NCBI GenBank assembly: GCA_038087875.1
Contig: JAXLNO010004395.1
Span: 62,001 to 126,000 of the forward strand
Origin: Malacoraja senta
Taxonomy: Eukaryota
Direction of reading: 5' to 3'
Length of the DNA: 64,000 nucleotides
Shown: positions 1-64,000 of the stretch, piece by piece
Layout: every line of letters starts with the position of its first letter
How positions within the stretch are numbered: position 1 is the first letter of the stretch
Program-made: the position numbers and the translations under genes
The notes under the pieces: model-generated
Databases searched by the model: none
The model's input: only the letters and a program-made list of their open reading frames with translations
What the model was told of the DNA's origin: nothing

Positions 1-123
1 CGAGGGTTTCCTCGCTGAATGTGTATTGCGCGCTTTTTTAAACTCAGTCGCCTCCGGTCAAGATTGAGATAAAGCCAAGACGCTTTTAGCCAGTAGCGAA
101 TAAAATGAGAGTCATTAACTTAC

Positions 124-175
124 CTGCTTGAGCCCCTTGTACGCGGAAGAAACTCAACAAGATGAACAGAATCAT
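124..175 (-). CDS. Signal-peptide (leader) exon, probably exon 1 of an MHC class I-like gene continuing left of the window
   Basis: The minus strand reads ATG ATT CTG TTC ATC TTG TTG AGT TTC TTC CGC GTA CAA GGG GCT CAA GCA G|gtaagt = MILFILLSFFRVQGAQA(G). It has a hydrophobic core, an AxA cleavage motif, a canonical phase-1 donor and a CpG-rich context. Assignment to the MHC family is inferred from the same-strand class I exons in the window. Confidence 0.65.
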
Positions 176-248
176 TTCACGCACAACGTCTCGCATCAAC
201 AGCAGCAACTGAGCCAAACTTCACCAACATCAAAGCAGGATCTCATCA

Positions 249-292
249 TGCAATCAGAATAAAAATACCACGGGTCGTCACCAGTTGTCGAG
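249..292 (-). promoter_or_regulatory. Putative X1/X2 and Y-box (SXY-like) module upstream of the leader exon
   Basis: Minus strand CTCGACAACTGGTGACG (X1/X2-like), then CTGATTGCA (Y-box CTGATTGG with one mismatch) 21 nt after the 14-nt X1-like core and about 75 nt upstream of the ATG. The spacing resembles MHC SXY modules. Confidence 0.4.
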
Positions 293-757
293 CGATGTCA
301 TTGAACCAGCAGGAAACAATTGACTGTAATGGAGACATGAGGAGGTGCTGATGCCGATTTACAACAACAATAGACCCAAAGTGCTGGTGTAACTCAGCAG
401 GTCAGGTCGCAACTCCGGAGGGCATAGATAGGTGACGATGGACACAAAGCGCTGGAGTAACTCAACAGGTCGAGCAGCATCTTTGGAGAAAAGGGATAGG
501 TGACTATTGTCAGTCTGAAGTAGGGTCCCAATCTGAAACAGCGCCTGTCAATGTCCTCCAGAGATGTTGCCTGACCTGCTGAGTTCAAGTCAAGTGAGTT
601 TATTGTCATGTGTCCCTGGTAGGACAATGAAATTCTTGCTTTGCTTGAGCACAACAGAACATAGTAGGCATTTACTACAAGGCATTCTATAAATATATAC
701 ACAATGGTCAATATACTGATAAAGTGCAAATAACATATTGGCTAGTAAAGTTCAGTG

Positions 758-2425
758 TTATGTCCGAGCCAGGTTTAATAGCCTGATGGCTGTGGGGAAG
801 TAGCTGTTCCTGAACCTGGTCGTTGCAGTCTTCAGGCTCCTGTACCTTCTACCTGAAGGTAGTAGGGAGATGAGTGTGTGGCCAGGATGGTGTGGGTCCT
901 TGATGATGGTGCCAGCCTTTTTGAGGCAGCGACTGTGGTAGATCCCCTCGATGGAAGGGAGGTCAGAGCCGATGATGGACTGGGCAGTGTTTACTACTTT
1001 TTGTAGTCTTTTCCTCTCCAGGGCACTCAAGTTGCCGAACCAAGCCACGATGCAACCGGTCAGCATGCTCTCTACTGTGCACCTGTAGAAGTTAGAGAGA
1101 GTCCTCCTTGACAAACCGACTCTCCGTAATCTTCTCAGGAAGTAGAGGCGCTGATGTGCTTTCTTAATAATGGCATCATTGTTCTCGGACCAGGAAAGAT
1201 CTTCAGAGATGTGCACGCCCAGGAATTTGAAGCTCTTGACCCTTTCAACCATCGACCCGTTGATATAAACGGGACTGTGGGTCCCCATCCTACTCCTTCC
1301 AAAGTCCACAATCAGTTCCTTGGTTTTGCTGGTGTTGAGGGCCAGGTTATTGTGCTGGCACCATATGGACAGTTGCTCGATCTCTCTTCTATACTCTGAC
1401 TCATCCCCATCAGTGATACGTCCCACAACAGTGGTGTCATCAGCGAACTTGATGATGGAGTTCGCACTATGTCCGGCTACGCAGTCATGAGTATAGAGTG
1501 AGTACAGCAGGGGACTGAGCACGCAGCCTTGAGGTGCTCCCGTGCTAATTGTTATCGAGTCTGACAGATTTCCACCAATACGAACAGACTGTGGTCTGAG
1601 AGTGAGGAAGTCAAGGATCCAATTGCAGAGGGATGCGCAGAGACCCAGTTCTGCGAGTTTGGTAACCAGCTTGGAGGGGATGATTGTGTTAAATGCCGAG
1701 CTGTAATCGATGAATAACAGCCTGACATATGAGTTTTTGTTGTCCAAGTGGTCCAGAGCGGAGTGGAGGGCCAGCGAGATCACATCCACCGTTGATCTGT
1801 TGTGGCGGTAAGCGAGCTGCAGTGGGTCCAGGTTTTTGTCGAGGTAGGAGTTGATCTGCGTCATGATCAACCTCTCAAAGCACTTCATCACCACAGGCGT
1901 TAGTGCCACAGGTCGATAGTCATTGAGGCACGTTACCTTACTCTTCTTGGGCACTGGTATAATTGATGCCCTTTTGAAGCAGGTGGGGACCTCAGACCTC
2001 AGAAGTGAGAGGTTGAAAATGTCTGTAAAAACTCCAGCCAGTTGGTCCGCACAGGTTTTTAGAATGCGACCAGGTATACCATCAGGTCCAGGCGCTTTTC
2101 GAGGGTTCACCCCTCGGAAGGATTTCCTGACGTCGGCCTCTGTGACTGAGACTGAAATACCATCACAGCGAATGGGGGCTCGGCAAGGCACATCGGTGTT
2201 CTCCCTATCAAAGCGTGCGTAAAACGCATTGAGCTCATCAGGGAGTGATGTTTCGCCGACATTCGAGCTGCCTCCTGATTTCGCCTTGTAAGAGGTGATT
2301 GCATTCAGGCCCTGCCACAGCCGGCGAACATCAGTCTCTTCCTCCAGTTTGGAGCAGGTCCCTTTTGGCCTTTTTGATGGCCTTACCAAGGTCGTATCTG
2401 GACTCCTTGTAGGCCACTGTATCAT
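758..2425 (-). pseudogene. Reverse transcriptase part of the Rex1/Babar ORF
   Basis: 555-aa ORF in the track with RT motifs; separated from the APE ORF by frameshifts near 2400-2680. Confidence 0.9.
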
Positions 2426-2544
2426 CAGACATGAATGCCCGGTGTCTGGACTTCAGAAGAGTGCGGATCTCAAAGTTCATCCAAGGTTTCTGATTGGGAA
2501 ACGCTCGGAAGGTTTTGGTGGGGATGCAGTCCTCCACACACTTC

Positions 2545-3267
2545 TTAATGAAGTCTGTAACGACTGTGGCATATTCGTTCAAGTCCGTTGCCGAGTCCTT
2601 GAACATTGCCCAGTCTACAGACTCCAAACAGTCCTGTAGTAGTTCCTCTGCTCCCCCCGACCAGCTCTGTACTGTCTTCACCTCTGGGGGTTGCGCTCTT
2701 TAATTGCTGCCTGTAGGCAGGAAGAAGCAGCACCGCGGTATGGTCAGATTTACCGAAGTGAGGGCGAGGGATAAAGCGATAGGCATTCTTGATGGTGGTG
2801 TAGCAGTGGTCGAGGGTGTTTGATCCTCTGGTGCAGCAGGAGACATGTTGGTGGAAGTTAGGGAGTGATTTCTTTAGGTTTGCCTTATTGAAGTCCCCGG
2901 CTATGGTGGTAAACGCCTCGGGGTAAGACGTCTGGTGTTTGTTTACCACGGCGTGCAGCTCCCCCAGTGCCAGACGGAGGTCTGCCTGGGGTGGGATGTA
3001 GACCGCGGTCAGGATGATGGAGGTGAATTCCCTCGGAAGGTAGAAGGGACGACACTTCACTGCCAGATGTTCGAGGTGTGGAGAGCAGGAGTTGGACAGG
3101 ACTGCCACGTCTGAGCACCACGCAGAGTTGACCATGAGGCAGACGCCCCCTCCTCTCCCTTTCCCAGATGCCAGTGTACGGTCCATACGATGGATGGAGA
3201 ACCCTTCAGGCTGGACCGCTGAATCTGGGGAGCTGGGGGTGAGCCATGTCTCTGTGAAACAGAACAC
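2545..3267 (-). pseudogene. APE endonuclease part of the Rex1/Babar ORF
   Basis: FCFTETWL, VYIPP, AGDFN, TLDHCY and KSDH motifs. Confidence 0.9.
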
Positions 3268-4974
3268 AGAGCATTCCCTCAGCTCCCTTTGATAAAGCAG
3301 TCTTGCCTTAAGTCCTCCACTTTATACGTTGGCCAGTAGGATAGTAGGGAGAGGGGGCCGAAGTCCCCTGCGCTTCAGTCTGACCTGAAGTCCTGCCCGT
3401 CGGCCACGTTTCCGGACACAATGGAGGCTTCCCCTTTGTTTCCAGGTGCTGAGTCTACTGTACCTGCTGTTTCTGCGGACCTGCGCTGGAACGGGGATTC
3501 CTTCACAGACGGCAGCTCCAGCTCCGTAACGAACGGGGGTACATTCAAAGTCGGCAGCTCCAGCTTCATTGTTCCTGGGAGATCCGGCCCGTCGGCTCTG
3601 GAGGTGATCCCGGGGTTTCCAGGTACAGTACCTGGGATCCTCAGTCGGGTCGGGAGTTCCACAGCCAGCGTGGGAAAATTTAAAGTCCGGGGCTCCCGCA
3701 GCTGTGGGAGATCGCGAAATTGCCAGCGCTTTCAGCTGCCCAAGCAGCTTGTCTGAAACGGCACCGATTACTGCCGTTTCCCTGATGCAGGTAAGTTGAT
3801 AGAAGTTGTAGGTGAACCTTTTCTGTTCTGGTGCTCCGCAAAAGTCGCCGCAGGCAGGCACCATCTTGGTTACTCCAGCACTTTGGTTTTATCGCACTCT
3901 ATAGCAAATGGAATGGAAAGGCAGGGCGTAGTTGCCTGGAACTGTAATTACGTTTCAGATAACGCTCCATTCTTATGCTGCTAACTGCTTCTTATGTTAT
4001 GATTCAGGAGACCCATCAATCCAATGCCTATCCTGACTTGAATCATTACAATGCAGAACAAAAAGGAGGAAACCAAACACTGGTAGAGCTGCTGCCTCAC
4101 AGCACCAGAGACCAGCGTTAGATCCTGACCTCTGGTATTGTCTGTGTAGATTTTCTTTAAGAAAGAACTGCAGATGCTGTAAAAATCGAAGGTAGACAAA
4201 AATGCTGGAGAAACTCAGCGGGTGAGGCAGCATCTATGGAGCAAAGGAATAGGCGACGTTTCCGGTCGAAACCCTCCAAGAAGGGTCTTGACCCAAAACT
4301 ATTCCTTCGCTCCATAGATGCTGCCTCACCCCCTGAGTTTCTCCAGCATTTTTGTCTAGCTACTGTATAGATTTTGTTCCTTCTTCCTGTGACCACCTGG
4401 GTTCTTCCCGGGTGCTCTGGTTTTCTCCCACATTCCACAGGTATGTGGGTTTGTCAGTTAATTGACATCTGTAAATTTCCCCTAGCGTGTGTGGGGATTG
4501 GACAAAAAAGTGGGATAACATTGAACTAGTGTGAAGGGGTGACCGGTGGTCAGCATGGTGGGCTGAAGGGCCTGTTTCCATGTTGTATCTTTCAACTCAA
4601 AATGGAATTCTGTAAAACAGTTATATTGGAAGCTAGTTTGGACATTGAAACTGTGCAGCAAATGGTGGTGGATATAGACGGCGATGGTGTCTACAAATTT
4701 ATCAAGGATCTATCTATCAGATATGGGGAGAACTTACACAATAGCATTGGTATTGGTTTATTATTGTCACTTGTATTGTGATATAGTGAAAAGCTTTTAT
4801 TTGCATCCTAATCAAACCAGATCAGGAATGACTGAGGGATTGTATTGAACGGCAGGGCAGGCTTGTGGGCCTGTTTCAATGCAATAAACTCCATATTAAT
4901 GTACCATATAAAGAATGCAGGTGCTTGTATGGTTGGTGATGAGCCCAAAATGTTGCTTTTGTAATTCAAGATAT

Positions 4975-5280
4975 CCTCAGTGTTGCAACGGTAGAGTTGC
5001 TGCCTATAGCAGCAGAGACTCAGGTCGATTTTGACTAACGGTGCTGTCTGTACGGTGTTTGTACATTCTCCCTGCATCTCCATGCGTGACTGCATTGTTT
5101 TTCTCTGGGTGCTCCAGTTTCCTCCCACATCTCAAAGAAGTACAGGTTTTTAGGTTAACTTGCTTTGGTAAAATTGTAAATTGTCACCTGTCGTGGTATA
5201 GTACTATTGTACGGGGAGTTAGCGAGGACTCGGTGGGCCGAAGGGCCTGCTTCCGTGATGTACCTCTGAAGTCTAAAGTC
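4975..5280 (+). mobile_element. HE1-like V-SINE (tRNA-derived head, CR1-like tail)
   Basis: GCAACGGTAGAGTTGCTGCC head, V-domain TGGGTGCTCCAGTTTCCTCCCACA, tail GGGCCGAAGGGCCTG...CTAAAG. Confidence 0.75.
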
Positions 5281-6146
5281 AAAATGTTAATTTCTATTCA
5301 TTTAAATTTCAGCTCTTAACCAAAATCATTTCAATCAACCCAAAGATGTCTGTGTTACTCCCTCACTACACCAGATTTAAGTCTGCATTTTAAAAAATGC
5401 TTTTAATTTTGCTCGGATAGTGCTGAACTAATTTGCTTGTGTTACTGGAGTTATAACTCACAGCAGTGACCACAGTAAGCAAGAGACATCAAATACATGA
5501 ACACAAGAAAGGAGAAGCAGGAATAGGCCCACAAGCCACTGGCAGAATTAGTCCAAACCAATGTTTTAGTCCATATTACTCAACCACTGATAGAGGCCAC
5601 ATTATTCTGCTCCCTTCTCCCTAAAGTTTAGTTTATTATTGTAATGTGTACAAAAATACGGTGAAATACCATGTTTTGCATGCTATCCAGTCATAATACA
5701 CCATACGTGAGTGCAATCATAAACAAGTAAGAGTGCAATGATTGTAGTGGGTAATTGTAGAGATCACAAGAAAAATGAAGTAGTTGTTGGCCATGAGTAA
5801 AGTCTGTTCTGCAGCTCAATTAGGTCATGACTGATCTACTCATGACCAGAAGAGTCTGTAGCCAGTAACCCACAACTTCCCAAAGAAACAAATCCATCCT
5901 TCTCAGTAACGTAATGAATCTACACTCTGCAGTTGAAAATTCCCACCATTCGTTATCATCTGGGAGAAAAATAAAACAATTTTCTCCTCAGTTTTGCCTC
6001 CAAGGTCTAGTTTCCTCCATGAGGGGAACTATCAAGAACAGTCGGAAATAGAACAGTAGTAGGCTATCAGCCCCTGAGAATAGTCACCAAACTTGTCCCA
6101 CCATTCAATAAAATGATTACTGTTCAGTTGGCCTCAGCTCCTTAGA

Positions 6147-6670
6147 TTAGTTTGGTTTAGAGGTACAGCCTTGAAACAGGCCCTTAGGCCTACTGAGTCT
6201 GTGCTGACCAGTGACCCCCCCCCCCCCACACTAACACTATCCTACACACACTTGGGGCCAATTAACCTGCAAACCTGCATGTCTTTGGAGAGTGGGAGGC
6301 AGCTGGAACCCCCAGAGAAAACCCACACAGTCACGGGGAGAACGTTAAAAAATCTATACATACAGCACCCATGGTCAAGATCAAACCTGGGTCTCTGCAC
6401 TGTAGCAACCCTACCGCTGCTACTCCGTGCCACCTCTTTGCGTCACCGTGCTGCCTACACAGTTCTATCCTATACACATGGGACAATTTACAGATGCCAA
6501 TTAACTATAAACCTGCAGGTCTTTGGAACTGGGAGGAAACCGAAGCACCAGGGGAAACCCATGCAGTCACAGAGAGAACATACAAAGTTGGTACAGACAG
6601 CACCCTTAGTCAGGATCAAACCTGAGTCACAGGTACTGCAAGGAAGTAACTCCACTGCTGTGCCACTCTG
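6147..6670 (-). mobile_element. Two adjacent HE1-like SINE copies (one partial)
   Basis: Reverse complements of the same head, V-domain and tail motifs. Confidence 0.7.
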
Positions 6671-7559
6671 AGGCCCCTCTGATTGAAATATTGGTTGCAA
6701 GTTTCTAACTTTATTCATGAGGGTAATCGTCAACAACACAAGTAAAAATAGGCAGGAGTGGACTACTCCTCCTCTGTTCCATTACCCCCAAACCCTCAAT
6801 TGCCTGAATCTTTCAAAGCTTTCTCTATCTGTTCATAAGCATATCTAATGCCTTAGCCACCACCACCTCTGGGCACAGAATTCCAGCGATTCACACCCTT
6901 CTGAAAGAAGTAATTTTTATGTACCTCAGTTTTAAACAACTGGTCCCTTATTCTGTAGTTGTTTCCCATTGTTTTTAGACTTTCCCACCAGTGAAACATA
7001 TCAACATCTATCATGAAAAGCCCTTAATATATTGCATGTGTGAATAAGGTCACTCATCACTTTCTACACTCCAAGGAATGCAGACCTAAAGTGTTTACCG
7101 CTCTTGATGGGACAACCTTTTCATCTCTTGACTTAGTTTGGTGAATTTCACCTGGTCTGCATCCAATGCTCCTATACCCTTTTTAATGTTAAACTGTGTG
7201 CGGTTTTCCAGTTATTGACTCACTATCATCCTGCATAATTCCAATATACTTCCCTGTTCTTAAATTCCATCCCCTTTGCAGTAAAGACTGCATTTTTTCC
7301 ATTGGTTACTGGGCCTGCTACTAACTTAATTTGATGCATGCACTTGAATACCAAGATCCCATCTGAACTTCACTCAGTTACAGTCTCTCTCCATTTAGAC
7401 AAGAATCCACCATTTAAGGTTTAGCTTTAGGTTTGGTATTGTGATGTGTACCAAGGTACGGTGAAAAGCATTGTGTTTGCTGTTGTATACATAAATACTA
7501 TCAAGCCAAACGCAAGTACAATAGGCAGACTGAAGGATAAGATACAGAGTGAAGAATTT

Positions 7560-8150
7560 AGCTCTCAACATTATTGTACAACAGTTCCAGAGACAAAATC
7601 CAATGGCCATATTGAGGTAAAGGAGAATTGGGAATGGGTCCTAGCACATGGAACATTCAAAAGCCTGATAACAGAGTAGAGGAGCTGTTCCTGTGTCTGG
7701 TGCTCTACACCTTTAAGCTCTGCATCTTCTGCCTGATGGAAGTGGAGAAAAAAGGAATCACTAGTGTGAGAAAGGTCTTTGACAATGTTGTCTGTCTTCC
7801 TGAAGAGGCAGGAAGTGTAAATGGAGACAATGATGGGCAGTCTGGTCTGTGTGATGGACTGTGCTACATCCACACCTCTCTGCAATATCTTGTGGTCTTG
7901 GGCAAAGCTATTCTGAAAACAAGCTGTGATGTAACCTGATAGTATGCTTTCTATGGTGCATCTATGGAAGTTGGTAAGAGTCATTGGACACATACCAAAT
8001 TTCCTCAGTCGACTGAGGAAATGGAGGCCTTGGTGTGCCTTCTTGGCTGTCCCTTCAATGTGGTTGGTCCATCAAGGTTCGTTGGTAATATTTACACCAA
8101 AGAATTTGAAGCTCTCAACCATTTCTACTTTGGCACCATTGATACTGATT
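7560..8150 (-). mobile_element. Degenerate Rex1/Babar 3' fragment
   Basis: Translations INGAKVEMVESFKFFGVNIT and LTNFHRCTIESILSG match the C-terminus of the 758-2425 ORF. Confidence 0.75.
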
Positions 8151-8971
8151 GGGGCAAGCTGACTTGATTCCTCATGCCAAAGAGCATGACTCAAAACATC
8201 ACCAATTATACCTAGAGATGCTGCTTGTCCTGCTAAGTTACTCCAGCATTTTGTGTCTATCTTCAGTGTGAAGCAGCATTTGCAGTTCCTTCCTACACAA
8301 TTTGGCTTCTCCACTGAGAAATCTCCTCAAGGTATGCCTACTTTGAAGAAGTTCTCCTCCTCTCTCCAACGAGTTCTGCAGTCTGAAAATGGGTCTCGAC
8401 CTGAAACGTCACCCATTCCTTCTATCTAGAGATGCTGCCTGTCCCGCTGAGTTACTCCAGCATTTTGTGTCTATCTTCAGCATGACCTCACAGTTTCCCA
8501 CATTAAACACATTAGCCAGGTTTTGACTAATCACTCAAGCTATCTATATCCTGTTGTAGAATCATACTTTCCTCATTAAACCGTGCCATTTCATCTATTT
8601 TTGTATCATTGCCAAAACTGAGTCCTTGCATTGGTTCCTGCTCCAATTAGTTGAGGGGAGCCCTGATAGAAGTATGTAAAATTATGAAAGGCATGGATAG
8701 GTTTGGCTCCTGTCTGGCAGAAGGTGCAGAAGATTGAAGGCACGTACCACCAGCCTCAGCGACAGCTTCTTCCCCTCTGTTATCTGGCTTCTGAACAGTT
8801 TTTCTGTAGGTTATGGTAAGTATGATTTACCTCTATCCACCGAGATCATTGGTCTTTCTCACTGGAACTGATACGCTACAATGCTGAGATCGTTATTCTG
8901 CATGTATATTATTCCCCTTTTAATTGATTATATCTGTGTATGGTATATCCAATCTGTTTGGATAGCATGGC

Positions 8972-9995
8972 ATGCCTAGGTCCTTGGATGGAGTCAAGGG
9001 GGAGGTAAAGCGACAAGTGTAGCATTTCCTGCGGTGGCAAGGGAAAGTACCAGGGGAGGGAGTGGTTTGGGTGGGAAGGGACAAATTGACCAGGGAGTTA
9101 CAGAGGGTGCAGTCTCTGCAGAAAGCTGAAAGGGGAGAAGATGAGAAGATGTGGCCAGTGATGGGATCCCGTTGGAGGTGGCGAATATGTCGGAGGATTA
9201 TCTGTTGTATGTGACGGCTGGTAGGGTGGAAGGTGAGGACAAGGGGGACTTGTCACGAGTGGGGGGAATGGGGAGTGAGAGCGAAGCAACGAGATATAGA
9301 AGAGACCCTGGTGAGAGCCTCATCTATAGTCGAAGAGAAGAAGCCCCGTTCCCTAACCTTCCCCTCCCCTGGCACTTTCCCTTGCAACCGCAGGAAATGC
9401 TACACTTGTCGCTTTATCTCCCCCCATGACTCCATCCAAGGGCCTAAGCAGTCTTTCCAAGTGAGGCAGAGGTTCACCTGCCCCTCCTCCAACCTCATCT
9501 ATTGCATCCGCTGCTCTAGGTGTCAACTGCTCTACATCGGTGAGACCAAGCGCAGGCTTGGCGATCGCTTCACCCAACACCTCCACTCAGTCCACATTAA
9601 CCAACCTGATCTCCCAGTGGCTCAGCACTTCAACTCCCCCTCCCATTCAGAATCGGACCTTTCTGTCCTGGGTCTCCTCCACGCCAGAGTAAGACCCTCC
9701 GCAAATTGGAGGGGCAGAATATCATTTTTCGCTTGGGTAGTTTACACCCCAGCGGTATGAACATTGACCTCCATTTTCAGGTAGTCTTTGCTTTCTCCCT
9801 CCTTCCCCTTCCCTTCGAAGCTCTCCCACAGCCTACTATCTCCACCTCTTCCTTTCTTCTTCCCGCCCCCCACCCCCATATCAGTCTGAAGAAGGGTCTC
9901 GACCCAAAACGTCACCTATTCCTTTGCTCCATAGATGCTGCCTCACCGCTGAGTTTCTCCAGCATTTTTGTCCACCTTGGATTTTTCCAGCATCT
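8972..9995 (+). mobile_element. Penelope-like element 3' fragment (GIY-YIG) with an inverted 5' segment
   Basis: ORF 9233-9760 contains PCNRRKCYTC...NLIYCIRCSRCQLLYIGETKRRLGDRF..H (GIY-YIG endonuclease). 8972-9352 is the same family on the minus strand. The terminal repeat carries a hammerhead-like core at 9886-9913. Confidence 0.85.
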
Positions 9996-10419
9996 GCAGT
10001 TCTTTCTTAAACATGTACTTGTTCCTTGTACTTTTCCTGAGTGTATGGTGGGGGTAATATGGAGTGAGCTTTACCCAAAATCAAATGTGAGGTAAGAGTC
10101 GTTTAATTGTCATATGTATCAACAATAGAACAACAAAATTCTGACTTGCTGCAGCTTCACCTGCATGTAACTGCAATAACACAGAGATAATATAAAACAA
10201 TCAATATAACAATAAATTAATAACTGTAATACTGGACTATCATAATAGTGCAAAAAACAAAATTCATATTACATTCAAAGACAGTCCGTAGATGATCATA
10301 GATGCTGAAGTTAGTTTAGTGTGGTGTTGAAGAGCCTGATGATTGCTGAGAAGAGGCTGTTCTTGAATGTGGTTGTCACGGTTTTCAGGCTGCTGTATCT
10401 TTCCCTATATCTATACTTA

Positions 10420-10726
10420 GGGGCGGCAGGGTGGCGCAGCGGTAGAGTTTCTGCCTTATAGCAACAGACACCAGGGTTCGATCCTGACTATGGGTGCGGT
10501 CCACACGGAGTTTGTATGTTGGGTGAACGCATGGGTTTTCTCCGGGTCCTCCAGTTTCCTCCCACACTCCAAAGACGTACAGGTTTGTAGGTTAATTGGT
10601 TTGTAAATTGTAATTTGTACCTAGTGTGTGTAGGATAGTGCCAATGTAAAGGGATCATTGGTCTTCGCAAACTTGGTAGGCCGAAAGGCCTGTTTCCACG
10701 CTGTATCTCTAAACTAAACTAAACTA
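10420..10726 (+). mobile_element. HE1-like V-SINE
   Basis: GGGCGGCAGGGTGGCGCAGCGGTAGAG head, box-B-like GGGTTCGATCC, V-domain and (AAACT)n tail. Confidence 0.85.
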
Positions 10727-10771
10727 ATTCTGCCCTGAGAGTGTGTGCATGGACAACGCAGACACAGCTTA

Positions 10772-11088
10772 AAGGCCCTGTCCCACTGTACGAGCTAATT
10801 CAAGAGTTCTCCCGAGTTTCCCCTGATTCGAACTCGGAGAATTACGGTAATTGCCGCTCGTAGGTACTTGGGGCTCTCGTGGACTTTTTTCAACATGTTG
10901 AAAAATCTTCACGAGTCTTCACGAGCTTACCGCGTTTCCCAAGTACCTGCCGTTAGCGTTACGAGCCGCTAGGAGACTTCCCGAGCTCCGACGTACCCGC
11001 TACGTACATTCTACGTGCTTACCACGAGTTTAATTTTTTTTTAAACTGGGGAGAGCTCTTGAATTACCTCGTACAGTGGGATAGGCTT
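10772..11088. mobile_element. PIF/Harbinger-like MITE (~310 bp)
   Basis: Long TIRs AGGCCCTGTCCCACTGTACGAG..TAATTCAAGAG. Same family as 32029-32334, in the opposite orientation. Confidence 0.75.
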
Positions 11089-11332
11089 TCAATTTTCTTT
11101 TTAAAAGGCAGTACATTGAGGCAACTGGCAGAATTGGTGCCCCTCTGCTACAGCAACTTGGATTCAATCCTGATCTCGGGTGCAACGTGTATCATTTTCT
11201 TGTTCTCCCTATAACACGTGGATCTCCACCAAATGCTCCGTTCCTCCTATATCTCAAAGACATGCGAGTTGGTTGGTTAATTGCATTTTGTAAATTGCCC
11301 AGTGTGTGATTGGATGACAGATGTTGTCTATG

Positions 11333-11640
11333 TTTAGTTTAGTTTAGAGATACAGTGAGGAAACAGACCCTACAGCCCACTGGGCCTACACAGACCAGCG
11401 ATCCCTGCATTTTAACGCTACCCTACACACACTAGGGGTAATTTTACCTTTTATACCAAGCCAATTAATGTACAAACCTGTACGTCTTTGAAGTGTGGGA
11501 GGAAACCGAAGATCTTGGAGAAAACCTACGCAGGTCACGGGGAGAACGTACAAACTCCATATAGAAAAGCACTTGTAATCAGGATTGAACCCAGGTCTCT
11601 GGCACTGTAAAGCAGTAGCCTTATGACTATGCCACCATGC
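11333..11640 (-). mobile_element. HE1-like V-SINE
   Basis: Reverse-complement copy with an (AAACT)n tail. Confidence 0.8.
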
Positions 11641-11889
11641 CATCCTTCAGCAAGGTCCCACATGGGTGGCTGGTCCATTAGGTTGGAAAACAAGGGATCC
11701 AGGGTGAGCTAGTCAATTGGACACAAAGTTGGCTTGGTGGTAGGAGTCAGAGAATGGTAGTGCAGGGTTGTTGTTTTTTACATAGGAAGCCTGTGACCAG
11801 TGGTATGCCTCAGGGACTGATGCTCTGATGTCATTCAGTCACACACAGTGCTCTCAGACTGATTAATGGTTTCAATTTGCAGAAATGAA

Positions 11890-12000
11890 AGAGATGAAGG
11901 AAAGAGAGATAGAGCTGAGGGATGAGAGATGGAGAGAGATAGGGAGATAGAGAGAGAGATGTAGAGAGATGGAGGGAGATAGGGAGATAGAGAGAGGGAT
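11890..12000. repeat. GA-rich compound microsatellite
   Basis: (GA)n / GAGATAGG units are directly visible. Confidence 0.9.
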
Positions 12001-13369
12001 AATGTGATTGATACTTGTTGAGAGCAGAGCTGAAAATAGGTGAGGTGACCTTGGGAAACAGTGTGGACACAGGATGTCTGGGGATGGCCAGTTTATAAAT
12101 GGACTACACTATGAAGGAAAATAGATCAATGTTAAGAGTTCTCAAGCCAGATAAGCAAAACTAAGATGTGTTTTGTTATTCAGTCCATGGATGAGTGGCA
12201 ACTTGAATTTCTTGATTTTCTTTTCAGAGTTCAGACCTTGGATTAGAGTCTATTGTGCAACAAATCAGCTGAGCCCCTGGACAGATTAATGGTTGCCTGT
12301 TCAACATTCTGTACAACTGTAACATGACACCCCAACCCTAGTCCTCAGTACCATGGCTGAGGAAACAAGGCATAACATATACTCTGCGTAGGGATGAACA
12401 GCAGATGCTAATTTAAACCGAAGATAGACACAAAAAGCTAGAGAGACTCAGCGGCAATATTTCTGGAGAGAAGGAATGGGTGACCTTTTGGATTGAGGCG
12501 ATTCTTCAGACATATATTCCCTTCACTACCCTATCAAACTATGATGCCATTTTCAGGGAACTATGTAATTGTACACCAAGGTACAGCTCCATTTACAATC
12601 CTGCAATAGATTTGGACAGCCCTGATTTGACTTCCCAAAAGGCATCAAATCACACTTGTTTGAGTTAGATTTTAACTGGCATTCCTTCCCCCCCCCCCCC
12701 CCCCCCTCACCTCCATACCTTTCCGGTTGATCAACATTATTTTGTAATCTTAGACAACAATTATCATTACCTAATATACTTATCAATTTTGTTGTCAACT
12801 CTGGCAAAGAAGAATCCAAAGATACTTTATGTACATTCAAGAGTCAATATTGTTTTATTGTCATACTAGACCAAGTGCAGATCGGGTCTGCTCCCCCAAC
12901 GAAATATTCCAGCACTCACCCGTTCCCCCAACGCAACCCGTTTGGCTTAAAAAACAACTTTAATCATGAATAACCCGGTGGGGGGAGGGGACGGGGGGGG
13001 GGTGGCACTCGGCAGCTTGAGAGCCCATCGTGATTGGTGCACTGGAGGGGGGTGGGGAGGGATGGTTGGAGCACTGGAGTGCCCATCCCTCCTGGAGTGG
13101 CCCTGTCCTGCCTTGCGAGTGCATTGTGAAGTCACTCGGATTTTGTTTCCAAAATGGAAGAGTTTGAAGAAATCAGACTGTTTAAAAAAATGTTACGATT
13201 AATAACTTCGGAAATATAGGTGGAAATGTGACGGGAAGATGTTTATCGCCACCACGGGAAAAATGTGAGTACGACGTGTGAAAATGAGAAAGCTGTGGCC
13301 TAGCATTAGGAAGAAGATAGCAATTAACCAGATTGACACACACAGAGACACATCGTGGGCACAAACAAG

Positions 13370-13890
13370 CCAAAGACTTTTAGTTATATAGAGATGTCCT
13401 AGATAGAACAATGACATTCTTACTTGCAGCAGCACAACAGAATATGTAAACATAGTACACTGTAAACAATATAAGAAACAAGAAAAAAATAATATCTGGG
13501 TGTGTATATATACACATACTCACAAATACACATATATACAGATCATATTCGTATATATATATACACACACACACACACTCATATGTACACACAAAAAACA
13601 AACCATAATGGTGCAACAATAACAATAATAGTCTATGTAGTTAAGAGCTTGTTTAAGGCTGTAGTGTTTAATAGCGTAAAGGCTGTAGGGTAGAAGTTAT
13701 TCCTGAACCTGACATTACAGTTTTAAGGCTCCTGTACCTTCTACCCTATGGCAGGGATGAAATAAGTGTGTGGCCAGGGTGGTGTGGGTCTCTGATGATC
13801 CTTGCTGCCTTTTTGAGCTTCCTTCGATGGTGGGGAGGTTAGAACCCGTGATGGACTGGGCAGTGTTCACAAGTTTTTACAGTCTTCTTC
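13370..13890 (-). mobile_element. Rex1/Babar 3' UTR/tail fragment with an internal (CA/TA)n tract
   Basis: Similar to 600-1010 (TGCAGCAGCACAACAGAATATG; GTGTGGCCAGGGTGGTGTGGGTC). Confidence 0.65.
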
Positions 13891-13959
13891 ACTCCTATAT
13901 TAAATGAATGAGGGTAACTTGATAAAGAATAAATCCACTCAGAAAATAAAAGCTGTCAT

Positions 13960-14880
13960 CTCTGTGGGGAGCTGCATGAGATGAGCAAGATCTTCAATGA
14001 GTATTTCTCCCCTGTTTTTACTGTGGAGAAAGATTTGAAGATGAGGGAGCTTGCAACAGGAAATGGAGATGTCTGGAGGACAGTCCATGTTATGGCCGAT
14101 GATGTGCTGGAAATCCTAAGACATATGAAAGTAGATAATTCACCCAGACCTGATCACATATATCAGAGGATACTGTGGGGAGCTAGAGAAGAAATTGCAA
14201 GCGCCCTGACTGAGAGATATGAATCATTGTTAGACATGGGTGAGGTGCCGGATAACTGGAGGGTGGCAAATGTGGTGCATCTATTTAAGAAGGACTACAG
14301 GGCATAGCCTAGAAACTATAAATCAGTGAGCCTACAATCTGCGGTAGGTAAGTTACTGGAGAGGATTCAGAGAGAGAAGATAAATATGCATTTGAAGAGA
14401 CAGGGGCTGGTCAGCGTGGTTTTGGACGTGGGAGATCATGCCTCACCAATCTGGTAGTTTTTGGAAAAAGTAACCAAGAAGGTTGATGATGATAAGGTCA
14501 TAGACATTGTACATATGGTCTTTAGCAAGGCCTTTGATAAGTTTCTGCATGCTAGGCTGCCCTTGATGATTAGAGATCATTCAGGGAGAACTAGCTGCCT
14601 AACCAATGAATTAGGTTCATGGAAGGAAGCATAGGGTGATAGTGGAAGTGCTTTTCACACAGGAGGCCTGTGACTAGAGGTGTCCCTCAGGGATCTGTGT
14701 TGGGCCCATTGCTGATTGTGGTTTATATGAGCAACTTAGATGAAAATGTGCAGCATGATTAGAAACTTTGCAGATGACATTGACCTAGTTGGTATCATAA
14801 ACAGTGAACATAGTTATCAAAAATTACAGCTGGATCTTGATCAGTGAGACAAGTGGGCTGAAGAATGGTTAATGGAGCTT
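13960..14880 (+). mobile_element. Degenerate CR1 (HER1-like) ORF2 fragment
   Basis: NEYFSPVFTVE, VPDNWRVANVVHLFKK and degenerate FADD motifs. Confidence 0.8.
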
Positions 14881-15837
14881 CCAGGCCTGACCTACAGACA
14901 CTGTTGCCGATGCCACCATCGGCCCACAAAGCTTCCAGGCCATGTTTGCCTCCAACCTTCACCTGTACTCTAGCCCCTCGTGGGCCCATTGACTCCGCCG
15001 ATCCTCGCTTCGTCACCGGCCACCAGCCGGCCAAATACATCAACTCACATGGTTTGCAGTCCCAGTTTTCGGCCATTGACTGTTGGCCCCTACAATGTAT
15101 GGTAGAGTTGTCTGGGATCCTTCCCCCCCCCCCCCCCCCCCGCGACTTCCTTCTGATACATAACAGTCAGTCTTCAACAGAGGCCTTACCTTTGTATCCC
15201 TACATCCCCACCTCAACGAGTTCAGGGCTCACCATGATGTAGAGCTCTTCTTCTGTTGCCTCCGCTTCTGAGCCTTTTTCTACAGGAAGGAGTCCTCACC
15301 TCCCGGTGAAAACACCGTCCTCAGTATCCAACATTCCCCCTCCTCTTTGACCCCCCTGTGCCAGCCTTCTACCCTCTCCCAACCTGTTTATTTCGAACTG
15401 CCAGCATGACATATCTCTAAACCAAACTCAATTATGAGCAAATGGTGAATCAATTCTAAGTCAGGATGGATCCCAGGTCAGGTTCTCATACATCTGCTGA
15501 CCTTGTTGTTCTTGTGCTTGAGATGTTGAGTTTGGAATGTTCTGATGGGCTAGACGACATGTATCTGCAGTGTGTTTTGTCGCTGGTTAAAGCTTGTGGT
15601 GCAGTGAATAAACGAGAAAATGAAATTGAGCATTGTGCAATCAACAGCAGACAATCACTTTTGACTTTATAATGGAAGGATGGTCACTAAAGTCCCAGAT
15701 CTTGATTAGTGAGTACTCTACATTTTCCAGGCACCTAACATTGATTTACCTTGATTGGGTTACTTGGTATCTGCATAAGGAATGGGAACAGCTTCAAACA
15801 ATCTACTTGATTGTCGTTAATTAATTTTATTAATAAT

Positions 15838-16160
15838 ATCATAGAGTCATAGAGTGATACAGTTTGGAAACAGGTCCTTCGGCCCAACTCGCCCACACCG
15901 GCCAACAATGTCCCAGCTACACTGGTCCCACTTGCCTGTGATTGGTCCATATCCCCCCAAACCTGTCCTATCCATGTACCTGTCCAACTGTTTCTTAAAC
16001 AATAGCATAGTCCCAGCCTCAACTCCCTCCTCTGGCAGCTTGTTCCATAAACCCACCACCCTTTGTGTGAAAAAGTTACCCCTCGGATACCTATTAAATC
16101 TTTTCGCCTTCACCTTGAACCTATGTCCTCTGGTCCTCGATTCCCCTACTCTGGGCAAAG
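15838..16160 (-). mobile_element. CR1 3' end
   Basis: SRTRGHRFKV...FFTQRVVGLWN and a (CTATGACT)n-like tail. Confidence 0.85.
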
Positions 16161-16943
16161 TAATCTATGCATTGAATAACAGTTGATTGCGTTATCATTT
16201 CAATGTGTGCTGATCTTTCAGGAAACGTTCCAAGTCAATCCATGTTCATCACACTCATAGTCACTTTGAGGTAACATTGACTGGGCAGGTTGTCGCTTCT
16301 AGTAATCTTGATAAGGAATGTTTGGCCAAGTGTACAATGCTCAATTATTTCATAAAGTCAGATTCAAGTTGGGGCCGTGGACCAGTGTCTGTTCCATGCA
16401 AGATTAATCCTGATATTGTGAACTTTACACTAATACCAAATAATGTGGGCTAAACCCTGCAGCTCCAAACCAGTGCTGCCACCAAAGCAATAGGTTATAA
16501 GGTCATGTTAAATCTCTACATTGTTTACAACTTTGGAGTTTTGATTTATGCAAAATGTTAGTGGAAATGTGGTAACTCTTGTGTATTGTCTCAATGTAAT
16601 CTATATTTCCTGTAGTCTTGTACTAAAGTATGATTGTCCTTGTGTATTGTAAATGTTTGACAGAACTGTAGGCAAAAAGGAATTTCACTGAACCCAGGTA
16701 TATGTGACAATAAAGTACCATTGAACCATTGGATCAATGCACCCATTGTCACTTGAATACATAAGCAGGTTATAGTCAAGAATTATTTTAAAATTCATTT
16801 GCCCAGGTTTATGCACAGGTATGAAGTATTAATAGTCTCAGTTCAGTTTCGTTTATTGTGAAACAGTGAAAGCTGTTTACAGTGAAAAGCTTTTGTTGTG
16901 TGCTAACCAGTCAGCAGAAAGTCAATACATGATTGTAATCGAT

Positions 16944-17107
16944 CTGAAGATAGACACAAAAAGCTGGAGTAACTCAGCAGGACAGGCAGCATCTCTGGAG
17001 AGAAGGAATGGGTGACGTTTCGGGTTGAGACCCTTCTTCAATTCTTCTCTCCAGAGATGCTGGCTGCCCCGCTGAGTTACTCCAGCTTTTTGTGTGTCTA
17101 TCTTCAG
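16944..17107. repeat. Palindromic tail-to-tail Penelope terminal-repeat element
   Basis: CTGAAGATAGACACAAAAAGCTGGAGTAACTCAGC...GCTGAGTTACTCCAGCTTTTTGTGTGTCTATCTTCAG with a central hammerhead-like core. By eye there are roughly 15-20 related copies in the window. Confidence 0.8.
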
Positions 17108-17299
17108 TTTAAACCAGTATCTGCAGTTCCTTCGTACACATTACAATCGATCCATTTACAATGTATCACAGCAACTGGAGAACGAATCTCATCCTTTAAT
17201 CCCATTTTTTCCCCTCAGTCCAACACACTGAACACAATGGAAATTAGCTGACTGACCGGAGATGTGTTCTCCATGACTTTGCACAACTGGAGCTGTGGA

Positions 17300-18833
17300 A
17301 GCTCTACAGAGCTGTAGATGTTGTGTACATGGATTTCAGAAAGGTATTCGAAAAGGTAGCATGGTAGGCTGGTCAGGAAGATTTGATCACATGAGATCCA
17401 AGGAGAGATAGCTGAATGGATAGCAAATGGCTCCATGGAAGGAAGCAGAGGATGATGGTGGAAGGTTGCTTCACCGATTGGAGGCGTGTGACTAGTGGTG
17501 TGACTCAGGGTTCGGTGCTGGGTCCGTTACTGTTTGTCATCTACATAATTGATTTGGATGATATATTTATCCAAGATTAGCGAGTTTGCTGATGATACAC
17601 AAGTGAGTGGTTTTGCAGATGGTGAAGATGGTTGTGAACGATTGCAGGTAGACAATGGTTGTGAACGATTGCAGCAGGATCTGGACCGATTGGCCAGTGG
17701 GCTGAGGAATGGTTGATGGAATTTAATACAGAGAAGTGTGAGGTGTTGCTTTTTGGGACGTCTAACACAGTAAATGGTCTGTCTCTGGGGAGTGTTGAGA
17801 GGAGAGGGATCTAGGAGTACAAGTGCAAGGTTCCTTAAATGTCGAGTCACAGGTAGATAAGGTGGTCAAAAAGGCTTTTGGCACATTGTCCTTCATCAGT
17901 CAGAATAATGAGTACAGAAGTTGGGAGGTCATGTTGCAGTCGTATAAGACATTGGTGAGACCGCATTTAGAATATTGTGTTCAGTTCTGGGCACCATGTT
18001 ATAGGAAATATGTTGTCAAGCTTGAAACTGGTCAGAAAATATTTACAAGGATGTTGCCAGGACTAGAGGGTGTGAGTTATAGGGAGAGGTTGAGTAGGCT
18101 GGGTCTCTATTCCTTGGAGCGCAGGAGGATGAGGGGTGATCTTGTAAGAGGTATACAAAACCATGAGAGGAATAGTTCGGGTAGATGCACAGTCTTTTGC
18201 TCAGAGTAGGGGAATCGAGGACCAGATGACATAGTTTCAAGGTCAATGGGAAAAGATTTAATAGGAATCCGAAGGGTAACTTTTTCACACAAAGTGTGGT
18301 GGGTGTATGGAACAAGCTCCCAGAGGAGGTAATTGAGGCTGGGACTATCCCCTCGTTTAAGAAACAGTTAGGCAGGTACATTAATATGACAGGTTTGGAG
18401 GGATATGGACCAAAGGCAAGCAGGTGGGACTAGTGTAGCTGGGACATGTTGGCCGGTGTGGACAAGTTGGGCCGAAGGGCCTGTTCCCAAACTATATCAC
18501 TCTATGACTCCATAACTAAACCAGGGGCCACAGTCTTAGAATAAAGGGGAGGTCATTTAAGACTCGGGTGAGAAAATTCGTTTTCACCCAGAGAGTTGTG
18601 AATTTATGGAATTCCCTGCCACAGAGGGCAGTGGAGGCCAAATCACTGGATGGATTTAACAGAGAGTTAGATAGAGCTCTAGGGGCTAGTGGAGTCAAGG
18701 GATATGGGGAGAAGGCAGGCATGGGTTATTGATAGGGGACGATCAGCCATGATCATAATGAATGGCGGTGCTGGCTCGAAGGGCCGAATGGCCTCCTCCT
18801 GCACCTATTTTCTATGTTTCTATGTTTCTATGT
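17300..18833 (+). mobile_element. CR1 RT/3' fragment followed by a second CR1 3' end
   Basis: VYMDF, QGSVLGP, FADD, LVRPHLEYCVQFW; tails (CTATGACT) at ~18500 and (TTCTATGT)n at ~18810-18833. Confidence 0.85.
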
Positions 18834-19383
18834 TTAAAAGTCATGGAAGGAAGGAGATAATTTTCATTGGAGATGGGTTGTATGATGTGATAGTGTTCAT
18901 CGAATGTAAAATTTCTGTTTGCATTCGACTAGGTCAGTTTATCTTGGCATTACATTTGGCATATACATTGTGGGCCAAAGGGTGAGTTCCTGACCTGTAA
19001 TATTCTGTATCTGATAGTCTACAAAGCACACATTCACCCTGCCTCTGTTCCTGTACCTCTTCTGACTGATCTGTTGGGCTGAGACTCCAGCCCCAACCTC
19101 TTACACAATGTGAGATTTGTGGAATGACAAATACATTTCCATCACTTAGTGACTGGAGCACCTCAGGCACTGGGCCAAGTGTTTGCTGATAAACTGTCCA
19201 CTATTGCCTGGGTTCTTGAGTGAACAAGGCACTCTTTCAATACCTTCTCAACTATCTAAAAGATCAAGTAACAGGGTGGAACGTAATTAATTCAATTTGG
19301 TTCATATTTATGTTATAAAATTAGATATGATAAATATAGATTAATTGCATAAATGTATCTGTCATTGATAAACTTGATCTGTT

Positions 19384-19538
19384 CACACCATTTTGAATCA
19401 CATGCCCCGTTCCAAAATTCCTCCATTCACACCATGGTGAATCACATACCCCATTCAAAAATGTATCCACCAACACCATTCTGAAGAACATCCCCATTCA
19501 AAAAAATTATCCATTCACACAATACTGATTCACATACC
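19384..19538. repeat. 44-bp minisatellite, ~3.5 diverged units
   Basis: Units start at 19384, 19428, 19472 and 19516; approximate consensus CACACCATTNTGAATCACATNCCCCATTCAAAAANTTNTCCATT. Confidence 0.8.
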
Positions 19539-20982
19539 AAATGTGCAGGAAAGAACTGCAGATGCCAGTTTACACGGAAGACAGACACAAAATGCTGGAG
19601 TAACTCACAGGCAGCATCTCTAGAGAGAAGGAATGGGTAACATTGTGGGTCGAGACCCTACTTCAGACCAAGATGTGTTCAGATCCAATAGACTACTTTT
19701 AAATTTTATAAGTTCACATTTCCATCCAAATCCCACTGACTTCCATTTCACAGTCAACATCTCCATTCTCATTGACATGCGATTTACACATAGGCCAGGA
19801 GGATTTCCCCCCCCCCCCCAATGGACCTCAACCCAAAACATCACCCATTCCTTCTATCCAGAGATGCTGCCTGTGCCTGTGAGTTACTACGACATTTTGT
19901 GTCTATCTTCGGCTTAAACCAGCATCTGCAGTTCCTTTGTTTACATTAAGAATGTTTTGGACTTGTTTAGCATGGTTTGAACTCATTGTTTGAAAGCAGA
20001 ATTCATTAACATTGTCCAATAGGGAGAGTGAGTATTTCTTTAATAAATGCCACAATTTGTTTGCTTTTCCTCGTGAAAGGCTGAGCTTGGTATTGGGTTT
20101 CCTGAATTCCACTGTAATCAATATCAGACTGACAGACAAAAAGCCTTGATCTCACCATTAACTATAGAGTAGCATGCAGTCTAGTTCAGGCTAGGCTGTG
20201 ATGTCTCCCGGTAAATGGAAATAGCTCTCAAACATACCATGTGCAAACTGATCCTCAAAGTTCGGTCGTGTGAGAAAGGTATTGTAGAGAGTGTGTCTCC
20301 TTACAGCTAAAGCAGAACAAGAGGTCAGTGCACTTGTATCAGAGAAATTGATTAAAAGATTTTTAAATAACCTACGCCTTTCCAGAGAATGCCATCTTGT
20401 AACAAAAGGCCTCTTATCAATAGATTATGCGAGGTGGCTGTTGATTGAATTGAATACTTTATTGTCACATGTGACAAGTCTCAGTGACATTCTTTGCTTG
20501 CACACACAAGGTATGGAAATAGTTGCCCATAAAGGGCGCTTACAAAGTTACAAATTCACGTCCCCCATGCTGGGTCCTCCTTTGTTCCTTCCCTTGGCAG
20601 CGGCGTCCTCACTTCCACTTGTCCATCCTCGTCCATCGGTCGGCGCCATCATCGACCGCCACACTGGCCTTTTCATTAACGCTGCCGGGTCCTCTCCGGA
20701 CGCCTTCGTGGCACCGGCCCAGGCCCCAGCTGCGGGCTCCATTCACTCAGGCAAGAAGTAACTGAGTTATGTGCAAAGCTATTTTTTTTTTCATATCTCC
20801 ATTCTCAGTCAGAGAGCCATGGGTCAATATCCCACCAAAGAAACACCAGTGGAATCTAGTGCTATACAGGACGTTCTGCAGAGTTTGTGATGCAATTTTA
20901 CTACCACATGTTAAACCAAAATACTACCAGGCCGGCACAATGGCACAAATGGCAGAGCTGCTCCCTCAGTGCTAGAGAATAT

Positions 20983-21520
20983 TGTGAGCAATTCTGGGCA
21001 CTATATCTGAGGAAGGATGTGCTGGCTCTGGAGAGGGTCCAGAGGAGGTTTACAACAATGATCCCAGAAATGAGTAGGTTAACCTATCATGAACATTTGT
21101 TAGCACTGGGCCTGTACTCTCTGGAGTTTAGAAGAATGAGGGGGGGACCTCATTAAAACCTACAGAATAGTGAATGGTTTGGATAGAGTGGATGTGGAGA
21201 GGATGTTTCCACTCGTGGGAGAGTCTAGGACTAGAGGTCATAGCCTCAGAATTAAAGGACGTTCTTTTAGGAAGATGAGGAGAAATTTCTTAAGGCAGAG
21301 GGTGGCAAATCCATGGAATTTGTTGCCACAGAAGGCTGTGGAGGCCGTCAGTGGATATTTTTAAGTCGAAGATAGATAGATTCTTGATTGGTACAAGTGT
21401 CCGAGGTTATGGGGAGAAGGCAGGAGAATGGGGTGAGGAGGGAGAGATAGATCAGTAATGATTGAATGGTGGAGTGGACTAGATGGGCTGAATGGCCTAA
21501 TTCTACACCCATTCCTTATG
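20983..21520 (+). mobile_element. CR1 3' fragment
   Basis: EYCEQFWALYLRKDVLALERVQRRFT and ESRTRGHSLRIKG. Confidence 0.85.
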
Positions 21521-23531
21521 ACCTGGCCTTGTTCCTGCCCTCAAGTACTGTCCGTGTGGAGTTTTCACCTTCCCCCTGTGACTGCGCTGGCTACCTCCAG
21601 GTGCTCCAGCTTCCTCGTACACCACATGCTGGCTTGTTGCTTAATCAGCCTCCGTGAAGTCAAAATGTGATGCATAAATGTGATAACACTGAACTGGTGT
21701 GAACGGATGGTCAATGACTGGTGTGGATCCGGTGGGCTGAATGGCCTGATATATATTTCAGCCCTCTAAAAAATAATCCCAAAAGGTTATTTAAGGAATA
21801 CAGGTTAATCCCAGAATCCTCATTGATATTTATCTTGCAGTTGATACCAGCGAAGAACACAGATCATCTGTCGCTCATCACATTTCCCTTTGAATGAAAA
21901 TTGGAAGCAGTGTTTGAGAGTGTCAGCTGTGTGGACAGGTTAGACAAACTTAGATCATTTGCTCTTGTGGAGTTGGAATATGAGGAGGGTGGGGGACACC
22001 TGATGGAAGTATATATAATTATGAGAGACACAGAGTAGAGAGGAGTAAATCTTAAAGGATTTTTTACACAGAGAGTGGTGGGTGCTTGGAGCGTGCTGTC
22101 AGAGGAAGTAGTGGAAACAGATATGATAGCAATGTTTAAAGGCATTTAAACAGGCATGTATGTTGTACTGCTCTATGTTTTATGTTAACTAATAAATTGA
22201 TTTTGACTGTCGCGCCACACTGTGGCTCTTTTATTTTATTTTTTGTTTATTATCTTGTTTATCTATTTATACTCTGTTTATGGGCCTGTTAGGCTGCTGC
22301 ATGTAATAATGTAATTGTTCTGTTGTTGGAACATTTAATTAGACATTTCATTAAAGAAGCTTAACTCTCTTGTCTCTCTTGGCTCCTGACATGTGAACAG
22401 AGAGGAAATGAAGGGGTGTGTGGAAAGGAACAGCAGATCCTGGTTTAAACCAAAGGTAGACACAAAAATCTTGAGTAACTCAGTGGGAAAGGCAGCATCT
22501 CAGGAGAGAAGGACTGGGTGATGTTTTGGGTCGAGACCCTTCTTCAGTCTGGATAGACCATGTGCAGGAAGATGGGATTAGTTTGTAATGACAACATAGC
22601 CAGCACAGACGTTGTGATGCTAGGGCTTATCCTTGTGTCATCCTGCTCAATGATATTCATTCAATAGTGCTTACATTTCAAGAAATACTCAGTGGTTCTA
22701 AATGTTTTTGAAATGTTGTGAAAGGTTTTCCAAGAATGAATCTATATATTTTACTTTTTTCTCAGTTTTTCATATTCTGATTTACATTGTAAAGAATCTC
22801 ATTGTGTACGCACACAGAAACCAACCAAACAGTATCCTACTTCAAGGCCAGAGTTTATGTTGCACTTGAACCTGCAAACACCCTTGTTGGTATAACTTTA
22901 TCAGTGTAACCATCTGTTGGCTTGTTACCTATTTGTTTATCGAAGCAGCTTGCTGTTAAATAGAGGTGTTATATTTACCCCAGCTTCTCACTATGTAGCA
23001 GATCCCCCCCTTGTCAATCTTTTTCAAGAGTTTCCCTTCTTTATCTCTGTTTGCTTTGTTGCTACATTTTCCTTGATCTCCATTCCCGTTGTCCTGTTTT
23101 CAAATCTCACACGTCCTTATCTATACACTTCCTTATCTATCGACCTCCCATTCCCCTGACATCAGCCTGAAGAAGGGTCTCGACCCAAAATGTCACCCAT
23201 TCCTTCTCTTCAGAGATGCTGCCTGTCCCGACGAGTTACTCCAGAATTTTGTGTCTATGTTCTGATTGGATCTCTTGTTGTTTCCTTGCATTCTTATTTT
23301 GATTGTTTATCCATGTGTCATTAAAGTTGTTGGCGTTGGACTTCCGGTGGCGCCATGTTGGACTGAACAGGCGTACCATTTAGCTCCGTGCCCGTAATTA
23401 GCGAATTTTCGCTTTGAAAATCGTTTTGGAGTCGGGACCGTGTGAAAACACTTACCGGAGCTGCTCGTCGCGGTGCTGATGACGTCATCAGAAATCGCCG
23501 CGAAAATAACGGAGGTTTAAACTATTTATGA

Positions 23532-24596
23532 ATGAAAAAAACAACTCCCTGTCAGAGCCCTCAGAGATCTGTCTTCAAGCAACTGCTGAAAAAACAGTCA
23601 CCACCTGAAAAAATCCAAGAACCAGAAGAAGTATCTGCTGAACTTCAAGAACCTGAAGAAGCAACTGCTGTATTAGCCCTGAAAATGGCTACAAGATTAA
23701 AGGCTGAAATGGCTGAAAAAGTTTTAAAGGACAAAGAGCTGGAGGAAATTAAAACTTCGGTGAGTGACTTAAAAAATGAACTTCTGGCATGTAATAAAAG
23801 TATGATGGAGAGCATGATGGAGAACATGAACATCGGAAATCAGAAAGTATTCGGTAATATAAATAAACGAATAGATGATGTTCATGGTGAATTATCTCTG
23901 AAAATTGATAAAGTGGAAATAGACTGTACTAATAAGTTGGATGTGGTCCACCAAACTGTTACAACATGCTGTACTGCCATTAAAGATATGGAAATAGCAA
24001 TGTTACAAATGGCTGAAGAAATGCAGAAAATCAAGAAGAATTATGAAGATGTCGTGGGTCAGCTGGCTAAAACGTCGGATAAATGCCTTGATTTGGAAGC
24101 AAGGTCAAGACGGCAGAATTTAAGAATAGTTGCAGTGTCAGAAGGAGAGGAGGGGGATGATCCCCAAGAGTACACTGCTAACTTACTTAAAAATATACTC
24201 AACCTGCCAGCTAAACCGAAAATAGAAGTGGCACACCAGGTGAATCGGCCAAAAACAAGGGCAAACATAAAAGGAGCTCCCCCACGACAGATCATTGTGA
24301 AATTTTGGGACATTTCAGCTTTGGAAGAGGCCATGAGAAAAATTCAGCACGGAAAGATTATGAAGTTTGGGATGGATACTATCAAACTTTTTAGAGACTA
24401 TCCTTATGAAATTGCTAAAAAACGAGAAGCGTTTAAAAATACACAACAGATCTTGAAAGGGCACAGGGACATCAGATATGGGATAATTTATCCGGCTAAG
24501 ATGATCATTACTTATAAACACACCGAACGCAAGTTTACTGATCCAGAAGCTGCTTACAAATATGCTCAAGACATCGTAAAGGAAATAGAGGCTTAA
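23532..24596 (+). CDS. L1 ORF1 (coiled coil + RRM/CTD), open, 354 aa
   Basis: Coiled-coil region, LEARSRRQNLRIV, EVAH, PRQIIVKF, FRDYP and IIYPAKM motifs. Confidence 0.9.
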   Translation: MKKTTPCQSPQRSVFKQLLKKQSPPEKIQEPEEVSAELQEPEEATAVLALKMATRLKAEMAEKVLKDKELEEIKTSVSDLKNELLACNKSMMESMMENMNIGNQKVFGNINKRIDDVHGELSLKIDKVEIDCTNKLDVVHQTVTTCCTAIKDMEIAMLQMAEEMQKIKKNYEDVVGQLAKTSDKCLDLEARSRRQNLRIVAVSEGEEGDDPQEYTANLLKNILNLPAKPKIEVAHQVNRPKTRANIKGAPPRQIIVKFWDISALEEAMRKIQHGKIMKFGMDTIKLFRDYPYEIAKKREAFKNTQQILKGHRDIRYGIIYPAKMIITYKHTERKFTDPEAAYKYAQDIVKEIEA

Positions 24597-25629
24597 GTAA
24601 AGCATCACATTCTCAAGACAAGGTTTTTATTCTACAGACAACGGCTGAGGGAAAGTCGATAGAAATAACTTTTTAAATTTTAAGATGGCGCAGCCTCTCC
24701 ATGTGCGGCTGTCTAGGCTCTCTTATCTCCTCAAGGACAAATTCGGCTTCAACATGAGCGAAAGACGGAATAACAAGGGTGTGGCTGAAGGAGCAACCTA
24801 ACGAAGATGGATGGGGAAAAAAATTCCTGAATGAAAGACTTAAAATCTTATCCCTACACTAATTCCATACTAACACAAAACTACTGAACTAATATAGTAG
24901 TAGTAATTAAAGTTATCGAAATTAACACACTAACAGTAACAATAATTGATTTAAAATTGAATTGCTTCATTGATAAAATGTAATAATTCATTATAAGGAT
25001 TAACCACCCCCCCGGGTATGGGAGGAGGGGGGCTAAACATAAGAAAATAGATTTACAATAAACTAACAAATTAATTTAAAACTTATGATAAGTTGTAGTT
25101 CAAATTTTGGGGAAGGAGGCGAGGAGATTCAGAAGCTTGGCAAATAGCCAGGTGCCTGAATCGGGTTAACCCCTTCCAACCAAAGGCAGATTAGTATGGA
25201 AGAGAAAGATAATGTAATAATTGTTATTATAAGTAAATGGTAGATAATTTTGCAGATTATAGAAGTTTTATTTAGATATAAAGATATGACACATAAAATT
25301 TGGCTTTGAATGGGTCCCAACTCCCTTTTGTAAGATTAATCAAGGGGACGGAGCTAAATGTAGATTAACAACTACGGAAGTCATTAAATATGTAACTACC
25401 ACCAGTAGGTGGATAATTGGTCACAGTGTCGTTATTTTTAGACACTGTGACCTCACTTTTTTGATTTTTTTAAAATATCACAATAATGTACACTTTTTTG
25501 TTTTTTCACTTAAGGACAATTTTGAGAGGGATGTAATAACTGAATTTATTATTGCAAATGCTCGCCCAACAGCCAGAGACCTAAGGTATTGTTTGCACCA
25601 CATGTTTAAAAGGTATTAAATAATTCAAA

Positions 25630-28600
25630 ATGCAAGACGATAAACAAAAGAAATTTGGAGGAATCACATTCTGCAGTTGGAATATTAGGGTGCTAATGAA
25701 CCAATTAAAAGGGGTAAGATTCTTGCACAATTGAAGTCACTCAAGACGGATGTAATATTCCTACAAGAAACTCACTTGAAACTACAAGCTCAAGCCAGAT
25801 TGAAGGTAAACTGGATAGGCCAAACATACCAATCTTCATATATTTCCAAAGCTAGAGGCACAGCCATCATTATTCGAAAAGGTATACCATTTAAATCGAA
25901 GAATATCATGACAGATAAGGAAGGGAGATACCTTATAGTTACCGGAGAGATTCATGCTACCCCAATTACCTTGGTAAATATTTATGCGCCTAATTTTGAT
26001 AATCCTCAATTCTTTAATTAAATTTTTAATATAATTACAGTTCAATTTATCAAAATGTGATAATTGGGGGAGATTTTAACTGTGTTTTAGATCCATATTT
26101 GGATAAATCTTCACAACAGAGTAGGGGCAACATAAAATCTAAAACCAGGGAAATCTTAAATACTTACATAAAAAATACAAATATAACAGATGTTTGGAGG
26201 ATCGCTAACCCTGTCGGAAGGGAATACTCGTTTTATTCAATGGTACACAAAACTTATTCACGTATCGACTATTTTTGAGTGGATACAAAATTAATCCCCT
26301 ATACAATGAATCCAAAATATCACAATAGTATAATTTCTGATCATTCCCCGTTAACTTTTTTTTTTTAATTAGAGGGAATGACTTCTAATAAATCGTTTTG
26401 GAGGTTTAATCCTCAAATCTTAAATGACCCACAAGGGGAAATATATTTAAAACAACAGATGGAACTTTTTTTAAAGAATAATGACACCCCAGATATCTCA
26501 CCAGTTCTACTATGGGAATCATTCAAAGCAGTTATTATCTATAATCTCATACCAAGCTTTTTTGAATAAAAGGAATAAGAAAGAACAAAGGCAGTTAGAG
26601 GAACGAATTAGAGATTTGGAATTAGACAATGCTAAAGAGCCTACTATAGATAAACATAATAAAATAACAATAATGAAATTTATATTAAACAAAATATTAT
26701 CAACAAATGTTATTAGATTATTTCAAATCACAAAACAGGAACATTTTGAATTTGGGGATAAACCACAAGCGTGAAAAGGATCACATGATTTTAAAGATTA
26801 AATCAGATAAAGGGGAATTGTTAACACTTCCTAAGGATATTAACAAAAGATTCGCTCAATTTTATCAAAATTTATATACATCTAAAGCGGTAGCAGATAG
26901 TACCAAAGTTAGAGAGTTCCTGGAAAATTGTAATCTCCCAAAACTCAATATGAGTGAACAAGAGGAACTAGGTGCACAAGTCTCAACCAAGGAAATAGAA
27001 GAAACAATAAATACATTAAAGAATGGAAAAACTCCAGGACCAGATGGTTTTAGCAATGAATTTTATAAAAGATTTTACGAGATAATTACATCACGACTAC
27101 ATAAAATGTATACATATGCCTTTAAAGAACATACACTTCCAGAAACATTGGCGGAGTCAACGATTACACTTATACCTAAAAAAGGTAAAGATTTAGAAGA
27201 TCCGGGTTCTTATAGAGCTATTGCGCTGCTAAACACAGATCAAAAAATACTAGCGAAAACATTAGCTAGAAGGCTAAGTAACTATGTCAGTAAATTGATA
27301 AATCCGGATCAAACAGGGTTTATACCCAAGAGATACTCAAGCAATAATCTGAGACGTCTGTTTAATATAATGCACTCACATAAAACCGAAGAGCAAGACT
27401 TATCAATTATTTCACTGGATGCAGAAAAAGCATTTGATCAAGTGGAATGGGATTATATGGTTAAAGTATTGCAAAAATTTCAAATGGGTGATAATTTTAT
27501 CGCTTGGGTAAAATTATTATATGAAAGGCCTACGGCCAGAATATTAACTAATAATATTTTGTCCTCGAAATTTCAGTTATCAAGGGGAAATAGACAGGGG
27601 TGTTCATTATCACCTCTGCTATTTGCTCTGGTAATAGAACCGTTAGCGGAAAGTATTAGGATACATCCGAATATTCATGGATATAATACAAAATATTCAA
27701 ATAATAAGATATCTTTATATGCAGATGATGTACTACTATATATTACAAAGTCACTAATTAGTATACCAAATATATTAAATTTAATTGAGGAATTTGGATC
27801 CTTTTCAGGATATAGAGTAAATTGGAATAAAAGTGAAATTATGACGATTAAACCTCAAGAATCGACACACCTGTTAAAATTCCCTTTTAAAATCGCTTCA
27901 GAAAAATTTAAATATTTGGGAATTGAAATTACTAGAAAATATAAATCTCTATTTAATGCAAATTATATGCCCTTACTCAATAAATTAAACACATTGATTA
28001 AATTCTGGAAAACCCTCCCGATGTCTCTTATAGGCCGAATAAATGCTATAAAAATGATTTTTTTACCACAAATTTTATATTTATTCTAGTCATACTTACC
28101 AAATTTTTTTTTTTTTAATTGGATGCCGATATTACAAATTTTATATGGGACTATAAATCTCACAGAATTCAAAGAAAACATTTGTGCAAACCTAAGGAAT
28201 TTGGTGGATTATCACTTCCCAATTTTTTATATTATTATTGTAATAGTAATAGTAATTTTATTGTCAATTCAAATAATGTAACGAGTAGTTACATAGAGGA
28301 TTGAAATTGCGTTTCTCCATACTCCAATGTGCAAGTAATATTTATAACACAGACAGACAGCGTACCAACAAAAATAGACAACGGACATATACATTATATA
28401 AAATATTCATTAATAAAAGGTGCAATATAGCATACTGTGCAAGTAGCATACTGCAGACACTGGGCCAAAGTTAATCTGGCAGTCAGTTGGTCTTTGTGTA
28501 ATGTTCATGGAATTCTCTTAAGTGTGTTGAGTAGTCTGATGGCCTGAGGGAAAAAGCTGTTTTTGAATCTTGTGGTTTTGCTCCGCATGCTGCGGGAGCG

Positions 28601-30696
28601 CTTGCCGGATGGTAGGAGGGTGAACAGTTTGTGTGCTGGGTGGGTGGTGTCTTTGATGATGTTAGTTGCTCTCTTGCGACAGCGAGATGGATATAAGTCT
28701 TGAATTGCTGGTTGGGGTGATCTAGTGATCTTCTCCGCTGTCCTCACCACTCTCTGTAGGGCCTTCTGGTCAGCAGCAGAGCAACTGCCATACCAGACTG
28801 AGAGACTGCTGGTAAGAATGCTCTCAATGGCACCCCTGTAAAAAGTTGTGAGGGCAGAAGGGGGGAGGTCGGCTCTCCTCATCCGTCGAAGGAAGTGGAG
28901 GCGTTGCTGTGCTTTCTTGACTAGGGAGATGGTGTTGGTGGACCATGTCTGGTCATCTGTGATGTGTACTCCCAGGAACTTGGTGCTTTTCACAGACTCC
29001 ACTACACTGCCATTTATGGTGAGTGGGGTGTGTGCTGCCTGTTTCTTCCTGAAGTCCACAGTTATTTCTTTCATTTTGTTGACATTGAGTTGAAGGTTAT
29101 TGATGTCACACCAGTTGATGAGTTGTTGTACCTCCTCTCTGTAGGCTGAGTCGTCATCGTGGCTGATGAGGCCCACCACTGTTGTGTCATCTGCGAACTT
29201 GATGATGTGGTTCGAGTTATGTTTGGCACAACAGTCATGTGTCATCAGCGTGAACAACAGATGGCTCCGCACACATCCCCGTGGGACCCCGGTGTTCATG
29301 ATGGTGGTCTCTGATGAGTTTTTGCCAACTCTTACTGTCTGTGGTCTGTCGGTGAGGAAGTCCAGTAACCAGTTGCATAGTGGGGTGCTGATGCCTATTT
29401 CACCGAGTTTATTCACCAGGTGTTGGGGGATGACTGTGTTGAAGGCGGAGCTGAAATCAATGAACAGCAACCGCACGTAACTGTTATTGTTTTCCAGATG
29501 AGCCAGGCTTAGGTGGAGTACTGTTGCTATGGCATCATCAGTGGAACGGTTGGGACGGTATGCAAACTGGAATGGGTCAAGTGTAGAGGGGAGACTGGAT
29601 ATTATGTGGGCCTTAACCAACCTTTCAAAGCACTTCATCATGATGGACGTGAGTGCTATGGGCCGGTAGTCGTTCAGTGTTGAGGCTGGGGATTTCTTGG
29701 GTAGCGGTATGATGGTGGTGGCTTTGAAGCATGCTGGTATGATGGCTTGGCTCAGAGAGGTGTTGTAGATGTCTGTGAGAAATGTCAAAAATATGATTCA
29801 CCTGTTGGACAATTCGGCCCAACGGGTGGATTGGATAGTAATGGAGAGAGAGGACTGTTCCCCTTTCAATATAGGAGCGATCCTTCTCTCACCAACAAAA
29901 ATAAAGAATACAATATATAGTAAAAATCCAATTATTCATAGTACAATTAGAATTTGGAAACAAATAAAATTAACGTTAAAATTAAGAAATCTATCACTAC
30001 TTTCTCCTATAATGTATAACCCTGCGTTTAAACCTTCTATGATAGATAGAGCTTTTATAAATTGGGAAAGAGTAGGAATTAAAACGTTTGGAGATATGTA
30101 TGATAATGGAAGTTTTTTAACATTTAATCAATTACAACTTAAATATAACTTGAATAGAAATCAATATTTTAAATATTTTCAACTACGTGATTATTTGAAA
30201 AAGTATACACGAGAATATCAAAACATGTCTCCTGACCTATTAGATGGGATAATGAATATAAAAGCGGAATCAGCTAATTTAATATCATACCTATATAACT
30301 CCGTTTTAAACATAGAAATTCCAGCATCGGACGGGATTAGAAGAGAATGGGAACAGGAACTAGCTATAAAAATCTCGAAAGAGAGTTGGGATTGAAATTT
30401 TCTCTAAATTATTTAAAATAAAATTGAAACCGAATGCAGAACTGATTATTTTTGGAACAACAGAAGCAAGTTTGGAGCTGACTGCGTTTCAAAGGAGTTT
30501 TCTTAGTTATGGTTTATTAACGGCAAAAAAACTGATATTGAAATTTTGGAAAAATGCCCCTACGCCAACAATAAAAATGTGGACTTCTAATATGTCGGAA
30601 TTGTTACATTTAGAAGATATGAGATTCCTCCTAGCAGGTAAACAAGACCAATTCCAAAAGATTTGGTCGCCATATATCGACTTATTACAAACATAG
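25630..30696 (+). pseudogene. L1 ORF2 (APE-RT), multiply frameshifted, interrupted and internally deleted
   Basis: SWNIRG, LQETH, NIYAPN, GGDFN, RIDYF, PGPDG, YRAIALLN, RQGCSLSP, LYADD. Stops near 26021 and 28089. The C-terminal cysteine-rich region present in the 49508-51741 copy is missing at ~30392. Confidence 0.92.
28241..29779 (-). mobile_element. 5'-truncated Rex1/Babar LINE nested in L1 ORF2
   Basis: Open 427-aa RT ORF at 28505-29788; AATAAA plus (TTACTA)n tail; the L1 reading LPNFLYYY|..NVKNMIH resumes on the other side. Confidence 0.9.
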
Positions 30697-31006
30697 GGTG
30701 CAACAAAATGTTGATAATAAATGGTTTTAGGACCTGGCGAGGGGTGAGTAAAGATAAGAAGTAGACACATCCCTTTCATATTGTCCTATCTTATTTTCTT
30801 TTTTCTCTTTTTTTCTTTTCTTCTTTAACTACTTCTTGTGGTTTAGGTTCACAAGAGTGTTCCTGGACCACTTTCATTCACTCACTGACTATCTTTGCGA
30901 GCTCTTTCTATCCTTTTTTCTATTAAAGTTGAAAAACAGAAGTGGTATAAGAATTGTATAAAATTATGTTATGTTATTGCAGATAACTGTAATGTAAAAT
31001 ACTTCT

Positions 31007-31044
<38 letters not shown>

Positions 31045-31636
31045 GTTGGCGTTGCCTGTACTGGATCCCACCCCTGGCCCAAGACAAGCAACAAGACACA
31101 ATGACATAAAAGTTAACATAAACATCCACCACGGCAGATTCCCACATTCCTCACTGTGATGGAAGGCAACAAAGTCCAAACTTCTTTCTTTTTATTCTCC
31201 CGCGGTCGGGGCAGTAGAACCATTGCCGGGGTGATCGAAGCTCCTGCAGCGGGCGGTTGAAGCACCTGTGTCAGGGCGATTGAAGCTCCTGTGTTGGGGT
31301 GGTCGAAGCACCTGCGGCTTGGAGCTCCTGAGGTCGGTCTCTGATCAGAGACTGCGAGCTCCGTGATGTTAAGTCCACAAGCACCCACAGTTGGAGCTCC
31401 GAGGTCGATCCCTGGCAAAGGGATCATGAGCTGCGTGATGGTGACTCCGCAGGCTCCCGTGGTGGAGCTGTCAAAAGTCGGCCTCCACCAAAGGCCTGGC
31501 TGTTAGGCTGCAGTGCGGACCGAGATACAGTACAGAAAAAAATCGCATCTCCATCGAGGTAAGATATTAGAAAAGGTTTCCCCCAACCACCCCACCGTAA
31601 AACAAGCTGAAGAACACTAAATACATACATTTAACA

Positions 31637-32490
31637 CATGGGTCGGCAACCTTGTTCTGCATAGGAGCCAGGACCTATGTCTGTGAGTGGATGGCGGGCC
31701 ACATCTGTCACCATAGTTAATAATTAATTCATTATAGTTTTAAAAAATCGTAACAAAAAGACAATTACCCCTGCGTCAAATACGACTAAAGTGCAACACT
31801 GTGGCCGGAGCGGAATTACTCACCGACCTCGCTGATGCTTTGTTTTCCTCCAGCCCGTCCGCTGCTGGGCTCCCGAGGAAACCGCTTCAGCACCGCCTTG
31901 TCGAAGCCGCTCTCATCCCGCTGCAGTTTCACACAAGCCGCAGCACTGAGGTGGGGGGGGGCTTTCACTTTGGATGGTCTGGATGATGGAAGAGGGGGTG
32001 GGAGGGTAGGGACAGAGAGAGAGATTTAAGGGCCTGTCCCACTGTACGAGGTAATTCAAGAGCTCTCCCGAGTTTAAATAAAATCAAACTCGTGGTAAGT
32101 ACGTAGAATGTACATAGCGGGTACGTCGGAGCTCGGGACGTCTCTTAGCGGCTCGTAACGCTAACGGCAGGTACTCAGGAAACGCGGTAAGCTCGTGAAG
32201 ATTTTTAAACATGTTGAAAAATGTCCACGAGAGCCCCGAGTACCTACGAGCGGTTGTTACTGTAATTCTCCGAGTTTGAATCATGGGAAACACGGGAGAA
32301 CTCTTGAATAAGCTCGTACAGTGGGACAGGCCCTTGATTCGACAGGTATTGTGATATGGAATTGGCTGTGTGTGTGTGTGAGAACTACTCTCGGATAAGT
32401 GTTGTGTGTGTTTTGTGTTACGCCTGCGTGCCGGATGATTTCGAGTTACAGTCCGGATCCGGCCCGTGGGCTGTAGGTTGCCAACCTCTG
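31637..32490. mobile_element. Non-autonomous hAT (Charlie/Buster-like)
   Basis: TIRs CATGGGTCGGCAACCT / AGGTTGCCAACCTCTG and a perfect 8-bp TSD ATTTAACA with central TA. Confidence 0.88.
32029..32334. mobile_element. PIF/Harbinger-like MITE nested in the hAT
   Basis: TIRs AGGGCCTGTCCCACTGTACGAG; flanks TTA/TGA. Confidence 0.8.
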
Positions 32491-33102
32491 ATTTAACACA
32501 AACTGTTAAAACACAAAGAAGGAAGGGACAGACAGACTGTTGGCGAGGCAGCCATTGCTGGCACCACCCAGTGGTTGGGTTGGTTAGTTAGTTTCCAGGC
32601 GCCCCCAACATTGATGGAGTTGTGAACAGTGAAGAAGGCTGCCATAGTGTACAATGGGAAATACATCAGATACAGAAATGGGCAGAAAAAATGCAAATGG
32701 TGGTCATTTTGAGCCAGTATGAGGTGTTACACTTTGAGTGGTCGAATGTAAAGGAAAAGTATACAGTTATTGGCAAGACCCTTAGCATTAATCTACAGAG
32801 AGATCTTGGGGTTGAATCTTGGGTTTCTAGAGAAAGGAAGTCATAATACAGTTTTATAGGGCTGGGTAGTCCACATTTGGAGTATTATGTGCAGTTTTTG
32901 TTGACCCATTACATTAAGGATGTAGAGGCATTGGAAAGGGTGCAGAGGTTTACAAGAATGATGCCTCGACTAGGGTGTGTTGGCTACATGAAACAGATGG
33001 ACAGACATGGATTGCTTCCGCTAGAATGCCGGAGTTTGATGGGACACCTGATAGAAGTACATAAAACTATGAGAGGTATAGATAGGATAGATAGTCAGAA
33101 CA

Positions 33103-33429
33103 GGGGCAGTCACTGTGGCGCAGCGGTAGAGTTGCTGCTTTGCAGCGCTTGCAGCGTGGGAGACCCAGGTTCGATCCCGACCGCGGGTGCTGTATGTGTG
33201 GAGTGTGTACGTTCTCTTCATGACAGCATGGGTTTTCTCCGAGATCTTCGGTTTCCTCCCACACTCCAAAGATGTACAGGTATGTAGATTAATTGGCTTG
33301 GTGTATGTGTAAATCATCCCTAGTGTGTGTAGGGTAGTGCTAATTCCCAGGGATCACTAGTCGGTGCGGACTCGGTGGGCCGAAGGGCCTGTTTCCATGC
33401 TGTATCTCTAAACTAAAATAAACTAAACT
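33103..33429 (+). mobile_element. HE1-like V-SINE inserted in a degenerate CR1 (32620-33540)
   Basis: Full head, V-domain and tail; CR1 sequence continues on both sides. Confidence 0.85.
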
Positions 33430-34918
33430 GAACATGGATGCAAACATTGAATACAAGAGGGCATAGCTTTAAGATGAGAGTTTAAAGGAAATGTGCAGGG
33501 CATGTTTTTTCACAGACAGTGATGAATGCCTTGATGACTGTCTGAGGTATGTTTGATGCTGCAGGTAAATATATTGTCTTGCCTTCAGTGGTGTTGTGTC
33601 AAAATCTTGCAAACCCCTCCAAAAAGTCTGTAACAGTCAAGTTTCTGCCTCATCTCAGTCCTTGCGAGGAATCTCACACCTAAGCAATAAATTCAGGGTC
33701 ACCCAGATTGCAAACACTGATGGAAACAAGCCAATTGCCATTTGGTGTAACATTAAACTCACAGTTACATATTAACAGAAAATAAATATATCAGTACCTC
33801 AAGAAAGTTGATGTTTCACGCTGAATTGGGTGTGGGAATTAGATGACTCGGGAATGGAATTTAGTTTTGTCTGAATATTTAATGTACCTAGTAAATACAC
33901 TTAAGATATCAGCAATCAAGTAATTATTATGTGTTTTCACAATCACCACAATAGATCAGTACAGCACAGGAACAGGCCCTTTGGCCCACAATGTCTGTGT
34001 TGAACATGATGCCAAGACCAACTCCTATCTGCCTGCACATAATATATCTCCATTCCCTGCACAACCTACAACAATAAGGACAGCATGGTGATGCAACACT
34101 GGAGTTGCTGCCTTAAGTGCCACACAGCCGGGTTTGATCTTGACTATGGGTATGTAGGTTAATTGGGTTGGTGTAAATGTAAACCTGTTCCAAGTGTGTG
34201 TAGGATAGTGTTAGTGTGTGGGAATTGGTGTGGACCCTGTTTCCACCCTGTATCTCTAAACTAAATAAACTAAATGTGCTAACCAGTCAGTGGAAAGACA
34301 ATACATGATTACAATTGAGCCATCCATAGTGTACAGATATATGATAAAGGGAATAACGTGAATAACGTTTAGTGCAAGATAATGGCAGTAAAGTCCGATC
34401 AAAGATTGTCCGATGATCTCCAATGCAGGAGACAGTAGTTCAAGACTGCACCCTGGTTGTTGGTAGGATGGTTTCAGTTGCCTGATAACAATTGGGAAGA
34501 GACTGCCCCTGAATGTGGAGGTGTGAGTTTTGACAATTGGTTATATGAAGAGTAAAGTTGTTGTTATTCCACTCTGATGAGCGTTTGACGGCACTAGGCC
34601 TCTAATCGCTGGAGTTTAGAAGGATGAGGGAGATCTCATTGAAACTTACTGTAAAGATGTTAAGTCTGACTCACTTGTAGCTTTACTTAACGTTTAATGA
34701 TAAGACAGGTTAAACACTTTCCAGCACTGACTGTACCCAGTCTGTCATCATGATGGAACCAGGGAGGAGCAAGAGAGAAAGAGAGAGAGTTCTTATACTT
34801 GATAACTGAGGCGTGGTTAGTGGTACTGAGGTAGCTATATTAATGGTTGCATGCATAAACCATCTACATCCTTCCCCTTAGAAATCAAATACACATGGAG
34901 GCAATTGGGACAGTGTCA

Positions 34919-36409
34919 TTACAATAAACATGCGAGTTTAGACAAAGTCGCCGTAGCGGACAGGCGGCTTAACAATGCGACCCAAACGCGTACGTACAGC
35001 ACCTCCCCCCCCCCCCCCCCATCGGAAAGAAGAGAAGGCGTAGCGGAGGCAAGCAAGAATGTTAAGGGAGGGGGAGATGCAGTCGGAGCGGGTGAGACAG
35101 GAGGGGGAGGACGTGCAGGAGGTGAAACCGCCCGGCCAAAACCAGGAGGCAACGGAGAAGGAGACCGCAATAAGCGAGGGGACTGGGGCATGCATGGAGC
35201 AGCAGGGCGATCAGCAGCAGCAGGTAGGAACCGCAACGGAGGAGCATAAGGAGCCGCAGGAAGAGGCTTCGGCTCGTTCACAGCCAACAGGTGTTGACGG
35301 CTCCGTCGATAGGCAGTCCCCTCGTAATCCACCAGGTAGGACCTTGGAGAGTCGTCCACACCAATCACAGTCGCGAGGCGGGAATAGCCGGTGGTGGTCC
35401 GCATTCGAATGACCTGCCCGGGTAGTAGAGGCAGTAGAGGGCGGCAGGACCTGTCGTGGGACCGTCGTTGAACTTCATGTTTCTGATTGATCCGTTGTTG
35501 GACAGTGGCAGGATTGAGCACTTTCGGTAGCAGGGACTGCTGGGCGATTGGCATAGGTGTTCTTGTAACCCTTGACATCAGACGCTGGGCAGGGGAACCC
35601 ATAGCCGGGTCCCGTGAGACGTTACGTAGGTTTAGTAAGCCCAGGTAGAAATCGCAGTTAGACAGGCGGGACTGCTCCACCAGGCCCTTAGCACTCCGCA
35701 CGGCCCGTTCGGCCAGGCCGTTACTCTGAGGGTACTCAGGGCTGCTGGTGTAGTGATGGAAGTTCCACCTCGCAGCGAAAGCTTTGAATTCGGCACTTGT
35801 GAATTGCCGTCCATTGTCGGTCTGCAAATGGACAGGGACACCGTGGGCGGCGAAATGCTCCCGCATTTTGGCGATGACCATCCCGGAGGTGACGGACGGA
35901 AGGAGGTCCACCTCGAACCAGTTGGAGTATGAGTCCACCAGGATGAGAAACTGCTTCCCCCACCATTCGAATATATCGGCAGCCAGCGATGTCCAGGGCA
36001 TGGCCGGCGCCGGCTGCTGCAAAAGAGGCTGCCGCTGCTGGTGTGGGGTAAGGTTGTTGCAGGAGGCACAAGAGGACACACGGTTCCTGATGTATTTGGC
36101 CATGCTAGGCCAGTAGAATTGTCCCTGGGCATGAGAAACAGTGGCCTCGACCCCAGGATGACCGTTGTGGGCTGCGTTGTAGTATAGATCATACAGAGAG
36201 GCTGGGACCACGACCTTGTGGCCTTTGACGATAACCCCATCCTGGATCACCAGCTCATCGCGGACAAGGAAGAACGGTTGGGCACCCGATGGCAAATTGG
36301 TGCGTCTGTCGGGCCACCCACGCTTGATGATGGCTGCCAGCTGCTGCAAAGCAGGGTCAGCGGCGGTGTGCTCGACCAGGCACTGCAGCTGGCAGCCATC
36401 ATCAAGCAT
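34919..36409 (-). CDS. Gypsy integrase ORF (HHCC, DD35E, GPY/F-like), open, 496 aa from ATG
   Basis: HNGHPG...CASC, AADIF, VDSYS, TDNGRQF, PQSNGLAER, PLLPGQVIR; no stop codons. Confidence 0.9.
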   Translation of the reverse strand: MLDDGCQLQCLVEHTAADPALQQLAAIIKRGWPDRRTNLPSGAQPFFLVRDELVIQDGVIVKGHKVVVPASLYDLYYNAAHNGHPGVEATVSHAQGQFYWPSMAKYIRNRVSSCASCNNLTPHQQRQPLLQQPAPAMPWTSLAADIFEWWGKQFLILVDSYSNWFEVDLLPSVTSGMVIAKMREHFAAHGVPVHLQTDNGRQFTSAEFKAFAARWNFHHYTSSPEYPQSNGLAERAVRSAKGLVEQSRLSNCDFYLGLLNLRNVSRDPAMGSPAQRLMSRVTRTPMPIAQQSLLPKVLNPATVQQRINQKHEVQRRSHDRSCRPLLPLLPGQVIRMRTTTGYSRLATVIGVDDSPRSYLVDYEGTAYRRSRQHLLAVNEPKPLPAAPYAPPLRFLPAAADRPAAPCMPQSPRLLRSPSPLPPGFGRAVSPPARPPPPVSPAPTASPPPLTFLLASATPSLLSDGGGGGEVLYVRVWVALLSRLSATATLSKLACLL

Positions 36410-37106
36410 GGGTGGCCCGACAGACGGCAACCCGTCCTCCGGGGACGTAGCCTGCCCGCGGCGCGGGTCTAGAGTTGTCTATTTTAGGACGCGGTCTGTT
36501 GAGACCAGTTAAGTTGACCGATCGACCAACAGCGTCCCATTGTCCAAACAACGGGTCAACGACTTCAGCCAACCTGCATGCATGCATTGCGTCAGTCAGA
36601 GTAAGATCCGGCCTTCTCAATAGCTCCGATCGCAATTTCTGATCCAGCATACCTCTCACTAGATTGTCCCTGGTAAGCTGGTCAGTCATGTTTTCAAATC
36701 GACACCTCTGGGCGAGATAGTGCAGATCCGCAATAATGCATTCAACAGGTTCATCTGGCTGTTGCTTTCTCGTAAAAAACTTGGCTCGCTCTAAAATGCG
36801 GTTAGAGGGCAAGTCGCAAATTTCTGCAAACTTTCGCAATAGACATACCGGATCGTTGGCAGACTCCGCAGGTACTTGAACCTGGTCGTTTTCATCCCGG
36901 ACCGCGGGATCATAGGCGAAGGCTCGTGCTCTCCTCATGGCATCAGGACCAGCAAGGTTCAGTAGGAGAGAAGCTTTAACAATGTCAGGATCGTTGCGAT
37001 GAACGATATTAATGTAATGTGTGAAGTCCATTTCAAAAGTCGCCCAGCGTTCAGCTATGTCAGCATCAAAGACAAGGGGCGAGGGTTTGCGGCACGAGGA
37101 TACCAT
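36402..37106 (-). CDS. Gypsy gag ORF (234 aa), truncated before the zinc knuckle
   Basis: ERWATFEMDF, LLLNLAG, ERAKFFTRKQQPDE, LAQRCRF, LTRDNLVRG, LTLTDA gag motifs; no CCHC. Confidence 0.85.
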   Translation of the reverse strand: MVSSCRKPSPLVFDADIAERWATFEMDFTHYINIVHRNDPDIVKASLLLNLAGPDAMRRARAFAYDPAVRDENDQVQVPAESANDPVCLLRKFAEICDLPSNRILERAKFFTRKQQPDEPVECIIADLHYLAQRCRFENMTDQLTRDNLVRGMLDQKLRSELLRRPDLTLTDAMHACRLAEVVDPLFGQWDAVGRSVNLTGLNRPRPKIDNSRPAPRAGYVPGGRVAVCRATHA

Positions 37107-39484
37107 GGCAAAAGGTACAAAACTCCGATAAAGCAACACTTTCAAAGAAATAAAAATCCGATAAACAGGAGGCGCTCGTTTTAACTTGCTGACACCATGT
37201 AAAGATGTTAAGTCTGACTCACTTGTAGCTTTACTTAACGTTTAATGATAACTCAGGTTAAACACGTTCCAGCACTGACTGCACCCAGTCTGTCATCATG
37301 CTGGAACCAGGGGGGAGCAAGAGGGAGAGAGAGTTCTTATACTTGATAACTAAGGCGTGGTTAGTAGTAGTGAGGTAGCTATATTATTGGTTGCATGCAT
37401 AAACCATCTACACTTACCAAATAGTGAAAGGCCTGGATAGAGTGGATGTTGAGAGGATGTTTCCACTAGTGGGAGCATCTCAGCAGAGGGCAAAGCCTCA
37501 CAATTAAAGTACACTCCTTTAGAAAGGAGATGAGGAGGATTTTCTTTATTCAGAGGGTGGTGAATCTGTGGAATTCTGCCACTGAAGGCTGTGGGGGCTG
37601 TCAATGGATATTTTTTTAAGGCAGAGATAGATAGATTCTTCAATAGTACGGGTGTCAGGGGTTATGGGGAGAAGGCAGGAAAATGGGGTTTGGAGGATAG
37701 GATAGATCAGCCATGATAGATGGGACGAATGGCCTAATTCTGTTCCTATCACTTATGATCTTATGAACTTATGATTGAGTAAATAGCTGTCTGTTGTATT
37801 AACAATGACAAAACAAGTATATAGCATGCTAACGTCTTGATAAAACTCATTCAAAAGTATTTTATTAAATGCTCATAATTCAGAAATGACACTGGTGGAT
37901 ATACAATGAAATTCTCGGTTGCACATAAAACACTTCCACAGCTATTACACCACAGCTTTGATAATGAGTATTGTTCCCAGTGCTCTGTAGGGTTAAGAAA
38001 ACACAGCCCCCATACGTTACCGTGTTCCATAAATATTCACAGGACATGGTACTGGGATGTTGTCTATGTGGAGTTTGCATGTTCTCCCTGTGAACATGTG
38101 GGATTTCTCCCGGTGCTCCGGTTTCCTCGCACATCTCAATGATGTGCAGGTTTGTAGGTGAGTTGGCCTTTGTAAAATTGCCCTAGTGTATCGAAAGCGG
38201 ATGTGAAAGAGGGATAACATAGAACTGGTGTGCAAGATGGATGGTATCAACTCGATGAGCTGAAGGCTCTGCATCCATGCTCTATAACTCAACTAAACTA
38301 AGCAATAAGCTGTGGTGTAGAGCGTGGTTCGTATTGAAAACAAAGATCCTTGTTGACTGGCCCATCAAATACTTGAAGCACTGAGTGAAGCATTAAATGC
38401 AAAGGCAATTACTTCTCCACTACACCATCAGGTATGTGAACACGGAATGCAGCTTACAGTATGTGACAAAGAGAAGTGGCAAAATAACTAGGAAGAAACT
38501 GCAGATGCAGGTTTAAACCGAAGATAGGCTCAAAAAGCTGGAGTAACTCAGCGGGTCAAACAGCATTTCTGGAGTCTGAACAAGGATCACATCCCGAAAT
38601 GTCACCTATGTCTTGTATCCAGAGATGCTGTCTGATCCGGTGAGTTTCTCCAGCTTTTTGTGTCTATCTCTGGCAAGATAAGTATATGATGTTTGAGAGG
38701 CTTTTAGATTGACAATCTGATCTGCAGGAAATAGAGGGATATGGATCATGTTGCAGTTGGATGGGATCAGTTTAGCATCTCATCATGTTCACCACAGTCA
38801 TTGTGGGCCAAAGGGCCTCTTCCTGAGATGAACATTTTAATGTTTTATATAAAATAAGATTAGTAATCAGCTGTAAGCCCCCTTGAACAGACTGCATCAT
38901 TCAATAACATTATGTCCAATCTGATTTCGATCAGTTTACTGCATTATTCCTGCAATCTTTGATTCATTTCTGATCTAAAATTCTCTATATCTCAACCTGG
39001 AAAATATTCATTCACCTTGTCTTCACAGCTGGAATAGAAAGTTCAGGCAAATCATACACCTCCTGGAAAATAAATCTTCTTCGTAACTATTTTAAAGAGG
39101 GACCCAACATAGAGGGGCTGCCGAGAACAAAGATAACAAAGAGGGTGCTGGAGTTGGGGGGGGGGGGGGCGGATAACACAGGTGAACCCAACATGGAGGG
39201 GCTGCCGAGAACAAAGAGGGACCATTGGGGACTGTAATGATTACTTTGTAACTGTGTCGACACCCTATACATGGTGACTCTTTGTATGTTAGGCAAAACA
39301 AAGAATTTCACTGTGACATGACACATATGGAAATAAAGTATCAATCAATCAAATAGGCGACCTTTTATTCCAAAATGTGGTGCAATGTATGACTTTGGAA
39401 TCACAGGGTAACTGCAGTGAAGACAGCATTTGAAAAATTAATGGCTGAATGTAAAGCCATCAGTCAGCATTGATACAATAAAGA

Positions 39485-39965
39485 GCATAGAACATAGAAC
39501 AGTACAGCACAAGAACAGGCCCTTTGACCCACAATGTTTGTGCCGAACATGATGCCAAGACCAATTGTTATCTGCTTGCACATAATCCATATCCATCCAT
39601 TCCCTGCATATACATGTGCCTATCTAATAGTCTCTTAAATGCCACTATCATATCTGCTTCCACCTCCACCCCCGGCAGCACATTCCAGTCAATCGCCACC
39701 CTAGCGTAAAACACTTGTCCTGCACATCTTTTTTAAACTTTGCCACTCATTGTAAAGCTGTACCTGCTCTTATTCGATATGGGTAAAAAGTCGGATGGTC
39801 TACCCTATCTCTACTCCTCCCAGTTTGATATATTACTGTCAGGTCTCCCCTCAATCCCCGACATGCCAGAGAAAACAATCCAACTGTCCAGTCTGTCCAA
39901 CTTCTCCCTGTGGCTAATACCCCACTAATCCAGGCATCATTCCGGTGGACCTCCTCTGCATCCCA
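39485..39965 (-). mobile_element. CR1 3' fragment directly following, and overlapping the end of, the TM/cytoplasmic exon (paralogue at 47092-47580)
   Basis: ATGCAGAGGAGGTCCACCGGAATGATGCCTGG corresponds to CR1 VQRRFTRMMPG; (TTCTATG)n tail at 39485-39500. Confidence 0.8.
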
Positions 39966-40157
39966 AAGGAAGCTGATTGTGCTTCATGGTCCTCTCCTGG
40001 TCTCTGCTGTTGTCAGCTGGTCCCTGTTCATTGAAAGGTTTTATCTTTTTCCTCTTATTCCAGCAACCAATTCCAAGGATGATCACCAGGAGAATGAGAG
40101 GAACGATTACAGCTCCAGTCACGATCCTAATCTTTATATCTTCTTTCACTGCCCTCT
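39937..40157 (-). CDS. MHC class I-like transmembrane + cytoplasmic exon, copy A
   Basis: Acceptor ccaacag|AG, phase 1, in frame with the alpha3 exon: ERAVKEDIKIRIVTGAVIVPLILLVIILGIGCWNKRKK...PPE*. A hydrophobic span is followed by a Cys and a basic stop-transfer cluster. Confidence 0.8.
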
Positions 40158-42776
40158 CTGTTGGCATATATAGTGCATTTTAAACATTTATTGATCAATA
40201 ACAACTTTGTAATGATTTTATTATCTAAATTAAACTAGCACTGTTCATATCTAATTACAAAGTAATAAAGTTTTAGATTTATGTATTTATACAGAGGATG
40301 GATGTGCTTAAAATGATCAATGAAAAATCATTAAGCTCATATTAGTATTATGGTATTGAGATTTTATCTGCAGCATTTAATTAAGAATTTAAAGAATCAA
40401 GTACGTCAGAAATAGATGACTATTTGCAGTGTAGAGGTCAACAAGGCCATTTTCTTATGTTGATGATAGTTATTATAGCAAATAAGTGAACCCATTTATA
40501 GTTGATAAAACTTCAAAGGTTTTAAACTTTGCTGATATTTCAATGATAACTGAGAGTTTAATTTTCTCTCTCTCGCTCTCTCTCTCTCTCTCTCGCTCTC
40601 TCGCAACAGGTGCTGCTACTTCAGACTGATAATGGGGTCGGTTATGGCACCACTGTTGGTCTTTTGTGTAACTAACTACTATCAGAAAATTAGCTAGATG
40701 CCCAAGGAAGAAGATAAGAGACCTTGTCCAGGATCAGGCCTATCTTGCTTCCACTGTTCCTACATTTGGATGAGTGAGTTAAGGGTGACATATGAATAAT
40801 TTTGACCATAAGATATTGGAGCAGAATTATGCCTTTCAAGTCCATTGAGTCTAATCCACCATTCAGTCATGGCAGATCGATTTTTATTGCTAAATCCCAT
40901 TCTCCTGCCTTCTCCCTGTAACCTTTGTCACCCGTACTAATCAAGAACCTATCAATCTCTGCTTGAAAAATATGCAATGACGACGCACACAGCTGTTTGT
41001 ATCAATGAATTCCACAGATTCACCACCCTGTGACTAAAGAGATTCCTCCTCATCTCCATATTGAAGGTAGGTATTTTTAGTGTGAGGCTGTGCTAGACTC
41101 TCCCATTACTGAAAACTTCCTTTCCACATCAACTAACCAGGCATTTCATTATCTGGTAGGCAGGGCCGGATTTACATATAAGCAGGACAAGCTTCAGTTT
41201 AGGGCCTCGAGATCTAGGAGGGCCTCGCAGAGCCAGATTTACCACTAGGCTTCATAGGCTGAAACCTCGGGCCCTGAAATGTAGGGGGCCTCCGGCCAAG
41301 GCAGGACACCTGCCGTTCAACTCTGGGCAGCCCCCCTCTCTATCTCTCTCTCCGCCCGCTATCCGCTCTCCGCTCACTCCTCATCCGCCAGCACGGCAGG
41401 CCGCCTTGTACATGTGCATTGCTACGGCCAGCACGTCCTCCCCTGCACATGCGCACAACCACGGCCCGCACATCATCGGCCGCCCTGCGCATGCGCACTG
41501 CCACGGCAACTGGTCAGAGCAGGGCACTTTCTCCCTCGCTTTGAATTGTGGGAGATTTGGCCGCCATTGCTGTCCGGTCGCTGCCTCGCCGCAACCGCTG
41601 AAAACTAACGCAGAATCACTCCCTGACCCTGGATCAGGAGTAACTCCCTGGAGTAACTCTCGCTTCTGTTTTCCTGATCCTCCATAAACATTCTAAAAGG
41701 AATTTAAACTGGAGGTGGTGGAGGGCTGAACAATAACAGCCTATTGCATTTTATCTGTTTATTTATTGTGTATATATATGGTCTATGGTATATAAACACA
41801 CTGAACTTTTATCTCCTGTTCTGTATTATGTTCACATATTCTGTTGTGCTGCAGCAAGCAAGAATTTCATTGTCCTATCTGGGACACATGACAATAAAAC
41901 TCTCTTGATTCTTGACTTGGACTTAAGCAAAAAAGGGTTCTTGGGGGAGAAAGAGGTACCTTAAATTTAGTTGCGTCTGGTTGGGTAATTATGGTAGGGT
42001 GAAGAATATTCCATGCTTTAATTGTGCAGGGGAACTCCACGGAGCAGCCAGCAACTCAGGATAGAAGAAATTGGGTGACGTTTCGGGTAGATACCCTTCT
42101 TTAGACTCCCTCTGGTTTTAGTGTCTTTAGTTTAATTTAAAGATACAGCGTGAAAACAGGCCCTTCAGCCCACCGAGTCCACGCCGACCATTGATCACCC
42201 ATACACTAGTTCTTTCCCACACATTAGCGAAGTAAGTCAAGAGTCAAGAGTGTTTTATTCTCTCACGTCCCAGTTAGAACAATGAAATCCTTACTTGCAG
42301 CGGCACAACAGAATATGTAACCATAGTACTCTGTAAACAATGTTATAAACGAGAAAACAAAACGGTGTATATTTATATATGAATATATAACTATATAAAT
42401 ATATATGTGTGTGTGTGTATAATATATATACCCACACACACACACACAATTTCCCTCCTGGGATTAATAAAGTTCTATTGTATAGTATCGTGTGTGTAGG
42501 AAGGAACTGCAGATGCTGGTTTAAACTGAAGATAGACACAAAAAGCAGGACAATATTAGGAAAATATTACGTTTTGGGTTGGGTCTGAAATAGGTTCCTG
42601 CACATCTTTGGAATGTGGAAGGAAACAAGAGCACCCGAAGAAAACCCATGCGATCAAAGGGAAAGGAGCAAACTCCATACAGACAGCACCCATATTCAGG
42701 ATCAATTCCGGGTCTCTGGAACTTTTAGGCAGCAACTTTATGGCCAATGTACAGCCCCATAGTCTTGAACTTAATT

Positions 42777-43390
42777 AAAACAACAAGTGTAGCATTTCCT
42801 GCAGTTGCAAGGGAAAGTGCCAGGAGAGGGGGTGGTTTGGGTGGGAAGGGACGAATTGACCAGGGAGTTACGGAGGGAGCGGTCTCTACGGAAAGCCAAC
42901 AGGGGAGGAGATGGGAAGATGTGGTCGGTGGTGGGATCCCATTGGTAGACAAAAAAGCTGGAGAAAATCAGCGGGTGAGGCAGCACCTGTGGAGCGAAGG
43001 AATAGACGACGTTTCGGGTCGAGACCCTTCTTCAGATTGATGTCGGGGGGGGGGGGGGGATGACATGAAAAAGAAAGGAAGAGGCGGAGACAGTAGGCTG
43101 TGGGAGAGCTGGGAATGGGAGGGGAAGGAGGGAGAAAGCAAGGACTACCTGAAATTAGAGAAGCCAATGTGCTTACCGCTGGGGTGTAAACTACCCAAGC
43201 AAATATGAGGTGCTGCCCCTCCAATATGCGGTGGGCCTCATTCTGGCCATGGAGGAGGCCCAGGACAGAAAGGTCGGATTTGGAATGGGAGGGGGAGTTG
43301 AAGTGTTGAGCCACCGGGAGAACAGGTTGGTTATTGCGAACTGAGGTGTTGTGCGAAGTGATCACCAAGCCTGCGCTTGGTCTCACCGAG
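42777..43390 (-). mobile_element. Penelope GIY-YIG 3' fragment inside the hAT (paralogue ~54320-54916)
   Basis: PVAQHFNSPSHS, TFPCNCRKCYTC and a terminal repeat with a hammerhead core. Confidence 0.85.
43008..43035 (-). ncRNA. Minimal hammerhead ribozyme core (Penelope type)
   Basis: CTGAAGA-AGGG TCTCGA CCC-GAAAC GTC: CUGANGA, stem II, GAAA, palindromic ACGT helix III and a GUC cleavage triplet. Confidence 0.6.
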
Positions 43391-44551
43391 GTTGATCATA
43401 CGCTGAATAATCCAACCACATTTTTGTTTGGAAGTGGAAAGAAATAATAGAAATTGCATTCATTGCAACGTGTAAAAAGAGTTGAGATACAGTATTATAA
43501 TTTTGCTGCATGTCATTGTGGTATATATCATGTCCTGATTGGTGAATATGTTTAGTTTGTGGCTTTATTTGAAGCAGAAATAATATGTGAATGCTTCATT
43601 GAGCATAATTCTGACTGGTAACTATGCACTTCGGCCAAGCACATTATCGCACGCGCCATGCAAGCCATCTTAAATAACCACCTAAACTGTCATTTGGCAA
43701 CTTAAAAAGCTACCAAGGTTGCCCGGCTGACAACAGAGATAAAAAATTAAGTGAGAGCCCTGCAAGGTGTATAATATTTTTGACACTGTCATAGGCCTTT
43801 CTTACATATGCTGTCACAACGCACTGTAGTCTCTAAACAACCCTTCAGTAATTTTCCTTGCCTTCCATTTCAGAATAATAGTGTTTTAAGCCAATAACTC
43901 GACACAAGCACAGGCAATAAATAAATAAATAAATAAATAAAGCCCAGCTTTCCAGCCCCTTATCTCATTGGCCACGCTCGGCTGCAAATTGGTGTCAATC
44001 TGGTGGACCATCTTCCTCTGGTCGTGGGGGTGGGGGGTTGGGGGGCCTCACAAGTGGAACAGCTTAGGGCCTCTCTTCATCTAAATCCGGCCCTGCTGGT
44101 AGGTTTCAATGAGATTCCCACCTCATCCTTCTAAATCCCATGAGCACAGGCACAGAGACTTCAAACACGCCTCATATGTTAAATCAATCATCCCCAAGAC
44201 ATACATCCTCTGGACCCTCTCCAAAGCCAGCACATCCTTTCTAATATGGAGCCCAAAACTGCTCACAATATTACAAATGTGTCCTCACCAGTGCCCGATA
44301 AACCTCAGCATTATATCATTGTTTTTATATCCTAGGCCCCCCAAAATGAATGCTGGCATTGCATTTGCCTTACTTACCACCGACTCAATCTGCAAATGAA
44401 CTATTTGGGAATCCTGCACTAGTACTCCCACTTTGTAGCTCAGATTTCTGAATTCTCTCCCCATTTAGTAAATAGTCTATGTCTTTATTCTGACTGCCAT
44501 AATGTAAAACCAGACACTTGCTACACTGTATTCCATTTGGCTCTGCTTTGC

Positions 44552-45205
44552 CCACTCGGTGGAACTGCTGCCTTACAGCACCAGAGACCCGGTTCAATTC
44601 TGACTACGGGTCCCGTCTGTACAGAGTTTTGTACCTTCTCCCCGGGACTTGCGTGGGTTTTGCCTGGATCTCCAATTTCCTCCCTCAGTCCAAAGACATA
44701 CAGGTTTGTAGGTTAATTGGCTTGGTATAATTGTAAATTGTCCCATAATAAGTAAGATAATGTAAGTGTGCAGGGATCGCTGGTTGACGCAGACTCGGTG
44801 GGCTGAAGGGCCTGTTTCTGCGCTGTATCTCTTAAACTAAAACCACATTCCATTGACTATCAATAATTCTGGGCAATTAGATAACCACAAATTATTAATG
44901 GGTGGCACAGTGGCGTAGCGGTAGAGCTGCTGCCTTACTGCACCAGAGACATGGGTTTGATACTGACTACAGGTACTGTCTGCAAGGACATTGTATGTTC
45001 TCCCTGTGACTGCTTGGGTTTTCTCCGGGTGCTCCGGTTTCCTCCCACACTCCAAAGAAATACGGGCTTGAGGGTTACTTGGCTTAGGTAAAATTGTAAA
45101 TTGTCCCCAGTGTGTTGGTTAGTGTAAATGTACAGGATGATCACTGTTCAGCAAGGACTCGGTGAGCTGAGGGGCCTGTATCTGCACCATATCTCTAAAG
45201 TTTAA
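44552..45205 (+). mobile_element. Two tandem HE1-like SINEs (paralogues 56036-56690)
   Basis: Head, V-domain and tail motifs. Confidence 0.8.
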
Positions 45206-45307
45206 AATCTAAATCCATAGTTTAGTTAAGAGTGTGAGTTGAGGCTGTTATCTCAGTCCAGGAGGTTTATTGTCTCAAGTGATCAGCCTCATTGACTTGC
45301 CACTTAC

Positions 45308-45568
45308 CCTGTGGAACATTGACTCCCTGCAGCAGAGTTGCATGTTCGATGTAACAGGAGAATTTTGCCACATCTTCTCTACTCAGTTGAATTGTATTCT
45401 TCAGCTGGTAAGTCCCATCCCAATTGGGCAACAGATCACTGGATTCAGACTCACCATCTCTCAGCCACGTTACATCGATGGCCCGTGGGTAGAAGCCTGT
45501 GACAAGGCAGGAGAGTCTCAGTGATTGCGACCCATCACGTTTAATCCCAATAAACACCTCAGGGGTTT
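45308..45568 (-). CDS. MHC class I-like alpha3 (Ig C1-set) exon, copy A
   Basis: ttgcag|AA...CAG G|gtaagt, 261 nt, phase 1/1: ETPEVFIGIKRDGSQSLRLSCLVTGFYPRAIDVTWLRDGESESSDLLPNWDGTYQLKNTIQLSREDVAKFSCYIEHATLLQGVNVPQ. Shows C-x-x-TGFYP, W, LPNxDGTYQ and F/YxC-x-x-x-H. Confidence 0.9.
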
Positions 45569-47551
45569 CTGCAAGTGTAAGAAGTGTCAGAATCAGTGAA
45601 GACATGAACAAAAGCCTTCAATTGTAAGATCACTGCAACTCACCACTTTCCCAATCAGAGTTTTTTCTCCAGCTGAACAAAGTTTCCAGCCTAGACCCAA
45701 AATGCTGGAATAACTCAGCAGGTCAGGCAGCATCTCTGGAGAGAAGGAATGCCCAGAGATGCTATCTGACCCACTGAGTTACTCCAACATCTTCTATCTT
45801 CGGTGTAAACCAGCATCTGCAGTTCTATCTTGCACAACGTTTACAGCCTTTTCTCTTTTCATTTTGCATTTCTGGCAAAACAACAAAACATTTAGTTTTA
45901 ATACAACTGACATGCTCCTTATCTTAGCTCCAGACTTTAACTGACAGCGCAGATGAAAGGGGAATGCAGGGCCTAATGGAGGAGTATAACTCACCATTGG
46001 GATTGATACTGTAGACATGATTGCTTCTACTTGTTCATGAATCTGCTGAATAATAACACTAAATATTCCAAGAGGGAATGGGAGGAAGACGTTCTTCAAA
46101 TAGAGAACTGTTGGAAATTGAATGTCACCATCCCAAGGAGTAATAGAGGCAAATAGAGAATCTGATTGGGTTTCTGATCAGCACAGCAACAGACCCTTCA
46201 GGCACAAGGTCAATGCTAAACATAAGACCAAGATACATATTCCTCCATTTCCTGGATATCTATATGACTGTGGATAGAGGACACTGGTACAATATTTATT
46301 TTCACTTGCACTTCCTACCCACTGGCTCCATCTAAGAGGCACGTTGCCAGACAATTTACTGATACCCTCGCCCAAGAACAGGGTGGCGAAGCGGTCGAGC
46401 TACTGCCTTACAGCGCCAGAGACCTGGGTTTGTTACTAACTAACGGGTGCTTGTTTTTACACATGTTCACCACAGTCATTGTGGGCCAAATGGTCTCTTC
46501 CCGAGATGAACATTTTAATGTTTTATATAAAATAAGATGAGTAATCAGCTGTAAGCCCCCTTGAACAGACTGCATCATTCAATAACATTATGTCCAATCT
46601 GATTTCGATCAGTTTACTGCATTATTCCTGCAATCTTTGATTCATTTCTGGTCTAAAATTCTCTATATCTCAACGTGGAAAATATTCATGCACCTTGTCT
46701 CTGCAGCTGGAATAGAAAGTTCAGGCAAATCATACACCTCCTGGAAAATAAATCTTCTTCGTAACTATTTTAAAGAGGGACCCAACATGGAGGGGCTGCC
46801 GAGAACAAAGAGGGACCATTGGGGACTGTAATGATTACTTTGTAACTGTGTCGACACCCTATACATGATGACTCTTTCTATACCTTGTGTATGTTATGCA
46901 AAGCAAAGAATCTCACTGTGACATGTCACATGTGATAATAAAGTATCAATCAGTCAAATAGGCGACCTTTTATTCCAAAATGTGGCGCAATGTATCACTT
47001 TGGAATCACAGGGTAACTGCAGTGAAGACAGCACTTGAAAAATTAATGGCTTAATGTAAAGCCATCAGTCAGCATTGATACAATAAATAGCATAGAACAT
47101 AGAACAGTACAGCACAAGAACAGGCCCTTTGACCCACAATGTTTGTGCCGAACATGATGCCAAGACCAATTGTTATCTGCTTGCACATAATCCATATCCA
47201 TCCATTCCCTGCATATACATGTGCCTATCTAAAAGTCTCTTAAATTCCACTATCATATCTGCTTCCACCACCACCCCTAGCAGCACATTCCAGTCACTCG
47301 CCACCCTTGGCGTAAAACACTTGTCCTGCACATCTTTTTTTAACTTTGCCACTCATTGTAAAGCAATACCTGCTCTTATTTGATATTTCCTTCCTGGGTA
47401 AAAAGTCAGATGGTCTACCCTATCTCTACTCCTCCCAGTTTGATATATTACTGTCAGGTCTCCCCTCAATCCCCGACATTCCAGAGAAAACAATCCAACT
47501 GTCCAGTCTGTCCAACATCTCCCTGTGGCTAATACCCCACTAATCCAGGCA

Positions 47552-47772
47552 TCATTCCGGTGGACCTCCTCTGCATCCCAAAGGAAGCTGATTGTGCTTC
47601 ATGGTCCTCTCCTGGTCTCTGCTGTTGTCAGCTGGTCCCTGTTCATTGAAAGGTTTTCTCTTTTTCCTCTTCTTCCAGCAACCAATTCCAAGGATGATCC
47701 CCAGGAGAATGAGGGGAACAATTACAGCTCCAGTCACGATCCTAATCTTCATATCTTCTTTCACTGCCCTCT
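47552..47772 (-). CDS. MHC class I-like TM + cytoplasmic exon, copy B
   Basis: 221 nt, 6 substitutions versus copy A (counted by eye), frame intact. Confidence 0.8.
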
Positions 47773-47785
47773 CTGTTGGCATATA

Positions 47786-49404
47786 TAGTGGCTTGCAAAA
47801 GTATTCATACCCCTTGAACTTTTCCACATTTTGTCACGTTACAACCACAAGCGTAAATGTATTTTATTGGGATTTTATGTGATAGACCAACATAAAGTGG
47901 CACATAATTGTGAAGTGGAAGGAAAATGTTACATGGTTTTCAAATTTTTTTACAAATAAAAAACTGAAAAGTGTCGCGTGCGAAAGTATTCAGCCCCCTT
48001 TACTCTGATACCCCTAAATAAAATCCAGTGCAACCAATTGCCTTCAGAAGTCACCTAATTAGGAAATAGAGTCCACTTGTGTGTAATCTAATCTCAGTAT
48101 AAATACAGCTGTTCTGTGAAGGCCTCAGAGGTTTGTTAGAGAACATTAGTGAACAAACAGCATCATGAAGCCCAAGGAACACACCAGACAAGTCAGGGAT
48201 AAAGTTGTGGAGAAGTTTAAAGCAGGGTTAGGTTATAAAAAAATATCCCAAGCTTTGAACATCTCACGGAGCACTGTTCAATCCATCATCCGAAAATGGA
48301 AAGAGTATGGCACAACTGCAAACCTACCAAGACATGGCCGTCCACCTAGACTGACAGGCCGGGCAAGGAGAGCATTAATCAGAGAAGCAGCCAAGAGGCC
48401 CATGGTAACTCTGCAGGAGCTGCAGAGATCCACAGCTCAGGTGGGAGAATCTGTCCACAGGACAACTATTAGTCGTGCACTCCACAAATCGGGCCTTTAT
48501 GGAAGAGTAGCAAGAAGAAAGCCATTGTTGAAAACCCCCCATAAGAAGTCCCATTTGCAGTTTGCCCCACAAGCCATGTGGGGGACACAGCAAACACGTG
48601 GAGGAAGGTGCTCTGGTCAGATGAGACCAAAATTGAAGTTTTTGGCCTAAATGCAAAACGCTATGTGTCGCGGAAACCTAACACTGCACATCACCCTGAA
48701 CACACCATCCCCACTGTGAAACATGGTGGTGGCAGCATCATGCTGTGGGGATGCTTTTCTTCAGCAGGGACAGGGAAGCTGGTCAGAGTTGATGGGAAGC
48801 TGGATGGAGCCAAATACAGGGCAATCTTGGAAGAAAACCTGTTAGAGTCTGCAAAAGACTTGAGACTGGGGCGGAGGTTCACCTTCCAGCATGACAATGA
48901 CCCAAAACATACAGCCAGAGCTACAATGGAATGGTTTAGATCAAAGCATATTCATGTGTTAGAATGGTCCAGTCAAAGTCCAGACCTAAATCCAATTGAG
49001 AATCTCTGGCAAGACTTGAAAATTGCTGTTCACAGATGCTCTCCATCCAATCTGACTGAGCTTGAGCTATTTTGCAAAGAAGAATGGGCAAAAATTTCAG
49101 TCTCTAGATGTGCAAAGCTGGTAGAGACATACCCCAAAAGACTTGCAGCTGTAATTGCAGCGAAAGGTGGTTCTACAAAGTATTGACTCAAGGGGGCTGA
49201 ATACTTTTGCACGCGACACTTTTCAGTTTTTTATTTGTAACAAAATTTGAAAAGCATGTATCATTTTCCTTCCACTTCACAATTATGCACCACTTTGTGT
49301 TGGTCTATCACATAAAATCCCAATAAAATACATTTACGTTTGTGGTTGTAACGTGACAAAATGTGGAAAAGTTCAAGGGGTATGAAAACTTTTGCAAGCC
49401 ACTG
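47786..49404 (+). mobile_element. Tc1-like DNA transposon (IR/DR type), full length, 1619 bp
   Basis: TA TSD, ~212-bp TIRs with internal AAAGTATTCA repeats; the empty site is present in copy A. Confidence 0.95.
48165..49186 (+). pseudogene. Tc1 DD34E transposase with one frameshift (~48566)
   Basis: Paired-like HTH, GRPP, ARRKP, WSDETK, QHDNDPKH and SPDLNPIE. An apparent 2-bp C insertion splits it into 161-aa and 202-aa ORFs. Confidence 0.93.
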
Positions 49405-49507
49405 TATAGTGCATTTTAAACATTTATTGATCAATAACAACATTGTAATGATTTTATTATCTAAATTAAACTAGCACTGTTCACATCTAATTAAAAAGTA
49501 ATAAAGT

Positions 49508-51741
49508 AACATATTATCCTCGAAATTCCAACTATCAAGGGGAAATAGACAACGATGCTCATTATCACCACAGCTGTTTGCTCTCATTATTGAACCGCTA
49601 GCAGAAAAAATTAGAATACACCCTGATATCCATGGATATAATACTAAAGTCTCATATAATAAAATATCTTTATACGCGGCTGATATATTACTGTACATTA
49701 CAAAACCTCAAATCACTATACCAAATATATTAAATTTAATTGAAGACTTTGGATCTTTTTCTGGATATAGAATAAATTGGAATAAAAGTGAAATTATGTC
49801 AATAAAACCGAAAGATTCAACACATCTTTTAAAATTCCCTTTTAAAATAGCTACAGAAAAATTTAAATACTTGGGAATCGAAATTACCAGAACATATCAA
49901 GGTATGTTTAGGGCAAATTTTGACCCCCCTACTTAATAAATTAAACACACTAATTAAATTCTGGAAAACGCTACCGATGTCTTTAATAGGCCGAATAAAC
50001 GCAATAAAAATGATCTTTCTACCACAAATTTTATACCTATTTCAATCGATTCCTATATACTTACCAAAGAATTTTTTTAAAAAACTCGACTCAGATATCA
50101 CTAATTTTATATGGGACTATAAATCACATAGAATACAAAAAACTCATCTGAATAAACCTAAAGTATTAGGGGGTTTAGCACTACCTAATTTTATGTATTA
50201 TTATTGGTCAGTAAATATTAAAAATATGATTCAACTGATGGATAACTCCGCCCAGCAAGTAGACTGGATTGTAATGGAGAAAGAGGATTGCTCCTCTAGA
50301 AACATTGGAGCGATCCTCCTTTCTCCAATGAAATTGAATAACATAAATTATAATAAGAACCCAATTATTCATAGTACAATCTGAATTTGGAAACAAATAA
50401 AACAAAATTTAAAATTAAGAAATTTATCACTTTTATTACCTATAGTTAATAACCCTTCGTTTAATCCCTCTATTATAGATAAAGCTTTTACACATTGGGA
50501 TAGACTAGGAATTAAAACGCTTGGTGACTTGTATGAAACTGGAAAATTACTTTCATTTCAACAATTACAAATAAAATATAAACTTGGAAATAATCAATAT
50601 TTTAAATATTTTCAAATATGCGACTATTTGAAAAAATATACAAAAGATCATTATAATAACCCAGTAGATGTATTGGACGAGGCAATGCAGATAAAAGCTG
50701 AATCAGCAAACTTAATATCATATTTGTATAATATTATCTTAAATGTACAAATACCATCTACGGAGGGTATCAGAAGAGACTGGGAACAAGAGTTAGCTAT
50801 TAAAATTTCAAAGGAAAGTTGGAATGAACACTTATTAAACGTGCATAAATGCTCGATTAATGTAAGACACACTTTAATACAATTTAAAATTTTACATAGA
50901 TTATATTATTCGAAAACTAAAATTCATAAAATTTTCCCAAATGTATCATCTATTTGTGATAAATGTCAATCCCAAGAAGCTACTATAGCGCACTCATTCG
51001 TTTTCTGTACAAAAATTCAAAAATTTTGGAATGAAATTTTTGAAATCTTTACAAAGTTATTTAAAACAAGACTGATACCCAAAGCAGAATGGATTATCTT
51101 CGGAATAACGGAAGATGGTCCAGAACTAAATGTGTTTCAAAAGAAACTAATGGACTATGGGTTAATAACTGGAAAAAAGCTAATTCTAAAATTTTGGAAG
51201 AAGGCTCCAATACCAACTATAAATATGTGGATTTCAAATATGTTTGAAACATTACACCTAGAAGAGATAAGACTCCTCCTAGCAGGTAAACCAGATCACT
51301 TCCACCTGACGTGGTCTGCATTTATAGAATTATTACAAATATAGGGTGCAAAAGTACTTTAAAAAAAAATTTGAGGTCAGGTAAGGGGGGATGATAGTTG
51401 AAGAGTTGGTATGTCCCATTTACGTAATGCTCATAGAAATATTTGTTTCTCTCTTTTTCCTCTTTCTCTTTCTCTTTCTTTTCTAGGGTCTATTTCTTAA
51501 CTCTTTTTCTTTTGTTTTTAATTTTGCTCTCATAGGGTCTTCGTCCTTTTTTGTTGTCACATTTTCTACACTTTCACTTTTTCCTTCACTTTCTTCTTTC
51601 TTTCAATCTTTTCCTTTTCTAGTGTAAAAAATAAATGGAGTACATTAATTGTAAGAAGATATAAATGACAAGTACTAATGTATGTGGTTGTAATGTAATG
51701 TACTTCTAATAAATAAAAATTAAAAAAAAAAATAATAATAA
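49508..51741 (+). mobile_element. 5'-truncated L1 (second subfamily)
   Basis: RT C-terminal half, Cys-rich CDKC...HSFVFC, A-rich tail, TSD TAATAAAGT; absent from copy A. Confidence 0.92.
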
Positions 51742-52056
51742 TAATAAAGTTTTAGATTTATCTATTTATACAGAGGATGGATGTGCTTAAAATGATCAAT
51801 GAAAAATCATTAAGTTCATATTAGCATTGAGGTATTGAGATTTTATCTGCAGCATTTAATTAAGAATTTAAAGAATCAAGTACGTCAGAAATAGATGACT
51901 ATTTGCAGTGTAGAAGTCAACAAGGCCATTTTCTTATGTTGATGATTGTTATTATGGCAAATAAAAGTGAACCCATTTATAGTTGATAAAACTTCAAAGG
52001 TTTTAATCTTTGCTGATATTTCAATGATAACTGAGAGTTTAATTTTCTCTCTCTCG

Positions 52057-52094
<38 letters not shown>

Positions 52095-52657
52095 CTCTCG
52101 CAACAGGTGCTGCTACTTCAGACTGATAATGGGGTCGGTTATGGCACCACTGTTGGTCTTTTGTGTAACTAACTACTATCAGAAAATTAGCTAGATGCCC
52201 AAGGAAGAAGATAAGAGACCTTGGCCAGGATCAGCCTATCTTGCTTCCACTGTTCCTACATTTGGATGAGTGAGTTAAGGGTGCCATATGAATAATTTTG
52301 ACCATAAGATATTGGAGCAGAATTATGCCTTTCAAGTCCATTGAGTCTACTCCACCATTCAGTCATGGCAGATCAATTTTTACTGCTAAATCCCATTCTC
52401 CAGCCTTCTCCCTGTAACCTTTGTCACCCGTACTAATCAAGAACCTATCAATCTCTGCTTGAAAAATATGCAATGACTTGACCCACACAGCTGTTTGTAT
52501 CAATGAATTCCACAGATTCACCACCCTGTGACTAAAGAGATTCCTCCTCATCTCCATATTGAAGTTAGGTATTTTTATTATGAGGCTGTGCTAGACTCTC
52601 CCATTACTGAAAACTTCCTTTCCCATCAACTAACCAGGCATTTCATTATCTGGTAGG

Positions 52658-55602
52658 CAGGGCCGGATTTACATATAAACTGGACAAGCTTCAGCTTAGG
52701 GCCTGGAGATCTAGGAGGGGCTCGCAGAGCCGGATTTACCACTAGGCTTCATAGGCTGAAGCCTCGGGCCCTGAAATATAGGCGGCCTCCGGCCAAGGCA
52801 GGACACCAGCCGTTCAACTCTGGGCGGCCCCCCTCTCTATCTCCCTTTCTCTGTCTGTCACTCTCCGTGTCCGGGTCTCCACTCTCCGCTCGCTCCTCAT
52901 CCGCCGGCACGGCCGGCCGCCTTGTACATGCGCACTGCTACGACCAGCACATCCTCCCCTGCACATGCGCACAACCACGGCCAGCACATCATCAGCCGCC
53001 CTGCGCATGCGCACTGCCACGGCAACTGGTCAGCGCTGGGCACTTTCTCCCTCGCTTTGAATTGTGGGAGATTTGGCCGCCATTGCTGCCTCGCCGCAAC
53101 CGCTGAAAACTAACACAGAATCACTCCCTGACCCTGGATCAGGAGTATCTCCCTGGAGTAACTCTCGCTTCTGGTTTCCTGATCCTCCATAAACATTCTA
53201 AAAGGAATTTAAACTGGAGGTGGTACAGGGCTGAACAATAACAGCCTATTGCATTTTATCTGTTTATGTATTGTATATATATATATGGTCTATGGTATAT
53301 AAACACACTGAACTTTTATCTCCTGTTCTGTATTATGTTCACATATTCTGTTGTGCTGCAGCAAGCAAGAATTTCATTGTCCTATCTGGGACACATGACA
53401 ATAAAACTCTCTTGATTCTTGACTTGGACTTAAGCAAAAAAGGGTTCTTGGGGAAAAAAAAGGTACCTTAAATTTAGTTGCGTCTGGTTGGGTAACTATG
53501 GTAGGGTGAAGACTATTCCATGCTTTAATTGTGCGGGGGAACTCCACGGAGCAGCCAGCAACTCAGGATAGAAGAAATTGGGTGACGTTTCGGGTAGATA
53601 AACTTCTTTAGACTCCCTCTGGTTTTAGTGTCTTTAGTTTAATTTAAAGATACAGCGTGAAAACAGGCCCTTCAGCCCACCGAGTCCACGCCGACCATTG
53701 ATCACCCATACACTAGTTCTTTCCCACACATTAGCGAAGTAAGTCAAGAGTCAAGAGTGTTTTATTCTCTCACGTCCCAGTTAGAACAATGAAATCCTTA
53801 CTTGCAGCGGCACAACAGAATATGTAACCATAGTACTCTGTAAACAATGTTATAAACGAGAAAACAAAACGTGTATATTTATATATGAATATATAACTAT
53901 ATAAATATATATGTGTGTGTGTGTATAATATATATACCCACACACACACACACACACAATTTCCCTCCTGGGATTAATAAAGTTCTATTGTATAGTATCG
54001 TGTGTGTAGGAAGGAACTGCAGATGCTGGTTTAAACTGAAGATAGACAAAAAAGCTGGAGTAACTCAACAGGTCAGACAGAATCTCTGGACAAAAGGAAA
54101 ATATTACGTTTTGGGTTGGGTCTGAAATAGGTTCCTGCACGCCTTTGGAATGTGGAAGGAAACAAGAGCACCCGGAGAAAACCCATCCGATCAAAGGGAA
54201 AAGGAGCAAACTCCATACAGACAGCACCCATATTCAGGATCAATTCCGGGTCCCTGGCACTTTTAGGCAGCAACTTTATGGCCAATGTACAGTCCAATAG
54301 TCTTAAACTTAATTAAAAGGACAAGTGTAGCATTTCCTGCAGTTGCAAGAGAAAGTGCCAGGAGAGGGGGTGGTTTGGGTGGGAAGGGATGAATTGACCA
54401 GGGAGTTACGGAAGGAGCGGTCTCTATAGAAAGCCAACAGGGGAGGAGATGGGAAGATGTGGCCAGTGGTGGGTCCCATTAGTAGACAAAAAAGCTGTAG
54501 AAAATCAGCGGGTGAGGCAGCATCTGTGGAGCGAAGGAATAGACGACGTTTCGAGTCGAGACCCTTCTTCAGATTGATGTCGGGGGGGGGGAATGACATG
54601 AAAAAGAAAGGAAGAGGCGGAGACAGTAGGTTGTGGGAGAGCTGGGAATGGGAGGGGAAGGAGGGAGAAAGCAAGGACTACCTGAAATTAGAGAAGCCGA
54701 TGTGCATAGCGCTGGGGTGTAAACTAACCAAGCAAATATGAGGTGCTGCCCCTCCAATATGCGGTGGGCCTCACTCTGGCCATGGAGGAGGCGCAGGACA
54801 GAAAGGTCGGATTCGGAATGGGAGGGGGAGTTGAAGTGCTGAGCCACCGGGACATCAGGTTAGTGATTGCGAACTGAGTGGAGGTGTTGTGCGAAGCGAT
54901 CGCCAAGCCTGCGCTTCGGTTGATCATACGCTGAATAATCCAACCACATTTTTGTTTGGAAGTGGAAAGAAATAATAGAAATTGCATTCATTGCAACGTG
55001 TAAAAAGAGTTGAGATACAGTATTATAATTTTGCTGCATGTCATTGTGGTATATATCATGTCCTGATTGGTGAATATGTTTAGTTTGTAGCTTTATTTAA
55101 AGCAGAAATAATATGCGAGTGCTTCATTGAGTATAATTCCGACAGGTAACTATGCACTTCGTCCAAGCACATTATCGCACGCGCCATGCAAGCTGTCTTA
55201 AATAACCACCTAAACTGTCATTTGGCAACTTAAAAGCTGCCAAGGTTGCCCGGCTGACAACAGAGAAAAAAAATTAAGTGAGAGCCCTGCAAGGTGTATG
55301 GGCCTTTCTTACATATGCTGTCACAACGCACTGTAGTCTCTAAACAACCCTTCAGTAATTTTCCTTGCCCTCCATTTCAGAATAATAGTGTTTTAAGCCA
55401 ATAACTCGACACTAGCACAGGCAATAAATAAATAAATAAATAAAGCCCAGCTTTCCAGCCCCTTATCTCATTGGCCACGCTCGGCTGCAAATCGGTGTCA
55501 ATCTGGTGGACCATCTTCCTCTAGTCGTGGGGGTGGGGGATTGGGGCGGGGGGCTCACAAGTGGAACAGTTTAGGGCCTCTCTTCATCTAAATCCGGCCC
55601 TG
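52658..55602. mobile_element. Non-autonomous hAT (Tip100-like), copy B
   Basis: Same TIRs as copy A; TSD CTGGTAGG/CTGTTAGG. Confidence 0.92.
54545..54572 (-). ncRNA. Minimal hammerhead core (G-U wobble in stem II)
   Basis: CTGAAGAAGGGTCTCGACTCGAAACGTC. Confidence 0.5.
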
Positions 55603-56786
55603 CTGTTAGGTTTCAATGAGATTCCCCCCTCATCCTTCTAAATCCCACGAGCACAGGCACAGAGACTTCAAACATTCCTCATACGTTAAATCAATCATCC
55701 CCAGGACATACTTCCTCTGGACCCTCTCCAAAGCCAGCACATCCTTTCTAATATGGAGCCCAAAACTGCTCACAATATTCCAAATGTGTCCTCACCAGTG
55801 CCCGATAAATCCTCAGCATTATATCATTGTTTTTATATTCTAGGCCCCCCGAAATGAATGCTGGCATTGCATTTGCCTTACTTACCACCGACTCAATCTG
55901 CAAATGAACTATTTGGGAATCCTGCACTAGTACTCCCACTTTGTAGCTCAAATAGTCTATGTCTTTATTCCGACTGCCAAAATGTAAAACCAGACACTTA
56001 CTACACTGTATTCCATTTGGCTCTGCTTTGCCCACTTAGTGGAACTGCTGCCTTACAGCGCCAGAGACCCGGGTTCAATTCTAACTACGGGTCCCGTCTG
56101 TACAGAGTTTTGTACCTTCTCCCCGGGACTTGCGTGGGTTTTGCCTGGATCTCTGGTTTCCTCCGTCAGTCCAAAGACATACAGGTTGGTAGGTTAATTT
56201 GCTTGGTATAATTATAAATTGTCCCCTAATAAGTGAGATAATGTAAGTGTGCAGGGATCGCTGGTTGACGCAGACTCGGTGGGCTGAAGGGCCGGTTTCT
56301 GCGCTGTATCTCTTAAACTAAAACCACATTCCATTGACTATCAATAATTCTGGGCAATTAGATAACCACAAATTAATAATGGGTGGCACAGTGGCGTAGC
56401 GGTAGAGCTGCTGCCTTACTGCACCAGAGACCTGGGTTTGATACTGACTACAGGTGCTGTCTGCAAGGACATTGTATGTTCTCCCTGTGACTGCGTGGGT
56501 TTTCTCCGGGTGCTCCGGTTTCCTCCCACACTACAAAGACATACAGGCTTGTAGGTTACTTGGCTTAGGTAAAATTGTAAATTGTCCCCAGTGTGTTGGT
56601 TAGTGTAAATGTACGGGATGATCACTGTTCAGCGTGGACTCAGTGAGCTGAGGGGCCTTTATCTGCACCATATCTCTAAAGTTTAAAGTCTAAATGCACA
56701 GCTTAGTTAAGAGTGTGTTGAGGCTGTTATCTCAGTCCAGGAGGTTTATTGTCTCAAGTGATCAGACTCATTGACTTGCCACTTAC

Positions 56787-56986
56787 CCTGTGGAACATTG
56801 ACTCCCTGCAGCAGAGTTGCATGTTCGATGTAACAGGAGAATTTTGCCACATTTTCTCTACTCAGTTGAATTGTATTCTTCAGCTGGTAAGTCCCATCCC
56901 AATTGGGCAACAGATCACTGGATTCAGACTCGTGGACCCCCTCACCATCTCTCAGCCACGTTACATCGATGGCCTGTGGGTAGAAG
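56787..56986 (-). pseudogene. MHC class I-like alpha3 exon, copy B, 5'-truncated
   Basis: FYPQAIDVTWLRDGEGVHESESSDLLPNWDGTYQ...VPQ G|gtaagt. The first Cys and the acceptor are replaced by a hAT end. Confidence 0.9.
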
Positions 56987-58512
56987 CAGGGCCGGCCTTA
57001 GGAGGTGCGGGGCCCAATTGGGAAAAATTTTCGTAGAAATATAAATAAATAATTATAAATGAGTCACGTGCCGTGAGTAACATGACAATTCGGGGTAGAG
57101 TTCCTTTCACAGCGTGTGGGTCTAGCCAGGGGTAAAGTTGCGAGGAGGGAAGGAGCGTTGAGAAGGAGCGGGTCGGGTTCATGCCAGTAACACTCACTCA
57201 CTGCTGCCGCTGCGCTCCGGGCGCGGAGCCACCGCATTGTGGCCGGGGAGGGAAGCAGCTCGCGTGGCTACGAGCGGCCTCCATCACCGGACAGCGGAAC
57301 CGACTGCCATCTCAGCGCCTTCTGCCGGCCCGCTCACCTCTGGCAGTGCTCTCCGTCTGAACAGTGAGGGGACCAGCTCAAGAGCAAAGATCATAGAGCA
57401 GAGTGGGTCAGCGGGTGATGGATAACATCACACCGGGCGGTGGAGCTTACTCCTGTGTCAGCGCGAACAAGGGATCAATTGAGGTTACTCGCCCTGACAT
57501 ATGGAGTAAGCTCCACTGCCCGCTGTCCTGTTATCCATCGCCCACTGACCCGCTCGTGTTGGATGATCCCCGGTCGACCCCCTCCTTCTCAAACCTCCTG
57601 CCCTCCCCACAACTTTATCCATGGACAGACTACCCACACGCTGTGAAATTAACTCTCTCTCCCCCCCCCCCCCCAGCAGCGCTGTCCTTTTACAGCCGCT
57701 TCCCACTTTACAGCCGCTTCCCATCAGCTGCTAGCAATGAGGGATAGACTTGGCTATACCTCAGTACAGCAACATCGTCCTTGATGTTGCTGTACTGAGG
57801 GATAACGAAGTCTATCTTTCTTGGCTAATAACCTAACCTTCGGCCTCCAAGATGCGGTTACATTTTCCAGCAATGTTACAAAATTTTGAGATTTTTAAAA
57901 TCAAGTCTGCAATTTTCTCTAACTCTGAAATTGGAGATAGACAAAAGCTGGAGTAGCTCAGCAGGACAGGCAACGCAGCGACTCTGGAGAGAAGACCCTT
58001 CTTCAGACTGAACTGAACTCTCGTCGGTGAGAGTACTTGTGATTGTCTGAAGAAGGATCTCAACCAGAACCGCTACCCTCTCCCCAGAGCCCCTGCCCGT
58101 CCCGCTGAGCCACCAGACAGGGAGTTGAAGGTAGACACAGGGAGGTCCACCTTCAACTTCAGAGCCAAACAAAAAACACAGAGTGCTGGAGGAACTCAGC
58201 GGGCAAGACAGCACCCGCGGAGGGAACATATCACTTATCAGGAGCCGCCACGGGCCAGGACTCTTCCCCCCCTCCCCCCAACAGAAAGGAACCGCAGATG
58301 CAGCCATCACCGCACAATGTCTAAGAAGGAACTGTAGATGCTGGAAAATCGAAGATAGACAAAAATGCTGGAGAAACTCAGCAGGTGTGAAGCCCTGTCC
58401 CACTGTGCAAGTTCACCCAAGAGCTCTCCCGAGTTTTAAAAAAATCAAAACTCGTGGTAAACACGTAGAATGAACGTAGCAGGTACGTCGGAGCTCGGAA
58501 CGTTTCAAAAGA

Positions 58513-59145
58513 CAATAAACAATAGGTTCAGGAGCAGGCCATTTGGCCCTTCGAGCCAGCACCACCATTCAATGCGAACATGGCTGATCATCCACAATCA
58601 GTACTCCGTTCCTGCCTTCTCCCCATATCCCCTGACCCAACTATATTTAAGAGCCTATCTAGCACTCTTGAAAGCATCCAGAGAACCTGCCTCCGCCTGA
58701 GGCAGAGAATTCCACACTCACCACTCTCTGTGAGAAAAAGTGTTTCCTCGTCCCCGTTCTAAATGGCTTACCCCTTATTCTTAAACTGTGGCCCCTGGTT
58801 CTGGACTCCCCCAACATCGGGAACAGGTTTCCTGCCTCTAGCGCGTCCAAGCCCTTAACAAATCTTATATGTTTCAATGAGATTTCCTCTCATCCTTCTA
58901 AACTCGAGAATCTACAAGCCCAGCTGCTCCATTCTCTCAGCATATGGCAGTCCCACCATCCCGGGAATTAACCTTGTAAACCTACACTGCACTCCCTCAA
59001 TAGCAAGAATGTCCTTCCTCAAATTAGGGGACCAAAACTGCACACAATACTCCAGGTGCGGTCTCACTAGAACTCTGTACAACTGCAGAAGGACCTCTTT
59101 GCTCCTATATTCAATTCCTCCTGTTATAAAGGCCAACATGCCATT
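58513..59145 (-). mobile_element. CR1 3' fragment nested in the Harbinger-like element
   Basis: GMLAFITGGIEYRSKEVLLQLYRVLVRPHLEYCVQFW. Confidence 0.88.
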
Positions 59146-59851
59146 TCTTAGCGCTAACGGCAGGTACTCGGGAAACGTGGTAACTCGTGAAGATTTTTCA
59201 ACGTTGAAAAATGTCCACATGTAAAATATACTCAGGATGAAAAAAAATTATACTTTTTAACACGTAGTCATACCGTAGTAGCTCGTGAGTTTACCGTAGT
59301 AGGACCTGGTGTTCTATATCACTATTGTATGTTCATGATGGAAATAAGAATACTCTGTATATTCATTACCTTTGAATTGTAGTTTTATGTAATCCTCCCA
59401 TAATTTCTGAGTTCCATTTCACAATATCTATCAGACATACAGAATGTTGCAAGGTAATGTCTTGCCCAAACTCAGTTGTATCTTTCTATCTCAATAAATA
59501 TCACAAAATATGCCATTGTTTCATCCACATTATGACAAAATATAGAATGTAGGTTATTTGTTATCAGTCACCCCATCCCAGAAACAACAGTACTTAAAGA
59601 ACATTTGTTTTACTAATTTACGAGCATGTACCATAGGTTGATCCATATCCAACAAAATGTTGTGATAATTGCATAAAAGGTATTATTGTCTAAGAAATTT
59701 GGTGTGGAATGATAATCCATCTCAGTACTCATTTAGGCAAGTCCCAAGCTATAGATACTTTTCCCCCACCCCCAATCCCCCTCGCCCGATCTTCATTGAA
59801 TCTACCATTTGACTAATCTTTTACTCAGCTGCTGTAACGTTTCCTTCCTAT

Positions 59852-60514
59852 CAAAATCTCTGTAGCATCTCTGTCCCTATCTTCCAATTCCCACTTTGAA
59901 ATAAAATACAACTTTCGACAAAAATTTCGCAGCAGGATCGCTATATAAATACAAATATATGGTATATTATCCTAGCACCCCCCCCCTCCTTACCACCACA
60001 CAAGAAGCGTAACTTGAGGCGTTTACATTTGGAGAAGTTTGATACGGACCAGGAATGAAAATTAATAGCTATGAATCGATTAACAGCGAGCTACGCGGTG
60101 AGATTGAAACACCTGTCAGAGGGATAAGAAACAATCCTGAGTTGACGGCGTATTGTTTTAAGTGAGCATTTTGCAGCGACCTCACCATATTCTGGTTAAA
60201 TATTCTTTCCACGGATATCTCCTATTTCACTTTGAAATTATATTCATTTATAACTGTTTGTAACATCAGTAACCACCTTAATGTTCGTGCGTTTAGTACT
60301 GGGTATGCTTGAAACTATTTATTGTAATGTACTGTATCTTTAAAAAAACAACTATATCAACCAGGTGTGAAAATTACACTGAATCGAACGATGATTGGAA
60401 ATGCATGGGAATCGACTAATCGCGATCCTGCTGCAAAGTTTTAAAGTCGAAAATTGTATTTTATTTCAAAGTGGGAATTTGAAGATAGGGACAGAGATGC
60501 TACACAGAGATTTT
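59852..60514. repeat. ~90-bp inverted repeats enclosing ~480 bp (MITE-like)
   Basis: 59852-59941 matches the reverse complement of 60422-60514 at roughly 90% by eye. Confidence 0.75.
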
Positions 60515-60610
60515 AAACTCGGGAGAGCTCTTGGGTGAACTCGCACAGTGGGACAGGGCTTGAGGCAGCATCTATGGAGCGAAGGAATTAGCCAACGTTT
60601 CGGGCCGGGT

Positions 60611-60638
60611 CTGAAGAAGGGTTTCGACCCGAAACGTT
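60611..60638 (+). ncRNA. Minimal hammerhead core (GUU triplet)
   Basis: CTGAAGAAGGGTTTCGACCCGAAACGTT. Confidence 0.5.
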
Positions 60639-61279
60639 GCATATTTCCTTCACTCCATAGAGGAGGGGGGGGGGGGGAGGGGGTCAGACAGACTGCGCAA
60701 TGACAGGGGGGATCCCAGTGTGAGAGTGAGTCACCACCTGCGTACAGCGTTCCCACATCCCTCTTCTCCACCAAGCAAGGCACACTCCTCTCTCCCCTCT
60801 GCCCCCTTCCTTCCCTCCCTCATCCTCCCCCCCTCTCTAAAGGAGGCAGAGGGAGGGGGAGGGGGAGGGAGGTAGTGAGAGGGAGATCTAAAGGGTAACT
60901 GGTTTTGGTCTCTAATCACCTTACAAAGGGCAACCAACAGGGGTGGTGAGGCAGGAGGGAGAACTCTCTCTCTCTCTCTCTCTCTCTCCCGTTCTCTCCC
61001 CCTCCTCCCCCTCTCTCTCTTTCCCCCCTTCCTCTCTCTTCTCTCTCCAATTATCTCTCTCTCCCTCTTCCTCTCCCTCTCCCTACCCCCCCCCCACTCC
61101 TCTTCCCCCAGCCACGTTTATATCTGAAGTTCACCCCACGAGTGTGTGTGTGAGAGCCGAGCAGTGTGAGAGCCGAGCCGAGACTCTGCTCCGTGAGCTG
61201 CTCGTATTGACAGTAATCGTATCCAACTCTTAACTGAAAACGAGTGGTTTGCAAACTGAAAATTCCCTTCGCTCTGTCT

Positions 61280-61500
61280 CTCCACTGCCCCCCCCACACA
61301 CACAGACAGAGATACACCCAGACACACACGCAGATAGAGACACACACACACACACACAGCCACAGAAACACAGACACACACAGCCAGAGACACACACACA
61401 CACAGAAACACAGAGACATACACAGACACAGATTCACACACATACACAGACAGACAGACATGCACAGACAGACAGACAGACGGACAGACACACACAGGGT
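61280..61500. repeat. (CA)/(CAGA)-rich simple repeat
   Basis: Directly visible. Confidence 0.95.
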
Positions 61501-62047
61501 TAAATCGCACCCGTACCCCGTCCCGGACATTAACCCCGACACCAATGTTAACACAGACTCAAACCTCCAACCAGGTCTGCTGTTGTGCGGCACCGAACGA
61601 GTTAACACAACCCCCCCCCACCCCCCCACCCCCCCACCACCACACTCAAACACGGCCCGTCGTCCCGCTCCCGGCGTTTAGCGTTGAATACTCACGGCTG
61701 AGTTTGCTGCGGTGCTGGGGCTTGCTGCCCTGTAGACTCCCCCCACCCCCCCGGGTCTGCTCCGGCGGCAGCGAGTGACACAATTTAACGCATTTACAGA
61801 GGAATGTGGATCGATGCATTGTATAACTACTTGCTAACTACTGGCTGTTAGCAAGTGTTATAGTAGGAGTTAACACATCGTTTGTTATCCATGTTCGTTT
61901 TGTAAAAATACGTATGGGTTTTTTAAATCTTTATTTAACATAGCGAATTTGCATTTCCATATGAAATACGGAAAATTAACGCAGGGCCCCCTTGGGCGCA
62001 GGGCCCAATTTGGAAAAATCGGTCCAATCGGCCTAGGACCGGCCCTG

Positions 62048-64000
62048 TATAGCCATGTTTACACCATCTCTAGTAGTCTCATATGGGTTTGTCTTGAATT
62101 TCAGTATTTTATTTGTGAGAACAGGTGAATTCAGGGCCATGATGAATTCATCTCCACTATCTGAAGCCCATCTGTAAGTCTGATTTAGTTTATACAGCTT
62201 ACTGGGTTCCTTTTTTACGTCTTTAGTTTGAACAGGAAATTTTAGGTACACTTGATTTGGCTATGGTCTGAAAGAGGGGACTGCTGCCTAACATGCAGGT
62301 GGGCATGCAGGTGCAGCAGGCAGTGAAGAAAGCGAATGGTATGTTAGCTTTCATAGCAAAAGGATTTGAGTATAGGAGCAGGGAGGTTGTACTGCAGTTG
62401 TACAGGGTCTTGGTGAGACCACACCTGGAGTATTGCGTACAGTTTTGGTCTCCAAATCTGAGGAAGGACATTATAGCCATAGAGGGAGTGCAGAGAAGGT
62501 TCACCAGACTGATTCCTGGGATGTCAGGACTTTCATATGAAGAAAGACTGGATAGACTTGGCTTATACTCGCTAGAATTTAGGAGGTTGAGAGGGGATCT
62601 TATAGAAACGTACAAAATTCTTATGGGGTTGGACAGGCTAGATGCAGGAAGATTGTTCCCAATGTTGGGGAAGTCCAGGACAAGGGGTCACAGCTTAAGG
62701 ATAAGGGGGAAATCCTTTAAGACCGAGATGAGGAAAAACTTTTTCACACAGAGAGTGGTGAATCTCTGGAACTCTCTGCCACAGAGGGTAGTTGAGGCCA
62801 GTTCATTGGCTATATTTAAGAGGGAGTTAGATGTGGCCCTTGTGGCTAAGGGGATCAGGGGGTATGGAGAGAAGGCAGGTACGGGACACTGAGTTGGATG
62901 ATCAGCCATAATCATATTGAATGGCGGTGCAGGCTCGAAGGGCCGAATGGCCTACTCCTGCACCTATTTTCTATGTATCTATGTATCTAACAGTGAATGC
63001 ACTGATAGTGCAGGGGTCTATGTCAGTAATTGCGTAGTCTACCACGCTAGACCCAAGAGCTGAGGAATATGTAAACCTTCCCAGCGAGTCCGCTATGAAC
63101 CTACCATTAACTATGTACAGGCCCAAGGCTCGACAGAGATGCACTACCTCTCTACCACTTTTATTTATTTCACAGTCAAGGTTGTTCTGGTTAATGATAG
63201 TTGGTGTGACATACAAGGGGGTTTGACCCAACACATGGTTGTTGCCCTGTGGGTCTATGGAATCGGGTTCACATCCGGTCCTTGCATTCAGGTCTCCACA
63301 TAGTAGCACATTTCCCTGGGCCTGGAAATGATTGATTTCCATGTGGAGAGTTTCAAATATATCCTCTTCAAAATATGTAGATTCTATTGGGGGTATGTAG
63401 GTGGCACATAGATATGTATCTTTTCCAGTTATTCCAATTGTTTTATCTAGTTTCAACCATATATGTGATTTCCCCTGTTTTATTGATGTAATGTGACTGT
63501 CTAGTTCTTCTTTGTACCACACCAAGACCCCCCGAGAGGTTCTGCCCTTACGTATATCAGTAGTTTTTACTGAGGGCACCATGACTTCATGGTACCCTGA
63601 GGGGCAGTGAATGAACGTATCCTTTCGGTACCATGTTTCCGTTAATATCATTATATCAGTGTCTTCTACAGACTTTAGGAACTCAGGGTTCCCAGTCTTC
63701 ATACCGAAGGTTGAAGAGTAGAGACCCTGGATATTCCAGCAGCCTATATGAAATGAACTCATTTATTTTGTATTTATATTCTATAAAAAATAAATAAAAC
63801 CTATTTTGTGGGACAGGTGCGAAAACACTATTTTTTTCTATAATTGGGGAATATTAGGTAACGTTTTGTATGCCATGGTAAGGCAGACTCGTACTGCCAC
63901 CTAGTAATAATAACTATATTAATAATAGCAATATCAACAGTATTAATAGAAAATATCAACAGTACTAATTCAGTGCAATCATATGCTGTTTTTATCAGTC
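62048..64000 (-). mobile_element. 5' part of a LINE ORF2 (APE; probably RTE-X-like), split by a CR1 and cut by the hAT end
   Basis: GCWNIQGL, ILTETW, TYIPP, CGDLNART, VVDY at 62971-63762, continuing VRQQSPLSDHSQ at ~62290-62048. The clade assignment is inference. Confidence 0.8.
62294..62986 (+). mobile_element. Young-looking CR1 3' end
   Basis: Open 199-aa C-terminal ORF, (TATGTATC)n tail, TSD CTAACA at 62288-62293 and 62987-62992. Confidence 0.92.

Follow-up and report, generated by a model that had tools for sequence, protein, structure and literature searches.

How does an MHC class I-like alpha3 exon come to stand intact and open, spliced in frame to a transmembrane exon, with no groove exons in front of it? 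The module in question lies in a 64,000-nucleotide stretch of DNA from the skate Malacoraja senta (hereafter, the window). An earlier note on this DNA proposed that such modules are relics left by birth-and-death evolution in a non-classical class I lineage, and added that a distant leader might instead turn them into a groove-less protein with one Ig domain and a membrane anchor. We find two tandem 3' halves of a skate non-classical MHC class I gene, copies A and B, each made up of alpha3, the following intron, the transmembrane (TM)/cytoplasmic exon and 3' flank. Both are now probably relics: the proposal is supported by the phylogeny of the domain, by a breakpoint that falls within the alpha2-alpha3 intron and by the state of copy B, which transposons have broken. 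The copies are in all likelihood common gene debris rather than an immune molecule of a novel type.

Copy A is read from the reverse strand. Its alpha3 (C1-set) exon of 261 nt at 45568-45308 is intact, with phase-1 borders, an acceptor side ending in CTTGCAG and a GTAAGT donor. The second exon, 221 nt at 40157-39937, encodes the connecting peptide, the TM segment and the cytoplasmic tail; its acceptor side ends in CCAACAG and its frame runs to a TGA at 39939-39937. Joined through canonical AG/GT sites, with the introns bordering the alpha3 exon and the TM exon both in phase 1, the two exons stay open over 159 codons. Coordinates, phase and frame thus confirm that the alpha3 exon splices in frame to a single TM and cytoplasmic exon at canonical sites, as the earlier note had it, and as the alpha3 of a class I heavy chain does.

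The 5.15-kb intron between the two exons (40158..45307, reverse strand) contains SINE-like repeats and a hAT-like non-autonomous element at 41161-44095, which has terminal inverted repeats beginning CAGGGCCGG and an 8-bp target duplication, CCTACCAG. Downstream, the 3' UTR and the flank within the duplicated unit occupy 38784..39936 on the same strand, with an AATAAA at 39369-39364. This signal has the same position in locus L001, an intact class I-like gene of the little skate whose protein (P0006) also has a PF00129 MHC_I domain, and collinearity with the L001 flank goes on below 38784. Upstream of alpha3, 893 nt of the alpha2-alpha3 intron remain (45569..46461, reverse strand), collinear with 13086-13944 of locus L002 and with 13300-13656 and 18480-18994 of L001. 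No alpha2 follows further upstream, because the remnant stops at a duplication junction.

The domain encoded by the first exon matches Pfam PF07654 (E 2.9e-13), an assignment to C1-set Ig domains in general only. Its Cys-Cys pair and Trp are in place (LSCLVTGFYP, VTWLRDG, FSCYIEH). Copy A has a Gln-to-Arg change at 45485-45483 (CGG) and an in-frame deletion of 12 nt, or four codons, between 45451 and 45450. Both are private to it, as is a GTG within 40089-40081 in its TM exon. The segment hit by the deletion is invariant in length in copy B and in the 12 skate, ray and shark relatives of the alignment; it probably forms an exposed loop.

Are the missing exons elsewhere in the window? Searches of both strands, by tblastn with a set of 88 class I proteins that included P0006 and with a profile HMM of the lineage run with --max (all filters off) on all six-frame open reading frames of at least 20 amino acids, found no alpha1 or alpha2 anywhere in the 64 kb. 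Only four exons matched class I, and the remark that no groove exons were in view is borne out for the whole window. The upstream, same-strand PF00129 groove exons of a functional class I heavy-chain gene are therefore absent within the 64 kb. A crude filter for leader-like exons (an ATG, a hydrophobic core and a phase-1 GTRAG donor) gave no candidate between 45569 and 64000 on the strand of copy A, a weak negative.

To which lineage does the domain belong? The copy A alpha3 is between 86% (tblastn, with the indel) and 91% (phmmer) identical to the alpha3 of P0006, so, with an intact skate paralogue this close, it is not very divergent, contrary to the earlier emphasis. Among solved structures, CD1c, MR1 and class I give the best matches, each through its alpha3 domain. 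In a tree of alpha3 sequences, copies A and B fall in a skate subclade (SH-aLRT 99) of a shark and ray MHC-Ib lineage (SH-aLRT 98), and 58 rows named 'F10 alpha chain-like' form a separate clade (SH-aLRT 99). Class I identity is thereby upheld against Ig or TCR constant domains and class II. The window alpha3 nests within a lineage of MHC-Ib genes that is conserved among sharks and rays and mostly single-copy. NCBI calls this lineage 'MR1-like', and the members of the cluster bear automatic names only; in reviews, UDA, UFA and UGA appear as single-copy genes (PMC12562908). The domain does end in ..VPQ in place of the usual Trp, but this end, which had been singled out as VNVPQ, is no peculiarity of copy A: it is common to all four batoid genera of the lineage. 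Likewise, a single terminal coding exon for TM and tail is the plan of the entire lineage, including the intact skate and sawfish genes.

The closest comparison is with L001 itself, whose exons lie at 10003-10263 (alpha1), 12701-13021 (alpha2), 18995-19276 (alpha3) and 21938-22174 (TM). The window is collinear with this gene from the alpha2-alpha3 intron far into the 3' flank, at about 89-91% in introns and flank, whereas the alpha1/alpha2 portion of L001 has no collinear counterpart there. The TM/cytoplasmic exons are about 78% identical, the splice sites are equal, and each has one exon for TM and tail. Unlike L001, the window copies have no alpha1 or alpha2, and copy A carries its private four-codon deletion; L001 for its part has 4.8 kb of extra sequence in its own alpha2-alpha3 intron.

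More distant relatives show the same plan. The sawfish (Pristis pectinata) gene LOC127585976 (protein P0151, locus L003), which Verissimo et al. 2023 (PMC10751288, supplement) list as MHC-Ib on their MHC map, belongs to this lineage and shares 72% identity with P0006. It has alpha1, alpha2, alpha3 ending in ..PQ and one exon for TM and tail, but in contrast to the mere 3' halves of the window it is complete, single and MHC-linked. The solved structure nearest to the lineage is chain A of PDB 9CH4 ('Ig-like domain-containing protein', 268 aa), which P0006 matches over alpha1-alpha3 (E 2.9e-60) and the window alpha3 by itself at E 1.6e-16. Since it scores 207 bits, against 402-563 bits for full-length species orthologues, 9CH4 represents a sister lineage and a different gene; a literature search found no paper naming it. 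Next among the PDB matches come mammalian MR1 and CD1, which have a C1-set alpha3 with FYP...VTW...LPN.DGT... and ...C.V.H. The similarity is distant, and the window offers no groove for comparison.

Mammalian MHCs also contain truncated class I fragments, such as HLA class I fragments without 5' exons. Like the window copies, these are partial genes of a birth-and-death family, produced by segmental duplication and transposon insertion. They differ in lineage and host, and in the skate both the breakpoints and a parent-type gene can be located with single-base precision.

How did two 3' halves arise without a 5' half? In a self-comparison of the window, copy A at 38784-45496 equals copy B at 46462-56987, with a 4-kb block of transposable elements interrupting B. 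At 46461/46462 the 3' flank of copy B (at the point equivalent to 38784 in copy A and to about 23346 in L001) is fused to alpha2-alpha3 intron. The change from flank to intron is a single clean switch, and the partners share no homology beyond about 2 nt. The breakpoint lies inside the gene, in the alpha2-alpha3 intron 893 nt before the copy A alpha3, as in a partial duplication. Within this partial tandem duplication, copy A forms the downstream unit and stands behind copy B. Homologous recombination between SINEs was considered as the origin of the junction and rejected, because the partners have no homology at the switch point.

A non-homologous tandem duplication probably copied the segment that starts at this place in the alpha2-alpha3 intron and ends about 1.15 kb beyond the stop codon. 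Copy B would then be the 3' end of the parent gene, and copy A would have been born behind its terminal exon and poly(A) signal. Because the duplicated segment began in the alpha2-alpha3 intron, copy A would have lacked promoter, leader, alpha1 and alpha2 from birth.

Copy B, also on the reverse strand, is in worse condition. Its 3' UTR and flank (46462..47551) include an AATAAA of its own at 46974-46969, both copies thus retaining the signal of L001, and its TM and cytoplasmic exon (47552..47772) is open and differs from that of copy A at 6 of 221 nt. The alpha3 exon (56787..56987) is truncated at its 5' end and starts at about exon nucleotide 77 (FYPQAID...); it keeps its GTAAGT donor and has lost its acceptor, 24 codons and the first Cys. 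Only 10-18 nt upstream of the TM exon acceptor lies a transposon of Tc1/Sleeping-Beauty type (47782..49408), whose inverted ends measure 219 nt and whose transposase is split across two frames; LINE fragments follow it up to 51741. A second element, of about 5.06 kb (56988..62047, reverse strand) with terminal inverted repeats CAGGGCCGGYCYTAGG that match at 14 of 16 positions, abuts the alpha3 exon, which begins exactly after the last base of the inverted repeat. Farther out, at 62974-63762, is a LINE endonuclease open reading frame, for which an exact look-up returned no record.

Did the 5-kb element simply jump into the copy B alpha3 exon? We reject simple insertion, because the missing half of the exon is not found at the element's far end and no matching target duplication exists there. 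As TGGCTATA and CTTCTACC, which flank it, do not form a target duplication, the 5' part of the exon would have been lost through a deletion or rearrangement next to the element. The window has no second alpha2-alpha3 intron either, which, with the absence of the exon half beyond the element, points to a deletion that removed the sequence upstream of copy B. After the duplication, at the edge of this transposon, copy B would thus have been stripped of the intron before its alpha3 exon and of that exon's first 76 nt; it would also have gained the Tc1-like element almost on its TM exon acceptor.

Does the sequence of copy A carry any sign of constraint? Copies A and B differ by 3.6% (219/6030) in non-coding sequence and by 2.0% (8/410 bases) in their exons, a difference that reaches a Poisson P of about 0.04 on small counts and amid large window-to-window scatter. 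Six of the eight exon differences are non-synonymous and two synonymous, which fits the ratio expected in the absence of constraint, though the counts are small. Three non-synonymous changes, one synonymous change and one deletion fall on the copy A branch. At its age, the 482 coding nucleotides of copy A would have a neutral probability of about 0.27 (0.70 x 0.39) of having escaped stops and frameshifts, so the open frame weighs little. We infer that it merely reflects youth.

Some observations do speak against reading copy A as a relic: perfect splice sites, both Ig cysteines in place, an open frame, a single lesion that keeps the frame, and exons that have diverged somewhat less than non-coding sequence. 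Copy A is the sole usable alpha3/TM pair at the locus, since copy B is broken. Its lesions amount to the in-frame 12-nt deletion and three non-synonymous changes, against a truncated exon without an acceptor in copy B. Yet neither unit, we infer, supplies any part of a functional class I heavy chain today. No sequencing run recorded as RNA, among the runs listed, contains either copy A exon. A length-limited search of public protein models and assembled open reading frames found no alpha3-TM product (the query, residues 192-359 of P0006, matched P0007 only), and the copy A alpha3 exon alone, as query in a length-limited search of the same kind, gave no match; both are weak negatives. We consider it very unlikely that copy A is alive, whether as a groove-less, single-Ig membrane protein built from a captured exon or as the new alpha3/TM end of a parent gene wrecked by transposons.

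An unlikely alternative is that leader, alpha1 and alpha2 of the parent gene lie beyond position 64000 and that alpha2 is spliced over a long intron to the copy A exons, skipping the debris of copy B, to give a full-length chain. Such a splice would stay in frame, because all the introns are of phase 1. Copy A is intact and provides the only complete alpha3/TM pair; the copy B alpha3 has no acceptor, the Tc1-like element could weaken the acceptor of the B TM exon, and the exons are slightly less diverged than the introns. However, this would take an intron of more than 18 kb, running past a terminal exon that has an AATAAA of its own. The sequence flanking the 5-kb element is not the missing half of the copy B alpha3, and a second copy of the alpha2-alpha3 intron is absent from the window. 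The substitutions on the copy A branch look neutral, and no gene model or assembled open reading frame supports a chain of this kind.

We think it quite improbable that the orphan state of copy A is an artefact of assembly, in which haplotypes or dispersed paralogues were misjoined in tandem. In the little-skate assembly the gene family sits on small unplaced scaffolds, and no listed run has all the sampled exon words (the best holders have 0.43-0.68 of them). But the window has no run of N, and the junction is clean, with a single switch, and passes on its A side into flank collinear with L001. The 3.6% difference between the copies, together with large transposon insertions, is above the usual difference between haplotypes, and both 46461/2 and 56987/8, breakpoints independent of each other, would need to be false.

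There is still less to recommend the idea that an unrelated leader is spliced to 45568, yielding a one-domain membrane protein resembling beta2-microglobulin. The open frame, the good acceptor and the phase-1 borders would suit a leader exon of the Ig superfamily, but the scan of 45569-64000 on the copy A strand gave no candidate, no protein of 47-294 aa with the copy A domain is on record, and a free alpha3 would be without its normal partners. The suggestion that a distant leader might make a groove-less protein thus finds no support in either the leader scan or the protein models and open reading frames. Finally, membership of another C1-set family (Ig or TCR constant, class II, W-category or tapasin-like), for which the generic Pfam match leaves room, is scarcely conceivable given the 86-91% identity to the alpha3 of a PF00129-bearing protein, intron and flank DNA collinear with L001, and tree support of 98 and 99 within the MHC-Ib lineage.

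The value of reading copies A and B as relics lies mainly in annotation: it would be wrong to count their exons as a gene or to see a new type of molecule in them. Splicing of copy A to exons upstream, if it did occur, would make a neat example of exon rescue through partial tandem duplication, but nothing seen here points that way. The window gives a mapped example for an emerging picture in which this lineage, present as one copy in most sharks and rays, has expanded in skates and decays there through partial duplication and transposon hits. The breakpoints at 46461/2 and 56987/8 could serve as markers for dating and genotyping the skate expansion.

The module under study, copy A, is an orphan alpha3 and transmembrane (TM) pair from a non-classical class I lineage. 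Its alpha3 exon (261 nt, minus strand, 45568-45308) is flanked by ...CTTGCAG and GTAAGT; its TM exon (221 nt, minus strand, 40157-39937) follows ...CCAACAG and ends with TGA. Both borders of the junction are phase 1 and the spliced frame is open for 159 codons, bearing out the earlier claim of in-frame splicing at canonical sites to a single TM and cytoplasmic exon. Pfam assigns the first exon to the C1-set Ig domains (PF07654, E 2.9e-13); the two cysteines are in place, as is the Trp of VTWLRDG. Among solved structures, this exon comes closest to alpha3 of CD1c, MR1 and class I chains. The second exon supplies a connecting peptide and a hydrophobic span, followed by a tail that is basic at first and polar after.

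To which lineage does the module belong? Full scanning of 1.84 billion representatives with HMMER yielded two close relatives of the window alpha3, both from little skate: P0006 (359 aa, 91% identity), complete in alpha1, alpha2, alpha3 and TM and matching Pfam MHC_I and C1-set, and P0007 (263 aa, 89% identity). Orthologues of P0006, at 54-72% identity, occur in sawfish, manta, stingray and eight shark species. The sawfish orthologue, P0151, has exactly the coordinates of LOC127585976, which is entered as an MHC-Ib gene within the sawfish MHC (Verissimo et al. 2023 supplement, PMC10751288) and shares the exon plan of the lineage, including the single TM and tail exon. Of solved structures, 9CH4 chain A (E 2.9e-60) is the one nearest the lineage. 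A tree built on the alpha3 of 88 class I sequences unites copy A and a second window copy, copy B, with P0006 and P0007 in a clade of skates (SH-aLRT support 99). This clade is nested in that of the lineage (98), separate from 58 classical-type shark sequences, so the phylogeny proposed in the earlier note groups the window copies with non-classical class I. Origin of the copy A domain in another C1-set family is refuted. The terminal VPQ, earlier picked out as an oddity, is real; it is not peculiar, since every batoid member of the lineage ends in ..VPQ, and sharks in ..VPW.

The groove exons, alpha1 and alpha2, were sought by tblastn with P0006 (word size 2) and with all 88 collected class I proteins, and with an unfiltered lineage HMM on every six-frame ORF of at least 20 aa. 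Neither was found in the 64-kb window, as the first reading had held: exactly four class I exons were detected, namely alpha3 and TM of copy A and a partial alpha3 and TM of copy B. The last 7 kb to 64000 consist of a terminal inverted repeat (TIR) element and LINE pieces. The main live alternative to a non-functional module is that alpha1 and alpha2 survive beyond 64000 and splice over more than 18 kb onto copy A, which we consider unlikely.

Copy B, upstream in gene sense, was revealed by tblastn with the spliced product and by self-comparison of the window. Unit A (38784-45496) and unit B (46462-56987) show 93-97% raw identity, a 4 kb transposon block (47791-51741) splitting unit B relative to unit A. 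The intact little-skate gene, L001, has its alpha1 at 10003-10263, alpha2 at 12701-13021, alpha3 at 18995-19276 and TM exon at 21938-22174. Collinearity with it starts inside the alpha2-alpha3 intron, where window 46461 equals L001 13300, about 280 nt past alpha2, and takes in alpha3 and the TM exon before continuing for many kb into the 3' flank. The switch from unit B 3' flank to this intron point falls at 46461/46462, spans about 2 nt and joins partners that share no homology, a hallmark of non-homologous tandem duplication. The segment that was copied lies between the intron point and a position about 1.15 kb beyond the stop; unit A is the added downstream copy, without promoter, leader, alpha1 or alpha2 from its origin. 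Both units retain the AATAAA found about 570 nt past the stop in L001. A hAT-like element, non-autonomous and about 2.9 kb long, whose ends read CAGGGCCGGATTTAG... and whose 8-bp target duplication is CCTACCAG, lies in the alpha3-TM introns of unit A (41161-44095) and unit B (52658-55602) but is missing from L001; being present in both units, it is older than the duplication. Partial tandem duplication placed copy A downstream, behind the transposon-broken 3' end of its parent.

The alpha3 of copy B begins only at about exon nucleotide 77 (56987): its first cysteine is missing, as are 24 codons and the acceptor. The break falls exactly where a terminal inverted repeat, CAGGGCCGGYCYTAGG, ends. 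The element concerned is composite, about 5.06 kb long (56988-62047), with 16-nt terminal inverted repeats and the partner repeat at 62047. Its outer flanks, TGGCTATA and CTTCTACC, show no target duplication; the left flank differs from the missing half of copy B alpha3; and self-comparison finds no second copy in the window of the 893-nt intron remnant of copy A. It follows that a deletion or rearrangement beside the element took away the 5' part of copy B alpha3 plus upstream sequence. A Tc1/Sleeping-Beauty-type DNA transposon (47782-49408) lies 10-18 nt ahead of the acceptor of the copy B TM exon. It looks young though frameshifted: its 219-nt inverted ends are 95% alike, and its transposase spreads over two frames (HTH_Tnp_Tc3_2 2.5e-22, HTH_SB 2.5e-18, DDE_3 1.2e-10).

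The window is mostly transposons, and no other cellular genes were seen in it. The terminal inverted repeats of the 5 kb element are related to the hAT-like element, and its long CA/GT-rich tract (about 61050-61780) gives spurious ORFs of 140-210 aa on both strands. One LINE piece (26689-28086) holds an open 466-aa reverse-transcriptase ORF (RVT_1, 5e-40) and another (62974-63762) a 263-aa endonuclease ORF with a Met start (Exo_endo_phos, 3.7e-07). A 354-aa ORF with a Met start (23532-24593, plus strand) has no Pfam match.

Is copy A under constraint? Between the two copies, 3.6% of aligned non-coding sites (219 of 6030) and 2.0% of exon sites (8 of 410) are changed, and six of the eight exon differences are non-synonymous. 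Exon and non-coding divergence are marginally distinct (Poisson P about 0.04), with windows of 250 nt spanning 0-22 differences. Polarised by L001 and the second little-skate locus, L002, the changes on the A branch are Gln to Arg, Gly to Val (in the TM span), Lys to Asn, one synonymous change and a 12-nt deletion, GE[GVHE]SESS. The deletion is confined to copy A among 14 aligned sequences, in a segment otherwise invariant in length from skates to sharks. By analogy with class I alpha3 in structure-match alignments, it would lie between strand C and the LPN.DGT turn. From non-coding indel and substitution rates, about 27% of neutral 482-nt coding sequences of this age stay free of stops and frameshifts; the intact frame of copy A is therefore no evidence of function. 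Of the sequencing runs listed as holding either exon, none is filed as RNA.

We regard the module as probably non-functional debris of a birth-and-death family. The partial duplication, the transposon-broken unit B and the placement in the lineage tree agree with the earlier suggestion of relics of a non-classical class I lineage. A mis-assembly could produce such an arrangement, and we judge it quite improbable. The further suggestion, that a distant leader makes copy A a groove-less Ig-TM protein, is hardly credible: on the same strand, no leader-like exon ending in a phase-1 donor turned up upstream in a crude scan, and no alpha3+TM product of matching size occurs among public protein models or assembled ORFs.

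Distances of 9% between A/B and L001, about 12% between A/B and L002, and 13.6% between L001 and L002 imply at least three diverged loci in skates of a lineage that is otherwise single-copy. L002 (10001-14232, little skate scaffold JAMYXN010000412.1) has only alpha2 and alpha3 detectable in 24 kb, so it too looks partial and its gene model questionable; the public model, P0007, takes in half of alpha2 and then reads across intron sequence to alpha3. The alpha3-TM intron of the intact sawfish gene (L003, 20618-20752) contains a degenerate second alpha3-like piece, 60% identical to P0151 residues 297-339; partial alpha3 duplication may thus recur in the lineage. The finding is unsurprising, and its value lies in the annotation and history of this class I lineage in skates.
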